Shown: piece after piece, positions 1-64,000 of the stretch
Layout of the letters: each line of letters starts with the position of its first letter
How positions within the stretch are numbered: the first letter of the stretch is position 1
Source: Escherichia coli
GTDB taxonomy: Bacteria > Pseudomonadota > Gammaproteobacteria > Enterobacterales > Enterobacteriaceae
Reading direction: 5' to 3' (one strand)
Assembly (NCBI RefSeq): GCF_022846255.1
Contig: NZ_AP025682.1
Length of the DNA stretch: 64,000 nt
Made by a program: the position numbers and the translations under genes
Notes under the pieces: generated by a model
Database searches by the model: none
Told to the model about the DNA's origin: nothing
Seen by the model: only the letters and a program-made list of their open reading frames with translations

Positions 1-1778
1 CCGTTCGGATCCGCCATCAGGTTATTAGTTTTGGTAAGCTGATACAGTGCGCCAGTCACCACAATTGGGCGATCTTCTGGCACATATTTCACGCCGACTT
101 CATACTGTTTGCCTTTCGAAGGTGCAAACAGATCACCGTTCGCATCAGTCTGTGAAGCGGGTTCAAATGATTCACTGTAGCTGAAGTAAGGCGTTACGCC
201 GTTGTCGAACAGGTAGTTTACACCACCACGCCAGGTGAACTCTTTGTCGTCACGTTCAGATTTATTACCGTAATCACGGTTGAAAGATGACTGATCGGCC
301 CAGTCATAGCGACCGCCAAGCGTAACCAGCACTTTATCCCACTGCGCCTGATCCTGAACATACAGGCCGGTTTGTTTCTGTTTCAGCAGAACGCGGTATG
401 GACCAGACGGATTCGGGTGAGCGCCAAAATCAAAGTCACTACGGTCTAAATTATAGATATCAGATGGTGCAACTGAACCGGCATATCCGAACCAGGAGTC
501 GATGTCATTACGCATACGCATAAAGTCAACGCCAGTCAGCAGAGTGTGATCCACAGAACCGGTTGCGAATTTGCTTTGCAACTGAGTATCAACAGAGAAG
601 TTTTCTAACTTCTCATTATCGATAACGTACTGACGAGTCAGTGTATGGCCCCATTGAGACTGCGGGATACTTAAACATGGACTCGCCTTGAGTGCCTCCT
701 GGTCTTTGGTATACAGCGGATCTGAACACATACCGTAGCCATATACGCTCTTTTGCGAAACTTTATTTTGCGCAAAGCGCAGGTTCTGACGCACAGTAAA
801 GGTGTCGTTAAATTCGTGGTCGAAGCTATAACCAATCATCTTCTCGTTACGAGAATAGGTGTTGTTCTTCGCCCCTTCGTTAAAGTCTGTCGGCAGACGC
901 TTACCGTTTGGCAGCGGCTCAACGGTCCCCTCTTTCGGCAGCCAGCCGTAATAACCAGTTTCCGGCTCGTTCTGGAAGTAAGAAAGGAAGGTGAAATTGG
1001 TTTTATCGTCCGGACGCCAGGTGAACGCCGGTGCAATAGCATAACGCTGCTCTTCTGACCCTTTCTGCTGGGCATTGGCAGAACGCGCAAGACCGGTCAG
1101 GCGATAAGAATAAACGCCGTCATCATCCAGTGCATCGCTGAAGTCAAAACCGGTCTGGAACAGGCTGTCAGTCCCGGCCTTAAACTGAACTTCTTTCAAC
1201 GGTTCAGTGGTCGGACGCTTGCTGACCATATTCAACAGACCGCCAGGACTGCTTTTACCGTAAAGCACGGAAACCGGGCCACGCATAATTTCAGCACGTT
1301 CCAGCATATACGGGTCGATGACCGCATCGTTATAGAAGTTGCCCTGCAACTTCAGGCCATTCAGATAGTTATTCTGGCTTTGGCCGTCTGCCGCAAATCC
1401 GCGGATGATCAGGTAATCATAAGTATTAGATGCGCCACGGGTTCCCACAGCAACGCCAGGGGTATAGCTAAGCGCTTCTTTCACCGACTTAGGCTGATGC
1501 AGCGCCATCTCTTCAGCGGTGACGACAGAAATAGATTGAGGTACTTTTTGAATCGGCGTATCGGTTTTAGTGCCGGTAGCTGACTGTCGCGCCGCAATAG
1601 TTGCAGCCGGCCCCCATGCGCTTTCTTGCGGCGCAGGTGCAGCGGTAACGGTGATAGTGTCTTCTTTCGGTTCAACCGCTGCCTGTGCATAAACAGACAT
1701 GCCGCTAACCGCTGTGGCTACTACAACTGCGATTTTACGCAGTGAGTGTTTTGGCTGAGCAGTTTTGGAAGGTGCCAT
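1..1778 (-). CDS. fhuA: Ferrichrome outer-membrane TonB-dependent transporter FhuA; N-terminal ~592 codons present, 3' end lies beyond the left window edge
   Basis: Minus-strand frame open from position 1 to ATG at 1776-1778; N-terminus MAPSKTAQPKHSLRKIAVVVATAVSG (signal peptide); window-edge peptide ...GALYQLTKTNNLMADPNG recognisable as FhuA; mrcB immediately upstream as in E. coli. Confidence 0.9.
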   Translation of the reverse strand, partial: MAPSKTAQPKHSLRKIAVVVATAVSGMSVYAQAAVEPKEDTITVTAAPAPQESAWGPAATIAARQSATGTKTDTPIQKVPQSISVVTAEEMALHQPKSVKEALSYTPGVAVGTRGASNTYDYLIIRGFAADGQSQNNYLNGLKLQGNFYNDAVIDPYMLERAEIMRGPVSVLYGKSSPGGLLNMVSKRPTTEPLKEVQFKAGTDSLFQTGFDFSDALDDDGVYSYRLTGLARSANAQQKGSEEQRYAIAPAFTWRPDDKTNFTFLSYFQNEPETGYYGWLPKEGTVEPLPNGKRLPTDFNEGAKNNTYSRNEKMIGYSFDHEFNDTFTVRQNLRFAQNKVSQKSVYGYGMCSDPLYTKDQEALKASPCLSIPQSQWGHTLTRQYVIDNEKLENFSVDTQLQSKFATGSVDHTLLTGVDFMRMRNDIDSWFGYAGSVAPSDIYNLDRSDFDFGAHPNPSGPYRVLLKQKQTGLYVQDQAQWDKVLVTLGGRYDWADQSSFNRDYGNKSERDDKEFTWRGGVNYLFDNGVTPYFSYSESFEPASQTDANGDLFAPSKGKQYEVGVKYVPEDRPIVVTGALYQLTKTNNLMADPN

Positions 1779-1800
1779 TGGTATTTCTCTAGTGTAAAGT

Positions 1801-1835
1801 GAATGATAACGTAAACGAGAATGATTATTATAAAG
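1801..1835 (-). promoter_or_regulatory. Fur-box-like iron-responsive operator in the fhuA promoter region
   Basis: Minus-strand sequence CTTTATAATAATCATTCTC (about 14/19 match to GATAATGATAATCATTATC) plus adjacent GATAAC-containing repeat, 25-55 bp upstream of fhuA ATG; fhuA is a known Fur target. Confidence 0.45.
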
Positions 1836-1997
1836 ATGAGATAATATTCGAAACGCTGGCGGGTTCGCAAGCGGTACGCAATCTGCGCATTCCTGAAGGG
1901 TCAATAAACAATCAGATGAAAAGAAAGGGTTAATACTTTGGAGGGGATGTTATTTTACCGGATGGCAGCTCGCCATCCGGTATATCACGCTTAGACG

Positions 1998-4532
1998 TTA
2001 ATTACTCCCAAACATATCTTTAATCCAACCGGCTACACCGTCGCTGTCTTTCTGCTCTTGCTGAGCAGGTTGCTGTTGCGGCTGTTGCTGCGGCTGAGAA
2101 GACTGATCAAACGGATTGCCTGACGGTTGCTGCTGCATCTCACTCTGCTGGCACAGCGATTGCGGATCGCTGGTCCAGACCGGCAAGACACGCATACCAC
2201 CGCTGCAAACAAAGTTGCCGTCGTAGTCCACGCCCATATCTGCAATATCTTCTGGCGGAACAAGATTCAGCGGCGTTGGCGTCTGGTTAGCCAGATAACG
2301 CTGATAAATCGACATTGCCCCGCTGGCACCATACAGTTTGGTCGGCTGGTTGTTATCACGGCCGACCCAGGTGATGGTCACCGTGCTCCCATCAATGCCC
2401 GCAAACCAGGTATCTACGTTATTGTTGGTAGTCCCTGTTTTCCCTGCCAGATGCAGGTTCGGGTATTTCGCCCCAAGCTGACGTCCCGTACCGCGTTGTA
2501 CAACCTGCTGCATGGTCCATAGTGTCAGATACGCCGCCTGCGCCGGAACAGCGCGTTCCGCCTGCGGGAAGCTCTGATACAACACCTTGCCGTCTTCTGC
2601 GATGACTGAACGTAGCGCGGAAAGCGGAGCACGATTACCACCGCTGGCGATAGTCTGGAAGGCCTGCGCCACTTCGATTGGCGTTAAGTTCAACGCCCCC
2701 AACAACATTGCTGGAACTGGATTCAGTTGATCTTTCGGCACACCCAGTTTAATCCAGGTCTCCGTAACCGCAGGCAGCCCCAACGCCATGCCCAGATTCA
2801 CCGTCGGCACGTTCATCGAACGGGTCAACGCATCTACCAGCATCACCCTGCCACTTTCGCTATAACGACGATCATCGTTCTGCGGTGACCAGACCTGGCC
2901 ATTCGGCTGACGCAGCGCGATTGGCGCATCGGCAATCCACGTATTTAAACGATATATTTTCGGCTGGCTTAAGGCCGTTAGATAAGTCGCTGGTTTTGCA
3001 AGGGAACCAATCGAACGACGCGCCTGCATCGCACGATTGTAGCCCGCAAACTGCGGCTCAGAACCACCGACCATCGCACGAACTTCACCGCTAAAGCGGT
3101 CAACAACCACAATCGCGGTTTCAAGATCGCTCAACTTACGCTGTTTCTTCAGTGCCGGAATGCCTTCCACGGCGGCTTTTTCTGCCGCGTCCTGGGCCAC
3201 CGAGTCAAAGGTAGTGAAGATCTTCACGCCGGAGAGATCTTTTACCTTATCGCCTAATTTCGCCTGCAGCTCCTGACGCACCAGCTGCATAAAGGCTGGC
3301 TGAGGAGAGATCACCCCACCGCGCGGCTGAACACCCAGCGGACGCGCACTCAGCATGTCGTAGAGTTCTTGATCAATAATTTGTTGCTGTTGCAGCAAAC
3401 GTAGTACCAGGTTACGTCGCTCCAGCGCCAGTTTCGGGTTACGCCACGGGTTGTAGATGGACGCCCCTTTCACCATACCCACCAACAGCGCCTGCTGATC
3501 GAGGCTCAATTCTTCTACCGGGCGACCAAAGTAATACAAGCTCGCCAGCGGGAAGCCGCGGATTTCGTTGTCGCCGCTCTGACCGAGATACACCTCGTTC
3601 ATATACAGCTCAAGAATACGGTCTTTGCTGTAACGCGCGTCCATGATCAGCGCCATGTAGGCTTCGTTCGCTTTACGCCAGTAAGAACGCTCGCTGGAGA
3701 GGAACAAGTTTTTAACCAACTGTTGCGTCAGCGTACTCGCCCCCTGCACCGTGCGTCCGGCAGTCAGGTTTGCCAGCACCGCACGTCCGATTGAGTAGAG
3801 ACTGATCCCATCATGCTCGTAGAAATGACGGTCTTCTGTCGCCAGCAAAGTATCCACCAGCAAATCCGGGAAACCACTGCGCGGCACAAACAGACGCTGC
3901 TCACCGTTTGGCGAAGAAATCATGGTGATCAGGCGCGGATCAAGACGGAAGAAACCGAACTGACGGTTGTTCTCCATATTGACGATCGTCGCCAGATGAT
4001 CGCCATCAAAGGTCAGACGTGCGCGCACCTGCCCTTCTTTGCTGTCCGGGAAATCAAACGGACGGCGGATCATCTCAATGCTGTTGGCCTGTACGGTAAA
4101 CTCACCAGGACGGGTCATTTTCGAGACCTGGCGATACTGGGTCGCCTCCAGCAGCTTCACCATCTCGTTCTTGCTGATGGTCATGTCTGGCTCAAGGTTG
4201 ACCATTCGGCCATAAACTGCCGCGGGCAATTGCCAGACCTTGCCATCAATACGGCTGCGAATTTTTTGATCGAGATAAACGCCGTAAATGGCGATCAGCA
4301 CGGCAAAAACGATAGCCAGTTTTAGCAGCAGCCATAGCCAGCCGCGTTTGCCACGAGGCTTACGCCCTTTGCCTTTGCCCTTACCTTTGCGCGGCATCGG
4401 TTCTTCATCCTCATAGTCATCATAATCGTCGTAATCATCGTCATCTTCGTAACGACGACGGCTTACCTTTTGTTTGACCGGACGCGTCGGTTTCCCTTTG
4501 CGTCCAATTGGCTCGCGGTCATTCCCGGCCAT
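1998..4532 (-). CDS. mrcB: Penicillin-binding protein 1B (bifunctional glycosyltransferase/transpeptidase)
   Basis: ORF track 1998..4547; recognised start [21 protein letters not shown] at 4532 (844 aa); acidic [15 protein letters not shown] tract, TM helix, transglycosylase and transpeptidase regions. Confidence 0.93.
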
Positions 4533-4625
4533 GCTTTTTCTCCGCAATATTCAGGCGCAAAAGCCCGATTTTCTGTTCTTCTGTTGCAAGACAGAAGAAG
4601 ATATCTCTCAAATTTGCTTTGGTCT

Positions 4626-7055
4626 TCACGAATACTTTTTCGTTCGTCGCGTCGGTGCGGTGTTTGCCGGGTCGTCCGGCCAGACATGTTTGGGATAACG
4701 CCCTTTCATCTCTTTTTGCACCTCACGGTACGCTCCTTTCCAGAAGGCGCTCAAATCACGCGTGATTTGCAGCGGCCTTTGGGCAGGGGAAAGCAACTCC
4801 AGCACCAACGGTACGCGCCCCTGGGCGATAGTCGGATTAGTGGCCTCACCAAACATCTCCTGCATTCTCACCGCCAGCGCGGGCGGGTTATCTTCATGGT
4901 AACGAATGGCGATCCGGCTTCCCGTCGGCACAGTGTAATGCGCAGGCAATTCACTATCCAGACGTTGCTGCATTACCCAATCAAGTAATCCACGCAGTGC
5001 CTGATAAATATCGAGTGATTTCAGGCCGCGTAGCGAATGTACGCCTGTCATATGCGGCAGTAGCCACGTTTCCAGCGTCGCCAACAAACTTTCATCATCA
5101 ACCGCTGGCCAGTCATATTCCGGCAACCACTTTGCGGCGCATAACAAACGCAAGCGTAGCTGTTCCGCTTCCGCCGTCCAGTTGAGCACGCTTAAACCTT
5201 TATCACGAATGCCGTTAAGCATCGCCTGATGCAACTCGTCTTCCGAGGGTTTCGCCAGCGGTTGCACTTTTACCGTCAACTGACCAATTTGCAGCCGACG
5301 CCAGGCTTTCAGCGTACCTTGCGCGTCATCCCACTCCACGGTGTCCGATTGCTGTACCAGCTGCGGGCAGCGTTGTACTAACTCATCAATATCGACCGGC
5401 AGCGCCAGTAAAATCCGTGCATCCGGTGAGGCGCTGCCCTGCAATAATAACGGTGCGATCAACCATTCGTGGCGGCTTAGCGCATCGTCGGCATCGAGCA
5501 TCGCCCCCATGCCGTTCGCCAGTTGATAGCGTTCATCTTGCCCACGGCGACGAGCAATGCGATCGGCATACGCTCTGGCAAGTAGCGGCGCGATAAGCGA
5601 ACTGTCTGCCTCACCGCCGCGTACGTTTAAGCGTTTTAACAGTTGCTGACTACGTTGCTGCCAGGCGGGTTGATTGCGCGAAAAAGCCACGCCCAGGTCA
5701 CTATTGCCCATCCGTGGCGGCTCTTCGAGAATGGCGGCAATTTTTGCCGCGGTAGCAGCTTCGTCGTCGTTCTTCGCGCTAACCAGCATTGCCGCTAAAC
5801 GCGGATCGTTACCCAGCGCTGCCATTTTTTGCCCTTGCGCGCTTAGGCGTTCACCGTCCAGCGCCCCCAGCATCCGTAACAGGCGTTTCGCGGCCAGTAG
5901 ATTCACCGTTGGCGGTTGATCCATCCAGCTCATCTGCGCCGGATCGCTGCATCCCCATTGCAGTAATTCCATCAGCAAACCGGAAAGATCGCTTTGTAAG
6001 ATCTCCGGTTCACTTTGTGCGGCAGCGCGTTCTGCTTGTTCTTTGGCGATTAAATGCAGGCAGATACCCGGCTCCAGACGCCCGGCACGCCCGGCACGTT
6101 GCGTCATCGACGCCTGACTAACGCGTTGAGTAACCAGCCGCGTAAGCCCTGTACGCGGATCAAAACGCGCCACCCTTTCCTGGGCACAATCCACCACCAG
6201 ACGAATACCTTCGATGGTTAAACTTGTTTCAGCAATATTGGTCGCCAGCACCACTTTACGCATCCCTTGCGGTGCCGGGAGGATCGCTTTTCGCTGATCG
6301 TTCAGCGACAACGCGCCATACAGCGGGCAGAGCAACACATCACTGCCGATGCGTGAAGCCAGTTGTTCCTGCACACGCTGAATTTCTCCGACGCCAGGTA
6401 AAAATAACAGTAATGATCCATTTTCCTGACGCAGCATTTCGGCGGTGGCAACCGCGACGGCTTCGTCAAAACGCTGATGAGCGGGCAGCGGCAAATAACG
6501 GCGTTCAACCGGAAACGAGCGCCCTTCTGAGATGACGACGGGCGCTTCTGGCAGCATTTGCTGCAAGCGGTCGTTGTCCAGCGTAGCCGACATAATCAGC
6601 AGTTTAAGGTCATCACGCAGACCTTGTTGCACATCGAGTAACAGCGCCAACGCCAAATCCGCCTGCAAGCTGCGCTCATGAAATTCATCAAGGATCACCA
6701 ATCCAACACCGCTCAGTTCCGGGTCACGCTGGATCATCCGCGTCAGCACGCCTTCGGTAACCACTTCCAGGCGGGTATTCGGCCCGACGCAGTTTTGCGC
6801 ACGCATCCGGTAGCCAACGGTATCGCCTGGCTTTTCGTTAAGCAGCTCCGCCAGTCGTTGCGCAACGTTACGCGCCGCCAGACGACGCGGCTCCAGCAGG
6901 ATAATTTTCCCGTTAATGCCGGGATGCGCCAGCAGTTGCAGCGGCAGCCAGGTTGATTTCCCGGCCCCGGTCGGCGCACTTAATAACACCTGCGATGCAC
7001 CATCGAGGGCAGCAAGTAACTCAGGTAAGACGGCAGCAACGGGCAACGACGACAC
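4626..7055 (-). CDS. hrpB: ATP-dependent RNA helicase HrpB (DEAH-box)
   Basis: ORF track 4626..7100; GTG at 7055 gives (M)SSLPVAAVLPELL N-terminus and 809 aa; Walker A SAPTGAGKST, DEFH motif. Confidence 0.88.
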   Translation of the reverse strand: MSSLPVAAVLPELLAALDGASQVLLSAPTGAGKSTWLPLQLLAHPGINGKIILLEPRRLAARNVAQRLAELLNEKPGDTVGYRMRAQNCVGPNTRLEVVTEGVLTRMIQRDPELSGVGLVILDEFHERSLQADLALALLLDVQQGLRDDLKLLIMSATLDNDRLQQMLPEAPVVISEGRSFPVERRYLPLPAHQRFDEAVAVATAEMLRQENGSLLLFLPGVGEIQRVQEQLASRIGSDVLLCPLYGALSLNDQRKAILPAPQGMRKVVLATNIAETSLTIEGIRLVVDCAQERVARFDPRTGLTRLVTQRVSQASMTQRAGRAGRLEPGICLHLIAKEQAERAAAQSEPEILQSDLSGLLMELLQWGCSDPAQMSWMDQPPTVNLLAAKRLLRMLGALDGERLSAQGQKMAALGNDPRLAAMLVSAKNDDEAATAAKIAAILEEPPRMGNSDLGVAFSRNQPAWQQRSQQLLKRLNVRGGEADSSLIAPLLARAYADRIARRRGQDERYQLANGMGAMLDADDALSRHEWLIAPLLLQGSASPDARILLALPVDIDELVQRCPQLVQQSDTVEWDDAQGTLKAWRRLQIGQLTVKVQPLAKPSEDELHQAMLNGIRDKGLSVLNWTAEAEQLRLRLLCAAKWLPEYDWPAVDDESLLATLETWLLPHMTGVHSLRGLKSLDIYQALRGLLDWVMQQRLDSELPAHYTVPTGSRIAIRYHEDNPPALAVRMQEMFGEATNPTIAQGRVPLVLELLSPAQRPLQITRDLSAFWKGAYREVQKEMKGRYPKHVWPDDPANTAPTRRTKKYS

Positions 7056-7128
7056 AAAACGCTCCAGAGGGTTAACATTCTTCGCGCCACATTGTAGCAT
7101 CGCGGTAATTCATAACCGAGTGCCTCAC

Positions 7129-8378
<1,250 letters not shown>

Positions 8379-8555
8379 TAGAGTAAGTGACTGGTTAATT
8401 TACATTCTGGTCGCGTGCGCAAATACGCTTTTCCTCACACAGTTGTCAAGTGTTACGTTTAGATAATTGCTATCCGGAAAAGCATCTGCTATTTATAGCG
8501 GCCTCATTTTTCCCCCGAACATGGGGATCGATAGTGCGTGTTAAGGAGAAGCAAC

Positions 8556-9011
8556 ATGCAAGAAGGGCAAAACCGTAAAACATCGTCCCTGAGTATTCTC
8601 GCCATCGCTGGGGTGGAACCATATCAGGAGAAGCCGGGCGAAGAGTATATGAATGAAGCCCAGCTGGCGCACTTCCGTCGTATTCTGGAAGCATGGCGTA
8701 ATCAACTCAGGGATGAAGTCGATCGCACCGTTACACATATGCAGGATGAAGCAGCCAACTTCCCGGACCCGGTAGACCGTGCAGCCCAGGAAGAAGAGTT
8801 CAGCCTCGAATTGCGTAACCGCGATCGCGAGCGTAAGCTGATCAAAAAGATCGAGAAGACGCTGAAAAAAGTGGAAGACGAAGATTTCGGCTACTGCGAA
8901 TCCTGCGGTGTTGAAATCGGTATTCGCCGTCTGGAAGCGCGCCCGACAGCCGATCTGTGCATCGACTGCAAAACGCTGGCTGAAATTCGCGAAAAACAGA
9001 TGGCTGGCTAA
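8556..9011 (+). CDS. dksA: RNA polymerase-binding transcription factor DksA
   Basis: Within ORF 8538..9011; ATG 8556 preceded by AAGGAGAA; [32 protein letters not shown]4 zinc finger [25 protein letters not shown]; 151 aa. Confidence 0.93.
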
Positions 9012-9038
9012 TTACAGCCGTTCCATCACGTTTACCAC

Positions 9039-9068
9039 AGGCGGGAAATGCTCCCGCCTTATTTTTTG
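9039..9068 (+). terminator. Intrinsic terminator downstream of dksA, overlapping the gluQ start codon
   Basis: Stem AGGCGGGA / TCCCGCCT (9039-9046 / 9052-9059) followed by TATTTTTTG; the gluQ ATG (9048) lies in the loop. Confidence 0.7.
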
Positions 9069-9974
9069 TTCAAAGAGATGACAGACACACACTATATTGG
9101 TCGCTTCGCCCCCTCTCCTTCCGGCGAGCTTCATTTTGGCTCTCTGATTGCCGCGCTTGGCAGCTATTTACAGGCTCGCGCCCGGCAAGGTCGCTGGCTG
9201 GTACGCATTGAAGATATCGACCCGCCTCGTGAAGTTCCCGGTGCCGCAGAAACTATCCTGCGCCAGCTGGAACATTACGGCCTGCACTGGGACGGCGACG
9301 TTCTCTGGCAATCGCAACGTCACCACGCCTATCGCGAAGCACTCGCCTGGTTACATGAGCAAGGACTAAGTTATTACTGCACCTGCACGCGTGCGCGTAT
9401 TCAAAGCATTGGCGGTATTTACGACGGTCATTGCCGGGATTTGCATCATGGACCAGACAACGCCGCAGTACGTATCCGCCAGCAGCATCCGGTCACCCAG
9501 TTTACTGACCTGCTGCGAGGCATTATTCACGCCGACGAAAAACTGGCACGGGAAGATTTTATTATTCATCGCCGTGATGGTTTGTTTGCCTATAACCTGG
9601 CGGTGGTGGTGGATGATCACTTCCAGGGCGTGAGCGAAATTGTCCGCGGGGCAGATTTGATCGAACCGACGGTGCGGCAAATCTCGCTGTACCAGCTTTT
9701 TGGCTGGAAAGTGCCAGATTACATCCATTTACCGCTGGCGCTTAATCCACAAGGCGCTAAACTTTCCAAGCAGAATCATGCGCCTGCGTTGCCGAAAGGC
9801 GATCCGCGCCCGGTGTTAATCGCGGCACTTCATTTTCTGGGTCAGCAGGTAGAAACACACTGGCAGGATTTCAGCGTCGAGCAAATCCTTCAGTCAGCCG
9901 TCAAAAACTGGACGCTGACCGCCGTGCCTGAGTCGGCAATTGTAAATTCAACATTCTCAAATGCGTCATGCTGA
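9048..9974 (+). CDS. gluQ: Glutamyl-Q tRNA(Asp) synthetase (truncated GluRS paralog)
   Basis: ORF 9048..9974 (308 aa) [33 protein letters not shown] (class I HIGH-like motif), KLSKQ motif near C-terminus. Confidence 0.85.
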
Positions 9975-10033
9975 GCTATGATTAGCCGCTATTTTTTTGT
10001 CCTGAATGATGTTTGACACTACCGAGGTGTACT

Positions 10034-11431
10034 ATTTTTACCCGAGTCGCTAATTTTTGCCGCAAGGTGCTAAGCCGCGAGGAAAGCGAGGCTGAACAGG
10101 CAGTCGCCCGTCCACAGGTGACGGTGATCCCGCGTGAGCAGCATGCTATTTCCCGCAAAGATATCAGTGAAAATGCCCTGAAGGTAATGTACAGGCTCAA
10201 TAAAGCGGGATACGAAGCCTGGCTGGTTGGCGGCGGCGTGCGCGACCTGTTACTTGGCAAAAAGCCGAAAGATTTTGACGTGACCACCAACGCCACGCCA
10301 GAGCAGGTGCGCAAACTGTTCCGTAATTGCCGCCTGGTGGGTCGCCGTTTCCGTCTGGCTCATGTGATGTTTGGCCCGGAGATTATCGAAGTTGCGACCT
10401 TCCGTGGACATCACGAAGGTAACGTCAGCGACCGCACGACCTCCCAACGCGGGCAAAACGGTATGTTGCTGCGCGACAACATTTTCGGCTCCATCGAAGA
10501 AGACGCCCAGCGCCGCGATTTCACTATCAACAGCCTGTATTACAGCGTGGCAGATTTTACCGTCCGTGATTACGTTGGCGGCATGAAGGATCTGAAAGAC
10601 GGCGTTATCCGTCTGATTGGTAACCCGGAAACGCGCTACCGTGAAGATCCGGTACGGATGCTTCGCGCGGTTCGTTTTGCCGCCAAATTGGGCATGCGCA
10701 TCAGCCCGGAAACCGCCGAGCCGATCCCACGCCTGGCAACCTTACTGAACGATATCCCACCGGCACGTCTGTTTGAAGAATCGCTGAAACTGTTGCAAGC
10801 GGGCTACGGTTACGAAACCTATAAGCTGCTGTGTGAATATCATCTGTTCCAGCCGCTGTTCCCGACCATTACCCGCTACTTCACGGAAAATGGCGACAGC
10901 CCGATGGAGCGGATCATTGAACAGGTGCTGAAGAATACCGATACGCGTATCCATAACGATATGCGCGTGAACCCGGCGTTCCTGTTTGCCGCCATGTTCT
11001 GGTATCCACTGCTGGAGACGGCACAGAAAATTGCTCAGGAGAGCGGCCTGACCTATCACGACGCTTTCGCACTGGCGATGAACGACGTGCTGGACGAAGC
11101 CTGCCGTTCACTGGCGATCCCGAAACGTCTGACTACGTTAACCCGCGATATCTGGCAGTTGCAGTTGCGTATGTCCCGTCGTCAGGGTAAACGCGCATGG
11201 AAACTGCTGGAGCATCCTAAGTTCCGTGCGGCATACGACCTGTTGGCCTTACGAGCCGAAGTTGAGCGTAACGCTGAACTGCAACGTCTGGTGAAATGGT
11301 GGGGTGAGTTCCAGGTTTCCGCGCCGCCAGACCAAAAAGGGATGCTTAACGAACTGGATGAAGAACCGTCACCGCGTCGTCGTACTCGTCGTCCACGCAA
11401 ACGCGCACCGCGTCGTGAGGGTACCGCATGA
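10034..11431 (+). CDS. pcnB: Poly(A) polymerase I
   Basis: ORF track 10013..11431 (TTG); conserved N-terminus (M)[13 protein letters not shown] begins at ATT 10034-10036 with GAGG 6 nt upstream, giving 465 aa; nucleotidyltransferase motif [17 protein letters not shown]; basic C-terminal tail. Confidence 0.85.
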
Positions 11432-11907
11432 CAGTGGCGTATATTGCCATAGGCAGCAATCTGGCCTCTCCGCTGGAGCAGGTCAATGCTGCCCTGAAAG
11501 CATTAGGCGATATTCCAGAAAGCCGCATTCTTGCTGTTTCTTCGTTTTACCGCACCCCACCGCTGGGGCCGCAAGATCAACCCGATTACTTAAATGCCGC
11601 CGTCGCGCTGAAAACCACTCTTGCCCCTGAAGAGCTACTCAATCACACACAGCGTATCGAATTGCAGCAAGGTCGCGTCCGTAAAGCTGAACGCTGGGGA
11701 CCGCGCACGCTGGATCTCGACATCATGCTGTTTGGTAATGAAGTAATAAATACCGAACGTCTGACCGTTCCGCACTACGATATGAAAAATCGCGGCTTTA
11801 TGCTGTGGCCACTGTTTGAAATTGCGCCGGAATTGGTATTTCCTGATGGCTTATCATTAGTTGAAGCTCTACAGGCAAAAGGCTTTAATGAATTAGATAA
11901 GTGGTAA
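11428..11907 (+). CDS. folK: 2-amino-4-hydroxy-6-hydroxymethyldihydropteridine pyrophosphokinase (HPPK)
   Basis: ORF 11428..11907 (159 aa) [31 protein letters not shown]; start overlaps pcnB stop (ATGA). Confidence 0.9.
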
Positions 11908-12269
11908 TTATTATTCGTGTGAATATAAATATATTCCGAAAATAACCATAAACCATTGCAAATAATAATATAATTAATATAAATAAAAACACAGAAAATA
12001 TAATATACCTTCCCGAAATTCTAATTCCATACACCACCCCCTTAATTTTTTAAAGTTAATTTTACTAATTTTCATATTTAGTAAAATTAACTTCCATATG
12101 TCATGGCATTATGCAAAATAGCTGTCCTAATGATGAATGAATGTAATACTTAGTAAAAAACAAACAAACATCATTAACAAAGTAACGTTCAGTTACATGG
12201 CATTGCATCAAAATCTCATCATCATGCAATGCTGTTATCTGCTTTATGGAATATTACTCAAGGATTTTT
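11908..12269. promoter_or_regulatory. Strongly AT-rich leader upstream of the yad fimbrial operon (likely promoter and nucleoid-protein silencing region)
   Basis: ~360 bp of highly AT-rich sequence with A/T tracts between folK stop and yadN start, unlike the surrounding GC-balanced coding DNA. Confidence 0.4.
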
Positions 12270-12860
12270 ATGTCTAAAAAATTAGGTTTTGCGCTGTCCG
12301 GTATTATGTTGGCAATGGCTGCTGGTACTGCATTTGCTGCTAACGATATGGACGGCGGTCAATTAAATATTAGCGGTCTGGTCGTTGATAACACTTGTGA
12401 AGCTCGTGTTGATGGCGGTAACAAAGACGGTCTGATCCTGCTGCAAACCGCTACTGTTGCTGAAATTACTGATGGTGTACTGGATACCACTGTAGGCGCT
12501 AAAGCTAAACCATTCAGCATTACTATTGACTGCAGCAAAGCTAACCCGGCTCCGGGTACTACTGCAAAAATGACCTTCGGTTCTGTTTTCTTTGGTAACA
12601 GCAAAGGAACACTGAACAACGACATGTCTATTAACACCCCGTCTGACGGCGTAAATATCGCTCTGCACAATATTGAAGGTTCTACTATTAAACAGGTTCA
12701 GGTCAATAATCCGGGTGATGTTTACAGCAAAACTCTGGATTCAACGTCTAAATCTGCAACCTACGATTTTAAAGCATCCTATGTTCGTGCGGATGCAAGC
12801 AAAGCAGCTACTGCCGGTTATGTAAAAACCAACTCAGCATACACCATTACTTACCAGTAA
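12270..12860 (+). CDS. yadN: Fimbrial major subunit (chaperone-usher pilin)
   Basis: Within ORF 12246..12860; ATG 12270 preceded by AAGGA; signal peptide [23 protein letters not shown]; pilin-like C-terminus ...[10 protein letters not shown]; first gene of operon. Confidence 0.75.
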
Positions 12861-12968
12861 ATATCAACCACTTAAATTGATCGGGTGAATATATACAGGG
12901 AATAACATCAAATATTTTTACTTTTGATAATTATTCCCTGTTTTAATTAATTCTGTAAGGAATGGTTT

Positions 12969-13709
12969 ATGTTTTTTAATACTAAACATACCGCAGCATT
13001 GTGCTTAGCGAGCTGTATGGCTTTTAGCTCATCAGCTATTGCAGACATCGTAATTTCAGGTACACGCGTAGTTTATAAAAGCGAACAAAAAAGCGTCAAT
13101 GTACGTCTGGAAAATAAAGGCAATAACCCATTGCTGGTTCAGAGTTGGTTAGATACTGGAGATGATAACGCTGAACCAGGCAGTATTACTGTCCCCTTTA
13201 CCGCTACGCCGCCAGTATCACGTATTGATGCTAAACGTGGCCAAACAATCAAACTGATGTACACCGCCAGCAGTGCTCTGCCAAAAGACAGAGAAAGTGT
13301 GTTCTGGTTTAACGTACTGGAAGTACCTCCAAAACCCGATGCAGCAAAAGCAGCAAACCAAAGCCTGCTACAACTGGCATTTCGCACACGTATAAAACTG
13401 TTCTATCGCCCGGAAGGATTGAGTGGAATTTCATCTGATGCACCATTGGCTCTGAAGTGGTCCTGGGCAACATCTGAAGGCAAAGCAGCATTACGCGTTG
13501 ATAACCCTACGCCCTACTATGTCTCTTTTAGCAGTGGTGATTTAGAAGCCAATGGCAAACGCTATCCCCTGGATATGACAATGATTGCGCCGTTCAGTAA
13601 CGACGTCATCAAGGTAAATGGGATGAGTGGCAGAACAAGCTCTGCAAAAGTGCATTTTTTCGCCATTAATGATTTTGGTGGATCTATTGAAGGCAACGCC
13701 AACCTTTAA
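12969..13709 (+). CDS. yadV: Periplasmic fimbrial chaperone (PapD-like)
   Basis: ORF 12969..13709 (246 aa); signal peptide; PapD-family sequence (NPLLVQSWLD..., RESVFWFNV...). Confidence 0.8.
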   Translation: MFFNTKHTAALCLASCMAFSSSAIADIVISGTRVVYKSEQKSVNVRLENKGNNPLLVQSWLDTGDDNAEPGSITVPFTATPPVSRIDAKRGQTIKLMYTASSALPKDRESVFWFNVLEVPPKPDAAKAANQSLLQLAFRTRIKLFYRPEGLSGISSDAPLALKWSWATSEGKAALRVDNPTPYYVSFSSGDLEANGKRYPLDMTMIAPFSNDVIKVNGMSGRTSSAKVHFFAINDFGGSIEGNANL

Positions 13710-13743
13710 TCTGGCAAGGATATAACACAGCAGGAAGCAGAAC

Positions 13744-16332
13744 GTGACTATTAAATCTACTAATCACCTTACCCACATCGCCACGTTTTGCGCTCTGCTG
13801 TATAGCAATAGTGCTTTATGCGCTGAACTCGTCGAATATGACCATACATTTCTGATGGGAAAGGATGCTTCAAATATCGACCTTAGTCGGTATACAGAAG
13901 GCAACCCGACACTACCTGGCATTTACGATGTCAGTGTGTATGTTAACGATCAACCCATCATGAGCCAAAGCATTGCTTTTACTGTTATTGAAGGTAAAAA
14001 GAACGCTCAGGCCTGCATTACGCAGAAAAATTTATTGCAATTTCATATCAGTTCACCAGACAAGAATAGCGAAAAAGCCATTTTGCTTAAGCGAGACGAC
14101 GATCTTGGTGATTGCCTCAATCTGGCTGAAATGATCCCTCAATCATCCATTCGTTACGATGTTAACGATCAACGCCTGGATATCGACGTCCCCCAGGCAT
14201 GGATTATGAAGAATTATCAAAACTATGTTGATCCCTCTTTGTGGGAAAATGGCATTAATGCAGCCATGCTTTCCTACAACCTCAACGGATATCACAGTGA
14301 AAGTCCAGGCAGAACAAATGACAGTATCTACGCGGCATTCAACGGTGGGATAAACTTAGGTGCCTGGCGGTTACGTGCCTCGGGTAACTACAACTGGATG
14401 ACCAATGTCCATAGCGATTACGATTTTCAGAATCGCTATTTACAACGCGATCTTGCGTCACTACGTTCACAACTGGTTATTGGTGAATCTTACACAACCG
14501 GCGAAACCTTCGATTCAGTCAGTATTCGCGGTATTCGTTTATACAGTGACAGTCGAATGCTGCCTCCGGTATTAGCCAGTTTTGCGCCAATCATTCATGG
14601 CGTAGCGAATACCAATGCCAAAGTAACCGTTATGCAAAATGGTTATAAGATCTATGAAACGACGGTGCCGCCAGGAGCTTTTACCATTGACGATCTTAGC
14701 CCATCAGGTTATGGCAGCGATCTCATTGTGACTATCGAAGAAGCTGATGGCACAAAACGGACGTTCTCCCAGCCATTTTCATCTGTTGTGCAAATGCTGC
14801 GCCCTGGCGTTGGTCGCTGGGATATTAGCGCCGGTCAGGTTTTAAAAGACAGTATCCAGGATGAGCCTAATTTATTTCAAGCCAGCTACTACTATGGTTT
14901 GAATAACTACCTGACAGGATATACCGGTATTCAGCTAACTGATAATAACTATACCGCCGGATTGCTGGGGCTTGGTATGAATACCCCCGTGGGGGCTTTT
15001 TCTGTCGATGTTACTCACTCAAATGTCAGCATTCCGGATGATAAAACCTATCAAGGACAAAGCTACCGTATTTCCTGGAACAAGTTATTTGAAAATACCA
15101 GTACATCATTAAATATCGCGGCCTATCGCTACTCCACCCAGCATTATCTGGGCCTCAATGATGCGCTGACGCTGATTGATGAAGTAGAACATCCTGAGCA
15201 AGATCTTGAGCCTAAATCCATGCGCAATTACTCGCGCATGAAAAATCAGGTCACGGTCAGTATCAACCAACCGCTGAAATTTGAGAAAAAGGATTACGGT
15301 TCATTTTATCTCTCGGGAAGCTGGTCAGATTACTGGGCCTCCGGGCAAAACAGTACTAATTACTCTATTGGTTATAGCAATAGTGCGTCCTGGGGCAGTT
15401 ACAGTATCAGTGCTCAACGTTCGTTGAATGAAGATGGTCAAACCGACGATAGCATTTATCTCAGCTTCACGATTCCAATAGAAAATTTACTGGGTACGGA
15501 ACACCGCAGCTCCGGCTTCCAGAGTATTGATACACAATTAAACAGCGACTTTAAGGGTAATAACCAACTCAATATCAGCAGTAGTGGTTACAGCGATACC
15601 AATCGTATCAGCTACAGCGTAAACACGGGTTATATGATGAATAAATCCAGTGATGACCTGAGTTATATCGGCGGTTATGCCAGTTATGAATCGCCGTGGG
15701 GAACGCTGTCAGGTTCAGCCTCAGCAAGCAGTGATAATAGTCGCCAATTCTCACTCAATACTGATGGTGGATTTGTGTTACATAGCGGCGGGCTGACGTT
15801 CAGTAATGACAGTTTTAGTGATTCCGACGCTCTGGCTGTCATTCAGGCGCCAGGAGCAAAAGGCGCTCGTATTAACTACGGAAACAGCACCGTAGACCGC
15901 TGGGGTTATGGTGTGACCAGCGCCCTTTCGCCATACCATGAAAACCGTATCGCACTGGACATTAACGATCTGGAAAACGATGTTGAATTGAAAAGCACCA
16001 GTACTGTCGCCGTCCCGCGCCAGGGAGCCGTCGTCTTTGCTGATTTTGAAACAGTTCAGGGACAATCGGCAATTATGAATATCGTGCGAAGCGATGGTAA
16101 AAATATTCCATTTGCAGCGGATATTTATGATGAACAAAACAATATCATCGGCAACGTAGGTCAGGGTGGTCAGGCCTTTGTTCGCGGTATCGGGCAGGAA
16201 GGAAATATACGAATTACCTGGATTGAAGAGGGCAAACCAGTCAGTTGTTTTGCTCATTACCAACAAAACACGACATCAGAAAAAATAGCACAATCTATTA
16301 TTCTTAACGGGCTTCGTTGTCAGATACAGTAA
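13744..16332 (+). CDS. htrE: Fimbrial outer-membrane usher
   Basis: ORF 13744..16332 (862 aa, GTG start); usher-family sequence with C-terminal ...LNGLRCQIQ; positioned after the chaperone gene. Confidence 0.85.
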   Translation: MTIKSTNHLTHIATFCALLYSNSALCAELVEYDHTFLMGKDASNIDLSRYTEGNPTLPGIYDVSVYVNDQPIMSQSIAFTVIEGKKNAQACITQKNLLQFHISSPDKNSEKAILLKRDDDLGDCLNLAEMIPQSSIRYDVNDQRLDIDVPQAWIMKNYQNYVDPSLWENGINAAMLSYNLNGYHSESPGRTNDSIYAAFNGGINLGAWRLRASGNYNWMTNVHSDYDFQNRYLQRDLASLRSQLVIGESYTTGETFDSVSIRGIRLYSDSRMLPPVLASFAPIIHGVANTNAKVTVMQNGYKIYETTVPPGAFTIDDLSPSGYGSDLIVTIEEADGTKRTFSQPFSSVVQMLRPGVGRWDISAGQVLKDSIQDEPNLFQASYYYGLNNYLTGYTGIQLTDNNYTAGLLGLGMNTPVGAFSVDVTHSNVSIPDDKTYQGQSYRISWNKLFENTSTSLNIAAYRYSTQHYLGLNDALTLIDEVEHPEQDLEPKSMRNYSRMKNQVTVSINQPLKFEKKDYGSFYLSGSWSDYWASGQNSTNYSIGYSNSASWGSYSISAQRSLNEDGQTDDSIYLSFTIPIENLLGTEHRSSGFQSIDTQLNSDFKGNNQLNISSSGYSDTNRISYSVNTGYMMNKSSDDLSYIGGYASYESPWGTLSGSASASSDNSRQFSLNTDGGFVLHSGGLTFSNDSFSDSDALAVIQAPGAKGARINYGNSTVDRWGYGVTSALSPYHENRIALDINDLENDVELKSTSTVAVPRQGAVVFADFETVQGQSAIMNIVRSDGKNIPFAADIYDEQNNIIGNVGQGGQAFVRGIGQEGNIRITWIEEGKPVSCFAHYQQNTTSEKIAQSIILNGLRCQIQ

Positions 16333-16348
16333 CCACAAGGGACTTCCA

Positions 16349-16915
16349 ATGATAAAAATCACACCACATAAAATAACAATACTCATGGGACTATTGTTAT
16401 CGCCTTCGGTATTTGCAACGGATGTTAATGTCGATTTTACCGCTACCGTGAAAGCAACAACCTGTAATATTACACTTACCGGAACTAATGTCACTGATAA
16501 TGGAAATGATAAGTACACCTTAGTTATTCCCTCGATGGGAATGGATAAAATAGCCAATAAAACAGCACAATCTGAAGCCAACTTTAAATTGGTAGCCAAT
16601 GGATGCAGCAGTGGAATTAGCTGGATTGATACAACCCTGACAGGAAATCAATCAGGAAGTTCACCCGCGCTAATTATCCCCCTGGCCAGTGATACAACCT
16701 CCACCACAAGCTATATCGGAATGGGATTTAAAAGGAAGGCGACTTCAGGCGATACATTTCTGAAACCCAATAGCACAGAATACATACGCTGGAGTGCATC
16801 AGAAATTAGCACCGATGGACTTGAGATGACTGTCGCACTGCGTGAAACAAGTGTAGGGCAAGGTGTTCCAGGCAAGTTTCGCGCACTGGCAACTTTTAAC
16901 TTCAGCTATCAATAA
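16349..16915 (+). CDS. yadM: Fimbrial minor subunit
   Basis: ORF 16349..16915 (188 aa); AAGGGA 6 nt upstream; signal peptide; C-terminal FNFSYQ pilin-like strand. Confidence 0.7.
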   Translation: MIKITPHKITILMGLLLSPSVFATDVNVDFTATVKATTCNITLTGTNVTDNGNDKYTLVIPSMGMDKIANKTAQSEANFKLVANGCSSGISWIDTTLTGNQSGSSPALIIPLASDTTSTTSYIGMGFKRKATSGDTFLKPNSTEYIRWSASEISTDGLEMTVALRETSVGQGVPGKFRALATFNFSYQ

Positions 16916-16929
16916 CAAGGATGACAATG

Positions 16930-17535
16930 ATGATATTAAAAAAATTATGTTATGGATTATCGGGTAGTCTATTTCTGGCTTCATCACTGTTTACCATTCC
17001 TTCGCATGCAGCCACTGACAGTATTGGCCTGACTGTTACTACTGACGTAGAAATGGGTACCTGTACATCAACGTTGACTGATGACGGTACAACTAAAATT
17101 TCCACCATCAATTTCGGTGATGTATATATTTCTGAAATTAATGCCGAAACTAAAATTAAAACCTTCAAATTACAGTTCAAAGACTGTGCGGGGATTCCCG
17201 GGAAAAAGGCCAAAATAAAATTGACTCCACGAGCATTATGTGAAGGTAATTCTAATAATGGTCCTGGATTTGCTAACGCATCAACGGCAACAGCAAAAGC
17301 AGCGGCGGTCGCCGTTGAGGTCTGGAGCACATCTACGCCAGGTAAGAACGGCGCTAAACAATTCAGTTGTGTCACCCCCGCAACAGAAGAAGTCAGTATT
17401 GCTAATGCGACAGGCAGCAATGTTGTCGATTACCCAATGAGTGCGGTGTTGGTGGTCGCAAAAGATAAAACTGTCACAAATGTCACTGCGGGTGATTTCA
17501 CTGCCCCGGCAACATTCACCGTGACTTATAACTAA
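16930..17535 (+). CDS. yadL: Fimbrial minor subunit
   Basis: ORF track 16921..17535; three in-frame ATGs (16921, 16927, 16930) after AAGGA at 16916-16920; 16930 gives 201 aa; signal peptide; C-terminal FTVTYN. Confidence 0.65.
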   Translation: MILKKLCYGLSGSLFLASSLFTIPSHAATDSIGLTVTTDVEMGTCTSTLTDDGTTKISTINFGDVYISEINAETKIKTFKLQFKDCAGIPGKKAKIKLTPRALCEGNSNNGPGFANASTATAKAAAVAVEVWSTSTPGKNGAKQFSCVTPATEEVSIANATGSNVVDYPMSAVLVVAKDKTVTNVTAGDFTAPATFTVTYN

Positions 17536-17561
17536 CAGGCAGACTGATTCAGGAACTAAAT

Positions 17562-18158
17562 ATGCGTCCCACTCAACGTAATCTGATGAAAAAATCAATT
17601 CTGCTTCTGTCGTTGCTATTCAGCGCCACTTCCCCTGTGGTTGCAGGACAGAATGTTGACATTGTTGCAAATATAAAAAATAACACCTGCCAAAGTGGAA
17701 TCAGCAACAACGGAAATATTGATTTAGGTGTCGTTGGCGTGGGCGATTTTACCGGAAACATTTCAGCCGAAAATTATCACCCCGGTGGAAAAGAGTTCAC
17801 TATTACAGTACAGGACTGCACACTTCAGGGCACAGGGAATGTGTTAAATCAGTTACATATTGATTTTCGCGCACTCAGTGGCGTAATGGCGACAGGTTCC
17901 AGTCAAATATTCGCCAATGAAGACAACGCCGGGGCTAAAAATGTTGGGGTAGTTATATTTTCTATTCAGGACCCGGCAAATACCTTCAACGTTCTTGGTG
18001 CCACTGGTAGCTCACGTTCCGTTTATCCGGTCATGTCATCAGCACTAAATAATTCATCCTGGAAATTTAGTACCCGAATGCAAAAAATCGATCCGGCGCT
18101 GAATGTCACCTCTGGCCCACTGATAAGCCATGTGTTAGTGGATATCTACTACGAATAA
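17562..18158 (+). CDS. yadK: Fimbrial minor subunit
   Basis: ORF 17562..18158 (198 aa); AGGAA upstream; signal peptide; C-terminal ...HVLVDIYYE. Confidence 0.7.
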
Positions 18159-18208
18159 CAGACAAAGTGTCTGCAAGTATTATCTTGCAGCATGACAATG
18201 GAGTAAAA

Positions 18209-19471
18209 ATGAAGACATTCTTCAGATACTTTCTTTTTTTAGCACTATGCTCTTGTTGTTATACAGCAAGCGCCGGCATCGATGATCACGTCGGCTATAT
18301 TGTTGGGAATGATTACGGTGTTGGGCCTGGAGACCAAAAATGGCGTGAGGCAGGTCCCAATGGAGATGTTACCGTCAAATTCCGGTATGGATCAGGCACC
18401 AATAATTTAGTTTTTTATAAACCAACCCAACTTGGCCCAACCGGGGTGTCATTAAAATGGGAGCAGTTAGATTCCGCTTCGGGTAGAGGTTTCCTTTACT
18501 GTAACAGAAGTAGTAACTCAAGTGGCGAACCAATGTCTATTGAACATAAAATGGTTGATTCCGGTAAAAGTTATGGCGGACATAAACTCTTTGAGACATC
18601 TGTTCCAGGTCTGTATTATACATTGGCAATATCAAACATTTGGTCAGCATATACATCTACCAATATCAACTCATCAGGCATATATATTGGCGATTCTACG
18701 GACCAAACTTTTTACTGGCGTGGCGAAAGTGAGCAAACCCTATATCGGTCTTGCAACAATGCAAATACAAAAAATAAATATTGGGCCGTTGGTGGCGTTA
18801 TGCAAACGCTCACGATTGAATTTTATACCGATACCAACTTTAACCCGACAACGAATCAACGGGTAACATTGTCCAAAACAGATGGTTACCTCTACTCATT
18901 CAAAGCATATGGTGCTGGCGTTGGTATCAAGAGTTATTTTCTTAAAATCGACTTTGACCTGACAGATATCGTATTAACCAACCCCACCTGCTTTACTGCT
19001 GTACTTACCGGAAAATCAGTAAGTGGTTCGACGGTAAAAATGGGAGAATATGCACCAGGACAGATAAAAAATGGCGCGACTCCGGTTCCTTTTGATATTT
19101 CTCTCAAAAACTGTGTTCGCGTTGGCGATATAGAGACAAAGCTATCTTCAGGGAAGTTAGGTACAGAAAACAAGCAACTCCTGGGTAACACACTCACTGG
19201 AAGCGACACAGCAAAAGGCGTTGGGGTATTGATTGAAGGATTAGAAAACAGTAAAAGTGCCTTAATGATACTGAAACCTAATGATCCAAGTTCTGTTTAT
19301 AAAGATAATACGGGTCAGACTCAGGATAACGATTCAGATGCGATTTACCCGGAAGCTGACGGTATAACTTATCCACTTCATTTCCAGGCTACATTAAAAC
19401 AAGACGGTAATATTGCTATAGAACCGGGGGATTTTAAAGCCACCAGCACTTTTCAGGTTACCTACCCCTGA
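18209..19471 (+). CDS. yadC: Fimbrial tip adhesin-like subunit
   Basis: Within ORF 18167..19471; ATG 18209 after GGAG; signal peptide [22 protein letters not shown]; two-domain size (420 aa) with pilin-like C-terminus ...TSTFQVTYP. Confidence 0.7.
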
Positions 19472-19582
19472 TAACACTATTGCACCGCCAGACAATGGCG
19501 GTGCGATACGGATAAATCATTGCCCCCACCAATGTGACTGATAAAATGCGAGACAGCACAACATCATTTATCAGGATACGCT

Positions 19583-20377
19583 ATGAAACCAACCACGATT
19601 GCTTCATTGCAGAAATGCAAGCAGGACAAAAAACGTTTCGCAACCATCACCGCTTACGACTATAGCTTCGCAAAACTGTTTGCCGAAGAAGGACTTAACG
19701 TCATGCTGGTAGGCGACTCACTGGGCATGACGGTTCAGGGGCATGACTCCACGCTACCGGTTACCGTTGCCGATATCGCCTATCACACCGCCGCTGTGCG
19801 TCGCGGCGCGCCAAACTGCCTTCTGCTGGCTGACCTGCCATTTATGGCGTATGCCACGCCGGAACAAGCCTTTGAAAACGCCGCAACGGTAATGCGTGCC
19901 GGAGCCAACATGGTCAAAATTGAAGGAGGTGAGTGGCTGGTGGACACCGTACAAATGCTGACCGAACGTGCCGTTCCAGTTTGTGGTCATTTAGGCCTAA
20001 CCCCACAGTCAGTGAATATTTTCGGTGGCTACAAAGTCCAGGGGCGCGGCGATGAAGCGGGCGATCGACTGCTCAGCGATGCATTAGCCTTAGAAGCTGC
20101 TGGGGCACAACTGCTGGTACTGGAGTGCGTGCCGGTTGAACTGGCAAAACGCATTACCGAAGCACTGGCGATCCCGGTTATCGGTATTGGCGCAGGCAAC
20201 GTCACTGACGGGCAAATTCTCGTGATGCACGACGCGTTCGGCATTACCGGCGGTCATATTCCTAAATTCGCCAAAAACTTCCTCGCCGAAACGGGCGACA
20301 TCCGCGCGGCTGTGCGGCAGTATATGGCTGAAGTGGAGTCCGGCGTTTACCCGGGCGAAGAACACAGTTTCCATTAA
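19583..20377 (+). CDS. panB: 3-methyl-2-oxobutanoate hydroxymethyltransferase
   Basis: ORF 19583..20377 (264 aa) [33 protein letters not shown]. Confidence 0.93.
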
Positions 20378-20388
20378 GGAGTGACGTT

Positions 20389-21240
20389 GTGTTAATTATC
20401 GAAACCCTGCCGCTGCTGCGTCAGCAAATTCGCCGCCTGCGTATGGAAGGTAAGCGCGTGGCGCTGGTGCCCACCATGGGTAACCTGCACGATGGCCATA
20501 TGAAGCTGGTCGACGAAGCCAAAGCCCGCGCCGATGTGGTCGTCGTCAGTATTTTCGTTAACCCGATGCAGTTTGACCGCCCGGAAGATCTGGCACGTTA
20601 TCCACGGACCTTGCAAGAGGACTGCGAAAAGCTGAACAAACGTAAAGTGGATTTAGTTTTCGCGCCTTCGGTAAAAGAGATCTACCCGAACGGTACAGAA
20701 ACCCACACCTATGTTGATGTTCCCGGTCTTTCCACCATGCTGGAAGGTGCCAGCCGTCCGGGACATTTTCGCGGCGTTTCGACTATCGTCAGCAAGCTGT
20801 TCAATCTGGTCCAGCCGGACATCGCCTGCTTCGGTGAAAAAGATTTTCAGCAACTGGCGCTGATCCGCAAAATGGTTGCCGATATGGGCTTCGATATTGA
20901 GATTGTCGGAGTGCCGATTATGCGCGCGAAAGACGGTCTGGCGCTCAGTTCCCGTAACGGCTATCTGACGGCGGAACAACGTAAAATTGCGCCGGGTCTC
21001 TACAAAGTCTTAAGTTCAATTGCCGACAAATTGCAGGCTGGCGAACGGGATCTCGATGAAATTATTGCTATTGCCGGGCAAGAACTGAATGAAAAAGGTT
21101 TCCGCTCCGATGATATTCAGATTCGCGATGCCGACACATTGCTGGAGGTCTCTGAAAACAGCAAACGCGCAGTGATTCTGGTAGCCGCCTGGCTTGGCGA
21201 TGCTCGCCTGATCGACAACAAACTGGTCGAACTGGCGTAA
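20389..21240 (+). CDS. panC: Pantoate--beta-alanine ligase (pantothenate synthetase)
   Basis: ORF 20389..21240 (283 aa, GTG start after AAGGA); (M)[36 protein letters not shown]. Confidence 0.93.
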
Positions 21241-21244
21241 TGCT

Positions 21245-21283
21245 TAACTGGCGCTACGGCTGATGGCGCCAGTTATTCATTGC
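21245..21283. terminator. Bidirectional intrinsic terminator between convergent panC and yadD
   Basis: Perfect 10-bp stem TAACTGGCGC / GCGCCAGTTA (21245-21254 / 21266-21275) with 11-nt loop, followed by TTCATT. Confidence 0.6.
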
Positions 21284-21321
21284 CACGTTATCTGTAAGCA
21301 ATTATTCATATCGTAGACTAC

Positions 21322-22212
21322 TTAGTTAGAGTTAATTAGCTTATCAATCTCTGCAAGAGATAAAGCTGTCACCTCTGCAACGTCTTCCCGAGACATTCCT
21401 TTACTCAGAAGACGCAGGGCGAATTCCTGACTTACTTCCTGTCTTCCCTGCTGAATCCCCTTCTCTTCAAACCACTGCGCCAGCGTCATCATAGACTCCC
21501 CTCCCGTTTCCCTGTCTCTCACCACACCATAAAACAAATCCGCTTGTTCAGTATGACCGCGTTGCAGCATATAGTTTTGCATGGCAACTAACTGACTTCC
21601 GCTAGTGTACCCTTCGTCAATCAGCGTGACCAGTTGCTCCAGCAATAACATTAAGTCGCGCTGGCGAATATGTTTTTGCAGCAGTTCGAGAATCGCAATC
21701 CGCCGATGTTGCATGATTTCGTCATCCGGTGTGATAGTGATATCCACCAGCGGGAAAGGACTGTTATAGACGCGTCGCGCCAGCTCCGGCGAGTAAAACA
21801 TATCAAACCAGCACATTGAGAGCGGATAAGGTGTGGCCTCGCCCTGATAAAACAGAATCGGCACCACCAGCGGCAGCTTATCGTGATCCGCCTCCAGATG
21901 CCGGTGCATGGCGGCAATGGCATAGCGCATCATGCGAAAGGTCATTTTCTTATCCGGCTTGCTTTGATGTTCAATCACCACATGCAAATAACCGGGATTG
22001 CCCTGCATTTGTACGGAATAGAGTACGTCCGTGCTGTGTCCTTTCAGGCTTTCCTCAATAAAACTCCCCGACTCAAGATGCAGCGTGTCGAGGTCACACA
22101 GTTCGCGTAGCTCCGCTGGCAAATGGATATCCAGAAAGTCGCGAGCCGTTTCCGCATGCATTAAAAATTGTTTAAACACCGCATCATGCGGTGTGGTACT
22201 CGGTGCATCCAT
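21322..22212 (-). CDS. rpnC: Recombination-promoting nuclease RpnC (Rpn / transposase_31 / PD-(D/E)XK family)
   Basis: ORF 21322..22212 (296 aa) MDAPSTTPHDAVFKQFLMHAETARDFLDIHLPAELRE...; recognised as YadD/RpnC; sits between panC and panD as in E. coli. Confidence 0.8.
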   Translation of the reverse strand: MDAPSTTPHDAVFKQFLMHAETARDFLDIHLPAELRELCDLDTLHLESGSFIEESLKGHSTDVLYSVQMQGNPGYLHVVIEHQSKPDKKMTFRMMRYAIAAMHRHLEADHDKLPLVVPILFYQGEATPYPLSMCWFDMFYSPELARRVYNSPFPLVDITITPDDEIMQHRRIAILELLQKHIRQRDLMLLLEQLVTLIDEGYTSGSQLVAMQNYMLQRGHTEQADLFYGVVRDRETGGESMMTLAQWFEEKGIQQGRQEVSQEFALRLLSKGMSREDVAEVTALSLAEIDKLINSN

Positions 22213-22485
22213 CTTCCCTGCCTTCCGTGTTGTCTTGCGTGAAGGCAGTATCCAGTCAAGGTGTGCCGTCGTCAGCCGCCTCTTTAGTGTTTACCGAGCA
22301 GCGTTCAGATAAATTTCAATTGGTTACAGGCGTTACATGGCACGCTTCGGCACGGTACGCAAACTGCTGCTGCAAATGCCGTCAGATGAGTAGACACTAA
22401 ACAAAAATCGGGCAATACTGCGTGAGAATTTCCTCAAAGCAGGCATCGCCTGCTTCGTTAACGACAGGGTAGAAAGGTAGAAGTT

Positions 22486-22866
22486 ATGATTCGCACGATG
22501 CTGCAGGGCAAACTCCACCGCGTGAAAGTGACTCATGCGGACCTGCACTATGAAGGTTCTTGCGCCATTGATCAGGATTTTCTTGACGCAGCCGGTATTC
22601 TCGAAAACGAAGCCATTGATATCTGGAATGTCACCAACGGCAAGCGTTTCTCCACCTATGCCATCGCGGCAGAACGCGGTTCGAGAATTATTTCTGTTAA
22701 CGGTGCGGCAGCCCACTGCGCCAGCGTCGGCGATATTGTCATCATCGCCAGCTTCGTTACCATGCCAGATGAAGAAGCTCGCACCTGGCGACCCAACGTC
22801 GCCTATTTTGAAGGCGACAACGAAATGAAACGTACCGCGAAAGCGATTCCGGTACAGGTTGCCTGA
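22486..22866 (+). CDS. panD: Aspartate 1-decarboxylase proenzyme
   Basis: ORF 22486..22866 (126 aa) [33 protein letters not shown]; self-cleavage site G-S present. Confidence 0.93.
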
Positions 22867-22869
22867 TTG

Positions 22870-24099
22870 TTATCCCTGCGGCTGGTTACTCACCAGCCGC
22901 GACATCGTCTCCAGCGAATCCGTTCTTAAGATATAAAGTCGTTTTAGTAACAACGGATTATCCCCCGGTTTTACTTTGCCTTTCATGGTCGTCACCGCCA
23001 GGTGAAATCCGGCTTCTTTTGCTGCCTTCACGGCTTTGTCATTAAATCCGCCAAATGGATAAGAAAGATACAAAACATGTGGATTAAATTGCGCCAGAGC
23101 GCGGCGTGAACGTGCAAAATCAAACAGAATATTGTGCTCACTACGGCTCAGCAATATAGGCCGCCGATAACCATCTATCCGATGCAAAAAATGAGTATGT
23201 GACTGGAAATCAAATATATCGCGAATTTCGTTAAGTTCAGAAACGCTCATAAATTGCAGCGATTTTGGGTTCCATTTCTGCGGGTGACGTTTGATGCGCG
23301 AGGTAACAATAAACGCCGTCGCCTTCATACCATATTGTTTCAACACAGGATATGCATAGCGGCTCACCGACTTGAGGCCATCATCAAAGGTAATTACCAC
23401 CGCTCGCGCAGGGAGATTGATCTTATTCTTCACGTAACCTTCCAGCTGCGCCATGCTCAGTGTCGCGTATCCCCTGTCGCGCAGCCAGGCCATCTGGTTA
23501 TTGAAAGCGCGTACCGAGGTGGTCGTCGAAGTATGGCGAAAACGGGTGTTTTCTTCGTCGCGCAAAATATGGTGATAGGTTAGCACCGGCAAGCCATTAT
23601 CGGGTTGGGCATCCAGCGCGCTGATATAGGCCAGTCGATCGCCAATGCGGATCTGATACCAGGTTTGATTTAACCTGTCTTTCAGTTTATGCAAAATCGG
23701 GTAGCGCAAATTGTCCGCCAGTACTCCAAATGGCGCACTGCCCACACTCGGCGCGTTATAAACCGGCGTATCTTTCCAGGTTATTAAGTTCTGATTACTC
23801 AGCGGCTTGTTGAGGTCACCCAAACCATCTTCAACTTTTTGTCGCCCCTGAACCGGCTCGAGATGGCCTTTATCGATAAACCCTTTACCAAAGCCAAAAT
23901 TAAATACGTAATAACTTGCGGCAGTGGGCTCCACGGCAATGATTTGTCCGGCCCGAATATTCCCTACCGTCACCATTTTGTCGCCAATTTGCGCCCAGAC
24001 CGCGGCATTTTCGATGGTTTGCATATAACGGGCAGGTAACGCGGCACTGACACTTGCGGTAAACAGCATCAGCAGGAGAATAACAGCTTGTTTGTACAT
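22870..24099 (-). CDS. yadE: Predicted secreted polysaccharide deacetylase (NodB-homology domain protein)
   Basis: ORF 22870..24099 (409 aa); signal peptide [19 protein letters not shown]; recognised as YadE; stop is 3 nt from panD stop. Confidence 0.8.
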
Positions 24100-24162
24100 G
24101 AAAAAATAACCGAGGGTGAAACAACGCTTTTATTGTAGCAAAAGCGTCATCAGAATCGCGGG

Positions 24163-24603
24163 TTAATACTCATACAAATTATGTTTGAGGACGAAAGGCG
24201 GATTTTTTTGTTGTTGGTGCCAAAGACTACTCACCTCCGGCGCACCCAGTTCGACAATATGCTCGCGAAACGCTGAACTGGTCATGGTTTCACGGCAAGC
24301 CATCATCTGTTCAATTAACGGTAACGTGACACCAGAAATCACTTCGCAACGGGAGTGTTTGTGGCTTAATAATGAAGCCACGCGGTACGGTGGCGCTCCG
24401 GCTATATCGGTTAAAAAGATAACGCCCTCACCAGAGTCCGTTTCATGCAAGGCATCGCACATCATGCGGCTGAGCATATTAGAGCTTAATCCGCGCCAGA
24501 AATTCACGGCCCGGCACTGAAGAAGTGCCCCATGTTTTTTCTCCAGCGCATCCAGTAGCTCTTGCGCCCGGTCATCGTGACAGGTAATTACCCAACCTAA
24601 CAT
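24163..24603 (-). CDS. yadI: Putative PTS enzyme IIA component (mannose-family EIIA-like)
   Basis: ORF 24163..24603 (146 aa) MLGWVITCHDDRAQELLDALEKKHGALLQ; recognised as YadI. Confidence 0.78.
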   Translation of the reverse strand: MLGWVITCHDDRAQELLDALEKKHGALLQCRAVNFWRGLSSNMLSRMMCDALHETDSGEGVIFLTDIAGAPPYRVASLLSHKHSRCEVISGVTLPLIEQMMACRETMTSSAFREHIVELGAPEVSSLWHQQQKNPPFVLKHNLYEY

Positions 24604-24667
24604 CGCCTTCCTCCTTAGCCGAAAATCAGTCTACCCTGACCATTGTTGATAAAGGGTGATAGCCGTC

Positions 24668-24700
24668 AAAACTCCTCTCCCCCAAATCCAGAGGAGAGGA
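24668..24700 (-). terminator. Intrinsic terminator downstream of yadH
   Basis: Stem 24673-24680 / 24693-24700 (CCTCTCC/GGAGAGG core) 7 nt after yadH stop; on the minus strand followed by TTTT (24668-24671). Confidence 0.45.
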
Positions 24701-24707
24701 AATAGCC

Positions 24708-25478
24708 TTAGCTACGCAAACCACGTCCACGTTGGATCAGCGACCAACAGATCAAATAAAACGCCACAATAAAGACCACCAGTACGCCAAAGGTAGTGAC
24801 CAGCGGAACATCATTGATACCGAGGAAGCCGTAGCGGAAACCACTGATCATATAAACGATTGGGTTCAGGTGCGACAGCCCTTGCCAGAACGGCGGCAAC
24901 AAAGTCAGGGAGTAAAACACCCCGCCCAAATACGTGAGTGGCGTTAACACAAAGGTTGGCACCAGGCTGATGTCATCGAACGTTTTGGCAAACACGCCGT
25001 TCAGCAAACCCGCAAGGGAGAATAGCACCGCAGTGAGCACCAGGGTTAAGGCAACGAATACCCACGAATGCACCTGAAACGGCACAAAAAACAGTGAAAT
25101 TGCCGTCACCAAAATACCAACAAACAGACCACGCGCCACGCCACCACCGACATATCCGGCAATAATGACATGAGTCGGAACCGGCGCTACCAGCAGCTCT
25201 TCAATATTACGCTGGAACTTGGCACCAAAAAATGATGACGCGACGTTAGCGTAGGCGTTGGTGATCACCGACATCATGATCAGCCCCGGTACGATGAACT
25301 GCATGTAGCTGAAGCCATGCATATCGCCAATACGCGAACCAATCAGGTTACCGAAGATAATAAAGTAAAGGGTCATGGTGATGACTGGCGGCACCAGCGT
25401 CTGCACCCAGATACGCATAAAGCGATGGATCTCTTTCGCCCAGATGCTTTTTAGCGCCACCCAGTAAAGATGCATCAT
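24708..25478 (-). CDS. yadH: ABC transporter permease (ABC-2 family)
   Basis: ORF 24708..25478 (256 aa); multi-pass hydrophobic; start overlaps yadG stop by 4 nt. Confidence 0.85.
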   Translation of the reverse strand: MMHLYWVALKSIWAKEIHRFMRIWVQTLVPPVITMTLYFIIFGNLIGSRIGDMHGFSYMQFIVPGLIMMSVITNAYANVASSFFGAKFQRNIEELLVAPVPTHVIIAGYVGGGVARGLFVGILVTAISLFFVPFQVHSWVFVALTLVLTAVLFSLAGLLNGVFAKTFDDISLVPTFVLTPLTYLGGVFYSLTLLPPFWQGLSHLNPIVYMISGFRYGFLGINDVPLVTTFGVLVVFIVAFYLICWSLIQRGRGLRS

Positions 25479-26401
25479 GTGCGATCTCCTTGTTTTTCAT
25501 TAACCAGTGAAACAAACAGCTCTTCCAGACGGTTAGCTTTGTTACGCATACTTAATACCTGAATGCCCTGCTCACTTAACTGCGTAAATACGCTGTTGAT
25601 GCCCTGCTCACGCAGCACTTCAACTTCCAGCGTGGCGGTATCTACCAGTCGATACTGATAGCCATCGAGCTTCGGTAACGGACTTTTCGGTGCGAGATCG
25701 AGAATAAAGGTTTCTGATTTCAGCTTCGCCAGCAGCGCCTTCATCGAAGTATTTTCCACCAACTCACCGTGTTGAATAATGCCGATATTGCGGCACAGCA
25801 TTTCTGCTTCTTCCAGGTAGTGTGTGGTGAGAATGATGGTGGTGCCTTTGTCGTTTAAATCCTTCAAAAAGCCCCACATTGAGCGGCGAAGTTCAATATC
25901 CACGCCTGCGGTCGGTTCGTCGAGAATCAGTAGTTTAGGTTCATGCATTAACGCACGGGCAATCATTAAACGGCGCTTCATCCCGCCAGATAACATACGC
26001 GCACGTTCGTTGCGTTTTCCCCATAGATCGAGTTGTTTAAGATACTTTTCGCTGCGAATGTACGCTTCTTTGCGCTCCACACCGTAGTACCCTGCCTGAT
26101 TCACCACAATTTGCTGCACGGTTTCAAACGGGTTGAAGTTAAATTCCTGTGGCACCAGACCCAACTGACGTTTAGCGTTTACGACATCTTTCTCGAGATC
26201 GTAACCAAATACGCTGACCCGCCCGGAGGTTTTATTTACCAGAGAGCTGATAATACCGATAGTGGTCGATTTTCCGGCCCCGTTCGGCCCGAGAAGCGCA
26301 TAAAAATCACCCGCTTCGACCTGCAAATCGATTCCACGAAGCGCCTGAACGCCGCCTGGATAGGTTTTTTTAAGCTGTTGAAGTTCCAGTGCAATGGTCA
26401 T
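25475..26401 (-). CDS. yadG: ABC transporter ATP-binding protein
   Basis: ORF 25475..26401 (308 aa); Walker A GPNGAGKST, signature LSGGMKRR, Walker B LLILDEPT. Confidence 0.88.
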   Translation of the reverse strand: MTIALELQQLKKTYPGGVQALRGIDLQVEAGDFYALLGPNGAGKSTTIGIISSLVNKTSGRVSVFGYDLEKDVVNAKRQLGLVPQEFNFNPFETVQQIVVNQAGYYGVERKEAYIRSEKYLKQLDLWGKRNERARMLSGGMKRRLMIARALMHEPKLLILDEPTAGVDIELRRSMWGFLKDLNDKGTTIILTTHYLEEAEMLCRNIGIIQHGELVENTSMKALLAKLKSETFILDLAPKSPLPKLDGYQYRLVDTATLEVEVLREQGINSVFTQLSEQGIQVLSMRNKANRLEELFVSLVNEKQGDRT

Positions 26402-26509
26402 AAATTTTTACTTACCTTACGTTCTTACACTTTATCTGTGGTTTAAATCGTCCCGGAGTTGCCCTATATTAGCCAAACGTAATTATTTGGTTACAGGTCG
26501 TTAACCTCC

Positions 26510-27172
26510 ATGAAAGACATAGATACACTCATCAGCAACAATGCACTATGGTCAAAAATGCTGGTGGAAGAGGATCCCGGGTTTTTTGAGAAACTGGCAC
26601 AAGCGCAAAAACCGCGCTTTCTATGGATTGGATGTTCCGACAGTCGCGTTCCTGCAGAACGTTTAACCGGTCTTGAGCCGGGCGAACTCTTTGTTCACCG
26701 TAATGTTGCTAACCTGGTCATTCACACCGACCTGAACTGCCTTTCCGTGGTTCAGTATGCAGTGGATGTACTCGAAGTTGAACACATTATTATCTGTGGC
26801 CACTACGGTTGCGGCGGCGTACAAGCCGCAGTTGAAAACCCAGAACTGGGGCTTATCAACAACTGGCTGCTGCATATCCGCGATATCTGGTTCAAACATA
26901 GCTCATTGCTCGGCGAAATGCCGCAAGAGCGCCGTCTGGATACCTTGTGTGAACTGAACGTCATGGAACAGGTGTATAACCTGGGCCACTCCACCATTAT
27001 GCAATCAGCGTGGAAACGCGGGCAGAAAGTTACCATTCACGGCTGGGCCTACGGCATTCACGACGGCTTGCTGCGTGATCTGGATGTCACAGCGACTAAC
27101 CGCGAAACCCTTGAGCAACGTTACCGTCACGGGATCTCCAACCTCAAGCTGAAACACGCCAACCACAAATAA
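26510..27172 (+). CDS. can: Carbonic anhydrase 2 (beta class)
   Basis: ORF 26510..27172 (220 aa) [46 protein letters not shown]; zinc ligand motifs CSDSR and HYGCGG. Confidence 0.92.
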
Positions 27173-27202
27173 AAATGCCATGCCGGATGCAACACATCCG
27201 GC
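27172..27202 (-). terminator. Intrinsic terminator for hpt (shared hairpin with convergent can)
   Basis: Stem GCCGGATG / CATCCGGC (27182-27189 / 27195-27202); on the minus strand followed within 5 nt by TTTTT (complement of 27172-27176). Confidence 0.55.
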
Positions 27203-27212
27203 AACTTCACAC

Positions 27213-27749
27213 TTACTCGTCCAGCAGAATCACTTTGCCGATATACGGCAGATGACGGTAACGCTGTGCGTAATCAATGCCGTAACCCACCACAAACTCA
27301 TCCGGGATCGAGAAACCGATAAATTCTACCGGGACGTTCACTTCACGACGGGACGGTTTATCCAGCAGCGTACAAATCGCCAACGACTTCGGTTCGCGCA
27401 GGCTTAAGATCTCACGCACTTTCGACAGTGTATTCCCCGAGTCGATGATATCTTCAACAATCAGCACGTCCTTGCCACGGATATCTTCATCCAGATCTTT
27501 GAGGATTTTCACATCACGGGTGGTGGACATGCCGCTACCGTAGCTGGAGGCGGTCATAAAGTCGACTTCATGAGATACCTGAACTTCACGGCACAGGTCC
27601 GCCATAAACATAAATGAGCCACGCAGCAGACCCACCAGCACCATATCGCTGCCGCTGTCTTTGTAACGCTCAGTAATCTGACGACCCAGTTCGGCGATAC
27701 GCGCTTTAATCTCCGCTTCGGGGATCATTACTTCTACAGTATGTTTCAT
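27213..27749 (-). CDS. hpt: Hypoxanthine phosphoribosyltransferase
   Basis: Within ORF 27213..27824; ATG 27749 gives [29 protein letters not shown] (178 aa); PRPP-binding motif [13 protein letters not shown]. Confidence 0.92.
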
Positions 27750-27954
27750 ATCTATAACCATATGATTTAAAAACAAATCACTTCGCACGGGCAGGTTTTG
27801 GCACCGCAACAAAGCGCAAGACACGCAGTATACCAGTAAAACTATTCATTCGCGGAATCTGTTAATAAAGCTCGAATTGTGATGACGATCACACATGTTA
27901 AAACCTATAATTAATTGCTACTAAAATATTAATGAATTGAAATGGTGTCTCTTT

Positions 27955-30345
27955 ATGGCAATTAACAATACCGGCTCGCGGCGATTACTCGTCACGCTAA
28001 CAGCCCTTTTTGCAGCGCTTTGCGGGCTGTATCTACTCATTGGCGGAGGCTGGCTGGTCGCGATTGGCGGCTCCTGGTACTACCCTATCGCTGGCCTTGT
28101 GATGCTCAGCGTCGCCTGGATGCTGTGGCGCAGTAAACGCGCCGCGCTTTGGCTGTACGCAGCCCTGCTGCTCGGCACTATGATTTGGGGCGTCTGGGAA
28201 GTTGGTTTCGACTTCTGGGCGCTGACTCCGCGCAGCGACATTCTGGTCTTCTTCGGCATCTGGCTGATCCTGCCGTTTGTCTGGCGTCGCCTGGTCATTC
28301 CTGCCAGCGGCGCAGTTGCCGCACTGGTGGTCGCACTGCTGATTAGCGGTGGTATCCTGACCTGGGCCGGATTTAACGATCCGCAGGAAATCAGCGGCAC
28401 CTTAAGCGCCGATACCACGCCAGCAGAAGCCATCTCCCCCGTTGCCGATCAGGACTGGCCTGCCTATGGTCGCAATCAGGAAGGTCAACGCTTTTCACCT
28501 CTGAAACAAATTAACGCTGATAACGTCCACAAGCTGAAAGAAGCCTGGGTGTTCCGTACTGGCGATGTGAAGCAGCCGAACGATCCGGGCGAAATCACCA
28601 ATGAAGTGACGCCAATTAAAGTGGGCGACACCCTTTACCTGTGTACCGCGCACCAACGTCTGTTTGCGCTGGATGCCGCCAGCGGCAAAGAGAAATGGCA
28701 TTACGATCCTGAGCTGAAAACCAACGAGTCCTTCCAGCATGTAACCTGCCGTGGCGTCTCTTATCATGAAGCCAAAGCAGAAACGGCCTCGCCAGAAGTG
28801 ATGGCGGATTGCCCGCGTCGTATCATTCTTCCGGTCAATGATGGTCGTCTGATTGCAATTAACGCTGAAAACGGCAAGCTGTGCGAAACCTTCGCCAATA
28901 AAGGCGTGCTCAATCTGCAAAGCAATATGCCGGACACCAAACCGGGTCTGTATGAGCCGACTTCGCCGCCGATTATCACCGATAAAACCATCGTGATGGC
29001 CGGTTCAGTCACCGACAACTTCTCAACCCGCGAAACGTCTGGCGTGATCCGTGGTTTTGATGTTAACACCGGGGAGCTGCTGTGGGCTTTTGATCCGGGC
29101 GCGAAAGATCCGAATGCGATCCCGTCTGACGAACACACCTTTACCTTTAACTCACCAAACTCGTGGGCACCAGCGGCCTATGACGCGAAGCTGGATCTGG
29201 TCTATCTGCCGATGGGCGTGACCACGCCAGATATCTGGGGCGGTAATCGCACACCGGAACAGGAACGTTATGCCAGCTCGATTCTGGCGCTGAATGCCAC
29301 TACCGGGAAACTGGCGTGGAGCTACCAGACCGTTCACCACGACCTGTGGGATATGGATCTTCCGGCACAGCCGACGCTGGCGGACATCACCGTTAATGGT
29401 CAGAAAGTGCCGGTCATTTATGCTCCGGCGAAAACCGGCAACATTTTTGTGCTCGATCGTCGCAATGGTGAACTGGTGGTTCCTGCCCCGGAAAAACCGG
29501 TTCCCCAAGGTGCTGCTAAAGGCGATTACGTGACCCCTACTCAACCCTTCTCGGAACTGAGCTTCCGTCCGACGAAAGATTTGAGCGGTGCGGATATGTG
29601 GGGAGCCACCATGTTTGACCAGTTGGTGTGCCGCGTGATGTTCCACCAGATGCGCTATGAAGGCATTTTCACGCCGCCATCTGAACAGGGTACGCTGGTC
29701 TTCCCGGGTAACCTGGGGATGTTCGAATGGGGCGGGATTTCCGTTGATCCGAATCGTGAAGTGGCGATTGCCAACCCAATGGCACTGCCGTTTGTTTCGA
29801 AACTGATCCCACGCGGTCCTGGTAACCCGATGGAACAGCCGAAAGATGCCAAAGGCACGGGTACGGAATCCGGCATCCAGCCGCAGTACGGTGTACCGTA
29901 TGGCGTCACGCTCAACCCGTTCCTCTCACCGTTTGGTCTGCCATGTAAACAGCCAGCATGGGGCTATATCTCGGCATTGGATCTGAAAACCAATGAAGTG
30001 GTGTGGAAGAAACGTATTGGTACGCCGCAGGACAGTATGCCATTCCCGATGCCTGTACCGGTGCCGTTCAATATGGGTATGCCGATGCTTGGCGGGCCAA
30101 TCTCCACGGCGGGTAACGTGCTGTTTATCGCCGCTACGGCAGATAACTACCTGCGCGCTTACAACATGAGCAACGGTGAAAAACTGTGGCAGGGTCGTTT
30201 ACCAGCGGGTGGTCAGGCTACGCCAATGACCTATGAAGTGAATGGCAAGCAGTATGTGGTGATCTCCGCAGGCGGTCACGGTTCATTTGGTACGAAGATG
30301 GGCGACTATATTGTGGCTTATGCGCTGCCGGATGATGTGAAGTAA
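27955..30345 (+). CDS. gcd: Membrane-bound PQQ-dependent glucose dehydrogenase
   Basis: Within ORF 27937..30345; ATG 27955 gives MAINNTGSRRLLVTLTALFAALCGLYLL (796 aa); N-terminal TM helices then PQQ beta-propeller domain. Confidence 0.92.
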   Translation: MAINNTGSRRLLVTLTALFAALCGLYLLIGGGWLVAIGGSWYYPIAGLVMLSVAWMLWRSKRAALWLYAALLLGTMIWGVWEVGFDFWALTPRSDILVFFGIWLILPFVWRRLVIPASGAVAALVVALLISGGILTWAGFNDPQEISGTLSADTTPAEAISPVADQDWPAYGRNQEGQRFSPLKQINADNVHKLKEAWVFRTGDVKQPNDPGEITNEVTPIKVGDTLYLCTAHQRLFALDAASGKEKWHYDPELKTNESFQHVTCRGVSYHEAKAETASPEVMADCPRRIILPVNDGRLIAINAENGKLCETFANKGVLNLQSNMPDTKPGLYEPTSPPIITDKTIVMAGSVTDNFSTRETSGVIRGFDVNTGELLWAFDPGAKDPNAIPSDEHTFTFNSPNSWAPAAYDAKLDLVYLPMGVTTPDIWGGNRTPEQERYASSILALNATTGKLAWSYQTVHHDLWDMDLPAQPTLADITVNGQKVPVIYAPAKTGNIFVLDRRNGELVVPAPEKPVPQGAAKGDYVTPTQPFSELSFRPTKDLSGADMWGATMFDQLVCRVMFHQMRYEGIFTPPSEQGTLVFPGNLGMFEWGGISVDPNREVAIANPMALPFVSKLIPRGPGNPMEQPKDAKGTGTESGIQPQYGVPYGVTLNPFLSPFGLPCKQPAWGYISALDLKTNEVVWKKRIGTPQDSMPFPMPVPVPFNMGMPMLGGPISTAGNVLFIAATADNYLRAYNMSNGEKLWQGRLPAGGQATPMTYEVNGKQYVVISAGGHGSFGTKMGDYIVAYALPDDVK

Positions 30346-30383
30346 GGCTTGCTCAGATTGCTGACAACGTGCGATTTGTTCAT

Positions 30384-30476
30384 GCCGGATGCGGCGTGAA
30401 CGCCTTATCCGGCCTACAAAACATTTGCAAATTCAATACATTGCGCGTAGGCCTGATAAGCGTAGCGCATCAGGCA
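30384..30476. repeat. REP/BIME cluster (two inverted REP copies) between gcd and cueO
   Basis: GCCGGATGCGGCGTGAACGCCTTATCCGGCCTAC (30384-30417) and inverted copy GTAGGCCTGATAAGCGTAGCGCATCAGGC (30447-30475). Confidence 0.85.
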
Positions 30477-30540
30477 GTTTTGCGTTTGTCATCAGTTTCA
30501 TGCCCGGAGAGATCCGGGCATATTTCCGAATACGGTCTTT

Positions 30541-32091
30541 TTATACCGTAAACCCTAACATCATCCCCGTATCTTCATGCTCCAGCAGATGGCAGTGCGC
30601 CATATAAGCATGTTCTTTCGGTGCATCGTGATTAAACTTCACCAGCACTTCGCTGACATTACCTTCTACCTTAACGGTATCTTTCCAGCCTGCGCGATGC
30701 GTCGCTGGCGGTTTGCCATTTTCTGACAAGATACGGAACTGCGTACCGTGGATATGGAACGGATGCAGCATCATGTCGCCCACGCCAGAGATAACCCAAC
30801 GTTCGTACTGCCCTTTCGCCGCCGCAAACATCGGCTTATTCATATCAAACGCCTGACCGTTGATTTTGTTGGCATGGTGGAAATCAAACTTCCCGCTGTG
30901 GTTCATATGATTCATATTGCCGTGCCCCATATGGCCCATCATCTGGCTGTGATCCATCCCGGCCATCGCCTGATCGCCATATTTCTCCATCAGCATCTGC
31001 ATCCCCATCATATCGAGCATTGGGTCCATAGAAAGTTGCAGCTTGCGTACCGTCAGCCCCTCCAGCGAAGGTAACGCAGGCAGGCTACTTAATGTGTCTG
31101 GCAAAGCACCAGAGGCACTAATGGCAATCGGCTGAATCCGCATTACCGGATGCGGCTTGTCAAACGGCGCAATCGCCATCCCCATCTGGCTGACCGGCAG
31201 CGTCACCAGGTCAAAGGGTTTGTTGTCGTTAACCTCCACCAGCACTTCAAAACGCTCGCCCATCAGCACTGGCAGCTCGTTCACCTTCACCGGTTCAGGT
31301 AGCAGACCGCCGTCGCTGGCAATCACATAAAGCGGGCGATTGTCGCTGGTGGCGAAATTGAGCGAGCGGGCATTACAGCCATTGAGCAAACGCAGGCGCA
31401 GCCAGCCACGCGGGGCAGCGTGTTGCGGGTAGATTGCACCGTTGGTCAGCAACGTATCGCCAAACCAACCCACAGCGGCGGTCATCACATCCAGTTGATA
31501 ATCAATCTGCCCGTCAGCGTTAAATTTTTTATCCTGAACAATCACCGGGACATCATCAATACCCCACTGTTTTGGCAGCATTAATTTCAGGATCTCGTCA
31601 TCTTCAATCACCACCAAACCAGCCAGCCCCATCGCCACCTGACGTCCGGTCTTGCCATGTTGATGTGGATGGAACCAGCAGGTAGCGGCAGGTTGATCAA
31701 CGTTCAACGTCACCGAGCGCTTGCCACCTGGCGGAATAATTCCCTGCGGGCCGCCGTCCACTTCACCCGGTACTTCCAGCCCGTGCCAGTGCAACGTCGT
31801 CTCTTCCGTCAGTTGGTTGTAGATATCAACCGTTACCGCTTTGCCACGCTGTAATTTCACCGCCGGCCCCAGCAGATTGCCGTTATAGCCCCAGGTAGTT
31901 GCGGTTTTCCCGCCAAAGGTGGACTGACCTGCGCCAATAGTTAACTGAATGCGATTACGGGCATCGGTCGTGAGCAAATCAGGGATTGGTAACGTTGGGC
32001 GTTCCGCCGCAAATACTGCGCGGCTCCACAGCGGCAAGGCTGAAGCCACACCCAGCGCGACGGAATATTTCAAGAAATCACGACGTTGCAT
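30541..32091 (-). CDS. cueO: Multicopper oxidase CueO (periplasmic cuprous oxidase)
   Basis: Within ORF 30541..32130; ATG 32091 gives Tat signal [28 protein letters not shown] (516 aa); Met/His-rich insert; copper ligands HCHLLEH. Confidence 0.92.
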
Positions 32092-32136
32092 AGTTATTTC
32101 CTTATTCTTAAGCAGGCGAAACAAAATCAAACGTTG

Positions 32137-32167
32137 AGCATAGTCCTTCCCCTTACGGGAAGGTCAA
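32137..32167 (-). promoter_or_regulatory. CueR (MerR-family) dependent promoter of cueO with 19-bp spacer and dyad operator
   Basis: Minus strand reads TTGACC-TTCCCGTAAGGGGAAGGACTA-TATGCT: -35 TTGACC (32162-32167), dyad CCTTCCC...GGGAAGG (32145-32163), -10 TATGCT (32137-32142), 19-bp spacer; ~45 bp upstream of cueO ATG. Confidence 0.7.
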
Positions 32168-32256
32168 GCCGCAGACACAATTTAATCGACAATAATGGTC
32201 GTCGCCTCGCTCGCAGTGTGCTAACGTTTATCTTCTTTAAGCCCCTGGTAGAAGCA

Positions 32257-32604
32257 ATGAAGACGTTTTTCAGAACAGTGTTATTCGGCAGCCTGATGGC
32301 CGTCTGCGCAAACAGTTACGCGCTCAGCGAGTCTGAAGCCGAAGATATGGCCGATTTAACGGCAGTTTTTGTTTTTCTGAAGAACGATTGTGGTTACCAG
32401 AACTTACCTAACGGGCAAATTCGTCGCGCGCTGGTCTTTTTCGCCCAGCAAAACCAGTGGGATCTCAGTAATTACGACACCTTCGACATGAAAGCCCTCG
32501 GTGAAGACAGCTACCGCGATCTCAGCGGCATTGGCATTCCCGTCGCTAAAAAGTGCAAAGCCCTGGCCCGCGATTCCTTAAGCCTGCTTGCCTACGTCAA
32601 ATAA
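32257..32604 (+). CDS. yacC: Small periplasmic protein YacC (PulS/OutS-like)
   Basis: Within ORF 32086..32604; ATG 32257 gives signal peptide MKTFFRTVLFGSLMAVCANSYA (115 aa). Confidence 0.78.
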   Translation: MKTFFRTVLFGSLMAVCANSYALSESEAEDMADLTAVFVFLKNDCGYQNLPNGQIRRALVFFAQQNQWDLSNYDTFDMKALGEDSYRDLSGIGIPVAKKCKALARDSLSLLAYVK

Positions 32605-32709
32605 TCCCTGATACCTTTTTGTAGAAATATTGACCGTGCATCCGCGGTCAATGTTAGCTATTATGTTGCGCCCTTTTTTTACGGGTGTTAACAAAGGAGG
32701 TATCAACCC

Positions 32710-33576
32710 ATGGCCGAAAAAAAACAGTGGCATGAAACGCTACACGACCAGTTTGGGCAGTACTTTGCGGTAGATAACGTTTTGTATCATGAAAAGACCG
32801 ATCACCAGGATCTGATCATTTTTGAGAACGCCGCATTTGGTCGCGTAATGGCGCTGGATGGTGTAGTACAAACCACCGAGCGTGACGAGTTTATCTATCA
32901 TGAGATGATGACCCATGTTCCGCTACTGGCCCACGGTCACGCGAAACATGTGCTGATTATCGGCGGCGGCGACGGCGCAATGCTGCGTGAAGTGACCCGA
33001 CACAAAAATGTTGAGTCAATCACGATGGTGGAAATCGATGCGGGTGTCGTGTCGTTCTGCCGTCAGTATCTACCCAACCATAACGCCGGTAGTTACGACG
33101 ATCCGCGCTTTAAACTGGTGATCGACGATGGCGTCAATTTCGTTAATCAAACCAGCCAGACTTTTGATGTCATTATCTCCGACTGCACCGATCCTATCGG
33201 TCCCGGCGAAAGTCTGTTCACCTCAGCATTTTATGAAGGTTGCAAACGTTGCCTGAATCCTGGCGGTATCTTCGTCGCACAAAACGGCGTCTGCTTTTTA
33301 CAGCAGGAAGAAGCCATCGACAGCCATCGCAAACTCAGCCATTACTTCAGCGATGTTGGCTTTTATCAGGCGGCGATCCCGACCTATTACGGCGGCATCA
33401 TGACCTTTGCATGGGCGACAGATAACGACGCCTTACGCCATCTCTCAACCGAAATTATTCAGGCGCGTTTTCTCGCTTCTGGCCTGAAATGCCGTTATTA
33501 CAATCCGGCAGTCCATACGGCAGCTTTTGCCTTACCCCAGTATCTGCAAGACGCACTGGCTTCACAGCCGTCCTAA
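32710..33576 (+). CDS. speE: Spermidine synthase (polyamine aminopropyltransferase)
   Basis: ORF 32710..33576 (288 aa) [40 protein letters not shown]; motif [13 protein letters not shown]. Confidence 0.93.
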
Positions 33577-33591
33577 GGAGAAGATAAGAAA

Positions 33592-43171: not shown

Positions 43172-45835
43172 TTACGCCAGACGCGGGTTAACTTTATCTG
43201 CATCGATGTTGAATTTGGCGATTGCGTCAGCAACCACTTTCTTATCGATTTCGCCACGTTTAGCCAGTTCGCCCAGCGCCGCAACCACGACATAAGAAGC
43301 ATCAACTTCAAAGTGGTGACGCAGGTTCTCACGGCTGTCGGAACGACCGAAGCCATCAGTACCCAGTACGCGGTAGTCGTCAGCCGGTACGTAAGTACGG
43401 ACCTGCTCAGCGAACAGTTTCATATAGTCGGTAGATGCCACTGCCGGAGCGTCGTTCATCACCTGAGCGATATACGGAACGCGCGGAGTTTCCAGCGGGT
43501 GCAGCATGTTCCAGCGTTCACAATCCTGACCATCACGCGCCAGTTCGGTGAAGGAAGTCACGCTATAAACGTCAGAACCTACGCCGAAATCTTTCGCCAG
43601 GATCTCAGCTGCTTCACGGACGTGACGCAGGATAGAACCGGAGCCGAGCAGCTGAACTTTACCTTTGCTACCTTCAATGGTTTCGAGTTTGTAGATACCT
43701 TTACGGATACCTTCCTCAGCACCTTCCGGCATTGCCGGCATGTGGTAGTTTTCGTTCAGCGTAGTGATGTAGTAGTAAACGTTCTCTTGTTTTTCACCGT
43801 ACATACGCTCCAGACCGTCATGCATGATGACAGCAACTTCGTAAGCGTAAGCAGGGTCGTAAGAGATACAGTTCGGGATAGTCAGCGACTGAATGTGGCT
43901 GTGGCCATCTTCGTGCTGCAGACCTTCACCGTTCAGGGTGGTACGACCGGAAGTACCGCCGATCAGGAAGCCACGCGCTTGCTGGTCGCCAGCCGCCCAG
44001 CACAGATCGCCGATACGCTGGAAGCCGAACATCGAGTAATAGATGTAGAACGGAATCATCGGCAGATTGTTGGTGCTGTAAGAGGTCGCCGCTGCCAGCC
44101 AGGAACAACCTGCGCCCAGCTCGTTGATCCCTTCCTGCAGAATCTGACCTTTCTCGTCTTCTTTATAGTAAGCAACCTGCTCGCGGTCCTGCGGGGTGTA
44201 CTGCTGACCGTTCGGGCTGTAAATACCAATCTGACGGAACAGACCTTCCATACCGAAAGTACGCGCTTCGTCGGCGATGATCGGTACCAGACGATCTTTG
44301 ATCGACTTGTTCTTCAGCATTACGTTCAGGGCACGAACGAAAGCGATAGTGGTAGAGATCTCTTTGCTCTGCTCTTCCAGCAGCGCGCCGAAGTCTTGCA
44401 GGCTCGGCAGCTCAAGCTTCTCGGTGAAGTTCGGCTGACGGCTTGGCAGATAACCGTGCAGTTTCTGACGCTGAGCGTGCAGATAGGTATGCTCTTCAGA
44501 ACCTTCCGGGAAGGTGATGTACGGCAGTTTTTCGATATCGGCATCAGACACCGGCACATTGAAACGGTCGCGGATGTGACGCACGCCGTCCATGTTCATT
44601 TTCTTAACCTGGTGCGCGATGTTTTTACCTTCAGCCGCGTCGCCCATGCCGTAACCTTTAATGGTATGAGCAAGGATTACCGTCGCTTTGCCTTTGGTTT
44701 CCTGCGCTTTCTTGAATGCAGCGTAGATTTTCTTCGGATCGTGACCGCCACGGTTCAGCGCCCAGATCTGCTCGTCAGTCCAGTCTGCAACCAGAGCTGC
44801 GGTTTCCGGATATTTACCGAAGAAGTGTTCACGAACGTACGCACCATCTTTCGATTTGAAGGTCTGGTAGTCGCCGTCAACGGTTTCGTTCATCAGCTGG
44901 ATCAGTTTACCGCTGGTATCTTTACGCAGCAGTTCATCCCAACGGCTACCCCACATCACTTTGATCACGTTCCAGCCAGCACCTTCGAAGATGCCTTCCA
45001 GTTCGTTGATGATCTTGCCGTTACCGGTGACCGGGCCGTCAAGACGCTGCAGGTTACAGTTGATAACGAAGACCAGGTTATCCAGTTTTTCACGGGTAGC
45101 GATGGTGATCGCACCTTTGGATTCCGGTTCGTCCATTTCACCGTCGCCGAGGAACGCGTAAACGGTTTGTTTAGAGGTATCTTTCAGGCCACGGTGTTCC
45201 AGATATTTCAGGAACTTAGCCTGGTAAATAGCACCAATCGGACCCAGCCCCATAGATACGGTCGGGAACTGCCAGAATTCCGGCATCAGTTTCGGGTGCG
45301 GATAGGAAGAGAGGCCATTGCCGTGAACTTCCTGACGGAAGTTATCCAGCTGCTCCTGAGTCAGACGACCTTCCAGGAAAGCACGAGCGTAAACGCCTGG
45401 GGAGATGTGGCCCTGGAAGTAAACCAGGTCGCCGCCATCCTGCTCGTTGCGTGCACGGAAGAAGTGGTTAAAGCACACATCATAAATGGTTGCGGAAGAC
45501 TGGAAGGACGCCATGTGGCCGCCCAGTTCGAGGTCTTTTTTCGACGCACGCAGAACCGTCATGATGGCGTTCCAGCGGATAGCTGAACGAATACGGCGTT
45601 CCAGTTCCAGATTACCCGGATACTCCGGTTGTTCTTCAACGGGGATGGTGTTGATGTAGTTGCTGATACCGGTGCCTGCGGCTACGTTGACACCGCCTTT
45701 GCGGGCTTCAGCAAGCAGTTGGTCGATCAGATACTGAGCACGCTCAACACCTTCTTCACGGATGACCGATTCGATCGCCTGGAGCCAGTCGCGAGTTTCG
45801 ATCGGATCCACGTCATTTGGGAAACGTTCTGACAT
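43172..45835 (-). CDS. aceE: Pyruvate dehydrogenase E1 component
   Basis: ORF 43172..45835 (887 aa) [41 protein letters not shown]. Confidence 0.95.
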
Positions 45836-45995
45836 GGGTTATTCCTTATCTATCTAATAACGTTGAGTTTTCTGGAACCTGTCCCATTGAACTCTCACCG
45901 GAAAGCTCAATAAGACAGGTTCTACGTTTAGTTGCCGCGCTTTTATATGCGCTTGATTTACAACATCTTCTGGATAATTTTTACCAGAAAAATCA

Positions 45996-46760
45996 CTAAT
46001 TCTTTCGTTGCTCCAGACGACGCAGAGAACGCTCACGGCGGCTCTCTTCACGGCTTCTGTCGAGCAAAATTTCTTCGATAAAGGCCAGATGGCGATGCGA
46101 TGCTTCGCGCGCTTCTTCCGGCTTACCGGCCATAATCGCTTCAAATATACGGGTGCGGTGACTACTCACCAGCGGCAGCATCTCGCGACGCGAATAGAGC
46201 AATTCGAAGTTCTGGCGGACATTCTGGGCCAACATCGGCTCCATACACCTTAGCAGATGAAGCAGAACCACATTGTGGGCCGCTTCGGTGACGGCAATCT
46301 GATACTGGAGTACGGCGTTTGATTCCGCGTCCAGATCGCCAGACTGCTGCGCCAGCTCTATAGCGTGGTGGAGTTCACGGATGCGTTCCTTGTCTTCATC
46401 GGTACTACGCAGCGCGGCGTAATAAGCGGCGATACCTTCCAGGGCGTGTCGTGTTTCGAGCAAGTCATACTGTGATTCAGGATGGTCGGAGAGCAGCTCC
46501 ACCAGCGGATCGCTGAAGCTTTGCCATAGGCTGCTCTGGACAAAAGTGCCGCCACCCTGGCGACGAAGCAACAAGCCCTTCGCTTCGAGACGTTGAATCG
46601 CCTCACGCAATGAGGGACGGGAGACGTCAAACTGTTTTGCCAGTTCGCGTTCCGGTGGGAGTTTTTCGCCCGGGCGGAGAGTGCCTTCGAGGATCAAAAA
46701 CTCCAGTTGCTGCTCAATCACATCGGAGAGTTTTGGTTGGCGGATTTTGCTGTAGGCCAT
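45996..46760 (-). CDS. pdhR: Pyruvate dehydrogenase complex repressor PdhR (GntR/FadR family)
   Basis: Within ORF 45996..46793; ATG 46760 gives [55 protein letters not shown] (254 aa). Confidence 0.92.
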
Positions 46761-46791
46761 GAGTTCCTGTCTTAAGCCACTTGCCGAAGTC

Positions 46792-46808
46792 AATTGGTCT
46801 TACCAATT
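46792..46808. promoter_or_regulatory. PdhR operator (perfect 17-bp palindrome) in the pdhR leader
   Basis: AATTGGTCTTACCAATT at 46792-46808, ~32 bp upstream of the pdhR ATG. Confidence 0.7.
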
Positions 46809-47300
46809 TCATGTCTGTGACGCTAAAGTAACAAAGTATTCACCTTATGTCCATACATGTTTTGATTGAAATCATGAAACTGTGCACATTTTAACAACTT
46901 GACATATATAACGTTTCAAAGTTGTAACTATGCACAAATGTAGACTTTACGTAGGAAAGGGATTTTTTAACGATTATTAAACTATAAAAATCCGAATTGA
47001 ACCGATTCACTTACCAATTTTGTGATTTTTAATTCAATTAAAACGAATTTAAATTCATTCTGCATATTGAGAGGGGTTGAGGCTGAGCTTTACAAACGGT
47101 TTCTTTTTAAGCAACTCATCTTCAACCATGCATAAAGCGGGTGCATTCGCTGTCGCATACCATTATTCTTGATCTGACGGAAGTCTTTTTGTAACAATTC
47201 AAACTTCTTTGATGTAAACAAATTAATACAACAAACGGAATTGCAAACTTACACACGCATCACTGCGTAGATCAAAAAAACAATCACCGCACGAGGTTTC

Positions 47301-48674
47301 ATGATGGAAGGTCAACAGCACGGCGAGCAGCTAAAGCGCGGCCTTAAAAACCGCCATATTCAGCTTATCGCGCTGGGTGGCGCGATAGGGACCGGGTTAT
47401 TCCTGGGTAGCGCCTCCGTAATACAGTCCGCAGGGCCAGGGATTATCCTGGGTTACGCCATTGCTGGTTTTATCGCCTTTCTGATCATGCGTCAGCTGGG
47501 TGAAATGGTGGTCGAAGAACCTGTCGCAGGCTCCTTTAGCCACTTTGCTTATAAATACTGGGGCAGTTTTGCCGGTTTCGCCTCTGGCTGGAACTACTGG
47601 GTACTGTACGTTTTAGTTGCCATGGCAGAGCTGACTGCCGTGGGTAAATACATTCAGTTCTGGTATCCGGAAATCCCAACCTGGGTTTCTGCCGCCGTGT
47701 TCTTTGTGGTGATCAACGCCATCAACCTGACAAACGTAAAAGTGTTTGGCGAGATGGAGTTCTGGTTTGCCATTATCAAAGTTATCGCGGTGGTAGCGAT
47801 GATCATCTTCGGCGCCTGGCTGCTATTCAGCGGCAACGGCGGCCCGCAGGCGAGCGTTAGCAACCTGTGGGATCAGGGTGGTTTCCTGCCACACGGCTTC
47901 ACCGGTCTGGTGATGATGATGGCGATTATCATGTTCTCTTTCGGTGGTCTGGAACTGGTGGGGATCACCGCAGCAGAAGCTGATAACCCGGAGCAAAGTA
48001 TCCCAAAAGCAACTAACCAGGTTATCTACCGCATCCTGATTTTCTATATTGGTTCGTTAGCCGTTCTGCTCTCACTAATGCCGTGGACCCGCGTTACCGC
48101 CGATACCAGTCCGTTTGTGCTGATCTTCCACGAGTTAGGCGATACCTTTGTAGCGAATGCGCTGAATATCGTGGTACTGACTGCTGCGCTCTCCGTGTAC
48201 AACAGCTGCGTATATTGCAACAGCCGTATGCTGTTCGGTCTGGCACAACAAGGGAACGCGCCAAAAGCGCTGGCGTCTGTCGATAAACGCGGCGTACCGG
48301 TTAACACTATTCTGGTGTCTGCGCTGGTTACGGCATTGTGCGTACTGATTAACTACCTTGCCCCAGAGTCCGCTTTCGGACTGTTAATGGCGCTGGTGGT
48401 ATCTGCACTGGTCATCAACTGGGCGATGATCAGTCTGGCGCATATGAAATTCCGTCGTGCCAAACAAGAACAAGGCGTGGTAACTCGCTTCCCTGCCCTG
48501 CTTTATCCGCTGGGTAACTGGATCTGCCTGCTGTTTATGGCGGCGGTACTGGTGATTATGCTGATGACCCCAGGAATGGCGATTTCGGTATACCTGATCC
48601 CGGTATGGCTGATCGTGTTAGGTATCGGCTATCTGTTTAAAGAGAAAACCGCCAAAGCCGTAAAAGCGCATTAA
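47301..48674 (+). CDS. aroP: Aromatic amino acid:H+ symporter (APC family)
   Basis: ORF 47301..48674 (457 aa) MMEGQQHGEQLKRGLKNRHIQLIALGGAIGTGLFLGSASVIQSAGPG; 12-TM permease. Confidence 0.93.
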   Translation: MMEGQQHGEQLKRGLKNRHIQLIALGGAIGTGLFLGSASVIQSAGPGIILGYAIAGFIAFLIMRQLGEMVVEEPVAGSFSHFAYKYWGSFAGFASGWNYWVLYVLVAMAELTAVGKYIQFWYPEIPTWVSAAVFFVVINAINLTNVKVFGEMEFWFAIIKVIAVVAMIIFGAWLLFSGNGGPQASVSNLWDQGGFLPHGFTGLVMMMAIIMFSFGGLELVGITAAEADNPEQSIPKATNQVIYRILIFYIGSLAVLLSLMPWTRVTADTSPFVLIFHELGDTFVANALNIVVLTAALSVYNSCVYCNSRMLFGLAQQGNAPKALASVDKRGVPVNTILVSALVTALCVLINYLAPESAFGLLMALVVSALVINWAMISLAHMKFRRAKQEQGVVTRFPALLYPLGNWICLLFMAAVLVIMLMTPGMAISVYLIPVWLIVLGIGYLFKEKTAKAVKAH

Positions 48675-48683
48675 TCTCTCTAC

Positions 48684-48708
48684 GCCCTCACCCGTGCAGG
48701 GTGAGGGC
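48684..48708. terminator. Shared hairpin between convergent aroP and ampE
   Basis: Perfect 10-bp stem GCCCTCACCC / GGGTGAGGGC (48684-48693 / 48699-48708), loop GTGCA; 9 nt after aroP stop and 8 nt after ampE stop; no strong T-tract. Confidence 0.5.
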
Positions 48709-48716
48709 AATAATCT

Positions 48717-49571
48717 TTACACCAACGCCCCGTAAATCGTCAGTAGCGCAATTACCACCACGACCACGAACGAGGTTTTCTTCGCCATTGAAACCGCTGC
48801 CTTTGGCGTCTCCACCTTATCGACATGCGGTTCACGCGCCAGAGAGAACTGTGCCAGACGCGTTAATACCTGATATTGCGAAGTATGGAAATCACCCAGC
48901 GAAGCAAACCAGGCCGGTAACGCTTTCTCACCATGACCGATCAAGGCATATACCACACCCGCAAGACGAACCGGCACCCAATCCAGTACATGAAGCACGC
49001 CATCAATGCCGGACTGTAAACGATGATGCGGCGTCTGGTATCGCGCCAGCCAGTATTGCCATGCACGCAAAAACGCATACCCCATCAGCGTAACGGGTCC
49101 CCAGGTTCCCCCCACAATCAGCCAGAACAGCGGAGCAAGATAAAAACGAAAGTTAATCCACAGCAATGCATTTTGCAGCTCACGCAAATACTCACGTTCA
49201 TCGCAGCCTGCCGGGACGCCGTGAATCATGGTGAGTTCGCCAGCCATCGTGGCACGGGCATGGCTATCATTACGTGAAGCAGCTGTCAGATAAGCATGAT
49301 AATGAAGACGAACTTTACCTGCGCCAATACACAGCAAACCAATCAGCAGCCACACCAGCAGCGTGGGAACGTTGAACAATACTCCCTGCAATGCGCGTAA
49401 CAGTAAAAAAGTCACGCCCATCGCAATAATGGTCATGCCTAATGTGCGCCCGAGAGAAAAATGTTTCACCCGCCGAAAGAACGCTTCAAGACGATGATCA
49501 AGCTGCCAGTGCTCGCCCAACTTAAACAGGCGCTCGAAAATTAACACCAGTAAGGTTGTAAATAGCGTCAT
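48717..49571 (-). CDS. ampE: Inner-membrane protein AmpE
   Basis: Within ORF 48717..49610; ATG 49571 after AGGAG gives [23 protein letters not shown] (284 aa); start overlaps ampD stop (ATGA). Confidence 0.88.
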
Positions 49572-50119
49572 GTTGTCTCCTTGCTGACCAGTGCACGAAA
49601 CCGTGCCCAATCAAATGCAGGGCCGGGATCGGTTTTCCGATCCGGCGCAATATCACAATGGCCCGTCATGTTATTAGCGATATCTGGATAGCGATCAATC
49701 AGTGCCCGCGTAACCGCCGCAAGCTGTTGATACTGCGCATCGGTATACGCCAGCGTATCGGTGCCTTCCAGCTCAATCCCAATAGAAAAATCATTGCAGC
49801 GTTCACGCCCCTGATACTGAGAGACTCCCGCATGCCAGGCACGTTTATCGAAAGGAACATACTGGACTATTTCACCATCACGGCGAATCAAACAGTGAGC
49901 GGAGACGCGCAAATGGGCGATCTCAGCAAAGAAAGGATGTGCCTGCGGATCAATAGTTCCAGTGAATAATGCGTCGATCCACGGACCGCCAAACTCGCCT
50001 GGCGGCAGGCTAATATTGTGCACCACCAGCAGGGTGGGTGTTTCGTCATCCGGGCGGCAATCGTAATGTGGTGAGGGAACGCGGCGCGCGCCAACCAGCC
50101 ACCCCTGTTCTAACAACAT
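49568..50119 (-). CDS. ampD: 1,6-anhydro-N-acetylmuramyl-L-alanine amidase AmpD
   Basis: ORF 49568..50119 (183 aa) [45 protein letters not shown]. Confidence 0.92.
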
Positions 50120-50146
50120 GCAGGATCTCCTTATATGTGGTGCTAA

Positions 50147-51100
<954 letters not shown>

Positions 51101-51302
51101 TTGCTGACAGATTTATCCGCTCCATCGCGGGCGGATAATCTCCCCTTTCCCAACTTTCTTCGTAACGCCTCGCAAATTTCTTGTCTTTCGCTGCAACGTA
51201 ATAAAAAACTCCGGAAGCTGCTTTCCCGTTTCGTTTTTTGCCCCTCGCTTGTGCTGATGGCGTTTGCCAAAGTAGCGCCAACCAAATCAAGGAGCGAAAC
51301 AA

Positions 51303-51743
51303 ATGGACAAGCAACGCGGTTTTACACTTATCGAACTGATGGTGGTTATTGGCATCATTGCCATTTTAAGCGCCATTGGTATTCCCGCTTATCAAAACTA
51401 CCTGCGCAAAGCCGCACTCACCGACATGCTACAAACCTTTGTGCCTTACCGTACCGCCGTAGAGTTGTGCGCGCTGGAACATGGTGGATTAAATACCTGC
51501 GACGGTGGCAGCAATGGCATTCCTTCGCCTACCACCACCCGCTATGTTTCAGCCATGAGTGTGGCAAAGGGCGTGGTGTCGCTGACCGGGCAAGAAAGTC
51601 TCAATGGGCTAAGCGTCGTCATGACACCGGGTTGGGATAACGCAAACGGCGTCACCGGCTGGACGCGTAACTGCAATATTCAAAGTGACAGCGCATTGCA
51701 GCAAGCCTGCGAAGATGTCTTCCGCTTTGATGACGCCAACTAA
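51303..51743 (+). CDS. ppdD: Type IV prepilin-like protein PpdD (major pilin homolog)
   Basis: ORF 51303..51743 (146 aa); AAGGAG upstream; class III leader MDKQRGFTLIELMVVIGIIAILSAIGIPAYQNY. Confidence 0.85.
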   Translation: MDKQRGFTLIELMVVIGIIAILSAIGIPAYQNYLRKAALTDMLQTFVPYRTAVELCALEHGGLNTCDGGSNGIPSPTTTRYVSAMSVAKGVVSLTGQESLNGLSVVMTPGWDNANGVTGWTRNCNIQSDSALQQACEDVFRFDDAN

Positions 51744-51752
51744 GGAGCGGCA

Positions 51753-53138
51753 ATGAATATTCCACAGCTCACCGCCCTGTGTCTGCGTTATCAGGGAGTC
51801 TTGCTGGATGCCAGCGAAGAGGTGGTTCATGTTGCGGTAGTCGATGCACCTTCGCATGAGCTACTGGACGCATTGCATTTCGCTACCACCAAACGTATTG
51901 AGATCACCTTCTGGACGCGCCAACAAATGGAAGGTCACGCCAGTCGCACACAACAGACATTGCCCGTAGCTGTTCAGGAGAAGCATCAGCCCAAAGCAGA
52001 GTTGCTGACTCGAACGTTACAATCTGCGCTAGAACAACGCGCGTCTGATATTCATATCGAACCAGCGGACAATGCCTACCGCATCCGCTTGCGTATCGAC
52101 GGCGTATTGCATCCTTTACCGGACGTTTCACCGGATGCCGGAGTCGCATTAACCGCCAGATTAAAAGTGCTGGGAAACCTGGATATTGCGGAACATCGCC
52201 TGCCGCAGGACGGGCAATTCACTGTCGAACTGGCAGGAAACGCCGTCTCATTTCGTATTGCGACCTTAGCATGTCGGGGTGGTGAAAAGGTGGTATTAAG
52301 GTTGTTACAGCAGGTGAACCAGGCACTGGATGTTAACACGCTTGGAATGCAGCCGTCACAACTGGTGGACTTTGCTCATGCCTTGCAACAACCACAGGGA
52401 CTGGTGCTGGTAACTGGCCCTACAGGCAGCGGCAAAACGGTCACGCTTTATAGTGCCCTGCAAATGCTGAATACCGCTGACATTAATATTTGTAGCGTCG
52501 AAGATCCGGTTGAGATCCCCATAGCCGGACTAAACCAGACGCAAATCCATCCGCGTGCCGGACTCACCTTTCAGGGCGTTTTACGTGCGTTATTGCGCCA
52601 GGATCCTGACGTCATTATGATCGGAGAGATCCGCGATGGCGAAACGGCAGAAATTGCCATTAACGCCGCACAAACGGGTCATCTGGTATTGTCCACCCTA
52701 CACACCAACTCCACCTGCGAAACGCTGGTACGTTTACAGCAAATGGGAGTCGCCCGCTGGATGCTCTCATCAGCGCTTACGCTGGTAATAGCCCAGCGTC
52801 TGGTACGCAAACTTTGCCCACATTGTCGCCGACAGCAAGGGGAGCCAATCCATATTCCAGACAATGTATGGCCGTCGCCGCTGCCCCGCTGGCAAGCACC
52901 CGGTTGTGTACATTGCTACCACGGTTTTTATGGTCGCACGGCCTTATTTGAAGTTCTGCCCATAACACCGGTCATACGTCAGCTTATTTCCGCTAATACC
53001 GACGTTGAATCGCTGGAAACGCACGCCCGACAGGCGGGTATGCGAACGCTTTTTGAAAACGGCTGTCTGGCCGTGGAGCAAGGCTTAACCACCTTTGAAG
53101 AGTTAATCCGCGTATTGGGGATGCCGCATGGCGAGTAA
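51753..53138 (+). CDS. hofB: Type IV pilus assembly ATPase (PilB/GspE family)
   Basis: ORF 51753..53138 (461 aa); Walker A GPTGSGKT; tetracysteine CPHC...CVHC. Confidence 0.85.
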   Translation: MNIPQLTALCLRYQGVLLDASEEVVHVAVVDAPSHELLDALHFATTKRIEITFWTRQQMEGHASRTQQTLPVAVQEKHQPKAELLTRTLQSALEQRASDIHIEPADNAYRIRLRIDGVLHPLPDVSPDAGVALTARLKVLGNLDIAEHRLPQDGQFTVELAGNAVSFRIATLACRGGEKVVLRLLQQVNQALDVNTLGMQPSQLVDFAHALQQPQGLVLVTGPTGSGKTVTLYSALQMLNTADINICSVEDPVEIPIAGLNQTQIHPRAGLTFQGVLRALLRQDPDVIMIGEIRDGETAEIAINAAQTGHLVLSTLHTNSTCETLVRLQQMGVARWMLSSALTLVIAQRLVRKLCPHCRRQQGEPIHIPDNVWPSPLPRWQAPGCVHCYHGFYGRTALFEVLPITPVIRQLISANTDVESLETHARQAGMRTLFENGCLAVEQGLTTFEELIRVLGMPHGE

Positions 53139-54330
53139 GCAACTCTGGCGCTGGCGTGGCATAACCGGCGACGGCAATGCGCAAGATGGGATGCTATGGG
53201 CAGAGAGCCGTGCTTTGCTGCTTATGGCACTACAGCAACAGATGGTTACCCCACTAAGCCTGAAGCGAATCGCCATCAATTCTGCGCAGTGGCGAGGAGA
53301 TAAAAGCGCGGAAGTCATTCATCAACTGGCGACGCTACTCAAAGCCGGGTTAACGCTTTCTGAAGGGCTGGCACTGCTGGCGGAACAGCATCCCTGTAAG
53401 CAATGGCAAGCGTTGCTGCAATCGCTGGCACACGATCTCGAACAGGGCATTGCCTTTTCCAATGCCTTATTACCCTGGTCAGAGGTATTTCCGCCGCTCT
53501 ATCAGGCGATGATCCGCACGGGTGAACTGACCGGTAAGCTGGATGAATGCTGCTTTGAACTGGCGCGTCAACAAAAAGCCCAGCGTCAGTTGACCGACAA
53601 AGTGAAATCAGCGTTACGTTATCCCATTATCATTTTAGCGATGGCAATCATGGTGGTTGTGGCAATGCTGCATTTTGTTCTGCCGGAGTTTGCCGCTATC
53701 TATAAGACCTTTAACACTCCGCTACCGGCGCTAACGCAGGGGATCATGACGCTGGCAAGCTTTAGTGGCGAATGGGGTTGGTTGCTGGTGCTATTCGGCT
53801 TTCTGCTGGCGATAGCCAATAAGCTGCTGATGCGCCACCCAACCAGGCTTATCGCACGGCAGAAATTGCTGTTACGCATCCCGATTATGGGTTCACTGAT
53901 GCGGGGACAAAAACTCACGCAGATCTTTACGATTCTGACGCTGACACAAAGTGCAGGCATTTCTTTTTTACAGGGCGTTGAGAGCGTCAGAGAAACAATG
54001 CGCTGCCCGTACTGGGTGCAACTTCTGACACAAATCCAGCACGATATCAGTAACGGTCACTCCATCTGGCTGGCGCTAAAAAATGCCGGTGAGTTTAGCC
54101 CGCTCTGTTTGCAATTAGTGAGAACAGGAGAGGCATCCGGCTCGCTGGATCTCATGTTAGACAACCTCGCCCATCATCATCGGGATAACACAATGGCGCT
54201 GGCGGATAACCTCGCAGCCTTACTGGAACCGGCGTTGCTGATCATAACGGGAGGAATTATCGGTACGCTGGTGGTGGCAATGTATCTGCCAATTTTCCAT
54301 TTAGGCGATGCGATGAGTGGAATGGGATAA
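53128..54330 (+). CDS. hofC: Type IV pilus inner-membrane platform protein (PilC/GspF family)
   Basis: ORF 53128..54330 (400 aa); overlaps hofB 3' end by 11 nt; polytopic. Confidence 0.85.
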   Translation: MASKQLWRWRGITGDGNAQDGMLWAESRALLLMALQQQMVTPLSLKRIAINSAQWRGDKSAEVIHQLATLLKAGLTLSEGLALLAEQHPCKQWQALLQSLAHDLEQGIAFSNALLPWSEVFPPLYQAMIRTGELTGKLDECCFELARQQKAQRQLTDKVKSALRYPIIILAMAIMVVVAMLHFVLPEFAAIYKTFNTPLPALTQGIMTLASFSGEWGWLLVLFGFLLAIANKLLMRHPTRLIARQKLLLRIPIMGSLMRGQKLTQIFTILTLTQSAGISFLQGVESVRETMRCPYWVQLLTQIQHDISNGHSIWLALKNAGEFSPLCLQLVRTGEASGSLDLMLDNLAHHHRDNTMALADNLAALLEPALLIITGGIIGTLVVAMYLPIFHLGDAMSGMG

Positions 54331-54364
54331 CGCTGGCGTGTTGCTCCACGCCAGCGTTGGTATA
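54331..54364. terminator. Bidirectional intrinsic terminator between convergent hofC and guaC
   Basis: Stem CGCTGGCGTG / CACGCCAGCG (54331-54340 / 54347-54356) immediately after hofC stop, followed by TTGGTATATTA. Confidence 0.6.
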
Positions 54365-55408
54365 TTACAGGTTGTTGAAGATGCGGTTTTCTTGTTCCTG
54401 CACACGGATAAATGTGGTGCGTTTGGTCAGTTCTTTCAGGCGTGAAGCCCCAACGTATGTACAAGCTGAACGCAGGCCGCCCAAAATATCACGCGCGGTA
54501 TTTTCAACCGGGCCTCGCAGCGGCAGCTTAACGGTTTTACCTTCTGCTGCGCGATATTCCGCAACGCCGCCAACGTGACGTTTCATCGCAGACTCTGAGC
54601 TCATGCCGTAGAACAACATAAATTTCTCGCCGTTCTCCTCAACGATGCGACCGCCGCTCTCTTCGTGGCCCGCCAGCATGCCGCCAAGCATTACGAAATC
54701 GGCACCGCCGCCAAAGGCTTTCGCGACATCGCCCGGCGTGGTGCAGCCGCCATCGCTGACGATCATTCCGCCCAGACCGTGCGCAGCATCGGCACATTCG
54801 ATTACCGCAGAAAGTTGCGGATAACCGACGCCTGTTTTGACGCGAGTTGTACAAACAGAACCTGGGCCAATGCCAACTTTAACGATATCGGCACCGGAGA
54901 GGATAAGCTCCTCACACATTTCACCAGTCACTACGTTGCCAGCACAAATGGTTTTGGTCGGCCACGCTTCACGCGCTTTCGCAACGAACTGCACGAAGTG
55001 TTCGGAATAACCATTCGCCACGTCAATACAAACGAAATTTAATGCCGGGTTCAGGTCGAGAATCTGTTTAGTTTTTTCGAAATCCGCATCAGACGTGCCG
55101 GTAGAAACCATCACATGTTTCAGCACATCAGCGGAAGAATTGTTGATAAACGCTTGCCACTCTTCGACAGAATAGTGTTTATGCACAGCAGTCAGAATAT
55201 CAAAAGAAGCCAGCGCAGAGGCCATAGAAAATGTGCCTACGGTGTCCATATTTGCGGCAATAATCGGCACGCAGGACCAGCTCTGACCTGAATGTTTGAA
55301 GGTGAATTGACGTTCCAGTTCAACATCGGAACGGCTTTTAAGAGTGGAGCGTTTAGGGCGGATGAGAACGTCTTTAAAACCTAACTTCAGATCTTCTTCA
55401 ATACGCAT
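54365..55408 (-). CDS. guaC: GMP reductase
   Basis: ORF 54365..55408 (347 aa) [41 protein letters not shown]; IMPDH/GMPR fold. Confidence 0.93.
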
Positions 55409-55632
55409 GTGCGGATTCCTGGGGTTAATGGCTATAAGGGTAAGAGCGCAACTCCAGTGACGTCATCATACGCACTAATCAATGCGGCGCAAGACTGCGA
55501 AATTGTCTTTTTTTACGCTACAATCCCATAAATTTACCTGGTAAATAGTGAGCGAACGTTTCATCAATTTCGCTTTCGTGCGCTCATTTTTAACGTTTTG
55601 ATAATCATGATGAATTCCCGGGAATATAAATT

Positions 55633-56253
55633 ATGAGGTATATAGTTGCCTTAACGGGGGGCATTGGCAGTGGCAAGAGTACCGTTGCCAATGCGTTTGC
55701 TGATCTCGGAATTAACGTCATTGATGCCGATATTATTGCGCGTCAGGTGGTTGAACCAGGTGCACCTGCGCTACATGCCATTGCTGATCACTTTGGCGCT
55801 AACATGATTGCTGCTGATGGAACATTGCAGCGCCGGGCCTTGCGCGAGCGGATCTTCGCCAACCCGGAAGAGAAAAACTGGCTTAACGCCCTGCTGCATC
55901 CGCTGATTCAGCAAGAGACGCAACACCAGATCCAGCGAGCTACTTCCCCCTATGTACTATGGGTTGTGCCATTGCTGGTAGAAAACTCACTGTATAAAAA
56001 AGCGAATCGAGTGCTGGTGGTGGATGTCAGCCCAGAAACGCAACTTAAGCGCACCATGCAGCGCGACGATGTAACTCGCGAGCATGTCGAACAAATCCTT
56101 GCTGCTCAGGCAACGCGCGAAGCTCGCCTTGCCGTGGCAGATGACGTCATTGATAATAACGGCGCACCGGATGCTATCGCATCGGATGTTGCCCGCCTGC
56201 ACGCACACTATTTGCAGCTTGCGTCGCAGTTTGTCTCACAGGAAAAACCGTAA
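55633..56253 (+). CDS. coaE: Dephospho-CoA kinase
   Basis: ORF 55633..56253 (206 aa) [22 protein letters not shown] (P-loop). Confidence 0.92.
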
Positions 56254-56996
56254 TGCAGACCCAGGTCCTTTTTGAACATCCACTAAATGAAAAAATGCGT
56301 ACATGGCTGCGCATTGAGTTTTTGATTCAGCAACTCACCGTTAATTTACCCATCGTTGACCACGCTGGCGCGCTGCATTTCTTCCGTAATGTCAGCGAAT
56401 TACTGGATGTTTTCGAGCGCGGCGAAGTCCGCACTGAGCTGTTGAAAGAACTTGACCGGCAGCAACGTAAACTCCAGACCTGGATTGGCGTGCCCGGCGT
56501 GGACCAGAGCCGTATTGAAGCATTAATTCAGCAGTTAAAAGCGGCGGGGAGCGTATTAATCTCCGCGCCGCGTATCGGGCAATTTCTACGTGAAGATCGT
56601 TTGATTGCTCTGGTGCGTCAGCGACTGAGCATCCCGGGCGGCTGTTGCAGCTTTGATTTACCTACATTGCACATTTGGCTGCATCTACCCCAGGCGCAGC
56701 GCGACAGCCAGGTAGAAACCTGGATTGCCAGCCTGAACCCGCTTACCCAGGCACTTACCATGGTGCTGGATTTAATTCGCCAGTCGGCCCCCTTCCGTAA
56801 ACAAACCAGCCTGAATGGTTTTTATCAGGATAACGGTGGCGATGCCGACTTGCTGCGCCTGAATCTGTCGCTCGATTCACAGCTTTATCCGCAAATTTCC
56901 GGTCATAAGAGCCGTTTTGCCATTCGTTTTATGCCGCTGGACAGTGAAAACGGACAGGTACCAGAACGTCTGGATTTCGAACTGGCCTGTTGCTAA
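56253..56996 (+). CDS. zapD: Cell division protein ZapD (FtsZ-associated)
   Basis: ORF 56253..56996 (247 aa) [28 protein letters not shown]; start overlaps coaE stop by 1 nt (TAATG). Confidence 0.88.
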
Positions 56997-57005
56997 GGAG
57001 TAAAA

Positions 57006-57203
57006 ATGTCAGAAACTATTACGGTGAATTGCCCAACCTGCGGGAAAACGGTGGTGTGGGGTGAAATCAGCCCGTTTCGGCCATTTTGCTCCAAACGTTG
57101 TCAGCTGATCGACCTCGGAGAATGGGCTGCTGAAGAAAAACGAATCCCCAGCAGTGGCGATCTTTCCGAAAGCGATGACTGGAGCGAAGAGCCAAAGCAG
57201 TGA
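57006..57203 (+). CDS. yacG: DNA gyrase inhibitor YacG (zinc-finger protein)
   Basis: ORF 57006..57203 (65 aa) [40 protein letters not shown]; AAGGAG upstream. Confidence 0.88.
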
Positions 57204-57213
57204 CATTCTATCT

Positions 57214-57690
<477 letters not shown>

Positions 57691-57704
57691 TGTCTTAAAC
57701 CTAT

Positions 57705-57732
57705 AAAAAAGGCGCAGAATCCTGCGCCTTTT
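57705..57732 (-). terminator. Intrinsic terminator/attenuator between secA and mutT
   Basis: Stem GGCGCAG / CTGCGCC (57711-57717 / 57722-57728) flanked by AAAAAA (57705-57710) and TTTT (57729-57732); minus strand reads hairpin then TTTTTT. Confidence 0.6.
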
Positions 57733-57749
57733 ACTTCAACTGTTAGCTT

Positions 57750-60455
57750 TTATTGCAGGCGGCCATGGCACTGCTTGTATTTTTTACCAGAACCACACGG
57801 GCAAGGATCGTTACGTCCTACTTTGCGTTCACCGGTTTGCGCCGCCAGTGCAGCTGCGGCTGCAGAGTCGTCATCCTGATGGCTAAGCTGCTGCATTTGC
57901 GCTAAACGCTCGGCTTCCATACGACGCTGTTGTTCCAGCTCCTCAACCTCTTCAGGCATACGTACCTGAACTTTGCTCAGCGTGCTGATAACTTCATATT
58001 TTAACGACTCCAGCATCGCTGCAAACATGGAGAACGATTCACGTTTGTATTCCTGCTTCGGATCTTTCTGTGCATAGCCACGCAGGTGGATACCCTGACG
58101 CAGATAGTCCATCGCAGCCAGGTGCTCTTTCCACAGAGAGTCAAGCGTTTGCAGCATGACGCCTTTCTCGAAGTGACGCATCATCTCAGCACCAACCACT
58201 TCTTCTTTACGCTGATACACTTCGATGGACTGTGCCAGAATGCGCTCACGCAGCGTCTCTTCATGCAGTTCTGGTTCTTTATCCAGCCACTCGGCAATTG
58301 GCAAATCGAGGTCGAAATCGTTCTTCAGACGTTCCTGCAGCCCCGGAATATCCCACATTTCTTCCAGCGACTGTGGCGGAATGTAGGCATCAATGGTGGC
58401 TTTGAACACATCTTCACGAATGCTGTTGATGGTTTCGCTCACATCGCTGACATCCAGCAGTTCGTTACGCTGGGAGTAAATGGCGCGACGCTGATCGTTA
58501 GCCACGTCATCATATTCCAGCAGTTGCTTACGAATGTCGAAGTTACGGCTTTCAACTTTACGCTGGGCGTTGGCAATCGCTTTGGTCACCCACGGGTGCT
58601 CAATGGCTTCGCCTGGCTTCATACCCAGTTTACGCATCATGCCGGATACTCGGTCGGAAGCAAAAATACGCATCAGCGCATCTTCCATCGACAGGTAGAA
58701 ACGGGAAGAACCAGCATCCCCCTGACGACCAGAACGACCGCGCAGCTGGTTATCGATACGACGGGATTCGTGACGTTCAGTACCGATGATATGCAGGCCA
58801 CCTGCTGCCAGTACCGCATCGTGACGTACCTGCCAGTCGGCTTTAATTTTTTCAATTTGCTCTGCAGTCGGATTTTCCAGCGCGGCAACTTCTGCCTGCC
58901 AGCTACCACCGAGCACAATATCGGTACCACGACCCGCCATGTTGGTCGCGATAGTCACCGCAGCCGGGTAACCTGCCTGAGCAACAATCGCCGCTTCGTT
59001 GGCATGGAATTTGGCGTTCAGGACGTTGTGCTTAATACCGGCTTTGGTCAGTTCATTTGACACCAGCTCCGATTTTTCGATGGAGATTGTACCCACCAGC
59101 ACCGGCTGGCCTTTCGCAGTACGTTCTTTGATATCTTCAATGATCGCCTGAATTTTTTCCGCTTCAGTCATGTAGACCAGGTCCGGCAAATCTTTACGAA
59201 TCATTGGACGGTTGGTCGGAACAACGACAGTATCCAGCTTATAGATGGAGCTGAATTCGAAAGCTTCGGTATCAGCAGTACCAGTCATCCCCGCCAGTTT
59301 TTCATACAGACGGAAGTAGTTCTGGAAGGTGATCGAAGCCAGCGTTTGGTTTTCGTTCTGGATCTGCACACCTTCTTTCGCTTCCACAGCCTGGTGCAGA
59401 CCATCGGACCAGCGACGGCCCTGCATGGTACGACCGGTGTGTTCGTCAACGATGATAACTTCACCATCTTTAACGATGTAGTCGACGTCGCGGGTAAACA
59501 GCGCATGAGCGCGCAGCGCCGCCGTTACGTGGTGCATCAGCATGATGTTGGCCGGAGAGTACAGAGACTCACCTTCATCCATGATGCCTTCTTTAACCAG
59601 CAGTTCTTCAATCAGAACCAGACCACGTTCGGTCAGGTTCACCTGGCGAGATTTTTCATCCACCGAGAAGTGGCCTTCGCCCTGGAAGGTTTCGGAGTCT
59701 TCTTTTTCCTGACGGATCAGGTGCGGAATAATTTTATTCACGCGTTTATACATTTCCGAGCTGTCTTCTGCTGGGCCGGAAATGATCAGCGGTGTACGCG
59801 CTTCATCGATGAGGATGGAGTCCACTTCGTCCACCAGCGCATAGTGCAGTTTACGTTGTACACGTTCTTCAGGGCTGAATGCCATGTTGTCGCGCAGGTA
59901 GTCAAAGCCGTATTCGTTGTTCGTACCGTAAGTGATGTCAGCAGCGTAGGCTTCACGCTTTGCCGGTGCTGGCATGCCCGGTAGGTTGATACCGACAGTC
60001 AGGCCAAGGAATTCAAACAGCGGACGGTTGTTTTCGGCGTCACGTTGCGCCAGGTAGTCGTTGACGGTAACTACGTGTACGCCTTTACCGGTTAGTGCGT
60101 TCAGGTAAGCAGGCAGCGTTGCGGTCAGGGTTTTACCTTCACCGGTACGCATTTCGGCGATGCAGCGTTCGTTAAGAACCATACCGCCGAGTAACTGAAC
60201 GTCGAAGTGACGCATGCCAAAGACGCGCTTACTTGCCTCACGCACCACGGCGAAAGCTTCCGGGATCAGATTTTCCAGCACTTCGCCTTTTTCCAGACGC
60301 GCACGAAACTCTGCGGTTTTCCCTTTCAGTTCTTCGTCGGAGAGTTTTTCCATCTCCGGTTCCATGGCATTGATGATGTTGACCACTTTGCGCATCCGGC
60401 GCAGGGTGCGATCGTTACGACTACCGAAAACTTTAGTTAATAATTTGATTAGCAT
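57750..60455 (-). CDS. secA: Protein translocase ATPase SecA
   Basis: ORF 57750..60455 (901 aa) [25 protein letters not shown]; C-terminal zinc-binding [17 protein letters not shown]. Confidence 0.96.
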
Positions 60456-60516
60456 AATAAAATCTCAAACGCCCCGCGTTGCGGAGTTAATAAAATGAGG
60501 TAAAGGTTTATTGTTG

Positions 60517-61197
<681 letters not shown>

Positions 61198-61259
61198 TCA
61201 CCTGGCCGGAGAGAGTGCCAGATTTGCCAGTCGAATTTTATACGACAGTATAAATGTCG

Positions 61260-62198
<939 letters not shown>

Positions 62199-62277
62199 CT
62201 ATCCAACCGAAGTGTACTATACATTCGGCGGGCCAGTTTAGCACAAAGAGCCTCGAAACCCAAATTCCAGTCAATTC

Positions 62278-63429
62278 TTAATCAGCTTGCTTACGCAGGA
62301 ATGCTGGGATATCCAGATAATCCGGCTCTTTCGCAGTTTGCGGCGCATTGTCATTCACGACTTTAGCAACCGGCTTCTGCTCCTGGGTCAGCGGAGCCAT
62401 ACCGTGCTGCTGGTAGCGATCCATCACTGGCTGCTGAACCTGCTTATTGGTCACCAGAGTGATTTCAGGACGTTTGTCCATGCCGATACCTGTCGCAACA
62501 ACAGTTACGCGCAGTTCGTCATTCATATCCGGGTCAAGAGAAGTACCGATAACCACGGTCGCGTTGTCGGAAGCAAATGCACGGATGGTGTTACCTACCG
62601 TTTCGAACTCATCCAGACGCAGGTCGAAGCCCGCTGTGATGTTTACCAGTACGCCGCGTGCGCCAGACAGGTCGATATCTTCCAGCAGCGGAGAAGAGAT
62701 AGCCATTTCAGCAGCTTCTTCCGCACGGTCTTCACCGCTCGCCACGCCAGAACCCATCATTGCGTAGCCCATTTCAGACATTACGGTGCGTACGTCTGCA
62801 AAGTCCACGTTCATCAAACCCGGACGAGTAATCAGTTCGGCGATACCTTGCACAGCGCCTTTCAGTACATCGTTCGCTGCGCCAAACGCATCCAGCAGGG
62901 AGATACCACGGCCCAGAACTTTCAGCAGTTTGTCGTTCGGGATAGTGATCAGAGAGTCCACATGCTTGGACAGTTCAGTGATCCCCTGCTCCGCGAATGC
63001 CATACGCTTCTTGCCTTCAAAGTTGAAGGGCTTAGTGACGACAGCAACGGTCAGGATACCCAAATCTTTTGCCACTTCAGCGACGACTGGTGCTGCACCT
63101 GTACCGGTACCACCACCCATACCCGCAGCAATAAAGACCATGTCTGCACCTTCCAGCGCCGCACGCAGTGCATCGCGATCCTCATCAGCCGCATTGCGGC
63201 CAACTTCTGGATTAGCGCCAGCTCCCAGTCCTTTGGTGATACCGCTACCGATTTGAATCGTCTGTCCAACCGCTGTTTTACGCAGCGCTTGTGCATCGGT
63301 ATTTACCGCGAAGAATTCAACACCTTCAATGCGCTCGCGCACCATGTGTTCAACAGCATTACCGCCGCCGCCGCCGACGCCGATGACTTTAATCACCGCG
63401 TCATTGGTAAGTTCCATTGGTTCAAACAT
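62278..63429 (-). CDS. ftsZ: Cell division GTPase FtsZ
   Basis: ORF 62278..63429 (383 aa) [30 protein letters not shown]; tubulin signature [10 protein letters not shown]; C-terminal [14 protein letters not shown]. Confidence 0.96.
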
Positions 63430-63489
63430 AGTTTCTCTCCGATTTGTGCCTGTCGCCTGAGGCCGTAATCATCGTCGGCCTCATAAAAA

Positions 63490-64000
63490 TTAAAACTCTT
63501 TTCGCAGCCAACTATTGAGTCGCTTGATCCACGAGCCAACTGATGCTGTAACACGTTTTTCTACTTCAGCTTCACCGTTAAGATGTGACTCTTTCCCGTA
63601 ATGAAGCAATCCCACCGCCGTCGAATAATACGGCTCCTGAGCATAATCCGTTAAACCGGTAATGTTCAGCGGCGCGCCGATACGCACCTGCGTATGAAAC
63701 ACGCGCTGAGCACAGGCTGCAAGACCTTCGATCTGCGCTGCGCCACCGGTTAATACAATGCCTGCCGCCAGGTGATGTTTAACCCCTTGTTGGCGAAGCT
63801 TTTCCTGCAACTGCAATATCTCTTCGTTGACCAGATTGAGCAGCTCGGTATAGCGCGGCTCGATCACCTCTGCCAGGGTCTGACGTTGCAGACTCCGCGG
63901 CGGACGACCGCCTACGCTCGGCACTTCCACGCTCTCATCTTTTCCAACGATGGAGCCCAGCGCACAACCGTGGCGAACTTTAATCGCTTCGGCGTCACTT
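63490..64000 (-). CDS. ftsA: Cell division protein FtsA, C-terminal ~170 codons (5' part lies beyond the right window edge)
   Basis: Minus-strand frame open from the window end to stop at 63490; C-terminus ...VGSWIKRLNSWLRKEF (membrane-targeting amphipathic helix). Confidence 0.9.
   Translation of the reverse strand, partial: SDAEAIKVRHGCALGSIVGKDESVEVPSVGGRPPRSLQRQTLAEVIEPRYTELLNLVNEEILQLQEKLRQQGVKHHLAAGIVLTGGAAQIEGLAACAQRVFHTQVRIGAPLNITGLTDYAQEPYYSTAVGLLHYGKESHLNGEAEVEKRVTASVGSWIKRLNSWLRKEF

Follow-up and report, generated by a model that had tools for sequence, protein, structure and literature searches.

The element at 1801-1835 of the window (the whole stretch of 64,000 nucleotides of Escherichia coli DNA that was analysed) is almost certainly the Fur operator of fhuACDB that has already been published. 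Repression of fhuA by Fur is textbook knowledge, and the product of this gene serves also as a receptor for phages, colicins and antibiotics. The site is therefore best regarded as a positive control: the window carries the usual mrcB-fhuA region of E. coli, its iron switch intact. What is left as mildly novel is a possible divergent Fur-controlled transcript and a composite Fur/HypT block, both of which have already been reported for Salmonella.

The fhuA coding sequence occupies 1..1778 on the minus strand, where the left end of the window cuts the gene after its first 592 codons, as judged from the translation, which begins MAPSKTAQPKHSLRKIAVVV. The ATG lies at 1778-1776 (A = 1778) and is preceded by a Shine-Dalgarno sequence AGAG at 1790-1787. 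mrcB ends at 1998, leaving an mrcB-fhuA spacer of 219 nt, and in matching E. coli genomes the gene is likewise annotated as fhuA, with mrcB as its neighbour. Nearly all complete E. coli genomes (5,421 of 5,426) have a match to the 361 nt around the operator, with the top identity (99.7%) in strains of B2 type, among them Nissle 1917 and ATCC 11775. Between -103 and -19 nt from the fhuA ATG the promoter differs from that of K-12 MG1655 at one base, without indels: position 1838 of the window, on the outer rim of a secondary Fur register, has C where K-12 has T (167424). Window positions p are converted to K-12 coordinates throughout as 167484 + (1778 - p).

Several features of the surroundings may be recorded here. 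The FhuA N-terminus reads MAPSK, with Pro at codon 3 (1771-1773) in the n-region of the signal peptide; this residue is Arg in K-12 and in 60 of 79 other species, and Pro is also found in Nissle 1917, so that we regard it as a lineage variant. Directly 3' of the mrcB stop codon, a perfect 9-bp inverted repeat, CCGGATGGC-AGCTC-GCCATCCGG, spans 1960-1982; it is without a U tract on both strands and belongs to the least conserved portion of the spacer; a role as terminator of mrcB or as a stabilising hairpin is conceivable. Compared to Nissle 1917, the window is without an island of about 4 kb with tssD (Hcp-toxin) and bacteriocin-immunity genes between aroP and pdhR (~46950-47212) and without the IS1397 copy beside mutT (~57240); apart from these two absences both sequences are collinear, at 98-99% identity.

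On the minus strand CTTTATAATAATCATTCTC has a single exact match in the window, at 1835..1817, which is 39-57 nt ahead of the ATG of fhuA. This is the classical 19-bp Fur box register, which shares 14 of its 19 bases with the classical consensus GATAATGATAATCATTATC. Match counting of this kind was dropped as a criterion: nine positions of the window reach 14/19 where about one is expected, and most of these sit in a run of GAT codons in yacH (~38.8 kb). Because consensus counting does not discriminate, a weight matrix was used instead. It is palindromic, 19 bp long, and derives from 13 further Fur sites of K-12 that are supported by a footprint or a gel shift (gpmA, ryhB, sodA, fecI, entC, fhuF, cir, fepD-entS, exbB, fepA-fes, fecA, yoeA and nohA), fhuA itself being excluded. 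The centres given by Chen et al. 2007 (PMC2189734, Table 4) served to cut the training sequences out of the K-12 genome, after the coordinates had been moved to the current version of that genome and each checked against the published gene distance.

The matrix places the primary Fur dimer site at 1814-1832, read on the minus strand as the near-palindromic 9-1-9 sequence TATAATAATCATTCTCGTT. Its centre at 1823 lies 45 nt upstream of the ATG and its edges 36-54 nt upstream. With 20.4 bits it ranks first among the ~64,000 positions of the window, far above a runner-up of 12.5 bits, and it keeps this rank at pseudocounts of 1, 4 and 8. The exact probability of such a score is 7e-8 per position, which amounts to 0.0045 expected matches per 64 kb, and to 1e-5 to 8e-4 in the spacer, varying with the background composition; when the whole window was shuffled 200 times with its dinucleotides preserved, 20.4 bits were attained once. 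The score is comparable to those of sites validated by experiment, just under the 21.0-29.7 bits of the training sites, a range that is itself inflated by self-inclusion.

The classical box is the same site as the primary one, read 3 bp further upstream. The earlier note had proposed a best window on the minus strand, and strand and site both hold; the best single-dimer register, however, lies 3 bp closer to fhuA, at 1814-1832. That note had named a non-significant score in a Fur matrix scan as what would refute its reading, and with the top score of the window this refutation clearly fails.

Four further matches in the window, at 38876, 41455, 55597 and 42933 (11.4-12.5 bits), fall within the range of the shuffles, whose mean maximum is 12.2 bits, and were rejected. 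The GAT/GATGAT-rich stretch of yacH at ~38828-38897 combines the highest classical-consensus counts of the window (up to 15/19) with 12.5 bits, and we read it as a repeat of Asp codons rather than an operator. As a cross-check of the matrix and of the coordinate conversion, two weaker matches elsewhere in the window could be placed on ChIP-exo peaks from the literature. The first (58027-58045, 9.4 bits, ATGGAGAACGATTCACGTT) lies at the 3' end of secA, upstream of mutT, and corresponds to K-12 110689-110707, where Fur ChIP-exo peaks were found in eight E. coli strains (PMC10164565). The second (22680-22698, 7.4 bits) lies inside panD, corresponds to K-12 146482-146500 and overlaps an intragenic panD Fur ChIP-exo peak of five strains (PMC10164565).

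The primary site does not stand alone. Under the strict matrix just one register scores above zero, and with softer pseudocounts overlapping registers centred at 1829, 1826 and 1817 emerge, together with a faint one at 1811, so that a cluster of Fur sites with 3- and 6-bp steps extends over 1808..1838. Such a periodic 3- and 6-bp cluster is typical for Fur operators, and Chen et al. 2007 (PMC2189734) reported the K-12 fhuA cluster as three sites in 31 bp. Hexamers of the reverse type, including ATTCTC, GTTTAC, GTTATC and ATTCAC, run in phase from 1840 down to 1799. A Fur half-site GTTATCA within TTACGTTATCATTCA lies 12 bp from the main Fur centre, and more than one Fur dimer presumably binds across the cluster. 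Both of the adjacent GATAAT-type repeats proposed for this region are present, but the second one, at 1801-1809 (GAATGATAA; minus strand GTTATCATTC), scores as a half-site and forms no full box. Their placement at 25-55 bp upstream of the ATG was about right, the span 1801-1835 corresponding to 23-57 nt.

That Fur acts at this sequence is well documented for K-12. The K-12 19-mer 167430-167448 is identical to 1832..1814 of the window, and in this strain the site is assigned as a Fur operator through this identity. Chen et al. 2007 (PMC2189734, Table 4) count fhuA among the strong Fur clusters and list its strongest site at 19.5 bits, with its centre at 167439, a distance of -45 and a positive gel shift, and Shultzaberger et al. 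2007 (PMC1807945) found the two strongest fhuA sites (19.5 and 10.7 bits) to be gel-shift positive and the fhuA Fur sites to overlap a predicted promoter. Fur ChIP-exo peaks just upstream of fhuA were reported by Gao et al. 2023 (PMC10164565, supplement) in eight E. coli strains (MG1655, W3110, W, 042, BL21, ATCC 8739, Sakai and CFT073); the peak is present under iron-replete conditions in all eight, and under starvation too in W and CFT073. In MG1655 it lies at 167456-167466 (PMC10164565), which corresponds to 1806-1796 of the window, 8-18 bp downstream of the edge of the Fur site and off the site itself. For fhuA, the literature searched contained no Fur footprint by DNase I.

Expression data point in the same direction. 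Deletion of fur raises fhuA expression by a log2 fold change of 1.1 to 5.0 (PMC10164565), with a value of 3.9 in CFT073, a B2 strain like the present one (PMC10164565). Derepression of fhuA without fur was likewise seen with promoter-lacZ fusions (PMC4676285) and by RT-qPCR in a fur deletion (PMC7315122). The iron-dependent repression that had been suggested for this operator is thus borne out by published gel shifts, ChIP-exo and derepression in fur deletions for a K-12 site of identical sequence, and the three kinds of expression data agree.

The operator is also strongly conserved. One genome per species was scanned with the first 281 residues of FhuA, which gave 80 loci from ~25 genera of Enterobacteriaceae as well as from Hafnia and Mixta. 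Of these, 79 had an assignable start codon; one locus (L068) without an in-frame ATG near the expected place was omitted. When the 300 nt upstream of fhuA are scored, the best matrix match is found at a distance of 43-52 nt from the ATG in all 79 and reaches at least 17 bits in 73, so that both the sequence and the position of the site are retained upstream of the orthologues. The commonest form across species is CATAATAATAATT(C/A)TCGTT. A block of 31 bp, 1831..1801, has 30 columns that are at least 90% conserved, with a mean entropy of 0.18 bits compared to 1.33 bits elsewhere in the spacer, and the 19-column windows of lowest entropy in the intergenic alignment fall in 1811-1831. Within the primary site 17 of the 19 columns (1814-1832) are at least 90% conserved among the 80 sequences, and columns 1801-1813 reach 93-100%; the invariance of the latter may be owed as much to HypT or to the -35 element of a divergent promoter as to Fur. 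Of 5,396 E. coli genomes, 5,363 carry the 40-nt operator with an identity of 99% or more, whereas the surrounding 361 nt reach this level in just 469 genomes and fall below 95% in 3,478.

The fhuA promoter of Hafnia alvei (locus L090, ~1125-1150) carries TCTTTATAATAATCATTCTCGTTT, which is the box of Escherichia, with a central C and TATAAT, and differs from the CATAATAATAATT form of most genera. Convergence or transfer could be the reason for its occurrence in this taxon.

Three computational calls of the fhuA promoter, all on the minus strand, disagree with one another, and the literature searched yielded no experimentally mapped transcription start for this gene. The first has its -10 hexamer TATAAT at 1827..1832, inside the Fur site, and a start at ~1820, with footprint-derived coordinates; this start was adopted by Jo et al. 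2019 (PMC6397515) from a computational study of Huerta and Collado-Vides (2003). In most other genera the hexamer reads CATAAT. The second, from our consensus scan (1841..1870), combines TTGCGA (1870-1865) and TATTAT (1846-1841) at a distance of 18 bp and predicts a start at ~1834, so that the Fur site would span roughly +2 to +21. Among the 80 species both of its hexamers form conserved islands with a variable spacer between them, TATTAT being replaced by TAAAAT in Cedecea and Hafnia, and this pattern lends mild support to a TTGCGA-18-TATTAT promoter in the family at large. The spacer of this candidate contains a further island, CGTTTCG on the minus strand at 1849-1855, which is 80-96% conserved per column. 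The third call is a predicted -10 hexamer TATCAT at 1803..1808, 29 nt upstream of the coding region (PMC1807945), which would shift the start further downstream; the sequence of this hexamer is conserved.

Depending on which of the three predicted promoters is taken, the Fur cluster covers the -10, the start region, or the -35 and spacer. The proposed overlap of operator and fhuA promoter therefore holds for each predicted candidate, although an overlap with the -10 itself is certain for one call only.

The action of the operator can be pictured as follows. When iron is sufficient, an Fe2+-Fur dimer would occupy the 9-1-9 site at 1814-1832, and Fur would probably also occupy the overlapping registers and the in-phase half-sites, from about 1838 to 1800. 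Because the operator DNA carries or abuts the -10 and the start of each candidate fhuA promoter, bound Fur would bar RNA polymerase, by blocking either its binding or the formation of the open complex, and fhuA would be repressed. As iron drops, Fur would leave the DNA, and the ferrichrome receptor and the ABC transporter would be expressed. Within this scheme we infer the steric occlusion, the number of dimers and the promoter that is used.

The repression of fhuA may not be the whole function of the block. On the plus strand our consensus scan detected a divergent promoter-like element, ATGATA-17-TATTAT, at 1803..1831, which is kept in 66 of 79 species. Its -10 hexamer TATTAT (1826-1831) lies inside the Fur site and shares bases with the minus-strand TATAAT (1832-1827), as is the case for the opposite-strand -10 hexamers of symmetric bidirectional promoters. 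In such promoters the -10 is shared, and 18 bp is the most frequent distance between the divergent starts (PMC12825309); here the -10 hexamers are offset by one base and the predicted starts lie at this commonest spacing. The operator might therefore sit on a symmetric bidirectional promoter and also repress a non-coding transcript of the plus strand with a start at ~1838, a counterpart of STnc3250, and the invariant stretch 1801-1831 would then be the span from -35 to -10. Such a transcript is complementary to the operation of the site as fhuA operator, and we regard it as a serious proposition, albeit one that is somewhat more likely to fail than to hold. In its favour, STnc3250 of Salmonella is repressed by Fur and transcribed divergently to fhuA, a Fur box covers its -10, and a gfp fusion of its promoter is iron-responsive (PMC5001712, PMC8432900).

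Several observations speak against a divergent RNA at the E. coli locus. The literature searched contained no E. coli transcript data for it, and one paper called STnc3250 Salmonella-specific. A scan of 1650-2350 on both strands returned no Rfam family, and the putative plus-strand RNA (1838-2085) folds no better than its shuffles, its z of -1.6 not being distinctive. There is no clear terminator downstream, the would-be transcribed region at 1935-2000 is poorly conserved, and the hexamers of the plus-strand promoter are confounded with the Fur site. The most comprehensive version, in which the E. coli fhuA operator lies on a bidirectional core and co-represses a divergent RNA from ~1838, the 31-bp block serving Fur, HypT and RNA polymerase of either orientation as a composite element, is offered as a tentative and rather unlikely synthesis.

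HypT, a HOCl-sensing repressor of the LysR type in Salmonella, leaves footprints on the fhuA promoter of that genus (PMC6397515). The sequence of the proximal DNase I footprint is matched exactly by the invariant TTACGTTATCATTCA at 1800..1814 on the minus strand, which encloses the second GATAAT-type repeat (1801-1809). The distal Salmonella footprint, AACCCTTCCTTTTCA, has a counterpart with one mismatch, AACCCTTTCTTTTCA, at 1917..1931 on the same strand. The proximal-distal spacing is identical to that in PMC6397515, so that, as far as the letters go, both footprinted motifs of a HypT operator of the fhu promoter are present at the reported spacing. One might accordingly suppose that the conserved block is chiefly a HypT operator, with the DNA looped between 1814-1800 and 1931-1917, and that Fur is secondary; the identity of the proximal motif, the single deviating base of the distal one and the position of the second repeat inside the proximal footprint would all agree with this. 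We consider it highly improbable, since the effect of HypT on fhuA is about twofold and confined to HOCl (PMC6397515), whereas deletion of fur has an effect of up to 32-fold (PMC10164565). Moreover, the HypT footprint shares just one base (1814) with the Fur site at 1814-1832, and the distal site is poorly to moderately conserved, with a mean majority frequency of 0.62. Control by HypT and control by Fur are compatible, and a HypT operator would thus be an addition to the Fur operator and no replacement of it.

Finally, the AT-rich block could be a core promoter alone, with an incidental likeness to Fur boxes and an indirect iron control of fhuA, as the -10 hexamers on either strand (TATAAT, TATTAT and TATCAT), all perfect or nearly so, and the poor discrimination of classical-consensus counts in the window might suggest, but this can be dismissed as exceedingly improbable given 20.4 bits from a matrix trained on other genes, the Fur-induced shifts of oligonucleotides carrying the fhuA site (PMC2189734, PMC1807945), the ChIP-exo peaks at fhuA in eight strains (PMC10164565) and 31 contiguous conserved bases, which far exceed the need of a -10 hexamer.

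The locus may be compared with the known systems that are closest to it. In the fhuA/STnc3250 region of Salmonella Typhimurium (Colgan et al. 2016, PMC5001712) the Fur box is the same, and the plus-strand -10 likewise overlaps the box. The pair of HypT operators in Salmonella (Jo et al. 2019, PMC6397515) has a proximal member of the same sequence and a distal member at identical spacing. Divergent transcription and HypT binding are known from Salmonella, whereas at the E. coli locus both are predicted from the DNA sequence. The footprinted operators of fepA-fes, fepD-entS, entC, cir, fecA, fecI, exbB and fhuF possess the same 9-1-9 architecture, AATGATAATnATTATCATT, and operators of siderophore genes share with fhuA the clusters of registers in 3- and 6-bp steps and the placement over the core promoter, which for fhuA is a predicted one. 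Compared to these siderophore-gene operators the left half of the fhuA site is weaker (TATAATAAT versus AATGATAAT). The closest counterpart is the fhuA Fur site of K-12, which differs in its surroundings by the base at 1838, by a few changes of the leader near the Shine-Dalgarno sequence and by residue 3 of FhuA, and which has the same 19 bp at the same distance of -45, in front of the same gene downstream of mrcB.

What the first reader, a model, noticed from the sequence alone, without database searches (positions are those of the whole stretch)
9039..9068. dksA intrinsic terminator encloses the gluQ start codon
A GC-rich hairpin (AGGCGGGA...TCCCGCCT) followed by TATTTTTTG lies 28 nt after the dksA stop. 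The gluQ ATG (9048) sits inside the hairpin loop and there is no separate promoter-like spacing. gluQ expression is therefore predicted to depend on read-through of the dksA terminator, with its ribosome-binding region sequestered in the terminator stem.
Basis: partly seen in the sequence, partly recalled or inferred. Interest (0 to 1): 0.4.

Follow-up and report, generated by a model that had tools for sequence, protein, structure and literature searches.

The report
Leaky dksA terminator upstream of gluQ
This is the already published leaky transcription terminator between the E. coli genes dksA and gluQ; it is real and gluQ depends on read-through of it, but the ATG inside the hairpin loop is an outdated annotation and the true gluQ start codon lies 30 bases further on, outside the hairpin.

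Summary
An 8-bp GC-rich hairpin (9039-9059, loop AAUGC, -15 kcal/mol) followed by TATTTTTTG begins 28 nt after the dksA stop, and an in-frame ATG (9048) sits in its loop.

- Caballero et al. 2012 (Shigella flexneri) showed by reporter fusions that gluQ has no promoter of its own and that deleting or mutating this hairpin raises downstream expression.
- E. coli Term-seq (Adams et al. 2021) puts a very strong, Rho-independent RNA 3' end at window 9063.
- Conway et al. 2014 describe the same internal terminator.

The start-codon part is wrong. Edman sequencing, native N-terminomics, the crystallised 298-aa protein, NCBI PGAP annotation and my comparison of 80 Enterobacteriaceae species all place the real start at ATG 9078, after the hairpin and T-tract. 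The loop ATG occurs only in some Escherichia, and the spacer varies in length in all three reading phases. No ribosome-binding site is therefore hidden in the stem. The true start has no Shine-Dalgarno sequence in any species examined.

Verdict: real feature, already known, low interest. The useful by-product is that the K-12 reference record still carries the wrong 308-aa start.

The parts
8556..9011 (+). dksA coding sequence (stop TAA 9009-9011). Its promoters drive all transcription that reaches the hairpin and gluQ.
   Evidence: PGAP annotation of a 99.9% identical genome, L001 1657-2112 mapped to the window; ORF list.
9039..9059 (+). Terminator hairpin: 5' arm 9039-9046 AGGCGGGA, loop 9047-9051 AAUGC, 3' arm 9052-9059 UCCCGCCU.
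   Evidence: -15.1 kcal/mol, z -3.5; unique in the window; GGCGGG...CCYGCC core present in 74 of 80 Enterobacteriaceae species loci; stem mutagenesis in S. flexneri raises downstream lacZ >2-fold.
9060..9068 (+). T-tract TATTTTTTG. The in vivo RNA 3' end maps at 9063.
   Evidence: Adams et al. 2021 Term-seq: 3' end at MG1655 160097(-), found in all three growth conditions, 3,097,035 reads in LB OD 0.4, Rho score 1.16 (not Rho-dependent), intrinsic terminator score 7.47. The K-12 sequence is identical to window 9013-9073.
9048..9050 (+). ATG in the hairpin loop. It is not the gluQ start codon; it is a lineage-specific coincidence and a legacy annotation.
   Evidence: Present only in the window and three Escherichia loci, plus an unrelated out-of-frame loop ATG in one Kosakonia. 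Lost in E. whittamii (AAUAC) and in E. coli AF16 (AAUUAC). Out of frame, with a stop after 6 codons, in Escherichia sp. MOD1-EC7003. Protein N-termini begin after the second ATG. Still the annotated start in NC_000913.3.
9078..9974 (+). gluQ (gluQRS/yadB) coding sequence, 298 aa, with the true start at ATG 9078 and no Shine-Dalgarno sequence.
   Evidence: PGAP start; PDB 1NZJ/4A91 chains are 298 aa and start MTDTQY; Edman TDTQYIGRFAP; native N-terminomics MTDTQYIGR, TIS NC_000913:160080-160082; the ATG is conserved in all 79 species loci with usable upstream sequence; anti-SD duplex -1.7 kcal/mol here, median +0.6 across 79 species.
9060..9080 (+). Optional weak helix in read-through RNA: the U-tract pairs with AAAGAGAUG, covering the true start codon.
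   Evidence: Appears in the MFE of 9000-9120 but is worth only -2.1 to -3.9 kcal/mol and is not conserved in other genera. Judged unimportant.

Best explanation
The hairpin and T-tract form a leaky Rho-independent terminator that closes the abundant dksA transcription unit inside the thpR(ligT)-sfsA-dksA-gluQ-pcnB-folK gene string. Most RNA polymerases that start at the dksA promoters release the transcript in the T-tract, with the 3' end at 9063. A minority, roughly 10-25%, read through, and those read-through transcripts are the only source of gluQ mRNA because gluQ has no promoter of its own. This sets GluQ-RS synthesis far below that of DksA. On read-through RNA, translation of gluQ starts at AUG 9078. 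That codon lies 19 nt past the stem, beyond the U-tract, and has no Shine-Dalgarno sequence. The AUG in the loop is not used and is not conserved. SHOWN: the hairpin and tail (sequence and folding); the 3' end position and Rho-independence (E. coli K-12 Term-seq and BCM data); the effects of terminator deletion and stem mutation and the absence of a gluQ promoter (S. flexneri reporters); the protein N-terminus (Edman sequencing and native N-terminomics); conservation of the hairpin and of the downstream ATG. INFERRED: that this strain behaves like K-12 and S. flexneri (its sequence is identical to K-12 across the element); the read-through fraction; and how the SD-less start is recognised.
For: Structure. 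In vivo 3' end at window 9063, Rho score 1.16 ('No'), intrinsic terminator score 7.47, and DirectRNA-seq coverage of 250 upstream against 62 downstream (about 25%): (PMC7815308). Reporter genetics in S. flexneri: the fusion without dksA promoters is at baseline, the fusion lacking the intergenic region is 10-fold higher, and stem mutations give >2-fold more (PMC3542578). An internal terminator defining a dksA-specific transcription unit in E. coli K-12 RNA-seq: (PMC4161252). True start at 9078. Comparative data from 80 species loci: hairpin core in 74 of 80; 28 different loop sequences; spacing to the conserved ATG of 12-27 nt in all three phases (30/20/24); loop ATG confined to some Escherichia; compensatory A-U to G-C, U-A and C-G changes in the pairs flanking the invariant core. 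No Rfam family at the site. The region is near-identical in 5424 of 5426 complete E. coli genomes.
Against: Stem mutagenesis relieved only part (>2-fold) of the 10-fold effect seen when the whole intergenic region was removed, so something else in that region may contribute. RT-PCR product across the junction rose 20-fold in stationary phase while both genes changed only 1.3-fold, which hints at regulated rather than constant read-through. The Edman result came from T7-driven overexpression, although the native N-terminomics result agrees with it. The six core G-C pairs never vary, so covariation support is limited to the flanking pairs. Many Enterobacter-group species keep the hairpin but have a poor T-tract (TTGTTACCG), so termination strength is probably not uniform across genera. 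The filter rule of Adams et al. implies a TSS within 200 nt upstream of the 3' end, which I could not inspect.
Confidence: 0.92

Rival explanations
1. One reading: gluQ translation starts at AUG 9048 in the hairpin loop, and its ribosome-binding region (GGCGGGA) is locked in the terminator stem, so the hairpin controls both transcription and translation initiation of gluQ.
For: ATG 9048 is in frame and opens a 308-codon ORF. The 5' arm gives an SD-like duplex of -6.3 kcal/mol with the anti-SD. The K-12 reference record and UniProt P27305 annotate this start.
Against: The N-terminus determined by Edman sequencing is TDTQYIGRFAP, and the native nascent N-terminus is MTDTQYIGR. The crystallised protein is 298 aa and PGAP starts at 9078. 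The loop ATG is absent from 75 of 80 species loci and from E. coli AF16. In one Escherichia species it is out of frame with a stop after 6 codons, and the spacer length varies in all three phases.
Confidence: 0.03
2. The hairpin is the terminator arm of a regulated attenuator, controlled by a protein, a small RNA or a ligand. Read-through into gluQ would then be switched by growth phase or stress rather than being a fixed leak.
For: The junction-spanning RT-PCR product rises 20-fold in stationary phase. The authors themselves raise this possibility. The Term-seq count at the site falls from 3.1 million to 0.25 million between two conditions. The stem sequence is invariant across genera although the surrounding spacer cannot be aligned.
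Against: No Rfam family matches at E<=1, and the authors found no riboswitch. Folding of 9000-9120 shows no competing anti-terminator structure. The 27-nt spacer upstream of the hairpin is not conserved across genera. Invariance of a short G-C stem is also expected from selection on stability alone.
Confidence: 0.12
3. The main selected role of the hairpin is as a 3' protective cap, either for dksA mRNA or for a short stable RNA derived from the dksA 3' end. Termination and the low gluQ expression would be secondary.
For: The Term-seq count at 9063 (3,097,035) is the highest mRNA-linked value in the part of the table I read and is comparable with a tRNA. Retention of this 3' end in Supplementary file 3 implies a TSS within 200 nt upstream. 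The hairpin is retained in Enterobacter-group species even where the T-tract is poor.
Against: No 5' end data could be inspected. No paper mentions a dksA 3' UTR RNA. dksA is itself highly expressed, and Term-seq counts are affected by ligation bias. Reporter data show directly that the element lowers downstream transcription.
Confidence: 0.1

Closest known systems
The dksA-gluQ-rs intergenic terminator of Shigella flexneri 2457T (Caballero et al. 2012, BMC Microbiol 12:226, PMC3542578)
   Same: It is the orthologous element. The hairpin is described in the same way (-14.7 kcal/mol by Mfold, first AUG in the loop, second AUG 27 nt further on), gluQ has no independent promoter, and the terminator lowers downstream expression. 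The true start is the second AUG.
   Different: Nothing substantive. The window is E. coli rather than Shigella, and GluQ residue 5 is His here instead of Gln.
Internal partial terminators that set unequal expression within operons, e.g. the terminator upstream of dnaG in rpsU-dnaG-rpoD and recA-recX read-through
   Same: An intrinsic terminator lies between a highly expressed upstream gene and a weakly expressed downstream gene that lacks its own promoter. [quoted passage not shown]
   Different: These are unrelated genes and sequences, so this is an analogy of mechanism, not homology. The details of the dnaG and recX cases come from the paper's discussion and from my own knowledge, and were not tested here.
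Riboswitch or attenuator-controlled terminators (e.g. preQ1 riboswitches of queuosine genes)
   Same: A terminator hairpin sits immediately upstream of a coding sequence, and the gene is linked to queuosine metabolism.
   Different: There is no aptamer or anti-terminator. No Rfam match was found, folding shows no alternative structure, and the upstream spacer is not conserved. The element lies at the 3' end of another gene, not in a 5' leader that follows a promoter.
Hairpin plus U-run upstream of the E. coli rnd (RNase D) start, reported to be needed for translation (Zhang and Deutscher; recalled from memory, not checked here)
   Same: A terminator-like hairpin followed by a U-run lies just upstream of a start codon with weak canonical initiation signals.
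   Different: For gluQ, no experiment links the U-tract to translation. This is only a lead for the speculative dual-function reading.

Membership tests
Rho-independent (intrinsic) transcription terminator | G+C-rich stem-loop that is stable as nascent RNA | tested here: met
   8 bp with 6 G-C pairs, -15.1 kcal/mol, z -3.53.
Rho-independent (intrinsic) transcription terminator | U-rich tract immediately 3' of the stem | tested here: met
   UAUUUUUUG at 9060-9068, 7 U in 9 nt.
Rho-independent (intrinsic) transcription terminator | RNA 3' ends in vivo map within the U-tract | tested here: met
   Looked up in published Term-seq tables: 3' end at MG1655 160097(-), which is window 9063. The convention that position 51 of the 61-nt string is the 3' end was verified on the thrL row. 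The data are from K-12, whose sequence is identical across 9013-9073.
Rho-independent (intrinsic) transcription terminator | Termination does not require Rho | tested here: met
   Published bicyclomycin DirectRNA-seq: 250/62 untreated against 250/72 treated, Rho score 1.16, flagged 'No'. I recomputed the score from the counts to confirm the column order.
Rho-independent (intrinsic) transcription terminator | Disrupting the stem increases downstream transcription | not testable with these tools
   A published experiment in S. flexneri meets it: >2-fold increase with stem mutations and 10-fold without the intergenic region.
Intra-operon partial terminator (read-through-dependent downstream gene) | The downstream gene has no promoter of its own and is co-transcribed with the upstream gene | tested here: inconclusive
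   The consensus scan finds no sigma-70-like site that could serve gluQ, but such scans are weak evidence. Published reporters and RT-PCR meet the criterion. An unexamined TSS within 200 nt upstream of the 3' end is implied; it would still lie upstream of the hairpin.
Intra-operon partial terminator (read-through-dependent downstream gene) | Termination is incomplete, with measurable read-through | tested here: met
   Downstream/upstream coverage is about 0.25 in DirectRNA-seq, there is a 10-fold reporter difference, and a dksA-gluQ RT-PCR product spans the junction.
   The functional start is ATG 9078, 19 nt downstream of the stem. The loop ATG is not conserved.
Riboswitch / ligand-controlled attenuator | A conserved aptamer or an alternative anti-terminator structure upstream of the terminator | tested here: not met
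   No Rfam hit at E<=1 over 8300-10200 apart from a chance snoRNA match elsewhere. Folding shows no competing structure. The upstream spacer is not conserved across genera.

The most novel reading that the evidence does not exclude
The hairpin plus U-tract may have functions beyond termination. First, on read-through RNA the U-rich tail could act as the loading platform for Shine-Dalgarno-independent (S1-type) initiation at the gluQ start. That start has no SD in all 79 species and always lies 12-27 nt after the hairpin core. Second, the extremely abundant terminated product ending at 9063 could include a short, stable RNA from the dksA 3' end with a regulatory role of its own.
Probability: 0.12. 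Interest if true: 0.4.

Novelty: already known. Interest (0 to 1): 0.1.

Why it matters
The mechanism explains how a cell makes very little of the tRNA-modifying enzyme GluQ-RS from the same promoters that make the abundant stringent-response factor DksA. It has been in the literature since 2012 and is visible in later E. coli transcriptome maps. The practical value of this re-examination is annotation hygiene. The K-12 reference record (NC_000913.3) and UniProt P27305 still start gluQ at the loop ATG (308 aa), whereas four independent lines of evidence support the 298-aa protein.

Tried and rejected
- Rfam scan of 8300-10200 at E<=1 found only a chance snoRNA match at 8787-8839 (E = 0.96), so no known RNA family is present.
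- The promoter scan gave one sigma-70-like hit at 9069-9098. It lies downstream of the hairpin and would start transcription inside gluQ, so I rejected it as a gluQ promoter.
- The second helix, U-tract with AAAGAGAUG (9060-9080), covers the true start codon. It is worth only -2.1 to -3.9 kcal/mol and is absent in other genera, so I rejected it as a meaningful regulator.
- Covariation analysis was largely uninformative. The six core G-C pairs never vary, partly because I selected loci by that core. Only the flanking pairs covary: 5 pairs with double changes, with 44 of 500 shuffles reaching that number and 1 of 500 reaching the covariation score.
- I tried to inspect TSS data. Thomason et al. 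2015 is not held, and Conway et al. 2014 and the Ribo-RET preprint have no supplements held.
- A literature search for a dksA 3' UTR RNA gave no hits. Two paper searches failed on syntax.

Full report
WHAT THE WINDOW IS. The stretch 8400-10100 matches 5424 of 5426 complete E. coli genomes at 95% identity or better. The local gene order is thpR(ligT)-sfsA-dksA-gluQ(gluQRS/yadB)-pcnB-folK. The element under study is near-identical across the species. Window 9013-9073 is identical to the K-12 MG1655 sequence printed in a published Term-seq table.

THE OBSERVATION.
- dksA ends with TAA at 9009-9011.
- Twenty-eight nucleotides later, AGGCGGGA (9039-9046) pairs with TCCCGCCT (9052-9059) around the loop AATGC.
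- The hairpin is followed by TATTTTTTG (9060-9068).
- The loop contains ATG 9048-9050, which opens a 308-codon frame.

The RNA folds into exactly this hairpin at -15.1 kcal/mol, z = -3.5 against dinucleotide shuffles. A generic terminator pattern is not enriched locally (6 found against 4.6 +/- 2.5 expected). A site of this quality, however, is unique in the 64-kb window on both strands and did not occur in 40 shuffles (thresholds set post hoc).

IT IS A WORKING TERMINATOR, AND THIS IS PUBLISHED. Three papers cover it.
- Caballero et al. 2012 (PMC3542578) studied the orthologous locus in Shigella flexneri. dksA and gluQ-rs are co-transcribed. A lacZ fusion without the dksA promoters gave baseline activity, so there is no separate gluQ promoter. 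A fusion lacking the intergenic region was 10-fold more active than one containing it. Mutations that disrupt the predicted stem raised activity >2-fold. [quoted passage not shown]
- Conway et al. 2014 (PMC4161252) use this very operon in E. coli K-12 as their example of a promoter and an internal terminator creating a dksA-specific transcription unit.
- Adams et al. 2021 (PMC7815308) list a Term-seq 3' end at MG1655 160097 on the minus strand in all three growth conditions. I checked on the thrL row that position 51 of the printed 61-nt string is the 3' end. I also checked independently from the annotated gluQ start (160112 minus 15).

Their bicyclomycin data (250 upstream and 62 downstream untreated; 250 and 72 treated) reproduce the listed Rho score of 1.16, flagged as not Rho-dependent. 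The intrinsic-terminator score is 7.47, where >3 is considered predictive. Coverage downstream is about a quarter of that upstream. Together with the 10-fold reporter difference, this suggests roughly 10-25% read-through. That figure is an inference from coarse measures.

THE START CODON IS NOT IN THE LOOP.
- Caballero et al. purified His-tagged GluQ-RS expressed from the native intergenic region. The N-terminal sequence was TDTQYIGRFAP, which follows the second ATG.
- A 2026 N-terminomics study of native E. coli K-12 (PMC13245402) detected the nascent N-terminus MTDTQYIGR. It flags UniProt P27305 as an 'N-terminal truncation (10aa)' with the initiation site at NC_000913:160080-160082, which is window 9078.
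- The crystallised YadB chains (1NZJ, 4A91) are 298 residues and align to residues 11-308 of the long ORF.
- NCBI's PGAP annotates the gene from 9078.
- The K-12 reference record still starts it at 160112, the loop ATG.

COMPARATIVE TEST DONE HERE. I fetched the locus from 80 Enterobacteriaceae species representatives and examined the region upstream of the conserved ATG-x-x-x-x-Y-I-G.
- A GGCGGG...CCYGCC hairpin core lies between dksA and gluQ in 74 of the 80 sequences analysed (79 species loci plus the window).
- The sequence between the arms has 28 different variants.
- The distance from the core to the conserved ATG ranges from 12 to 27 nt and falls in all three phases (30/20/24). This is the signature of non-coding spacer, not of ten codons.
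- A loop ATG occurs only in the window and three Escherichia loci, plus an unrelated, out-of-frame one in a Kosakonia.
- The loop reads AAUAC in E. whittamii and AAUUAC in E. coli isolate AF16. In Escherichia sp. MOD1-EC7003 a 1-nt shorter T-tract puts the loop ATG out of frame, with a stop after six codons.
- The downstream ATG is present in every locus.

The six core G-C pairs never vary, partly by my selection. The flanking pairs show compensatory A-U to G-C, U-A and C-G changes. Support for the structure therefore rests mainly on conservation within an otherwise unalignable spacer, with modest covariation.

HOW gluQ IS TRANSLATED REMAINS THE OPEN POINT. The -20..-1 region of ATG 9078 gives only -1.7 kcal/mol with the anti-Shine-Dalgarno sequence. 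Across 79 species the median is +0.6 and none reaches -6, which is weaker than random positions in the window (median -2.4). Caballero et al. also noted the absence of an SD. The SD-like GGCGGGA (-6.3) belongs to the stem and serves the unused ATG. A weak helix between the U-tract and AAAGAGAUG could cover the true start, but it is worth only -2 to -4 kcal/mol and is not conserved.

ALTERNATIVES CONSIDERED.
- A riboswitch or regulated attenuator is not supported. There is no Rfam match, no competing fold and no conserved upstream spacer. It is not excluded either, because the junction-spanning RT-PCR product rose 20-fold in stationary phase.
- A role as the protected 3' end of a stable short RNA is suggested by two things. 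The Term-seq count is remarkably high: 3.1 million, the largest mRNA-linked value in the part of the table I read and close to a tRNA. The table's filter rule also implies a TSS within 200 nt upstream. I could not obtain 5'-end data to test this, and found no paper on it.
- Many Enterobacter-group species keep the hairpin but have a poor T-tract and an ATG only 14 nt from the core. The strength of termination has probably been tuned differently in different genera.

VERDICT. Novelty: already known. Interest: low.

Noticed in passing
window 9048-9080; NC_000913.3 159186..160112 (L083): The E. coli K-12 reference record and UniProt P27305 still annotate gluQ as 308 aa starting at the loop ATG. 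PGAP genomes, the PDB chains, Edman sequencing and native N-terminomics all support 298 aa starting at 9078. Because of this, the Term-seq table labels the dksA terminator 3' end as 'internal, 15 nt into gluQ'.
   Followed up: yes
window 9063 (MG1655 160097, minus strand): The Term-seq read count at this 3' end is 3,097,035 in LB OD 0.4. That is the largest mRNA-linked value in the first part of the table and is comparable with tRNA aspV (3,519,310). The filter rule for Supplementary file 3 of Adams et al. implies a TSS within 200 nt upstream. A short stable RNA from the dksA 3' end is possible but untested.
   Followed up: partly
window 9058-9077 and the equivalent region in L002-L081: The true gluQ start has no Shine-Dalgarno sequence in any of 79 Enterobacteriaceae species. 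The anti-SD duplex median is +0.6 kcal/mol and never reaches -6, which is weaker than random positions in the window. The upstream 20 nt are about 60% A+U.
   Followed up: partly
window 8486-8508: A second terminator-like hairpin (CTGCTATTTATAGCGG followed by CCTCATTTTT) lies in the sfsA-dksA spacer / dksA leader. It coincides with a published Term-seq 3' end at MG1655 160652, which is window 8508 (48,011 reads, listed as 'orphan'). It is either the sfsA terminator or premature termination in the dksA leader.
   Followed up: no
window 8773: A published Term-seq 3' end lies inside dksA (MG1655 160387, 29,202 reads, Rho score 0.89, intrinsic score 1.04). It is probably an RNA processing site.
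   Followed up: no
window 10034-10036: PGAP starts pcnB at ATT (AUU), a non-canonical start codon. The mechanical ORF list instead begins at TTG 10013. From memory, this agrees with the known AUU start of pcnB.
   Followed up: partly
L026, L035-L037, L039, L043, L045, L046, L054, L056, L058, L062, L066, L075, L080 (Enterobacter, Lelliottia and Yokenella group), about 1150-1200: These species keep a longer hairpin (AAGGCGGGAG...CTCCCGCCTT) but follow it with a poor T-tract (GTTACCGTTGAT). The gluQ ATG lies only 12-14 nt after the stem. This suggests weaker termination or another role for the hairpin in these genera.
   Followed up: no
L048, L049, L055, L074 (Kosakonia and relatives), upstream of 1201: Two hairpins lie in tandem between dksA and gluQ: a strong upstream one (down to -24 kcal/mol) and then the conserved GGCGGGA...TCCCGCC or a variant of it. 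Phytobacter and related loci (L025, L030, L033, L073) instead have a weaker hairpin of the CGGGGAAAATTTCCCG type.
   Followed up: no
E. coli genome collection: Three of the 5425 matches to the dksA-gluQ region are on records labelled as plasmids, and one genome carries two copies.
   Followed up: no

Follow-up and report, generated by a model that had tools for sequence, protein, structure and literature searches.

The pcnB gene of Escherichia coli, which encodes poly(A) polymerase I (PAP I), is almost certainly translated from a non-canonical AUU codon, located at positions 10034–10036 on the plus strand of the 64,000-nucleotide stretch of DNA analysed here (the window). This start is already known, having been established experimentally in 2002, and the reference annotation already uses ATT. 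The anatomy of the start region, the exclusion of neighbouring TTG and GTG codons by comparison, and the selection on the ATT codon come from the present analysis; taken from the literature, as related in passages of the papers cited below, are initiation at AUU and the limit that it sets on translation (Binns & Masters 2002), together with the small number of PAP I molecules per cell and the toxicity of excess PAP I. A lone ATT codon is trivial, and what exceeds chance is its invariance, at the start position, in 80/80 species among the matches listed in our comparison.

Anatomy of the pcnB locus and its start region

The pcnB coding sequence spans positions 10034–11431 (+) and specifies 465 amino acids plus a stop, as given by the RefSeq annotation and the NCBIfam profile. 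The window strain is close to E. coli ATCC 11775, not K-12; the window and ATCC 11775 are 100% identical across window positions 9800–10400, with the first difference at 7413. The RefSeq/PGAP pcnB of ATCC 11775 (L001, 2735–4132) translates, with an offset of 7299, to 10034–11431 and an ATT start, so that the curated coding sequence begins exactly at ATT 10034. K-12 MG1655 (b0143) agrees in the length of the coding sequence (1398 nt) and in the gap that separates it from gluQ (59 nt), and the RefSeq coding sequence begins at ATT in ATCC 11775, K-12 and strain 2017-02-2CC alike. Of 5426 complete E. coli genomes, 5424 contain this region, and 5416 of these agree exactly over a 63-nt segment covering the start; the single variant examined differs at position −2, with neither the ATT nor its annotation affected. 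The protein scores 997.1 bits against the PcnB equivalog profile NF008634 (cut-off 702), with residues 1–464 aligned to profile positions 1–468 of 469 and the ATT-encoded residue 1 at profile position 1. It also matches TIGR01942 (523 bits), with coverage from residue 31, and is identical to the chains of PDB entries 3AQK–3AQN (3AQK, 3AQL and 3AQM among them) over residues 28/29–442, the crystallised PAP I chains lacking the N-terminal 27 residues.

The surrounding gene order is sfsA, dksA, gluQRS, pcnB, folK and a fimbrial gene, which includes the dksA-gluQ-pcnB-folK neighbourhood that marks PcnB; distant relatives likewise have a tRNA-synt_1c gene upstream of pcnB and an HPPK gene downstream. 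Poly(A) polymerase activity has been established biochemically for the identical K-12 protein. At the 3′ end, the pcnB stop and the folK start overlap as ATGA (11428–11431), an arrangement that points to translational coupling; among the 78 folK loci recovered from the 80 listed species, the gene begins with ATG in 38 and with GTG in 31. At the 5′ side, the gluQ stop is TGA at 9972–9974. The gluQ (gluQRS) start itself differs between RefSeq annotations: in K-12 (b0144) the gene is 927 nt, or 308 amino acids, corresponding to ATG 9048, and in ATCC 11775 it is 897 nt, or 298 amino acids, from ATG 9078. Neither gluQ start has a good Shine-Dalgarno sequence (−1.7 kcal/mol at 9078), and 67 of the 75 loci recovered from the 80 listed species have ATG at the position aligned with 9078.

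Direct reading of positions 9700–10300 in translation places ATT 10034–10036 at the first codon of the conserved PcnB N-terminus, as the original prediction, made from the sequence alone, had proposed; the RefSeq start and position 1 of NF008634 agree, and all the coordinates in that prediction proved correct. In the pcnB frame, a closing TGA (10007–10009) is followed by TGT, then by TTG (10013–10015), then by ACA CTA CCG AGG TGT ACT and finally by the ATT. Codons 2–12 read TTT ACC CGA GTC GCT AAT TTT TGC CGC AAG GTG (10037–10069) and form a translated N-terminal motif with unusually strong synonymous-site conservation among the 80 species listed. The Shine-Dalgarno element had been described as GAGG, 6 nt before the ATT. 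Its position and spacing are right, with GAGG at 10024–10027 and a TGTACT spacer, but the element is really the 6-nt GAGGTG at 10024–10029, spaced 4 nt from the ATT. No in-frame ATG occurs between the TGA at 10007–10009 and codon 52, where direct reading and the ORF list place the first one (10187–10189). The earlier statement that the frame offers no ATG therefore holds for the upstream region and the vicinity of the N-terminus, but not for the downstream sequence, which contains this ATG and also a GTG at codon 12 (10067–10069). Further in-frame GTG codons are found at 10118 and 10124 (codons 29 and 31).

We scored each candidate start by the predicted pairing of its 20 upstream nucleotides with the 3′ end of 16S rRNA. 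ATT 10034 scores −7.2 kcal/mol, within the top 2% of 3000 random window positions; for scale, the neighbouring dksA and folK genes score −9.2 and −6.2 kcal/mol. TTG 10013 and GTG 10067 score +0.4 and +0.5 kcal/mol, respectively, meaning that neither has a Shine-Dalgarno sequence, and ATG 10187 scores −3.9 kcal/mol. These values, together with the absence of any other canonical codon, bear out the claim that TTG 10013 is the only upstream in-frame alternative and that it lacks a convincing ribosome-binding site. They also contrast with published statements, in passages of PMC3561954 and another paper, that the pcnB ribosome-binding site is "poor": by complementarity and spacing, the site looks good.

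Comparison across relatives and the rival starts

A scan of a collection of species-representative genomes recovered at least 80 pcnB loci, all from Enterobacteriaceae, at 86–100% protein identity. Among the 80 species in the matches listed, the start codon is always ATT and is always preceded by GAGGTG at fixed spacing, while the sequence farther upstream in these 80 loci is indel-rich and out of register, the indel lengths not being divisible by three. The nearest in-frame upstream stop lies anywhere between −15 and −177 across the listed species, and 43 of the 80 lack any in-frame ATG, GTG or TTG between that stop and the ATT. From codon 2 to codon 11 the amino acids are invariant in all 80 listed species and the nucleotides vary at only five sites, all of them third positions and all synonymous; this confinement indicates that codons 2–11 are translated. 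Moreover, pcnB has 14 invariant Ile columns in these 80 species, and codon 1 is the only one served by a single codon, the other 13 mixing ATT, ATC and ATA. Selection thus acts on the third base of codon 1 for some reason other than the coding of Ile. An AUU at the conserved 5′ edge of the reading frame, no conserved upstream start, a correctly spaced Shine-Dalgarno sequence and selection on the codon itself are among the features of an AUU-initiated gene, and these were all found here.

To look beyond the family, we fetched the DNA of homologs at roughly 48–80% protein identity. Nine of these carry the N-terminal motif, namely Pantoea, a 1.08-Mb genome that is likely a reduced-genome symbiont, Alishewanella and six others that include metagenomic genomes. 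The first codon of the motif is ATT in 9/9, in five of them as a tandem ATT ATT, and each of the nine has a Shine-Dalgarno-like element scoring between −4.8 and −9.3 kcal/mol. The NCBI annotation of the 1.08-Mb genome likewise starts pcnB at the ATT. The peptide motif is kept in these relatives with conservative protein-level changes, and codon 12 in the nine is GTC, CTG or ACC. The motif is missing from a Vibrio-like genome, whose pcnB apparently starts at ATG, and in more remote homologs a Met immediately precedes a basic amphipathic motif that is equivalent, e.g., MIKKLFKK. The ATT pattern in distant relatives agrees with a remark on the phylogenetic conservation of the pcnB AUU by Binns & Masters, as related in a passage of PMC3561954, and so is not new.

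Against this background, a start at the upstream TTG (10013–10015), which would give a 472-residue protein and corresponds to both an older assignment and the choice of a simple ORF finder, is extremely improbable. This TTG is the first canonical start codon after the in-frame stop, and the introduction of PMC3561954 still writes of a UUG initiation codon for pcnB, which is a remnant of the earlier view. An extension of this kind is found on database proteins from Salmonella and Pantoea (P0003 and P0015), and two subspecies of Salmonella enterica, diarizonae and arizonae (L021 and L022; locus positions 2480–2482), have an ATG at −21, where E. coli has TTG 10013. This ATG explains the database entries that begin MTLPRCAIFTRV (P0003) and makes an upstream mis-start especially tempting in Salmonella. 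Yet TTG 10013 has no Shine-Dalgarno sequence and lies only 4 nt after the stop, and a TTG is present at −21 in just 26 of the 80 listed species, 43 having no canonical upstream in-frame codon at all. In-frame stops at −15 to −24 in nine of the 80 listed species contradict initiation at this position, as do the frame-shifting upstream indels, and both RefSeq and the NCBIfam profile begin at the ATT instead. Independently of the literature, the comparison rejects TTG 10013 and supports the ATT.

Initiation at the downstream GTG of codon 12 (10067–10069), with the preceding conserved stretch serving as a non-coding regulatory leader, deserves equally little credence as the main route. In its favor, this GTG is invariant in 80/80 listed Enterobacteriaceae, gene callers begin at codon 12 in several entries (P0122, MLSREES..., and matches with 93% coverage), and the nucleotide conservation of codons 1–12 exceeds what coding needs. 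The codon has no Shine-Dalgarno sequence, however, and the translation of codons 2–11 excludes it as the main start: the probability that five variable sites would all fall at third positions by chance, C(10,5)/C(30,5), is about 0.002, and all five are synonymous. In addition, the peptide motif persists in the distant relatives whose codon 12 is GTC, CTG or ACC, and the Met placed directly before the equivalent motif in more remote homologs also argues against a start at codon 12. As judged from the codon's conservation, some additional initiation at GTG codon 12 may nevertheless occur beside the AUU.

A further proposal concerns a product made in addition to that of the AUU, namely a second, N-terminally truncated PAP I initiated at ATG codon 52 on a transcript from the sigma-S promoter pS1; we consider it unlikely. 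Passages of PMC2939334 describe a pS1 that is active downstream of the AUU, as well as two bands in anti-PAP I western blots, and the authors raise a truncated isoform there, but they themselves call it unlikely. A weak Shine-Dalgarno-like AAGG precedes ATG codon 52, but it lies only 2 nt from that codon. Conservation does not support the isoform, because codon 52 is ATG in only 23/80 listed species and a Leu codon in the other 57. The truncated product would also lose residues 29–51, which are conserved, form part of TIGR01942 (from residue 31) and are present in the crystal structures. We infer that ATG codon 52 is the historical start "+1(b)" of Liu & Parkinson 1989.

Two other sets of candidates were considered and set aside. 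The GTG codons 12, 29 and 31 and ATG codon 52 are not conserved starts. Codon 12 is not GTG outside the Enterobacteriaceae, and codon 29 (10118–10120) varies within them: 73/80 listed species have ATG there, Escherichia has GTG, apart from one E. coli representative with GTA, and Atlantibacter has ATT. Some genera could use codon 29 for secondary initiation, but it shows no conservation as a start. An out-of-frame mini-ORF of eight codons (MYYFYPSR*) runs from GTG 10027 to TAA 10051–10053 and overlaps the ATT. It has no Shine-Dalgarno sequence of its own, the amino acids specified by its second and third codons differ between species, and it is probably meaningless.

Conservation beyond coding and the upstream promoter-like block

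In the 80 listed species, codons 1–12 of pcnB (10034–10069) have a mean codon entropy of 0.17 bit, versus about 1.0 elsewhere in the gene. Thirteen pcnB columns use a single codon throughout; six of these fall in codons 2–12, or seven when the ATT is counted (hypergeometric P = 5.5e-8 for codons 1–12). The same pattern was observed at codons 1–12 of dksA (8556–8591), where 9/9 invariant columns are single-codon in the 80 listed species, and the synonymous freeze is absent from the first 12 codons of gluQ and folK in these species. The freeze in pcnB and dksA possibly reflects structure in the initiation region, a regulator site or something else. As a separate observation, a second cluster of single-codon columns occurs at codons 41–44 (10154–10165; CGC AAA GAT ATC), comprising R41, K42 and D43, with I44 encoded by ATC in 78/80 listed species; it sits between the ATT and ATG codon 52, where the published pS1 is said to be.

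The synonymous-site conservation of 10024–10069, together with the persistence of the ATT and Shine-Dalgarno sequence in distant Gammaproteobacteria and in the 1.08-Mb genome, might reflect a regulatory element, so far undescribed, by which the synthesis of PAP I is tuned, a suggestion that we make tentatively and regard as rather unlikely. Such an element could be a hairpin that sequesters the Shine-Dalgarno sequence with the AUU in its loop, or a site for a trans-acting RNA or protein. When folded as a single sequence, the start region is no more stable than its shuffles (z = +0.81). Folding of the alignment returned a 6-bp hairpin, CG-GGUG/UACC-CG, with the AUU in the loop and a predicted energy of −5 kcal/mol, and this alignment fold contains no compensatory changes in the 6-bp hairpin. 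A weak CGAGGUG/UACCCG hairpin could reconcile the published "poor" site with its good complementarity, an idea that is at present unsupported.

Upstream of the start region, a promoter-like TTCTCA-17 nt-TATGAT arrangement (9954–9982, +) lies by the gluQ stop and is the sole sigma-70-like match in 9600–10300, making it a candidate for the published major promoter pB. The block GCTATGATTAGCCGCT (9969–9995) extends from about the gluQ stop into the −10-like TATGAT and then into the GC-rich TAGCCGC. Many Enterobacteriaceae have the combination of TATGAT and TAGCCGC upstream of pcnB, as do Pantoea and one more relative (L084; GCTATGATTAGCCGC), and another relative carries a one-base variant of it (L083; CTATGATAGGCCGC). 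In the Vibrio-like genome the counterpart is TATTAT with TAGCGCC. The 9969–9995 block is probably the core of pB with a stringent-type discriminator. An apparent "IIS" upstream of the ATG called in the Vibrio-like genome was rejected as a start motif, as it corresponds to the −10 block of the promoter.

Mechanism, published precedents and annotation

Selection of the initiation site by the Shine-Dalgarno sequence, mismatched reading of AUU by the initiator tRNA and the disfavouring of such complexes by initiation factor IF3 are general features of bacterial translation initiation. Applied to pcnB, the 6-nt GAGGUG at optimal spacing would place the 30S subunit on the AUU, which the initiator tRNA would then decode with a third-position mismatch, so that the protein would begin with (f)Met and not with Ile. 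Because IF3 disfavours mismatched AUU complexes, few initiations would succeed, and the inefficiency of initiation would limit each cell to a few tens of PAP I molecules. This scarcity would matter because excess PAP I is toxic. The part assigned to IF3 on the pcnB mRNA specifically is drawn by analogy with infC, the gene for IF3 itself.

According to passages of PMC2939334, bioRxiv 10.1101/063800, PMC3561954, PMC5499595 and PMC4447247, all citing Binns & Masters 2002, pcnB is translated from a non-canonical AUU that limits its expression; the translational limitation is named in the title of the cited work and again in PMC3561954 and PMC4447247. The suggestion that the sequence fits a known limitation by an inefficient start codon is thus in line with what these papers state. 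PMC2939334 describes the AUU start along with the pcnB promoters pB, p1, p2, pS1 and pS2. Our search for initiation-site profiling literature that mentions pcnB returned only a paper on S. aureus. The gene and site of Binns & Masters 2002 (Mol Microbiol 44:1287, PMID 12068810), K-12 pcnB (b0143), are the same as those studied here, with no difference of substance.

Passages of 10.1101/063800, and likewise of PMC5499595 and PMC4447247, state that non-canonical starts are confirmed in just two E. coli genes, infC and pcnB, and in infC, too, the AUU limits expression. The two genes differ in that infC is autoregulated, since its own product IF3 discriminates against AUU (PMC5499595). PAP I is not an initiation factor, and by the same analogy sensitivity to IF3 would tie pcnB to the level of IF3 and not to its own product. 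A comparable case described in PMC4447247 is ebpA of Enterococcus faecalis, in which, as in pcnB, a rare ATT start attenuates expression and which was mis-annotated at a downstream ATG; unlike pcnB, it encodes an unrelated pilus-tip protein of a Gram-positive organism.

The expectation that naive gene callers would mis-start pcnB was correct for plain ORF finders and for several database entries, but not for the NCBI pipeline, which already has the right start. The mechanical ORF list for the window begins the pcnB frame at TTG 10013 (472 amino acids), as predicted. A protein search with the N-terminal fragment returned mostly partial proteins, which are informative on gene-caller starts only; mis-starts in the databases include MTLPRC..., MPLSRC... 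and entries that begin at codon 12. The region serves as a reminder for annotation: ORF finders and many entries make pcnB too long, from a TTG or ATG farther upstream, or too short, from codon 12 or 29, and curated pipelines start it at the ATT.

The present counts, comprising an ATT in 80/80 listed species, no canonical alternative upstream in 43/80 and selection on the third base of the codon, provide independent computational support for the genetic result of 2002. They bring no change to the accepted picture of pcnB biology, in which the AUU start is a way to keep PAP I scarce and thereby to avoid the toxic over-polyadenylation of tRNAs and mRNAs.

Follow-up and report, generated by a model that had tools for sequence, protein, structure and literature searches.

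The locus examined here raises the question of what function, if any, resides in the AT-rich DNA between the housekeeping gene folK and the fimbrial gene yadN in a 64-kb stretch of Escherichia coli DNA (64,000 nucleotides, referred to here as the window). An earlier note, made from the sequence alone, had described this DNA as a leader with the marks of H-NS nucleation sites and of a phase- or regulator-controlled fimbrial promoter. In our assessment, the spacer is, with a probability of roughly 90%, an AT-rich promoter region through which H-NS silences the yad operon, with the active promoter lying within 12041-12245 and with specific factors probably acting at a few conserved sites.

The region coincides exactly with the folK-yadN spacer (362 bp): the folK stop codon TAA ends at 11907, and the yadN ATG lies at 12270. 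On the plus strand, gluQ, pcnB, and folK are followed by the fimbrial operon, with the same orientation throughout. Pfam models place HPPK at 11428-11907, upstream of the spacer, and, downstream of it, a Fimbrial-family subunit (12270-12860), a PapD-type chaperone (12969-13709), and an usher (13744-16332). The usher is followed by three minor-subunit ORFs, a 434-aa ORF, and two ORFs with the size and placement of panB and panC; these six were named on the assumption that the gene order of K-12 holds here. The features discussed below are collected in Table 1.

Table 1. Features in and around the folK-yadN spacer, in window coordinates (strand given where one was assigned)
Feature	Position	Strand	Description
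folK 3' end	11850..11907	+	Last 58 nt including stop; in hyper-divergent block; change point at 11850, identity to K-12 falling from 94% to ~55%
folK-yadN intergenic region	11908..12269	+	Probable AT-rich regulatory region of the yad operon; lowest G+C of 362-bp stretches; 97% identity to CFT073
Invariant 11-mer	11921..11931		GAATATAAATA; 12/12 alleles, three classes; outside reporter fragment
Pure A/T stretch	11960..11989		30 nt; most extreme part of the AT-rich tract
Pyad reporter counterpart	12041..12245	+	Predicted to contain the H-NS-repressible promoter; exact primer matches; 3 differences from CFT073
Dyad element	12053..12093		AAGTTAATTTTACTAA, 9 nt, TTAGTAAAATTAACTT; perfect 16-nt arms, 12053-12068 and 12078-12093
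Candidate -10 (P1)	12114..12119	+	CAAAAT; relaxed scan; predicted start near 12126
Conserved block	12142..12157	+	TGTAATACTTAGTAAA; putative extended -10 (TG-n-AATACT, P2) or CpxR-like repeat GTAAT-N5-GTAAA
12-bp hairpin	12197..12235	+	AUGGCAUUGCAU, 15 nt, AUGCAAUGCUGU; specific to B2-type alleles, not conserved in the other classes
Translation-initiation region, conserved	12246..12272	+	ATGGAAT block, Shine-Dalgarno AAGGA (12260-12264), yadN ATG (12270); invariant runs 12246-12252 and 12260-12266

The G+C content of the spacer is 25.7%, versus 51.0% for the window, making it the most AT-rich stretch of such length. Only 0.06% of all 362-bp windows have a G+C content as low, and the spacer forms the sole cluster below 30%. 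It thus has the composition of xenogeneic-type DNA, that is, a G+C content markedly below that of the host over at least 100 bp. The upstream 133 bp (11908-12040), which lie outside the reporter fragment described below, are the most AT-rich part. There are 11 A or T homopolymers of at least 4 nt in the spacer, and TpA steps make up 12.7% of its dinucleotides compared with 4.6% in the window. On composition, therefore, the earlier note was right: the DNA between folK and yadN is very AT rich and carries multiple A/T tracts, including one pure A/T stretch of 30 nt. The short direct repeats that it also pointed out are present as quoted (TAATATAAATA at 11975 and AATATAATATA at 11997) but do not rise above chance; the longest exact repeat, 10 nt, is reached by 35% of dinucleotide-preserving shuffles, and we rejected direct repeats as a real feature. 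For curvature, which the note had proposed to compute, an AA/TT periodogram (a crude test) gave no 10- to 11-bp phasing in the spacer, with 66% of shuffles equaling the observed maximum, and hence no support for strong intrinsic curvature.

Nor does the spacer appear to encode a peptide. ORFs of at least 30 codons are missing from the K-12-type alleles (the allele classes are defined below), and a 46-codon ORF at 12137-12277 is kept in B2-type alleles only, with non-conservative changes. A small ORF or leader peptide was rejected for this lack of conservation across alleles, and the claim that no ORF of convincing quality is present therefore stands. The label of "leader" for the 362 bp, in turn, is not supported.

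The evidence that carries our reading comes from published work on nearly identical DNA. Ellison et al. (PLoS Pathog 2026; PMC13245861) cloned the ∼200 bp preceding yadN in CFT073 as a lux fusion. The Pyad-lux primers given in their supplement match the window exactly at 12041-12065 (plus strand) and 12220-12245 (minus strand), which identifies the CFT073 reporter fragment with window positions 12041-12245 (205 bp). Three bases in this fragment differ from CFT073 (12091, 12094, and 12128); the spacer as a whole is 97.0% identical to that of CFT073, and its last 141 bp are without any difference. In the source data for Fig. 3A of that study, Pyad-lux yielded 182 to 238 RLU/OD in the wild type (empty vector, ∼24 to 46) and 18,954 to 20,386 RLU/OD in the CFT073 hns mutant, a derepression of ∼100-fold, and supplying hns in trans brought the signal back to 229 to 370 RLU/OD (PMC13245861). 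The same authors report that mutation of hns upregulates every yad gene in CFT073 as well as in EC958 (measured for EC958 by qRT-PCR), that serum induces Pyad and does so even in the hns mutant, and that published CFT073 ChIP-seq data show H-NS binding of the yad region (PMC13245861); the main text of the ChIP-seq source paper does not mention yad.

The K-12 counterpart has been described independently. The K-12 folK-yadN spacer is one of 78 "promoter islands" (156927_379; Panyukov and Ozoline 2013, PMC3661553), defined by a density of at least 8 PlatProm-predicted start points per 100 bp, sustained for 300 bp or more, and by little full-length transcript (PMC3661553). It is bound by H-NS "according to all studies," i.e., the three ChIP-chip data sets of Grainger, Kahramanoglou, and Oshima (PMC3661553; PMC5797941), and overproduction of SlyA, an H-NS antagonist, raises K-12 yadN expression 2.4-fold (PMC5797941). 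In addition, a pangenome GWAS preprint finds that natural variants upstream of yadN change expression consistently in all three of the methods that it compares, namely GWAS, a promoter calculator, and a reporter fusion (10.1101/2025.06.10.658842). A Reg-Seq preprint includes yadN among its targets but gives no yadN result.

Taken with the sequence identity to CFT073, these published data show that H-NS should occupy the region and hold a promoter within 12041-12245 ∼100-fold repressed, and that the CFT073 reporter result can be expected to transfer to the window strain. The comparison with H-NS ChIP data that the earlier note had suggested thus comes out in its favor, the K-12 allele being bound in all data sets and the CFT073 yad region being bound as well; a spacer free of H-NS with constitutive yadN transcription, which the note had named as the contrary outcome, is contradicted by the data on near-identical DNA (CFT073, 97.0%). 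What the note had called an H-NS nucleation site is accordingly an H-NS target in CFT073 and K-12, but a discrete nucleation site is not supported: the high-affinity motif TCGATAAATT has no match of at least 8/10 in the spacer. This motif, taken as cited in PMC3661553, is an auxiliary and non-obligatory feature, as are phased A-tracts.

To place the spacer among its relatives, we aligned 12 folK-yadN spacers, which fall into three collinear allele classes. The B2-type class (the window, CFT073, UTI89, and others) is 82 to 97% identical to the window, the K-12-type class (K-12, EC10, and CX05) is 57% identical, and class 3 (E2386, A42, and FDA1279) is ∼51% identical. The three classes are deeply diverged (∼50 to 60% identity) and all AT rich, with G+C contents of 25 to 32%. 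The check primer used for EC958 matches class 3, and H-NS repression has been reported for representatives of all three classes. Since alleles only ∼50 to 60% identical are all reported to be repressed, silencing appears to follow base composition rather than specific sequence.

The spacer was matched in 480 to 560 of 5,426 complete E. coli genomes (best match, 97.8%), and the matches listed include the B2 strains Nissle 1917, ATCC 25922, UTI89, and E2348/69; the flanking housekeeping genes reach up to 99.5% identity to E. coli genomes. A scan of genome contigs with the conserved ribosome-binding site and start-of-yadN pattern matched a single E. coli contig, and so no cross-species footprint was possible. 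Compared with K-12, identity is 96% in pcnB, 94% in nucleotides 1 to 422 of folK, 55 to 61% in the last 58 nt of folK, 57 to 60% in the spacer, 83% in yadN and in yadV, and 74% at the 5' end of htrE. According to this profile, divergence within the locus is greatest in the promoter block, whose left edge lies inside folK. Just 29% of spacer columns are invariant across the 12 alleles, and these are clustered in GAATATAAATA at 11921-11931, CATAC at 12028-12032, ATGGAAT at 12246-12252, and AAGGATT at 12260-12266, the last being the Shine-Dalgarno block.

The last 17 FolK residues differ between yad allele classes (the K-12 version is GEMLRQILHTRAFDKLNKW), and in genomes without the yad type of the window, folK matches end at ∼11849. 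In one genome (NZ_CP103694.1; positions 1709-2868 of locus L009), IS1 and a fimbrial adhesin gene remnant replace the whole yad operon between folK and panB, showing that IS-mediated deletion can remove the locus. In O157:H7 86-24 (positions 1712-1991 of locus L010), another fimbrial major-subunit gene follows folK after an unrelated but equally AT-rich 280-bp spacer of 27.9% G+C, and folK has one extra codon and a TAG stop.

The extreme divergence also bears on the proposal that the spacer is a non-functional AT-rich junction bordering a horizontally acquired fimbrial island and that read-through from pcnB-folK accounts for yad transcription. The block is indeed the most diverged in the locus, all of the genes lie on the same strand, and no intrinsic terminator is predicted after folK; the dyad hairpin, which we considered for that role, was rejected because it has no U-tract in the B2-type alleles. 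Yet the isolated 205-bp CFT073 fragment drives lux from a plasmid, strongly so when hns is mutated, and the spacer has kept invariant blocks while being near saturation elsewhere. We regard a functionless junction as highly improbable and as already contradicted by the reporter data.

Many chaperone-usher operons are controlled by phase switches, either by fim-type inversion or by pap-type Dam/Lrp methylation, and the use of such switches by so many related operons would favor a phase-variable promoter at yad, as would imperfect inverted repeats that flank parts of the spacer (e.g., 12043-12059 and 12268-12284, 82%). A fim-type switch comprises inverted repeats bounding a ∼300-bp segment together with tyrosine recombinase genes, and this arrangement was not found at the locus. 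The two GATC sites in Lrp sites and the papI/papB-like genes of a pap-type switch are likewise missing: there are zero GATC sites in 11908-12269, no regulator ORFs, and no recombinase or papI/papB-like gene adjoining, the neighbors being folK and yadN. Furthermore, the one inverted repeat of significance has just 9 bp between its arms, all of the 480 matching genomes match at least 80% of the spacer in a single place, each of the matches listed is a single collinear piece with no inverted orientation seen, and Yad fimbriae are stated to be non-phase-variable (PMC13245861). A phase switch is thus largely refuted and, in our view, scarcely credible; of the "phase- or regulator-controlled fimbrial promoter" that had been proposed, the phase-variable half falls away, and control by H-NS remains.

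If the spacer is an H-NS-silenced promoter region, then its core promoter is not of the consensus type. No sigma-70 site scoring at least 9/12 was found on either strand of the spacer, versus 3.9 ± 2.2 in shuffles, and a consensus sigma-70 promoter was rejected on this count. A relaxed scan returned many weak candidates; our comparison of the window allele with the promoter islands was made with these two scans. A weight matrix of our own making, built with an AT-rich background, was distrusted, as it over-rewarded G/C. Among the weak sigma-70-like -10 elements, P1 is the only one that occupies the same alignment column in all allele classes, where its counterparts are CACAAT in K-12 and either CACAAT or TACATT in class 3; a -35-like hexamer lies 16 to 17 bp upstream. 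Of the three positions in the reporter fragment that differ from CFT073, two (12091 and 12094) lie within the candidate -35 of P1. We infer that the yad promoter is weak or non-canonical, with P1 as the best positional candidate, from which the 5' UTR would be ∼144 nt long.

A second candidate is the conserved block at 12142-12157, whose pattern across alleles is TGT.A.....GTAA. In CpxR-regulated promoters, phosphorylated CpxR binds a direct repeat, GTAAA-N5-GTAAA, near the promoter; this consensus is matched 9/10 at 12143-12157, and four divergent alleles keep a 9/10 match at the aligned position while the N5 varies. For a single sequence, such a box is unexceptional (P = 0.11; 6 matches in the window versus 3.4 expected), and no link between Cpx and yad was found in the literature. 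In a scan with consensus sequences for 13 factors (ArcA, Fur, SlyA, Lrp, IHF, CRP, RcsAB, OmpR, PhoP, FNR, Fis, MarA, and CpxR), all spacer matches were at the level of chance in AT-rich DNA, bar the positional conservation of the CpxR-like box. The block as an extended -10 or a CpxR-like site is offered as a lead only.

A long 5' UTR raises the alternative that yadN is controlled after initiation by a structured cis-regulatory RNA leader or small RNA, such as a riboswitch, thermosensor, or attenuator. The UTR may be long (∼110 to 145 nt), B2-type alleles carry the 12-bp hairpin listed in Table 1, transcription through the dyad would give a strong AU-rich hairpin, and temperature-dependent yad expression is reported in the literature. 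Against this, no Rfam match had an E value below 0.4 (the best hits, to eukaryotic or unrelated families, reached 11 to 23 bits versus cutoffs of 35 to 100), the folding energy of the leader is ordinary (z = -1.0), and, apart from 4 invariant pairs at the ribosome-binding site, the three classes share neither a consensus structure nor covariation. Neither an intrinsic terminator nor an RfaH ops element was found in the leader. Control of yadN by such an RNA is, we believe, very unlikely.

Two elements elsewhere in the window were recorded in their own right. The yadN-yadV spacer (12861-12968, ∼31% G+C) contains an 11-bp stem (CAGGGAAUAAC/UUAUUCCCUG) plus an inner stem, followed by UUUU; this hairpin (12895-12941, z = -2.6) was missed by a simple terminator scan owing to its long loop, and it resembles the attenuator-type stem-loop found downstream of the major subunit gene in other chaperone-usher operons. 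On the minus strand, 37829-37839 exactly matches (GGCGGTAGTTT) the RfaH ops consensus GGCGGTAGNNT, in a divergent intergenic region preceding a long ORF of that strand (34961-37711), which we take, from its position, to be acnB. With ∼0.5 exact ops matches expected by chance in the window, this match is probably fortuitous.

The spacer also holds a perfect dyad with 16-nt arms, which the earlier note had missed. An inverted repeat of this length occurred in 1 of 1,000 shuffles. The dyad is kept in the B2-type and K-12-type alleles, where 93% of cells are paired, compared with 22 to 55% when the partner is slid by 1 to 3 columns. Three of its 16 pairs have changed on both arms, with a covariation score above that of 498 of 500 shuffles, a result based on just 7 distinct, related sequences. 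In the class-3 alleles, the dyad is reduced to the inner ACTTAA/TTAAGT core. As RNA, it would fold with -16.5 kcal/mol (z = -6.7). Template-switch mutation can "correct" quasi-palindromes without selection, and the symmetry may reflect either such correction or selection on a dimeric protein site, a cruciform, or a hairpin.

The window itself differs from CFT073 and UTI89 at 12091 and 12094, where it has C/C in place of A/G; the dyad is paired 16/16 here versus 15/16 in those strains, and the candidate -35 TTGCAT of CFT073 and UTI89 becomes TTCCAT. The C/C state also occurs in the B2-type allele of DETEC-E1070 and is therefore a shared natural polymorphism. It might alter yad expression.

As an addition to the silencing by H-NS, the dyad could be the operator of a dimeric regulator, possibly the serum-responsive factor, acting on top of H-NS. 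Such a protein could be an anti-silencer or a repressor, for instance, of the SlyA/MarR, LysR, or response-regulator type. The rarity of a perfect 16-nt dyad in shuffles and the survival of its symmetry through the both-arm changes across alleles are consistent with this idea. So is its location within the serum-responsive reporter fragment, just upstream of and overlapping the candidate -35, and a regulator of such a kind has been hypothesized (PMC13245861). Several points weigh against it: class-3 alleles retain the inner core only, the ArcA, Fur, Lrp, and SlyA consensuses match the dyad no better than chance (P = 0.3 to 1.0), template switching offers a route to symmetry without selection, and the covariation derives from few and related sequences. 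We put the operator forward tentatively, as possible but less than even in its chances.

The invariant 11-mer is a further candidate. GAATATAAATA forms part of the near-palindrome GAATATA-AA-TATATTC and is the longest invariant run in the spacer; a run of 11 arose in 0 of 5,000 permutations of the invariant columns. A bolder proposal joins these elements to the divergence of the locus: the spacer would represent at least three ancient alleles (∼50 to 60% identity), more diverged than the fimbrial genes that they control and with a recombination boundary in the 3' end of folK, an essential gene, in which the dyad and the 11-mer would be operators of a serum regulator that overrides H-NS. As a whole, we hold this to be doubtful. 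If it were true, allele differences such as the single-nucleotide polymorphisms at 12091/12094, which perfect the dyad and weaken the candidate -35, would tune Yad expression between lineages.

Returning to H-NS silencing as the preferred explanation, we propose that the spacer would act both as promoter and regulatory DNA for the yadN-yadV-htrE-yadMLKC chaperone-usher fimbrial operon and as a xenogeneic-type, AT-rich H-NS target. H-NS bound to it would keep the promoter in 12041-12245 ∼100-fold down, and removal of H-NS, or host cues such as serum, would raise yad transcription. The 11-mer, the dyad, and the 12142-12157 block may be sites for specific factors or core promoter elements, working with or against H-NS. 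The practical value of these assignments is modest. The folK-yadN spacer sets the expression of Yad fimbriae, which play a part when extraintestinal E. coli infects the bladder, the bloodstream, or birds (PMC13245861), and the dyad, the 11-mer, the conserved -10, and the TGT-GTAAA block provide concrete targets in the search for the serum-responsive regulator and the transcription start.

Among known systems, the fimS switch and the pap Dam/Lrp switch resemble this locus in having AT-rich regulatory DNA upstream of a chaperone-usher major subunit gene, and H-NS is also involved at both. The window spacer differs from them in that it has no repeats bounding an invertible segment, no recombinase genes, no GATC pair, and no orientation polymorphism seen. 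K-12 promoter island 156927_379 occupies the same position between folK and yadN and is similar in length (369 versus 362 bp) and G+C content (26.6%) but has only 57 to 60% identity to the window spacer; with the simple sigma-70 scan, the K-12 allele gave antisense matches only and the window allele gave 0. Cryptic, H-NS-silenced chaperone-usher operons of K-12 are attributed to Korea et al. 2010 and Larsonneur et al. 2016, as cited in PMC13245861 and PMC5797941. The closest counterpart is CFT073 Pyad, with the same locus, allele class, and 97.0% spacer identity; the differences are three single-nucleotide polymorphisms in the 205-bp fragment and the strain, the window being from another B2-like E. 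coli. CFT073 Pyad is H-NS repressed, serum induced, and not phase variable (Ellison et al., PMC13245861). Silencing of the AT-rich yad promoter by H-NS is thus already known, is typical of cryptic chaperone-usher operons, and is nothing new in kind; what is new, if minor, is the existence of three diverged alleles, their shared invariant 11-mer, the compensated dyad, the positionally conserved weak -10, and a divergent block that begins within folK.

Follow-up and report, generated by a model that had tools for sequence, protein, structure and literature searches.

The seven genes located at positions 12270–19471 on the + strand of the window (the whole 64-kb stretch of Escherichia coli DNA that was analysed) almost certainly form a complete and presumably functional operon for the E. 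coli Yad fimbriae, carried on a CFT073-type haplotype. All seven genes are intact and run in the same direction in the order yadN, yadV (ecpD), htrE, yadM, yadL, yadK and yadC, and they are bordered by folK and panB, in synteny with the K-12 locus. The operon is of the less common CFT073-type Yad subtype, to which the K-12 gene names apply as positional orthologues only.

The ORF map of the region was set against the annotated loci of K-12, CFT073, EC958, T309 and STEC299. An earlier sequence-only reading had placed seven co-oriented genes with short gaps in this interval, and its borders proved exact, running from the start codon of yadN to the stop codon of yadC. The seven + strand ORFs are separated by 108, 34, 16, 11, 26 and 50 nt, respectively. 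The alignments, which that reading had proposed as a check for frameshifts and premature stops, revealed neither in any of the seven yad genes, whose lengths equal those of the annotated orthologues, and the operon is thus intact. Antisense ORFs of 100–160 aa were also encountered within htrE, yadL and yadM, and these were taken as chance occurrences lying opposite well-supported genes. The G+C content of the yad block ranges from 37% to 45% compared with about 52% elsewhere, making it the sole extended low-GC stretch of the 64-kb window. The description of the block as accessory-like is borne out by this composition but sits poorly with the published classification of Yad as core-associated, a system that shares its usher clade and locus position with Salmonella Sta (Wurpel 2013, PMC3559732).

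Domain, profile and fold searches assigned all seven proteins to the expected families (one PapD-like chaperone, one usher, four pilins and an adhesin with two domains), in the Yad order that had been proposed. Five of the seven proteins (YadV, HtrE, YadL, YadK and YadC) exceeded the NCBIfam equivalog cut-offs, while YadN and YadM stayed under every such cut-off, with StaA and StaD as their sub-threshold top matches. The chaperone gene yadV (12969–13709, +) encodes a periplasmic protein of 246 aa with PapD_N (2e-44) and PapD_C (5.6e-18) domains, scoring 458 bits against NF007398 (cut-off 285). YadV matches 5GHU, the solved structure of its K-12 counterpart (3e-129), as well as the structures of PapD, FimC and CupB2, and is 100% and 85% identical to the CFT073 and K-12 proteins, respectively. 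Two motifs, GTRV with Arg8 (mature N-terminus DIVISGTR) and RIKLFYRP with a Lys, suggest that this Arg/Lys pair is equivalent to R8/K112 of PapD. The outer-membrane usher gene htrE (13744–16332, +) has a GTG start and encodes 862 aa, in which Pfam places PapC_N at residues 31–182, Usher (2e-159) at 196–768 and PapC_C at 777–841. HtrE reached 1689 bits against NF007337 (cut-off 830), and its full-length PDB alignments were with FimD of the gamma class (418–424 bits) and PapC of the pi class (274 bits). It is 99.5% identical to the CFT073 usher and 87% identical to that of K-12.

The translations show the hallmarks of pilins, namely signal peptides, paired cysteines and a C-terminal strand whose penultimate residue is Tyr; the pilin-type C-termini are TYQ, SYQ, TYN, YYE and TYP. 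The major pilin gene yadN (12270–12860, +; 196 aa; Pfam Fimbrial 1.2e-10) encodes a protein that has a signal peptide and two Cys residues, ends in TITYQ and is 100% identical to CFT073 and 86% to K-12. The minor pilin gene yadM (16349–16915, +; 188 aa; Pfam Fimbrial 7.4e-18) encodes a protein that is 100%, 82% and 76% identical to those of CFT073, STEC299 and K-12, respectively. A further minor pilin is encoded by yadL (16927–17535, +; 202 aa; Pfam Fimbrial 7.5e-10), with 426 bits against NF011797 'YadL' (cut-off 206) and identities of 99% to CFT073 and 70% to K-12; its start at 16927 was picked by Shine-Dalgarno spacing and PGAP annotation over an alternative in-frame ATG at 16921. A divergent minor pilin gene, yadK (17562–18158, +; 198 aa), gave 304 bits against NF011794 (cut-off 132), and the protein is 98.5% identical to CFT073 and 77% to K-12. 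YadK lies outside Pfam, where it had no match even at E = 10. The comparison of YadK with a YadL/M/N profile by hhalign gave 96% probability (E = 3e-9), and the model built from a six-sequence alignment, of low confidence (pLDDT 54.6), had FimA, FimF and FimG as top fold matches. Its pilin membership is therefore argued from NCBIfam and the profile–profile comparison, with hhalign carrying the claim and the model lending weak support.

The last gene, yadC (18209–19471, +), encodes a two-domain tip adhesin of 420 aa, with 816 bits against NF007267 (cut-off 391). The ATG at 18209 was preferred over the GTG at 18167, which gives the longest ORF, on account of a GGAG Shine-Dalgarno sequence upstream and the same PGAP start in the closest genomes. 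The protein consists of a lectin domain (about residues 23–252) and a pilin domain (about 253–420), and Pfam Fimbrial covers only its C-terminal third. The PDB sequence search yielded no solved YadC structure, and the fold was therefore assessed on a predicted model. The AlphaFold model (pLDDT 86.8) had FimH, CupB6, FocH, CfaE and PapG as its best Foldseek matches in the PDB, and its C-terminal domain resembled FimA-type pilins with TM scores of 0.65–0.79. The cysteine pairs C98/C182 and C261/C302 are invariant.

Substantial divergence from K-12 was observed across the yad block, contrary to the near-identity that the K-12 gene names would imply; the DNA is about 79% identical and the seven proteins 59–87% identical, and the names hold as positional orthologues. 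The deeply divergent segment spans 11600–19900, with sliding identity of 58–84% inside and 95–99% outside, and it runs into folK (3′ half) on one side and panB (5′ part) on the other. The dS values against K-12 range from 0.7 to 1.8 in the yad genes, compared with 0.145 in pcnB and 0.207 in panC, while the folK 3′ half and panB reach 0.60 and 0.36, respectively. The proteins from YadN to YadK are 98.5–100% identical to those of CFT073. A CFT073-type htrE was found in 559 of 5,426 complete genomes, and the distribution of htrE identity is bimodal, with these 559 genomes at ≥95%, a single genome at 90–95% and the remaining detected ones at about 81% or less. At least three deeply diverged haplotypes occupy the folK–panB position. 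Two Yad subtypes have been described within phylogroup B2 (Ellison 2026, PMC13245861), and the existence of subtypes, together with the variability of the lectin domain, has already been published (Ellison 2026; Wurpel 2013). The expectation that subunits and adhesin would be the most variable part of the region is likewise seen in the protein identities to the reference strains.

The folK–yadN intergenic leader, which is taken as the promoter region (11908–12269, +), has a G+C content of 26%. It is 97% identical to CFT073 but just 52–57% identical to K-12 and EC958 (K-12, 57%), and only its final ~25 nt, including the AAGGA Shine-Dalgarno sequence, are conserved across all types. The leader ORFs are AT-rich junk of 33–50 aa, with no credible gene or hidden regulator among them, and no regulator gene lies within the yad operon, as had been stated before. 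A simple sigma-70 consensus scan gave no + strand site in the leader, with counts no higher than in shuffled sequence. The leader is also devoid of GATC sites, as is the whole of 11717–12433, and no convincing fimS-like flanking inverted repeats or recombinase gene were found as devices for phase variation, in line with the reported absence of phase variation from Yad (PMC13245861). A perfect 16-nt inverted repeat, AAGTTAATTTTACTAA and TTAGTAAAATTAACTT separated by 9 nt, is located in the leader at 12053–12093. A palindrome equally far from the yadN start is present in CFT073 and STEC299, both with arms of 13 nt, and in K-12, with arms of 11 nt, but is missing in EC958 and in the six-gene type.

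In CFT073, H-NS represses yadN more than 100-fold through about 200 bp of upstream DNA, and both serum and infected tissue induce the operon, with YadN located at the surface (PMC13245861). The H-NS-repressed CFT073 promoter fragment is about 98% identical to its counterpart here, which agrees with the proposal that the AT-rich leader would mediate silencing. By analogy, transcription would start in the 26% G+C leader, H-NS would silence yad in laboratory media, and signals from the host, serum and infected tissue among them, would lift the silencing, as in CFT073 with its near-identical leader. We infer from this likeness that CFT073 regulation probably carries over to the present strain. The label 'cryptic' is accordingly apt for laboratory media, on which Yad is silent in both K-12 and CFT073, but not for the host setting, where the CFT073-type operon is induced (PMC13245861).

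Two hairpins accompany the operon. One, CAGGGAATAA...TTATTCCCTG followed by TTTT, lies past yadN at 12895–12945 (+; fold z = −2.1) and is likely a partial terminator. Its stem and T-run are kept in all five aligned haplotypes, with one G-U change in EC958 and a variable loop, and it was overlooked by the terminator-pattern scan because of its long loop. The other is a 13-bp G+C-rich hairpin with no T-run, located directly past the yadC stop at 19478–19508 (+; fold z = −5.6); none of 200 shuffles was equally stable, and its stem is preserved in K-12 and EC958, where the base changes are compensatory or give G-U pairs. A conserved promoter-like site of panB follows at 19520–19547. The terminator-pattern scan, like the promoter scan, gave counts not above chance or shuffled sequence, and the promoter position and the roles of the hairpins are therefore argued from conservation and published work. 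The hairpin and T-run after yadN probably raise YadN output relative to that of the downstream genes, and the hairpin after yadC is probably the 3′ end of the transcript.

YadC departs from the pattern of the other six proteins, being 100% identical to that of STEC299 but 74%, 70% and 59% identical to those of CFT073, EC958 and K-12, respectively. The divergence from CFT073 is limited to 18250–19450, the region coding for mature YadC, and just 24 of the 5,426 complete genomes carry the allele (≥95% nucleotide identity). Recombination has replaced the yadC coding region of the CFT073-type haplotype with this rare allele. Xylose and annexin A2 are the ligands reported for the K-12 and CFT073 YadC alleles, and the lectin domain is reported to be variable, with the suggestion that its variation alters binding (PMC13245861). 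The present YadC may thus recognise another receptor than the K-12, CFT073 and EC958 proteins do. Whether the swap goes as far as altering the function of the organelle, which would then bind a receptor other than xylose or annexin A2 and not be equivalent to the K-12 or CFT073 Yad, is a tentative reading that we regard as plausible at somewhat less than even chances. The confinement of the divergence to mature YadC, the rarity of the allele, the lectin-domain dN of 0.16–0.41 against three reference alleles and the published suggestion on binding all speak for it, while the conserved fold, the four conserved cysteines and an average dN/dS below 0.3, with positive selection not demonstrated, weigh on the other side.

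It is highly improbable that the operon as a whole is a decaying, non-functional relic, retained in the genome with neither expression nor assembly. Such a fate would fit the silence of Yad on laboratory media, as well as the IS-interrupted or deleted yad of some genomes, e.g., HS-01, but all seven ORFs are of full length, and the near-identical CFT073 operon is surface-expressed and contributes to infection, its yad deletion mutant being attenuated (PMC13245861). In addition, dN/dS against K-12 is 0.05–0.19 in every yad gene and 0.21 in the YadC lectin domain, and such low values despite saturated dS point to long-term purifying selection. The origin of the block is a separate question from its function. 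An import of the CFT073-type block from a distantly related enterobacterial lineage, by homologous replacement via folK and panB, as opposed to an old polymorphism kept within the species, would account for its low G+C content, for dS values 5–10 times those of pcnB and panC, for the sharp fall of divergence inside folK and panB and for the bimodal htrE distribution. Against this, an integrase, tRNA, IS element or direct repeat is absent from the block borders, and the Rfam scan of 11000–20500 (E ≤ 1) returned no known RNA, tRNA included. Moreover, the low G+C content and the locus are common to all haplotypes, with Salmonella Sta at the same locus (PMC3559732), and all of the nearest YadC relatives belong to E. 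coli, other Escherichia species reaching only 57–59% identity. We consider the import doubtful. It is equally tentative to regard the folK–panB fimbrial locus as an ancient polymorphism that may predate the species and in which the adhesin gene is exchanged as a cassette, the present strain having a rare backbone–adhesin combination with an undescribed receptor specificity. The haplotypes concerned would number at least three (K-12/EC958, CFT073 and a six-gene type lacking yadL), with between-haplotype dS above 1 and divergence that hitch-hiked into folK and panB.

For the complete CFT073-type Yad operon favoured here, the established chaperone–usher pathway suggests the order of assembly. All seven products would carry Sec signal peptides, and YadV would cap each pilin in the periplasm by donor-strand complementation, after which the YadV–subunit complexes would dock at the HtrE usher. 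HtrE would polymerise the subunits via donor-strand exchange with YadC first, at the tip, followed by the minor pilins YadK, YadL and YadM and then by many copies of YadN as the rod. Yad has been placed in the gamma4 class (PMC11287998), a clade of the Nuccio and Baumler scheme, and this label was adopted here from the literature; the NF007337 score of HtrE and its higher score against FimD than against PapC agree with it indirectly.

Among the related systems, the Yad operon of CFT073 (c0166–c0172 region), which represents the 'CFT073-type' subtype of Ellison et al., has the same locus, gene order and hairpins, but its YadC is 429 aa long compared with 420 aa here. The marmot strain STEC299 has an identical yadC but a different yadM (82%). 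The K-12 operon (yadN-yadV/ecpD-htrE-yadMLKC), described by Korea 2010 and Larsonneur 2016 as cited in PMC13245861, shares the seven-gene order, the families, the AT-rich leader and the hairpins past yadN and yadC, while YadL and YadC here fit NCBIfam equivalog sub-models other than those fitting the K-12-length proteins. StaA, StaD and StaE of the Salmonella enterica Sta system (staA-G) are the best secondary NCBIfam matches of YadN, YadM and YadL, all below the equivalog cut-offs (132 vs. 230, 135 vs. 228 and 177 vs. 372 bits, respectively), and a Salmonella YadC-like protein reaches only about 35% identity. Type 1 fimbriae (fimAICDFGH) share the assembly machinery and a two-domain adhesin, with FimC matched by YadV (~94 bits), FimD by HtrE and FimH by the YadC model. 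Yad differs from them in having no invertible promoter element or recombinase genes, and also in its gene order, its larger lectin domain (~230 aa) and its GATC-free leader.

The gene content of Yad, its gamma4 class, H-NS silencing, subtypes, lectin variability and roles in adhesion and infection are already known, and the practical value of the present analysis lies in correct annotation, that is, of a CFT073-type operon with a rare YadC variant rather than a K-12 allele. Usher searches at 80% identity to one reference overlook whole haplotypes at the folK–panB locus. Since this YadC is only 59% and 74% identical to the K-12 and CFT073 alleles, respectively, the ligand data obtained with those alleles are not transferable to it untested.

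Between folK (11428-11907) and panB (19583-20377), the ORF map of the window revealed seven consecutive ORFs on the + strand, namely yadN (12270-12860, 196 aa), yadV, also named ecpD (12969-13709, 246 aa), htrE (13744-16332, 862 aa, with a GTG start), yadM (16349-16915, 188 aa), yadL (16927-17535, 202 aa), yadK (17562-18158, 198 aa) and yadC (18209-19471, 420 aa), with intergenic gaps of 108, 34, 16, 11, 26 and 50 nt, respectively. The borders of 12270 and 19471 proposed by the sequence-only reading coincide exactly with the start codon of yadN and the stop codon of yadC. The longest yadC ORF opens at GTG 18167, and the start was placed at ATG 18209 because this codon follows a GGAG Shine-Dalgarno, is where the signal peptide begins and serves as the PGAP start in the closest genomes. 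The seven ORFs contain no internal stops, and all their lengths equal those of the annotated orthologues in the closest genomes. The G+C content of the yad block is 37-45%, against ~52% in the remainder of the window, and the block is the sole extended low-GC stretch within the 64 kb.

In Pfam, YadV carries PapD_N and PapD_C, HtrE carries PapC_N, Usher and PapC_C, and the Fimbrial domain was detected in YadN, YadM, YadL and the C-terminal third of YadC. The curated NCBIfam equivalog cut-offs were exceeded by YadV, HtrE, YadL, YadK and YadC, while the top NCBIfam matches of YadN and YadM were Salmonella StaA and StaD, respectively, both under threshold. YadV matched the solved K-12 YadV structure 5GHU at 3e-129, and the FimD and PapC structures align with HtrE end to end. 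YadK was the only one of the seven proteins with no Pfam match even at E = 10; profile-profile comparison related it to YadL/M/N (probability 96%, E = 3e-9), and the top fold matches of its low-confidence model (pLDDT 54.6) were FimA, FimF and FimG. The YadC model, built from an alignment of 26 homologues (pLDDT 86.8), has the full-length two-domain adhesins FimH, CupB6, FocH, CfaE and PapG as top PDB matches, with a C-terminal domain resembling FimA-type pilins. Neither frameshifts nor missing family membership was found, and the complete chaperone-usher cluster proposed earlier is upheld.

The families and motifs are those of the established chaperone-usher pathway, which applies to Yad. All Yad subunits would be exported by the Sec pathway, folded and capped by YadV through donor-strand complementation, and polymerised by HtrE through donor-strand exchange. 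The predicted subunit order and stoichiometry would place YadC at the tip, followed by YadK, YadL and YadM as minor or adaptor subunits, with YadN forming the rod.

Though the operon flanks are 95-99.5% identical to E. coli genomes, the yad block shares only ~79% identity with K-12 and BL21, and no complete genome matched the whole block at 99% identity. In a sliding comparison with K-12, identity falls from 95-99% to 58-84% across ~11600-19900, so the drop begins in the folK 3′ half and ends within panB. Protein identity to K-12 is 86% for YadN, 85% for YadV, 87% for HtrE, 76% for YadM, 70% for YadL, 77% for YadK and 59% for YadC. Relative to K-12, the yad genes show a synonymous divergence of 0.7-1.8, compared with 0.145 for pcnB and 0.207 for panC; the folK 3′ half (0.60; 5′ half, 0.145) and panB (0.36) lie in between. 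Across the seven yad genes dN/dS is 0.05-0.19, and for the lectin domain of YadC it is 0.21. The Yad haplotypes are therefore old, and purifying selection acts on each. The FolK protein is just 90% identical to K-12, and folK 11600-11907 and panB 19583-19900 partly share the divergence of the operon, representing a hitch-hiking halo around a polymorphic fimbrial locus. Elsewhere, the window differs from K-12 by indels of ~102 nt between mrcB and hrpB (4250-5000) and ~26 nt around the panC-rpnC junction (21000-21750), and rpnC encodes 296 aa rather than 300 aa.

Compared with CFT073, YadN, YadV and YadM are 100% identical, HtrE 99.5%, YadL 99% and YadK 98.5%, and the folK-yadN leader (11908-12269) is 97% identical. 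These identities assign the operon to the CFT073-type Yad subtype, which was reported alongside the EC958 type in phylogroup B2 (Ellison et al. 2026, PMC13245861). The htrE identity was bimodal among 5,426 complete genomes, with 559 at ≥95%, one at 90-95% and the other detected copies at ≤~81%. The exception among the seven proteins is YadC, only 74% identical to that of CFT073, the difference being limited to 18250-19450, the part coding for the mature protein. YadC is 100% identical to that of strain STEC299, whose yadM differs from that of the window (82%), and only 24 complete genomes carry yadC at ≥95% nucleotide identity. Since YadC is shared with STEC299 but not with CFT073, and the yadM of STEC299 is different, the operon is a mosaic in which subunit genes, the adhesin gene above all, have been swapped as cassettes.

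Other forms of the locus were also observed. Strain NMBU_W05E18 (3611-10136) harbors a third type at folK-panB, a six-gene chaperone-usher operon without a yadL counterpart, whose proteins share 49-74% identity with their counterparts in the window and are beyond megablast reach; a survey that requires 80% identity to a single reference usher would call such strains Yad-negative. In HS-01 (5451-6088), the whole yad operon is deleted, leaving a folK-panB spacer of 638 bp with 68% G+C that resembles no yad sequence. EC958 (40725-45001) carries an extra chaperone-usher operon downstream of mrcB, at a site where the fhuA-mrcB gap in the window is only ~220 bp (correspondence with STEC299 and CFT073).

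The leader spans 362 nt with 26% G+C and contains neither a regulator gene nor any credible ORF; the earlier claim was that no dedicated regulator lies inside the operon. Neither GATC sites nor a fim-like switch were found in it, in agreement with the published absence of Yad phase variation (PMC13245861). Leaders are hardly alignable across haplotypes (52-57% identity), yet each has 26-31% G+C, and their sole common part is the last ~25 nt, including the Shine-Dalgarno. A CFT073 reporter covering ~200 bp upstream of yadN is induced by serum and de-repressed >100-fold in an hns mutant (PMC13245861); the window differs from this fragment at about three positions, as read from the alignment. At 12053-12093, about 180-215 nt upstream of yadN and at the edge of, or just beyond, the reporter fragment, lies a perfect 16-nt inverted repeat (AAGTTAATTTTACTAA-9-TTAGTAAAATTAACTT), which may act as an operator or form a structure at the folK transcript end. 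K-12 has a palindrome of related core (TTTACT(T)AA) at equal distance, despite the leaders being only 57% identical, while the EC958 and six-gene type leaders lack it. Another perfect inverted repeat, of small size (GCATTGCAT-15-ATGCAATGC), occupies 12200-12232, some 40-70 nt ahead of the yadN start, and is exclusive to CFT073-type leaders.

A hairpin with a T-run follows yadN (12895-12945) and is kept in all five aligned haplotypes with a variable loop; judging from other fimbrial operons, it probably attenuates read-through, favouring the major subunit. After the yadC stop, a 13-bp G+C-rich hairpin (19478-19508, z = -5.6) is preserved in K-12 via compensatory changes and is followed by a conserved panB promoter-like site. 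Simple promoter and terminator scans gave counts not above chance, and the Rfam search gave no match.

Overall, the results support the sequence-only interpretation and correct it on three points. The K-12 gene names fit in families and order, but the alleles are far from K-12 (59-87% protein identity); "cryptic" holds under laboratory conditions only; and the block is accessory-like by composition, whereas the locus is core-associated (PMC3559732). Yad fimbriae are of class gamma4 (PMC11287998), count as core-associated, occupy a fixed locus and are the counterpart of Salmonella Sta (PMC3559732). Published work also covers their silencing by H-NS, their induction by serum, their subtypes and the variability of the YadC lectin domain (PMC13245861). 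Everything observed at the operon has thus been described previously; how deeply the haplotypes are split, the folK/panB halo and the precise swap of the adhesin cassette add detail to the known picture rather than a novel class of feature.

Follow-up and report, generated by a model that had tools for sequence, protein, structure and literature searches.

The yad operon and the yadC reading frame

The window, that is the whole stretch of 64,000 nucleotides of Escherichia coli DNA that was analysed, carries the genes yadN-yadV-htrE-yadM-yadL-yadK-yadC between folK and panB, in an order that matches K-12, STEC299, LF82, CFT073 and EC958 (Table 1). At the nucleotide level the genes from yadN to yadK are 98.5–99.7% identical to those of LF82 and 71–83% identical to those of K-12. 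With 60–75% nucleotide identity to K-12, yadC is the most divergent gene of the operon. The flanking genes folK, panB, panC and panD are about 92–99% identical to their K-12 counterparts.

Table 1. Features of the yad region, with positions counted from the first nucleotide of the window
Feature	Position	Strand	Basis
Other genes of the yad chaperone-usher operon (yadN to yadK), LF82/CFT073 (B2) type	12270–18158	+	ORFs, nucleotide identity, K-12 gene order
yadN	12270–12860	+	
yadV/ecpD	12969–13709	+	
htrE	13744–16332	+	
yadM	16349–16915	+	
yadL	16927–17535	+	
yadK	17562–18158	+	
yadC allele, 420-aa Yad tip-adhesin precursor, stop codon included	18209–19471	+	ORF, RefSeq CDS, NF007267, identity to K-12
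Predicted signal peptide, residues 1–22	18209–18274	+	Hydrophobic helix 2–17; presumed cleavage after ASA
N-terminal receptor-binding (lectin) domain, about residues 23–257	18275–18979	+	All-beta AlphaFold2 model, Foldseek; LF82/S88-like
C-terminal pilin domain, about residues 258–420	18980–19468	+	PF00419, superposition on FimA/FimF/FimG; EC958/ST131-like
Best-supported recombination breakpoint, codons 255–260 (gene nt 764–777)	18972–18985	+	Maximum chi-square
STEC299-identical tract, 2,070 bp (yadK 3′ end, yadC, panB 5′ end)	17857–19926	+	Mismatch map

The yadC gene lies within a plus-strand open reading frame, which begins with a GTG at 18167 and ends with the stop codon at 19469–19471. An in-frame ATG at 18209 opens a protein of 420 residues starting with MKTFFRYF, and a GGAG Shine–Dalgarno motif can be read in the sequence about 6 nt upstream of this ATG. 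The preliminary description had proposed this start and this length, and both are borne out by the reading frame and by an identical RefSeq CDS of STEC299, which has 1263 bp and the same bounds and is annotated as a 420-aa 'fimbrial-like adhesin' (WP_137501335.1). The length of about 412 residues that it gave for K-12 YadC was correct as well (MG1655 yadC, b0135, 1239 bp, 412 aa), and so was the identification of the product as the YadC tip adhesin: yadK, yadC and panB follow each other as in K-12, and in a BLASTP comparison the protein matches K-12 YadC from end to end with 252 identities in 424 positions (59%, E = 6e-172). Since a match of this length and significance is found, a chance reading frame is ruled out. 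A paralogous, non-orthologous adhesin and a pseudogene were also considered, and both were rejected, since the reading frame is intact, the locus is syntenic and the scaffold residues are conserved.

The difference between 420 and 412 residues might be regarded as an annotation artefact of start-codon choice, the more so as members of the same allele family have been deposited as proteins of 420, 428 and 434 aa, which correspond to ATG 18209, TTG 18185 and GTG 18167 in the window. For the comparison with K-12 this explanation is hardly credible and can be regarded as refuted. Both lengths are counted from a homologous methionine (MKTFFRY in the window, MKTIFRY in K-12), so the difference of 8 residues is internal to the proteins; it arises from six internal indels and not from the N-terminus, and the Shine–Dalgarno motif precedes ATG 18209. 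The 'length variation' of yadC in databases mixes true loop indels with choices of start codon, and representative YadC alleles span 411 to 426 aa.

Some further features of the operon were recorded. The intergenic region between folK and yadN (11900–12270), which contains the yad promoter region, is 97% identical to LF82, and about 55–65% of it can be aligned to K-12. As this region is LF82-like and poorly alignable to K-12, the H-NS-controlled yad promoter would also be specific for the allele class. A promoter and terminator scan of 11800–19700 gave counts at the expectation from shuffled sequence (18 versus 19.1 and 6 versus 7.0, respectively) and was uninformative on regulation. At 19482–19504, 11 nt past the yadC stop codon, an 8-bp GC-rich hairpin is present (GCACCGCC-AGACAAT-GGCGGTGC) that lacks a T-run and was not called by the terminator scan; it may act as a 3′ stabiliser of the mRNA or as a weak terminator before panB. 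N-terminal donor-strand extensions are predicted for the minor subunits, namely GQ(N/D)(V/I)D(I/L)VAN(I/V)K in YadK (17562–17680), ATDSIGLTV in YadL (16927–17040) and TD(V/I)NV(D/E)FTATVK in YadM (16349–16450). These three motifs are near-invariant between operon types, while the mature subunits are just 70–77% identical.

Family assignment and predicted architecture of YadC

The protein matches the NCBIfam equivalog model NF007267 with 806.4 bits (cutoff 391), with residues 1–420 covering profile positions 9–432 of 432. It also passes NF007268, the model of the K-12 class, at a lower score (575 bits, cutoff 382). K-12 YadC itself scores 885 bits on NF007268 and 658 bits on NF007267. Two classes of YadC are already curated in NCBIfam, since the collection carries two distinct equivalog models. 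With 59% identity, 420 residues and NF007267 as its best model, the window protein falls outside the K-12 type (NF007268, 412 aa), and these scores assign the allele to the non-K-12 class.

In Pfam the only domain found is Fimbrial (PF00419, residues 271–419, E = 1.8e-13), and the N-terminal domain is without a Pfam match. Gelsolin scored 18 bits (E = 0.0027), short of its cutoff of 21 bits, and this hit was dismissed as a chance match. A sequence search of the PDB gave no significant match, the best being lectin domains of the UcaD/UclD type with E = 0.2. Modelling with AlphaFold2 on 29 homologs of 35–94% identity gave a mean pLDDT of 86.4. In the model a signal helix precedes two beta domains, of which the first, beta-rich one spans about residues 29–250, and between the two the confidence falls to 80 at residues 251–260. 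At the N-terminus the model has a hydrophobic helix (residues 2–17) followed by a low-confidence stretch (residues 17–24), and the sequence reads A-S-A at positions 20–22. In a Foldseek search against the PDB the full-length model matched FimH, LpfD, CupB6, FocH, PapG and CfaE with E-values down to 3e-9, and the C-terminal portion of about 163 residues could be superposed on FimA, FimF and FimG with TM scores of 0.66–0.78.

Instead of a donor-strand N-terminal extension the protein has a separate beta-rich N-terminal domain, which it combines with a PF00419 pilin domain in the architecture of FimH-like adhesins. In the predicted model the layout of an N-terminal beta-sandwich together with a pilin domain at the C-terminus is the same as in FimH, LpfD and CupB6 (PDB 1qun, 5afo and 5cyl; Foldseek E = 3e-9 to 3e-8), although these proteins share 10–15% sequence identity with the window YadC and the lectin domain of FimH is smaller (about 158 residues versus about 235). 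Among the 29 homologs, down to 35% identity, four cysteines are invariant (Cys98 and Cys182 in the N-terminal domain, Cys261 and Cys302 in the pilin domain) together with 45 other alignment columns. The motif P259-T260-C261 at the start of the pilin domain is invariant as well. A two-domain architecture of YadC has already been described (PMC13245861).

These features suggest how the protein would function. A Sec signal peptide may export YadC, after which the pilin domain, as an incomplete Ig fold, would be completed by a donor strand of the following subunit and so be held at the tip of the fimbria. The N-terminal lectin domain would then be available for binding a receptor. Ligands have been reported for other alleles, namely K-12 and CFT073 YadC: annexin A2, in work that used the CFT073 allele (PMC6921372, cited in PMC13245861), and xylose-containing glycans, as the work of Larsonneur (2016) is cited in PMC13245861.

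Divergence from K-12 and constraint on the gene

K-12 YadC (b0135, NP_414677.1, NF007268) is likewise encoded by the last yad gene, next to panB. It has the same two domains, predicted type of signal peptide and four conserved cysteines as the window protein, and its last 30 residues are near-identical. It differs in its length of 412 aa, in its amino acid identity of 59%, in six indels and in its lower score on NF007267. By domain, the receptor-binding part is about 52% identical and the pilin part 73%. In an alignment of 17 alleles the excess of 8 residues over K-12 is the net result of the six indels. Numbered by residue of the window protein, these are the insertions +GIDD at 23 (immediately behind the predicted signal peptide), +PGDQKW at 40 and +TG at 368, and the deletions −D at 148, −DH at 241 and −Q at 382. 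Four of the six lie in the lectin domain. The larger ones sit in segments where the model is less confident, with mean pLDDT per block of 61 (residues 21–30), 67 (41–50) and 86 and 56 (361–380), which fits a location in surface loops.

The preliminary description had presented the gene as a YadC allele possibly differing in length from the K-12 reference and had set this against the allelic variation common among tip adhesins. That frame was appropriate, and the protein is indeed 8 residues longer than K-12 YadC. As a reading of the allele, however, a length variant is too modest, with about 40% of the residues differing and the gene being an intragenic mosaic. The alignment to K-12 and other alleles that had been proposed as a check showed neither equal length nor near-identity. 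With an identity to K-12 of only 59%, the window protein belongs to another allele class instead of being a mere variant in length.

Compared with K-12, yadC has reached saturation at synonymous sites (dS 1.9 for the N-terminal and 1.3 for the C-terminal domain). Given that the flanking genes have stayed similar to K-12, the yad allele classes are far older than the chromosome that flanks them.

A calculation of dN/dS across the lectin domain had also been proposed. Pairwise Nei–Gojobori estimates, made per domain, range from 0.06 to 0.60 overall and stay below 1 for all allele pairs in either domain, with about 0.12–0.50 for the lectin domain, where the highest values are found for the closest alleles, and about 0.07–0.31 for the pilin domain. 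Gene-wide positive selection was sought with these pairwise estimates in each domain and none was found. As dN/dS stays below 1 throughout, yadC encodes a maintained protein.

A contrary view would be that the allele is decaying or cryptic, its divergence reflecting drift under relaxed constraint instead of the upkeep of an adhesin. H-NS is reported to keep the yad operon silent under laboratory conditions (PMC13245861), copies of yadC or yadK inactivated in other strains are known (yadC is flagged as partial in JNE21-009, an internal stop interrupts yadK in CAVP773, and yadC carries an IS1 insertion in NZ_CM151386), and dN/dS climbs to 0.5 in the closest comparisons of lectin domains. Nevertheless, drift under relaxed constraint is very unlikely, as the reading frame in the window is of full length, dN/dS is below 1 everywhere and 0.1–0.25 at larger distances, the four structural cysteines and the 45 other columns are invariant across the 29 homologs, and the fold is predicted with confidence.

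Mosaic structure of the allele and its interpretation

The similarity of the window yadC to other alleles changes along the gene. The first approximately 765 nt are LF82/S88-like (92.5% nucleotide identity), and the last approximately 500 nt are ST131/EC958-like, with 91.6% identity to EC958 and 79.5% to LF82. When codons 23–262 and codons 263–420 are compared separately, LF82 yadC is 92.5% and 79.5% identical to the window and EC958/ST131 yadC 62.7% and 91.6%, while the yadC genes of RM14723 (97.5% and 99.8%) and PAR (92.9% and 99.8%) stay close in both parts.

The same change is seen at the protein level. The YadC proteins of LF82, S88 and FEX669 (WP_071525847.1, WP_002430800.1) represent the closest common lectin type, with 87–89% amino acid and 92–92.5% nucleotide identity, but their pilin domains are just 72–73% identical to the window in amino acids and about 80% in nucleotides. 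Their C-terminal type reads DY--ETE(D/N)D...GTSQPLHF, and the window type has GITYPLHF in place of GTSQPLHF. EC958 YadC (ST131, WP_000846606.1, the 'EC958 subtype' of PMC13245861) has a pilin domain that is 92% identical in amino acids and shares a characteristic GQ(T/A)QD(N/H)DSDAIYPE loop with the window protein; yet it has 417 residues and a lectin domain of just 59% amino acid identity, and its operon is of another type than that of the window (YadK, for example, 74% aa identity). CFT073 YadC (WP_011076176.1) belongs to the non-K-12 class like the window protein and is accompanied by near-identical minor subunits (YadK 98.5% aa identity), but it has 421 residues and is only 76% identical in the lectin and 74.5% in the pilin domain. 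The nearest neighbours of the lectin and pilin domains are thus incongruent, and an EC958-like pilin domain is mounted on LF82-like shaft genes. Only a few tight types of pilin domain exist (LF82, CFT073 and S88, for example, are at least 95% identical to each other), while the lectin domains that go with them range from 76 to 100% identity.

When LF82 and EC958 were taken as putative parents, a maximum chi-square scan (374 informative sites, 1000 permutations) placed the best-supported breakpoint at codons 255–260. To its left LF82 is matched at 244 sites and EC958 at 18; to its right the counts are 27 and 85. The score of chi2 = 187 was equalled in none of the 1000 permutations, and the position did not change when CFT073 and EC958 were used as parents. 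The breakpoint coincides with the interdomain linker, immediately 5′ of the PTC motif. This pattern of similarities shows that the window yadC is an intragenic mosaic of an LF82/S88-like lectin segment and an EC958/ST131-like pilin segment. Identity to either putative parent does not go beyond about 92% in nucleotides, so the donors would be unsampled or the exchange would be old. The exchange may have run in either direction, and the LF82 type could be the recombinant instead of the window allele.

The comparison with STEC299 bears on the same issue. Over 19 kb the window and STEC299 are 98.06% identical, and within this DNA the identical tract that includes yadC (Table 1) is bordered by clustered differences. 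Its appearance is that of a segment either recently imported by recombination or shared. Despite the identical yadC, yadM is only 79.9% identical in nucleotides and 81.7% in amino acids (188 versus 190 aa), and the usher encoded by htrE has 862 residues in the window versus 866 in STEC299. Among public assemblies, the exact YadC protein of the window accompanies either type of operon.

Alternatively, recombination might have had no part in the divergence from K-12, which would then have arisen in situ through positive selection acting on the lectin domain. Such a process could account for a lectin domain that is far less conserved than the pilin domain, both against K-12 (52% versus 73% aa identity) and across the 911 operons of a published survey (PMC13245861). 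It is nonetheless improbable. No pairwise dN/dS exceeds 1 in either domain, and dS against K-12 is saturated (about 1.3–1.9) whereas the flanking genes are 92–99% identical; moreover, similarity switches abruptly at codons 255–260, the nearest neighbours of the two domains disagree, and the 2,070-bp tract shared with STEC299 lies inside otherwise diverged DNA. We therefore prefer the reading, to which we give a probability of about 90%, that the gene is a functional-looking yadC allele encoding a two-domain Yad tip adhesin of the non-K-12 class, and that it is a mosaic produced by homologous recombination at the yad locus, which would have joined the lectin and pilin segments at the domain junction.

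The allele is rare. With megablast, its family (at least 95% identity) was found in 24 of 5426 complete genomes. An identical gene occurs in one of them, that of STEC299 (marmot, Qinghai); the other 23, which include RM14723 (dog), PAR (cockatoo), mouse isolates and human isolates, are 95.7–98.4% identical, and the next best match reaches only 88%. A more sensitive search recognised yadC in 4296 genomes, mostly at 60–80% identity to the window. The exact 420-aa protein is already deposited at NCBI (e.g. BDH34791.1), where it is found on at least 16 contigs, and the 90% cluster of the window YadC has 136 member sequences. For a nearby 12-kb stretch no RefSeq complete genome was above 99.3% identity. 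A contig of DRR322657 is 100% identical to the window over 17,263 bp.

Much of this diversity is on record. A 2026 study of 911 yad operons in PLoS Pathogens reported nucleotide conservation of the adhesin of 45–100%, a lectin domain less conserved than the pilin domain, allelic variation and recombination of YadC, two B2 subtypes of yad typified by EC958 and CFT073, and repression of the operon by H-NS in laboratory conditions (PMC13245861). In ST410 a yadC allelic replacement was placed at the origin of the clone (PMC6715731). The window allele is a rare combination within this published and curated YadC diversity, and the sole addition made here is a modest one, a rare chimera with its breakpoint on the domain junction. 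Because recombination of yadC has already been published, modularity at the domain junction would refine a known phenomenon and would not be a new one. The allele is a clean example of the recombination described at the yad locus, with little import beyond careful annotation.

A broader interpretation can be considered. The family formed by the window allele, RM14723 and PAR may be a chimera crossed at the lectin/pilin junction, with YadC diversifying in part by shuffling receptor-binding domains onto a few pilin types; we lean slightly towards this proposal. The donor strands of YadK, YadL and YadM hardly vary across operon types, and for this reason exchanges of this kind would be tolerated. 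If the proposal is true, E. coli could switch the receptor specificity of its Yad fimbriae without re-adapting the fimbrial shaft. YadC alleles probably differ in receptor specificity. Yad fimbriae contribute to colonisation of the bladder, the bloodstream, avian hosts and plant surfaces, and the lectin-domain type of a strain would be useful for typing and for anti-adhesion work.

Variation was also noted on the panB side of the operon. Between panC and panD lies rpnC/yadD (21322–22212, minus strand), which encodes a recombination-promoting nuclease of the Rpn family. It has 296 aa in the window and 294, 300, 306 or 314 aa in other strains. The spacer between panC and rpnC extends over 21241–21321, and the rpnC region forms a variable spot adjoining the yad operon: RM14723, EC958 and CFT073 have extra small reading frames or a transposase remnant beside rpnC, and in CFT073 panC is frameshifted.

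Follow-up and report, generated by a model that had tools for sequence, protein, structure and literature searches.

Rpn genes have been described as gene-within-gene toxin-antitoxin systems (Kingston 2017; Zhong 2023, PMC10400941). Small C-terminal RpnS proteins are produced, and RpnS binds and blocks the full-length RpnL, so that each gene represents a toxin-antitoxin pair (Zhong 2023, PMC10400941). Mg-dependent DNA endonuclease activity was demonstrated for purified RpnA only (Zhong 2023, PMC10400941; Kingston 2017). The first helix of RpnS contains 4-aa repeats that vary between strains, and the addition of one repeat to either RpnS or RpnL abolishes neutralisation (Zhong 2023, PMC10400941). 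For RpnC of Escherichia coli K-12, both products were detected by immunoblot; in an SOS reporter, RpnCL induced SOS, and this was suppressed by RpnCS only when the repeat number of both was equal (Zhong 2023, PMC10400941). The plasmid homologue RpnP2 protects against T-even phages (Zhong 2023, PMC10400941).

Here, the gene located between panC and panD was analyzed in a 64-kb stretch of E. coli DNA, referred to as the window. Published work already covers this gene and its place between panC and panD, and reports that it is without transposon ends and carries a nested antitoxin; rpnCSs copies and fusions have likewise been described. The additions made here are small and consist of the exact fusion junction, a relic of the panC stop codon beside the insert and junctions that are common to three genera. 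The coordinates of all features are collected in Table 1.

Table 1. Features of the rpnC region, with positions in the window and the basis of each assignment.
Feature	Position	Strand	Basis or detail
panB	19583-20377	+	Pfam and NCBIfam equivalog models
panC, left flank	20389-21240	+	TIGR00018 at 433 bits
Insert missing from rpn-less Enterobacteriaceae, ~1.15 kb	21238..22390	.	alignments of filled and empty sites
Hairpin between convergent panC and rpnC	21239..21281	.	core arms AACTGGCGC / GCGCCAGTT; inverted-repeat search and folding
3' 90 nt of the gene (LLSKGMSREDVAEVTALSLAEIDKLINSN*), assigned to an rpnCSs-type cassette	21322..21411	-	tail alignments
Nested in-frame ORF rpnCS, predicted antitoxin	21322..21492	-	56 aa from M241 or 55 aa from M242
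rpnC (yadD), full-length ORF for RpnCL, 296 aa	21322..22212	-	ORF, family profiles and exact public protein
Hypervariable 4-aa (12-nt) repeat site	21421..21456	-	minimal IQQG-RQEV-SQEF, residues 253-264; protein alignments
Shine-Dalgarno GGGAGGGGAG for the internal start	21496..21505	-	read from the sequence
Transposase_31 domain, residues 7-207	21592..22194	-	PD-(D/E)XK core: D10, D62, E81, Q83, R93, PDDE motif D163/D164
AGTAGACAC, relic of the ancestral panC last codon, TAG stop and next bases	22389..22397	+	alignment of empty and filled sites
Promoter-like TAGACA-17-AATACT upstream of panD	22391..22419	+	consensus scan; both hexamers invariant in filled and empty loci
panD, right flank	22486-22866	+	TIGR00223 at 228 bits
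yadE	22870-24099	-	Pfam and NCBIfam equivalog models

Identity of the gene and its nuclease domain

The ORF listing of the window contained an intact ORF with an ATG start on the minus strand between panC and panD. Together with the profiles of the flanking genes, this agreed with the initial annotation, which had described a 296-aa protein encoded opposite to the pantothenate genes. The wider neighbourhood consists of the pan genes, a fimbrial operon, a deacetylase, a PTS component and an ABC transporter. An Rfam scan of positions 19000-24500 gave two matches only, both at chance level.

The initial annotation had assigned the protein to the Rpn (Transposase_31, PD-(D/E)XK) family and had named a domain search as the test that could overturn this. 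This search placed the protein in the Rpn family, with the curated cut-offs passed for both family models: PF04754 (Transposase_31) matched with an E-value of 4.2e-87 and 291 bits versus a cut-off of 21, residues 7-207 aligning to profile positions 1-201 of 203, and TIGR01784 (the Rpn family model) matched with 277 bits versus a cut-off of 52.1. The RpnA equivalog model NF007361 gave 321 bits and NF007418, labelled 'ISNCY family transposase', gave 323 bits. As these scores are far under the equivalog cut-offs of 583 bits, the window protein is, by its profile scores, not RpnA or a member of either group but only a paralogue of these proteins.

The exact 296-aa protein is available in public records under WP_137501334.1, where it is named 'recombination-promoting nuclease RpnC [Escherichia coli]', and is recorded on five contigs only, which are E. 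coli contigs with the same neighbours (e.g. GCA_005387665.1). Residues 1-235 are 97.4% identical to RpnC of K-12; this identity and the name of the public protein confirmed the earlier identification as RpnC/YadD. By its position between panC and panD, its location on the opposite strand and its near-identity to K-12 RpnC, the window gene is to be regarded as E. coli rpnC (yadD), a gene that has already been described. A 2.1-kb query spanning the gene matched in 5424/5426 complete E. coli genomes, which annotate it as rpnC, and a 219-nt query from the 3' end of the gene matched in 5415/5426, the median being one site per genome.

The residues that were mutated in RpnA (D11, D63, E82, Q84, R94 and D165 of the PDDE motif) were used as the catalytic reference set. 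They align one-to-one with D10, D62, E81, Q83, R93 and D164 of the window protein. The first five are invariant in 34 homologues and D164 is an aspartate in 33/34. The folds expected for an Rpn protein are an alpha-beta-beta-beta-alpha-beta PD-(D/E)XK core and, at the C-terminus, a small three-helix bundle. An AF2 model of the window protein was of modest quality (mean pLDDT 63.5) and contained helices at residues 244-251, 255-270, 275-282 and 286-295, with a pLDDT of 71-77 from residue 261 onward. A Foldseek search of this model against the PDB gave no significant match, as expected at such a pLDDT. The C-terminal domain matched DUF4351 below the cut-off (E 0.008), and for PF27070 (HTH_Rpn_C) there was only a precomputed match classified as 'faint'. 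The sole match in a PDB sequence search, a weak (E 0.0048) and uninformative one, paired the C-terminal helices with a designed 'CAP repeat' protein; the crystal structure of RpnAS is too divergent to be found by such a search. An open stretch of 90-92 codons in the +1 frame inside rpnC, present in several lineages, was not accepted as a gene: 200/2000 synonymous shuffles were as good, and the stretch is missing from the Salmonella gene and from rpnA.

Internal start, repeat region and the fused 3' end

Near the 3' end of the gene, within the range of about 55-75 codons ahead of the stop codon that is expected for an internal Rpn start (Zhong 2023, PMC10400941), GGGAGGGGAG-TCT-ATG-ATG is found at 21505-21487 on the minus strand, the two ATG codons at 21492-21487 encoding M241 and M242. 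The experimentally confirmed internal start of RpnA, M244, aligns with M242 of the window protein. At the DNA level, a ribosome binding site and an ATG occur at this position in all of the 12 rpn sequences compared, which cover three lineages and rpnA. GGGAGGGGAG is the same across the Escherichia alleles, one of which has a single base change just upstream, and its place is taken by AAGGAG or AGGAGG in the Pseudocitrobacter and Salmonella genes and in rpnA. This arrangement argues for rpnC as a one-gene, two-product locus, in which the internal ribosome binding site and ATG would give a predicted RpnCS within the same frame. No internal promoter from which a short rpnCS transcript could start was detected on the minus strand with a simple sigma-70 consensus scan; internal transcription start sites were reported for all K-12 rpn genes (Zhong 2023, PMC10400941). 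In the initial, ORF-level reading the nested second product had been overlooked.

Variation between alleles falls exactly in the repeat region, 8-20 residues past the internal start. The repeat region of the window is the shortest among the alleles compared: K-12 has one more IEKG unit, and the highest number among the strains compared, 7.8 tandem 12-nt copies, was found in L003. Tandem Repeats Finder detected no tandem array in the repeat region of the window. Because a single added repeat abolishes neutralisation (Zhong 2023, PMC10400941), it is predicted that the RpnCS proteins of the window and of K-12 could not substitute for each other.

In some E. coli strains, rpnC is followed downstream by ~320 additional bases that contain a separate gene for a 71-aa protein; this is the rpnCSs of Zhong et al. 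(PMC10400941). A probe specific for the rpnCSs segment showed it to be present in 1574/5426 complete E. coli genomes. When the window was compared with the two-gene allele of strain 2016C-3878, the last 90 coding nucleotides were identical to the rpnCSs tail (90/90) versus 73/90 to the rpnC tail, and the next 41 nt downstream matched the rpnCSs flank at 39/41 positions versus 25/41 for the rpnC flank. In the base-by-base alignment, positions 21282-21411 align with the 3' end of rpnCSs plus its downstream flank and those from 21412 onward with rpnC proper, the fusion junction lying inside a sequence common to both copies that encodes LLSKGMSREDVAE. Since the tail is identical over 90/90 nucleotides to the separate rpnCSs gene, the window allele is, as judged from these alignments, a recombinational fusion of rpnC with the tail of the downstream rpnCSs. 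On the simplest reading it would have originated from a deletion of ~326 bp by homologous recombination between two direct LLSKGMSREDVAE-coding copies. The junction is rare, with no colinear match of >94.5% to it in any complete E. coli genome.

Insertion site and history of the pan-locus gene

The panC neighbourhoods of 80 species-level Enterobacteriaceae genomes were collected, and panB, panC, panD, yadE and rpn were located in each. In about 70 of the 80 species panC is directly followed by panD with a spacer of 31-262 bp, and rpn was found between them in three groups only: Escherichia, Pseudocitrobacter and Salmonella enterica subsp. diarizonae. The four Escherichia loci with rpn belong to E. 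coli E69, E. albertii, an Escherichia sp. and an E. coli-like contig that is binned under a different name; the nuclease domain of the E69 gene is shortened by an in-frame deletion. The pan-locus rpn occurs in three Pseudocitrobacter species, with an N-terminal domain about 68% identical to that of the window. Salmonella enterica subsp. arizonae retains a 415-bp rpn remnant with an internal deletion of ~760 bp. The comparison with rpn-less genomes, which the initial annotation had suggested as a check, thus identified the gene as an insertion at the end of panC.

The alignment of filled and empty sites placed the insertion point in the last codon of panC. In genomes with an empty site, panC ends with ...CAG TAG ACAGGGGTT AAAAATCGGGC (also given as ACAGGGGTT AAAAATCGGGCAATACTGC), and in filled genomes a new panC stop codon directly follows codon 283. 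The old '(A)GTAGACAC' is kept at 22389-22397 on the far side of the insert, directly before AAAAATCGGGCAATACTG, and TAGACA is invariant in the 11 aligned loci, both filled and empty. TAGACA-17-AATACT is the better placed of two promoter-like sites upstream of panD, from which it is inferred to be the panD promoter, probably spared by the insertion. The hairpin at the left end of the insert is common to all three pan-locus rpn lineages and has folding energies of -27.5 and -24.9 kcal/mol on the two strands (z -4.3 and -5.2). It may act as a bidirectional terminator, though it has no U-tract; a terminator scan found no canonical terminator.

Two separate introductions of rpnC between panC and panD were proposed by Kingston 2017, for the reason that two rpn clusters diverge more than their flanking genes. 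This disproportion was reproduced here: between genera the N-terminal domain is 66-68% identical, compared with 85-98% for PanB/PanC, corresponding to a distance ratio of 2.6-5.4. Within Escherichia the same ratio is about 1, so that the N-terminal domain evolves no faster than PanB/PanC. In the three lineages both junctions are common within a few bases, the hairpin at the left end is shared, and the inserts can be aligned at about 70% DNA identity over their whole length, non-coding ends included. The shared junctions, the hairpin and the alignable insert together favour a single insertion, after which the lineages would have diverged quickly or exchanged alleles via the pan flanks. This argument is weaker than it appears because selection for an intact panC and an intact panD promoter forces the same few bases.

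Taken together, the chances are considered about even that the pan-locus rpn genes of Escherichia, Pseudocitrobacter and Salmonella derive from one insertion in the last codon of panC, by which TAGACA at the old stop would have been left as the -35 element of the panD promoter. Such an insertion would have supplied the new panC stop codon, and later the locus would have diverged rapidly or exchanged alleles by way of the flanking pan genes. The C-terminal antitoxin cassette would have been duplicated and deleted repeatedly, and this turnover would have produced the window allele as one of its deletion products. If true, a single insertion would depart from the two-introduction proposal of Kingston 2017.

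Proposed function, rival explanations and known systems

Very probably, rpnC is a one-gene toxin-antitoxin module in which the nuclease RpnCL is silenced by RpnCS, with a likely role in phage defence. RpnCL (296 aa) would be a divalent-metal-dependent PD-(D/E)XK DNA endonuclease with little sequence specificity, whose unrestrained activity would lead to DNA damage and SOS induction. RpnCS, of about 56 aa, would be translated in frame from the internal ribosome binding site and ATG at M241/M242. As a small helical domain whose sequence is that of the RpnCL C-terminus, it would pair with this C-terminus and thereby keep the nuclease inactive, and the number of 4-aa repeats in the first helix would set which RpnS pairs with which RpnL. 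RpnL activity would be released on infection or stress, which likely serves phage defence, in which case RecA-independent recombination would be promoted as a by-product. For the window allele, we infer nuclease activity and antitoxin action; RpnC would presumably act in phage defence, protection having been demonstrated for the plasmid homologue RpnP2 only. A scan with PADLOC-DB v2.0.0 gave no match for the window protein, and in the window rpnC lies among housekeeping and fimbrial genes, outside any defence island. These two observations lower the case for a catalogued defence system and not the case for a gene that works like RpnP2.

The initial annotation had interpreted the locus as a domesticated transposase-like gene that has neither visible flanking inverted repeats nor a target duplication, and not as an active element. 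The missing ends and the lack of mobility were upheld. In a repeat search of the flanks against 500 shuffles, neither terminal inverted repeats nor a target duplication were found for the insert; the best direct repeat was at chance level, being equalled or beaten in 425/500 shuffles. The best inverted repeat between the flanks, a 12-mer with 11/12 positions matched (21292-21303 / 22318-22329), was equalled or beaten in 14/500 shuffles. It was not accepted as a transposon end, being marginal against the shuffles, located away from the termini and without its left copy in K-12, where this is deleted. An inverted repeat in the rpnC upstream region (22283-22294 / 22390-22401) was also rejected, the enclosed 136 nt folding no better than shuffles (z +1.1). 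The Rpn gene for which a connection with P22 pac-like sites has been published is a different one, from Salmonella, and has no relevance for rpnC. Having no terminal repeats or target duplication and occupying one fixed locus, rpnC does not qualify as an insertion sequence or transposon. The supposed transposase past did not find support. Co-option of an insertion-sequence gene after the loss of its ends could account for the Pfam family name 'Putative transposase, YhgA-like', for the strong partial score on the NCBIfam 'ISNCY family transposase' model and for the clear insertion relative to about 70 Enterobacteriaceae species with a short spacer. However, the score on that model is far under its cut-off, the ends show none of the expected repeats, and the gene is present as one copy per genome at a fixed site. 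It is also deemed very unlikely that Rpn proteins ever were transposases: their ends are variable, there is no evidence for autonomous transposition, and no autonomous PD-(D/E)XK transposase is known (Zhong 2023, PMC10400941). The activities that have been demonstrated in the Rpn literature are non-specific cleavage and a toxicity that is neutralised by the protein's own C-terminal fragment. A relic transposase is therefore highly improbable; this explanation is largely refuted, with little support beyond the historical family name, and for annotation purposes the 'transposase' label of the family is misleading.

Alternatively, rpnC could be a housekeeping recombination nuclease for the RecA-independent acquisition of foreign DNA (Kingston 2017), with the small product only as its regulator. 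Overexpressed RpnC raised RecA-independent recombination 2.9-fold (Kingston 2017), rpnC is near-universal in E. coli and kept across Escherichia species, as for a maintained chromosomal function, and housekeeping functions are allowed for by Zhong 2023 (PMC10400941). This effect is small, however, and was obtained on overexpression only, the hypervariable repeats and the turnover of the 3' cassette fit an arms race better than housekeeping, and a plasmid homologue gives direct phage protection; a primary recombination role is thus considered unlikely. That the gene is decaying and has no current function is hardly credible. Some relatives do decay, as seen from the deletions in the arizonae remnant and in the nuclease domain of E69, and a Shigella homologue (P0077) additionally matches PF13358. 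For the window copy decay is nevertheless excluded because its ORF is intact and its residues are conserved, with all catalytic residues and the internal start kept. Furthermore, the N-terminal domain shows no accelerated evolution within Escherichia, and both products were detected in K-12 (Zhong 2023, PMC10400941).

With a toxin-antitoxin module as the preferred reading, the locus carries little weight as a discovery and represents no new kind of system. It does call for caution in annotation, since a reading at the ORF level misses the second product, which defines how rpnC works. The details of this allele, namely the fused tail, the minimal repeats, the conserved junctions and the relic stop, could help studies on how nuclease-antitoxin specificity diversifies.

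Among known systems, insertion sequences and TnsA-type PD-(D/E)XK transposase subunits share with rpnC the class of nuclease fold and the historical 'transposase' label; rpnC differs from these by being a single fixed copy without terminal repeats, target duplication or partner transposase genes. RpnP2, likened here by its description in Zhong 2023 (PMC10400941), has the same family assignment and the same two-product design, but is plasmid-borne and has proven protective against T-even phages. RpnA (YhgA), which serves as the biochemical model of the family, is 50% identical to the window protein over 286 residues, all six residues of the catalytic reference set are matched and the internal starts are aligned; it is encoded at another locus (feoC-rpnA-bioH) and has a divergent C-terminal domain.

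The pan-locus rpn genes of Pseudocitrobacter and S. enterica subsp. diarizonae, which constitute the second cluster of Kingston, have both insertion junctions, the left-end hairpin, the orientation and the internal start in common with the window gene. They also have a 4-aa repeat region, there made of 2 to 4 MQQG units. In contrast to the Escherichia genes, which stop about 45 nt before the hairpin, their ORF runs into it (...DWR*), and their N-terminal domain shows only 66-68% identity to that of the window, compared with 85-98% for PanB and PanC.

The remaining comparisons lie within E. coli. Two-gene rpnC and rpnCSs alleles, such as that of 2016C-3878, encode a near-identical N-terminal domain, and the tail of their separate rpnCSs with its downstream flank is that of the window. 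The window differs by lacking ~326 bp, comprising the rpnC tail, the spacer and the 5' part of rpnCSs, which results in one fused gene, and by lacking their expanded RQEV repeats. RpnC of K-12 (YadD, b0132) has the same gene order of panC, opposite-strand rpnC, panD and yadE, the same catalytic residues, and an internal ribosome binding site and ATG-ATG identical to those of the window. It is 300 aa long versus 296 aa in the window, which is one IEKG repeat shorter, and its last ~16 residues are MANLPLAEIDKVINLI compared with VTALSLAEIDKLINSN, of the rpnCSs cassette type, in the window, the two tails being identical at 79/90 positions at the DNA level.

Allelic variation around panB-panC and the yad fimbrial operon

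Unusually strong differences were observed between E. coli strains in panB and panC when the window was compared with the loci L001-L004. Many 100-nt segments were only 83-94% identical to K-12. The panB/panC region of the window was mosaic-like, resembling alleles of other strains. The neighbouring fimbrial adhesin gene on the yadC side was still more variable (43-94%). The divergence and mosaic pattern of panB/panC, combined with the even higher variability of the adhesin gene, suggest that the neighbourhood of the yad fimbrial operon and rpnC is a recombination hotspot.

Altered spacers and rpn genes at the pan locus

In Escherichia albertii NBRC 107761, the spacer between panC and rpnC is ∼156 bp longer than that of E. 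coli. The extra sequence (…AAGTTGCAGGAAGGCGGCAAGCGAGTGAATCCCCAGG…) resembles an ERIC/IRU repeat inserted right after the panC stop codon and, within the inspected stretch of this locus, occupies the position that the hairpin between panC and rpnC has in the other loci. The panC-panD spacer of Salmonella enterica subsp. arizonae was identified as a remnant of a Salmonella-type rpn gene. It aligns to both ends of the diarizonae rpn gene with 86-90% identity, and an internal deletion of ∼760 bp has removed the nuclease domain. RpnC of E. coli strain E69 carries an in-frame deletion of ∼24 residues between PYPL and VDITITPDDE. Since this deletion lies within the nuclease domain, the nuclease of E69 may be inactive, with the antitoxin end left intact.

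The three Pseudocitrobacter rpn genes L010, L011, and L014 contain ∼4, 2, and 3 MQQG repeats, respectively. These differing counts indicate that the 4-aa repeats vary not only in E. coli, for which this has been reported, but also in a second lineage at the pan locus.

Coordinates of the compared features
Feature	Locus	Position	Strand	Size
panB/panC region	window	19300-21240
Hairpin	window	21239-21281
Sequence 3' of the rpnC stop	window	21282-21321	-
E69 rpnC	L007	4947-5771		274 aa
E. albertii panC-rpnC spacer	L008	2620-2840
Pseudocitrobacter rpn	L010, L011, L014	about 4879-5850
arizonae panC-panD spacer	L028	4853-5267		415 bp

Mosaic-like proteins and probable database artefacts

Among the aligned Rpn proteins, several that are derived from metagenomes (P0045, P0049, P0055, P0060, P0062, P0066, and P0093) are mosaic-like. 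Some of them combine an N-terminus of the kind found in a different rpn paralogue with the C-terminal part of RpnC, and in others the arrangement is reversed. Either the paralogues have genuinely recombined, or these proteins could be chimeras that arose in the assembly of short contigs. The protein cluster of P0001, which contains the window RpnC (90% identity, 3075 members), also includes YadE deacetylases, a fragment of a sigma-54 regulator and one protein with the label Streptococcus pneumoniae; the collection evidently contains an error of clustering or labelling here. A contig binned as 'uncultured Oscillospiraceae' (L006, CALXDF010000219.1) carries an E. coli pan locus, with PanB and PanC 99% identical, rpnC and a copy of rpnCSs; very probably, the contig comes from E. 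coli and was wrongly binned into a metagenome-assembled genome.

Sequence downstream of the rpnC stop codon

Immediately 3' of the rpnC stop codon, the sequence …ATGAATAACTGGCGC runs into the hairpin and would read …MNNWR. The same arm of the hairpin holds the end of the rpn gene, …(I/D)WR*, in Salmonella and Pseudocitrobacter. Speculatively, the stretch in the window could be the fossil of a former C-terminus that duplication of the cassette has displaced.

Follow-up and report, generated by a model that had tools for sequence, protein, structure and literature searches.

Collision-type bidirectional terminators of convergent genes were reportedly described by Ju et al. in 2019. These elements are described as intergenic and Rho-independent; they "do not resemble intrinsic terminators" and require a stem-loop to place the collision (Wang et al. 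2022, 10.1101/2022.10.23.513370). The canonical bidirectional intrinsic terminator is composed of an A tract, a G+C stem and a T tract, with one palindromic stem per convergent junction. In the class described by Dar and Sorek, steady-state 3′ ends lie a few nucleotides past a stable stem-loop without a U or A tract, and read-through occurs under Rho inhibition; some protective stem-loops of this class are explicitly located within the coding sequence of the next gene downstream (Dar & Sorek 2018, Nucleic Acids Res 46:6797, PMC6061677). Furthermore, ExcludonFinder collects pairs of adjacent convergent genes with overlapping transcript boundaries; its definition consists of coverage thresholds only, and it is mutual exclusion and RNase III processing that give an excludon its meaning (Nucleic Acids Res 2025, PMC12288877).

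Here we compare these systems with the junction of panD and yadE in a window of 64,000 nt from Escherichia coli (contig NZ_AP025682.1). The panD end resembles the Dar and Sorek class: it follows a stable stem without a U or A tract, and read-through rises under Rho inhibition; a mild excess of C over G downstream may be a further resemblance. Unlike in the cases of Dar and Sorek, the host gene is convergent and the stem is read as codons of the opposite strand. Beyond what is described for that class, the present locus shows compensatory changes in the stem, reduced synonymous variation, and a stem that is lost where there is a hairpin between the genes. With collision-type terminators, the locus shares the convergent gene pair, a palindromic stem-loop unlike an intrinsic terminator and a precise end position. 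In contrast to that class, the panD stem lies inside an ORF, the read-through is Rho-dependent and just one of the two 3′ ends is mapped. The single palindromic stem is also found in the canonical bidirectional terminator; however, the E. coli stem has neither A tract nor T tract, and the junction lacks a spacer that could accommodate a terminator of this kind. A terminator of the canonical form is present in the panD-yadE spacer of Buttiauxella noackiae (L080), which contains AAAAAAAGACCTGCTTAACAAAGCAGGTCTTTTT. Finally, panD and yadE are adjacent and convergent and have overlapping transcripts, as do the ExcludonFinder pairs.

Results

The stop codons of panD and yadE are 3 nt apart

The features of the junction are summarized in Table 1. 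A preliminary description of this DNA had placed the two convergent stop codons 3 nt apart, and the sequence, the ORFs and the RefSeq annotation all agree with it. The segment 22860-22875 of the window is tgccTGAttgTTAtcc, in which "tta" at 22870-22872 is the TAA stop of yadE on the minus strand. PanD matched PF02261 (Asp_decarbox) over residues 1-114 of 126 with an E value of 7.5e-47 and 158.4 bits (cut-off 25), and YadE matched PF01522 (Polysacc_deac_1) over residues 228-366 of 409 with an E value of 3.9e-21 and 75.7 bits (cut-off 23.1). The gene names in RefSeq agree with these family matches. In the RefSeq annotation of K-12 MG1655, yadE is located at 145081..146310 (+) and panD at 146314..146694 (-), with a gap of 3 nt, and the annotation of strain MS1170 has the identical gap. 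A mis-assigned stop of panD or yadE, a possibility raised in the preliminary description, is excluded by the annotation in MS1170, MG1655 and thousands of further genomes together with the Pfam matches; because Pfam confirms both reading frames, neither stop can be mis-assigned.

The junction was found in 5,424 of 5,426 complete E. coli genomes. Of 62 Enterobacteriaceae species in which panD is the neighbor of yadE, 47 have 1-10 nt between the two stop codons. The distance is larger in Kluyvera (32-35 nt) and in Buttiauxella, Cedecea, Phytobacter and Kosakonia (53-309 nt). The tight junction is conserved across species, but the exact distance of 3 nt is not. Within the window, panD/yadE is the tightest convergent junction: ten others have gaps of 21-939 nt on a crude ORF map, which was built by greedy picking and in which panD itself was displaced by a spurious 127-aa antisense ORF.

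Table 1. Features at the panD-yadE junction, in window positions
Feature	Position	Strand	Basis and remarks
panD CDS, aspartate 1-decarboxylase, 126 aa	22486..22866	+	ORF, Pfam, RefSeq annotation; stop TGA 22864-22866
Spacer "ttg", 3 nt, separating both stop codons	22867..22869	.	Sequence; same 3-nt gap annotated in MS1170 and MG1655
yadE CDS, polysaccharide deacetylase family, putative lipoprotein, 409 aa	22870..24099	-	ORF, Pfam, RefSeq; stop TAA 22870-22872
panD 3′ UTR	22867..22908	+	Mapped steady-state ends 22905 (Term-seq) and 22907/22908 (TRS)
Hairpin GCGGCTGGT-TACTC-ACCAGCCGC	22878..22900	+	Inverted-repeat search; proposed protective 3′ stem-loop of panD mRNA
Stretch antisense to yadE in which Rho would end panD read-through	22906..23400, boundaries approximate	+	Adams et al. 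2021, Supplementary file 2
Second inverted repeat AATCCGTTCTTA ... TAACAACGGATT	22917..22959	+	Inverted-repeat search; conserved feature in yadE codons D-N-P-L-L...L-R-T-D
Weak bulged hairpin with U-rich GUUUCAUUUCGUU tail	22832..22855	-	Terminator scan and fold; downstream of the yadE stop, in the last panD codons

The mapped 3′ end of panD lies inside yadE

MG1655 146275(-) is the dominant 3′ end of panD in the Term-seq data of Adams et al. (2021, PMC7815308). This end is classed as "primary, antisense" (panD / yadE), and its locus is entered three times in Supplementary file 1, which has a tab for each growth condition. We converted MG1655 positions to window positions and checked the conversion against the MG1655 locus. 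The Term-seq end then falls at 22905, which is 39 nt beyond the end of the panD ORF and 36 nt into that of yadE. Independently, TRS placed the panD 3′ end at 146272/146273(-), with a 3′ UTR of 43 nt (PMC10687069, Supplementary Data 2-4); the converted positions are 22907/22908. The mapped ends sit 5-8 nt past the stem of the hairpin at 22878-22900 (5 nt in the case of Term-seq), and the panD 3′ UTR is antisense to the yadE ORF throughout, except for its first 3 nt. With the panD 3′ end at this position, any yadE mRNA that extends through the yadE stop codon is complementary to at least the last 36 nt of the panD mRNA.

In addition, yadE-panD is included in Table 1 of the ExcludonFinder paper, which contains 165 convergent pairs with overlap in half or more (50%) of 58 RNA-seq samples from MG1655 (PMC12288877). 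No 3′ end of the yadE transcript is present in the published 3′-end tables of Adams et al. 2021 (PMC7815308) or TRS (PMC10687069). The published data support an overlap of the panD and yadE transcripts at their 3′ ends: the antisense overlap that had been deduced from the gene layout is seen in the Term-seq and TRS ends inside yadE and in the ExcludonFinder listing.

Read-through antisense to yadE rises with bicyclomycin

The published tables also contain a Rho region at 145798(-), antisense to yadE, with a Rho score of 7.18 (p 8e-27), a value that is taken over 800-nt windows as a region-level measure, not a locus-specific assay, and that bicyclomycin read-through from upstream could inflate, for example from panC, for which a separate Rho region is listed at 147624 (Adams et al. 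2021, PMC7815308). The score peak corresponds to about 23382 in the window. At this position, the reads upstream and downstream were 214 and 27 in untreated cells, and 412 and 373 in the presence of bicyclomycin (PMC7815308). Past the stem, C is mildly favored over G within 150 nt (41 C, 28 G), and a span of 500 nt contains 118 C and 105 G. The C/G ratios of the first three 50-nt windows are 1.22, 1.36 and 1.88, and those of the following windows vary between 0.5 and 2.0.

A stable hairpin is encoded in the last codons of yadE

The hairpin starts 12 nt after the panD stop and has 9 perfect base pairs, 7 of which are G-C, and a loop of 5 nt. It is encoded in the yadE codons S-R-L-V-S-N-Q-P, within the last 11 codons of the gene. 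Folding yields -18.5 kcal/mol (z -5.3) for the plus strand and -19.5 kcal/mol (z -4.4) for the minus strand. The preliminary description had stated that there is no room for a terminator between the two genes. This is correct for the intergenic space, none of which is usable; however, a 3′-end element does exist, in the form of this hairpin within the coding region of yadE.

The hairpin does not resemble an intrinsic terminator. Its stem-loop is rich in G+C, but it lacks the U tract, as well as the preceding A tract of a bidirectional element. The sequence 3′ of the stem, GACAUCGUCUCC, is not U-rich and contains 3 U in 12 nt. On the plus strand, the stem is preceded by UUAUCCCU and followed by GACAUCGU; on the minus strand, it is followed by AGGGAUAACAAUC. 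A scan for the terminator consensus (at least 5 T in 8) did not call the stem on either strand. When the region 22200-24700 was scanned against Rfam at a permissive threshold, no known RNA family was found, and the single match, to a snoRNA, was at chance level (E 0.16).

The hairpin is conserved with compensatory changes

We surveyed the hairpin in 77 Enterobacteriaceae loci. Compensatory double changes were found at 4 of the 9 stem pairs (22 cells), and none of 500 shuffles reached the observed covariation score, although these controls ignore phylogeny. The cells of the stem are 95.2% paired when read on the panD-sense RNA and 91.0% paired when read on the yadE sense, as compared with 11-58% in slid controls. 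Compensatory changes are found at synonymous sites, from CTG/CAG to TTA/CAA and from CGG/CCG to AGG/CCT. In Superficieibacter (L018), a compensatory change alters the amino acids, and the perfect stem is kept. In a divergent E. coli lineage, the stem-loop is invariant though the flanks differ. Synonymous diversity in the 9-codon window over the stem is 0.254, as compared with a gene mean of 0.462, and is the lowest of 378 yadE windows; the rare codon CGG in the stem is kept in 72 of 78 sequences. From these sequence comparisons, we infer that selection for the RNA structure of the hairpin constrains the codons of yadE. RNAalifold gave a weak consensus on a 104-nt alignment (-6.97 kcal/mol), in which the inner 4 pairs alone of the hairpin were recovered; the case for the hairpin is built on the explicit pair counts, not on RNAalifold, which recovered either stem in part.

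The state of the stem differs with the width of the gap. Where the gap is 10 nt or less, 413 of 423 cells of the stem are Watson-Crick pairs and the mean dG is -15.7. Where it is 32 nt or more, the stem is decayed (96 of 135 cells; dG about -6). Fourteen of the 15 wide spacers were folded, and each has its own hairpin, of -19 to -60 kcal/mol. The embedded stem thus appears to be lost in genera with an intergenic hairpin, a reciprocity that could partly reflect ancestry, since wide gaps are found in the most distant genera. The hairpin is also kept in 16 species in which a fimbrial gene, instead of panD, is the convergent neighbor of yadE, and it is therefore not specific to panD.

Other elements at the junction

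The second inverted repeat consists of 12-nt arms around a 19-nt loop; 11 of the 12 arm positions are complementary here, and the arms match perfectly in the majority of the other genera. Over 76 distinct sequences, 86.3% of its cells are paired and 33 cells are one-sided G.U on the panD sense; no compensatory change was found among these sequences. Its rare codons AGA (62 of 78) and TTA (54 of 78) are conserved. We considered this repeat as part of the 3′-end structure; as it shows no compensatory change, we treat it as a conserved feature only. The weak hairpin at 22832..22855 was considered as a terminator of yadE. This candidate was rejected: its fold is weak (-11.2 to -11.5 kcal/mol, z -0.8), and in 46 distinct tight-gap sequences two of the nine pairs are for the most part broken (14 of 46 and 30 of 46 paired) and none shows compensation. 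The absence of a yadE 3′ end from the two published tables likewise gives this candidate no support.

Discussion

We propose that panD is probably terminated by Rho downstream of the hairpin and that its RNA is then trimmed by exonucleases to the protective stem-loop in the last 11 codons of yadE. RNA polymerase coming from panD would traverse the hairpin and go on antisense to yadE, and Rho would stop it within the following few hundred nucleotides. Subsequently, 3′-to-5′ exonucleases would trim the RNA back as far as the hairpin, leaving a sharp and stable 3′ end 5-8 nt past the stem (22905-22908). The mature panD mRNA would have a 3′ UTR of 39-43 nt, which would be complementary to a full-length yadE mRNA at the 3′ end of the latter. 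We infer that the mapped end arises by this trimming, not by termination at the hairpin, and that the hairpin stabilizes the panD mRNA. The end element would lie inside yadE because the convergent genes have no usable intergenic space.

The overlap of the two transcripts may also be viewed as a regulatory excludon, in which the 3′ ends of panD and yadE pair, RNase III cuts the duplex or the polymerases interfere, and the expression of each gene lowers that of the other. The complementarity of at least 36 nt is real, and ExcludonFinder, which includes the pair, offers this logic for convergent overlaps generally (PMC12288877). However, neither anticorrelated expression nor RNase III cleavage of panD/yadE is reported in the literature examined, and the shared metabolic pathway claimed in PMC12288877 is unsupported by the Pfam families of PanD and YadE. 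Moreover, if yadE is expressed weakly, its mRNA could titrate only a small part of the panD mRNA. We regard such regulation as unlikely; it is a consequence that is compatible with trimming to the stem-loop and does not replace it.

The palindrome folds equally well on both strands without a U tract, and it lies between convergent genes whose transcription overlaps (PMC12288877). These features would suit a collision-type bidirectional terminator, in which the panD and yadE polymerases meet at a position set by the stem and dissociate without Rho. The Rho independence of that class (10.1101/2022.10.23.513370) is at odds with the strong bicyclomycin-dependent read-through at this locus (PMC7815308), and the absence of a yadE 3′ end from two 3′-end data sets suggests that transcription of yadE is too weak to provide polymerases for a collision. 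The wobble pairs bear on the same point. The 47 tight-gap genomes contain 10 non-Watson-Crick cells, and 9 of these form G.U on the panD-sense RNA but A.C when read on the yadE sense; in the covariation counts, the panD sense has 17 G.U cells and a single A.C. This asymmetry suggests selection on one RNA strand, the panD sense, and a collision at the stem is accordingly rather improbable.

The sharp 3′ end 5-8 nt past a very stable stem, seen in independent data sets, could instead mark a non-canonical intrinsic terminator of panD at about 22905, perhaps aided by NusA or NusG, with Rho handling the fraction that escapes. In favor of such a terminator, only about 13% of the reads go on downstream in untreated cells (27/214). 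Nevertheless, the stem is followed by few U and was not called by the consensus scan, and its anatomy is typical of Rho-dependent ends (Dar & Sorek 2018, PMC6061677). Bicyclomycin raises the ratio of downstream to upstream reads to about 0.9; therefore, the hairpin alone stops few polymerases. Intrinsic termination at the hairpin is very unlikely in our judgment.

That the stem-loop has no RNA function, being a by-product of the conserved C-terminal peptide of YadE (SRL[VI]SNQPQG) at which exonucleases stall by chance, is the least probable reading: a stall at the first hairpin would require no selection, and the peptide tail keeps its length and most of its sequence where the stem is degraded (for example SRLISNQTKP in Buttiauxella), but this reading is disfavored by the compensatory changes at synonymous sites, by the stem of L018, which stays as the amino acids change, by the lowest synonymous diversity of the gene and the retained CGG codon, and by the near absence of A.C on the panD sense.

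In addition to trimming at the protective stem-loop of panD, a broader view may be put forward tentatively, as a possibility that we hold to be somewhat less than even. The last 11 codons of yadE may be a long-lived dual-coding segment, which through most of the Enterobacteriaceae radiation would have been selected mainly as the antisense 3′-end stem-loop of the converging gene, panD or a fimbrial operon. In evolution, the segment would be interchangeable with an intergenic hairpin, and it would physically couple the expression of panD, a pantothenate gene, to the envelope gene yadE.

The 3-nt layout, the mapped panD end and the overlapping transcription are already published: the reference annotation contains the junction, two 3′-end tables contain the panD end, and a published overlap list contains the pair. 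The value of this locus as a discovery is small in this respect. It may serve as a worked example that the absence of an intergenic region is not the absence of a 3′-end signal, and that the RNA structure of a gene on the opposite strand can constrain a coding sequence, here with rare codons that are kept and the lowest synonymous diversity of the gene. If the 3′ end of yadE were recoded synonymously or deleted, the panD mRNA could inadvertently be destabilized, and this caution bears on the design of knock-outs and on the engineering of strains for pantothenate or beta-alanine.

Convergent stop codons of panD and yadE

The window is a piece of the E. coli chromosome in the reverse orientation of the K-12 map, and its segment 22400-24150 is 99.8% identical to strain MS1170. 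The preliminary description had placed convergent panD and yadE stop codons only 3 nt apart. The junction sequence (22860-22875) is tgccTGAttgTTAtcc, with a 3 nt stop-to-stop spacer. The panD product matches Pfam PF02261 (aspartate decarboxylase, E 7.5e-47) and the yadE product matches PF01522 (polysaccharide deacetylase, E 3.9e-21; domain end at residue 366), and thus both frames are fixed. The layout is identical in the RefSeq annotations of MS1170 and MG1655 (yadE 145081..146310, panD 146314..146694), and the junction was found in 5,424 of 5,426 complete E. coli genomes. Thus, the observation is confirmed, and the 3-nt junction already belongs to the reference annotation.

An unannotated 127-aa ORF covers, on the opposite strand, the panD promoter region and the 5' half of the gene. 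This ORF is almost certainly spurious; length-greedy ORF picking prefers it because it exceeds panD by one residue. In addition, 61 E. coli plasmid records carry panD with a partial polysaccharide deacetylase gene (about 650 nt, 97.5% identity to the chromosome; for example, NZ_CP117007.1 20720-21371), a chromosomal panD-yadE fragment located on plasmids.

Features at and around the panD-yadE junction (window positions unless a locus is named)
Feature	Position	Strand or location	Description
Local gene order			panB-panC (+), rpnC (-), panD (+), yadE-yadI-yadH-yadG (-)
panD ORF	22486..22866	+	126 aa; TGA stop 22864-22866
yadE ORF	22870..24099	-	409 aa; TAA stop, from 'tta' 22870-22872
Unannotated ORF	22333-22716	-	127 aa
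Embedded hairpin	22878-22900	starts 12 nt past panD stop	perfect inverted repeat GCGGCTGGT-TACTC-ACCAGCCGC
Second inverted repeat	22917-22959	inside yadE, panD-sense	AATCCGTTCTTA / TAAGAACGGATT; 12-nt arms, 19-nt variable loop
Bulged hairpin	22855->22832	downstream of yadE stop, within panD	U-rich tail
Terminator-like site	22787-22813	+, within panD CDS, ~60 nt before stop	GGCGACCCAACGTCGCC then TATTTTGAAG
Fimbrial gene (example)	L032 4249-5322	just downstream of yadE	
Enterobacterial yadE loci with fimbrial neighbour			L006, L012, L013, L017, L018, L031, L032, L035, L036, L039, L045, L047, L060, L070, L071, L077

Published transcript ends within yadE

In the Term-seq data of Adams et al. 2021 (eLife, PMC7815308; Supplementary file 1), the dominant 3' end is MG1655 146275(-), with the label 'primary, antisense' (panD / yadE). 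Three entries in this file, whose tabs each cover one growth condition, are for this locus. For conversion, the 61-nt sequence quoted for the end was placed on the MG1655 locus. The end is the T at window position 22905, which is 5 nt beyond the embedded stem, 39 nt beyond the panD stop and 36 nt within the yadE ORF. An independent analysis, TRS (Nat Commun 2023, PMC10687069), gives a primary panD terminus at 146272/146273 (window 22907/22908) and a panD 3' UTR of 43 nt with the same stem predicted. Neither set of tables has an entry for a yadE 3' end. ExcludonFinder (NAR 2025, PMC12288877) lists yadE-panD among 165 convergent pairs whose transcripts, as delimited by coverage, overlap in 50% or more of 58 MG1655 RNA-seq samples. 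Because the mapped panD ends lie within yadE and the pair is listed by ExcludonFinder, the earlier proposal that the two transcripts overlap in antisense at their 3' ends is supported. At least the last 36 nt of panD mRNA are complementary to any yadE mRNA that reaches its own stop codon. Excludon-type regulation of panD and yadE is possible as a consequence of this overlap. The same-pathway remark made with ExcludonFinder (PMC12288877) is unsupported by the protein families of PanD and YadE.

Origin of the panD mRNA 3' end

Folding energies of the embedded hairpin are -18.5 kcal/mol for the + strand (z -5.3 relative to shuffles) and -19.5 kcal/mol for the - strand. The hairpin is contained entirely in yadE, in the codons S-R-L-V-S-N-Q-P of the C-terminal tail, beyond the Pfam deacetylase domain. 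The stem is not followed by a U tract on either strand and was not called by a consensus terminator scan; an Rfam search of the region gave no family match.

Adams et al. (PMC7815308, Supplementary file 2) report a Rho termination region antisense to yadE at 145798(-), about window 23382 (Rho score 7.18, p = 8e-27). The score is regenerated from the read counts 214, 27, 412 and 373 as (373/412)/(27/214). From these published counts, about 13% of reads continue downstream in untreated cells versus about 90% with bicyclomycin. According to Dar & Sorek 2018 (PMC6061677), stems of Rho-dependent ends shield RNA from PNPase and RNase II, with a mild C-over-G bias downstream of such stems. The panD end matches the sequence features of this class, with the C-over-G bias only suggestive (C/G ratio 1.2-1.9 in the first 150 nt downstream). 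Because of the bicyclomycin read-through and these features, we favour an origin in which Rho would terminate panD read-through within antisense yadE and exonucleases would then trim the RNA back to the embedded stem.

A collision-type bidirectional terminator (Ju 2019; Wang 2022) at the stem is unlikely. A palindromic stem without a U tract at a convergent junction fits such an element; however, the class is described as Rho-independent (Wang 2022, 10.1101/2022.10.23.513370), and yadE transcription seems too poor to supply collisions. The lack of a U tract and the near-complete read-through with bicyclomycin speak against a non-canonical intrinsic terminator.

The terminator-like site within the panD CDS is probably a chance match because no published 3' end was seen there. 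The bulged hairpin was considered as a yadE 3'-end element and rejected, being weak (z -0.8) and not kept across species; folding and cross-species comparison gave no sign of a 3'-end element dedicated to yadE at the junction. The neighbouring convergent pair rpnC-panC (rpnC end at window 21322, panC end at 21240) is also a listed convergent excludon (PMC12288877). A Rho region antisense to rpnC (yadD) is reported at 147624(-) with a Rho score of 16.9 (PMC7815308), and TRS gives a primary panC end at 147902/3 (PMC10687069). Thus panC seems to end like panD, running into the antisense strand of its neighbour.

Conservation of the stem in Enterobacteriaceae

A YadE scan with one genome per species gave 80 enterobacterial loci. 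Between the panD and yadE stops, 47 genomes (Escherichia, Citrobacter, Salmonella arizonae and diarizonae, Enterobacter, Lelliottia, Leclercia, Trabulsiella and others) have 1-10 nt; Kluyvera has 32-35 nt, and Buttiauxella, Cedecea, Phytobacter and Kosakonia have 53-309 nt. No panD match lies beside yadE in 18 loci, and 16 of these genomes were taken into the hairpin analysis. In these 16 species (Citrobacter, Enterobacter, Lelliottia, Superficieibacter and others), the gene facing yadE is the final one of a chaperone-usher fimbrial operon (PF00419); 0-5 nt separate the two stops, and the hairpin in yadE is intact.

Pairing was scored across 78 sequences aligned without gaps. For the nine pairs of the stem, pairing is 95.2% in the panD sense versus 91.0% in the yadE sense, and slid controls reach only 11-58%. 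Compensatory double changes occur at four of the nine pairs (22 cells); the covariation score was reached in 0 of 500 shuffles, which ignore relatedness, and the RNAalifold consensus is weak. For example, several genera have A-U in place of G-C at stem position 8. Synonymous Leu and Gln codons account for a change from C-G to U-A at position 5, and synonymous Arg and Pro codons for one from C-G to A-U at position 2. Superficieibacter has G-C instead of U-A together with altered amino acids (tail ARRVSNPPR*), and the stem is still perfect. Synonymous codon diversity over the stem is 0.254 (9-codon window; mean 0.462), the lowest of 378 yadE windows, and the rare Arg codon CGG is retained in 72 of 78 sequences. 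In a divergent E. coli lineage (strain E1624), the spacer, the yadE stop codon and the positions just 3' of the stem are changed, and the stem-loop interior is unchanged.

Among the 423 stem cells of the 47 tight-gap genomes, 413 are Watson-Crick; of the other ten, nine are G.U in panD-sense RNA, equivalent to A.C in yadE-sense RNA. This strand asymmetry suggests that selection acts on the yadE-antisense RNA. The compensatory substitutions and the strand-asymmetric ones speak against the stem being a by-product of YadE peptide conservation. The stem sits in the less conserved gene of the pair; at the PanD C-terminus, the protein is nearly invariant and synonymous variation is ordinary.

The stem has decayed in the 15 wide-gap genomes (96 of 135 cells Watson-Crick), with a mean energy of -5 to -6.5 kcal/mol versus about -15 in tight-gap genomes. 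Each of the 14 wide spacers folded contains its own hairpin (-19 to -60 kcal/mol), and that of Buttiauxella noackiae is a textbook A-tract/stem/T-tract bidirectional terminator. This reciprocity is confounded with phylogeny, the genera with wide gaps being also the most distant ones.

The wide spacers of Phytobacter and Kosakonia (yadE loci L073, 4231-4394, L074 and L075) resemble palindromic-element insertions; that of L073 begins ATCAGGCAAATGGGC, finishes GCCCATTATGCCTGAT and folds with -67 kcal/mol. Therefore, the wide gap in this lineage may be derived from a tight junction. The yadE frame stops early in Citrobacter amalonaticus AUH_CA_2023_1 (L053, tail ...KGKVKPGG*) and Kluyvera genomosp. 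3 YDC799 (L069, tail ...PFGGITRRR*), which points to a frameshift or a yadE pseudogene, or to errors in sequencing.

The arms of the second inverted repeat have one mismatch in E. coli and are perfect in most genera. This repeat, together with its rare codons AGA and TTA, is strongly conserved and shows 33 one-sided G.U cells in the panD sense and no compensatory changes. It could be a further structure in panD read-through RNA.

The gene layout, the location of the panD 3' end within yadE and the overlap of the transcripts were all previously published or annotated, and the feature as a whole is already known and of low interest. The stem would be one of the protective 3' stem-loops already described for Rho-dependent transcripts. 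In the literature on this junction and stem class, we found no report of selection on the stem or of hairpin exchange. Our additions, which leave the category of the feature unchanged, are comparative evidence suggesting that the stem is under selection within yadE codons and that it may trade places with the intergenic hairpins of other genera.
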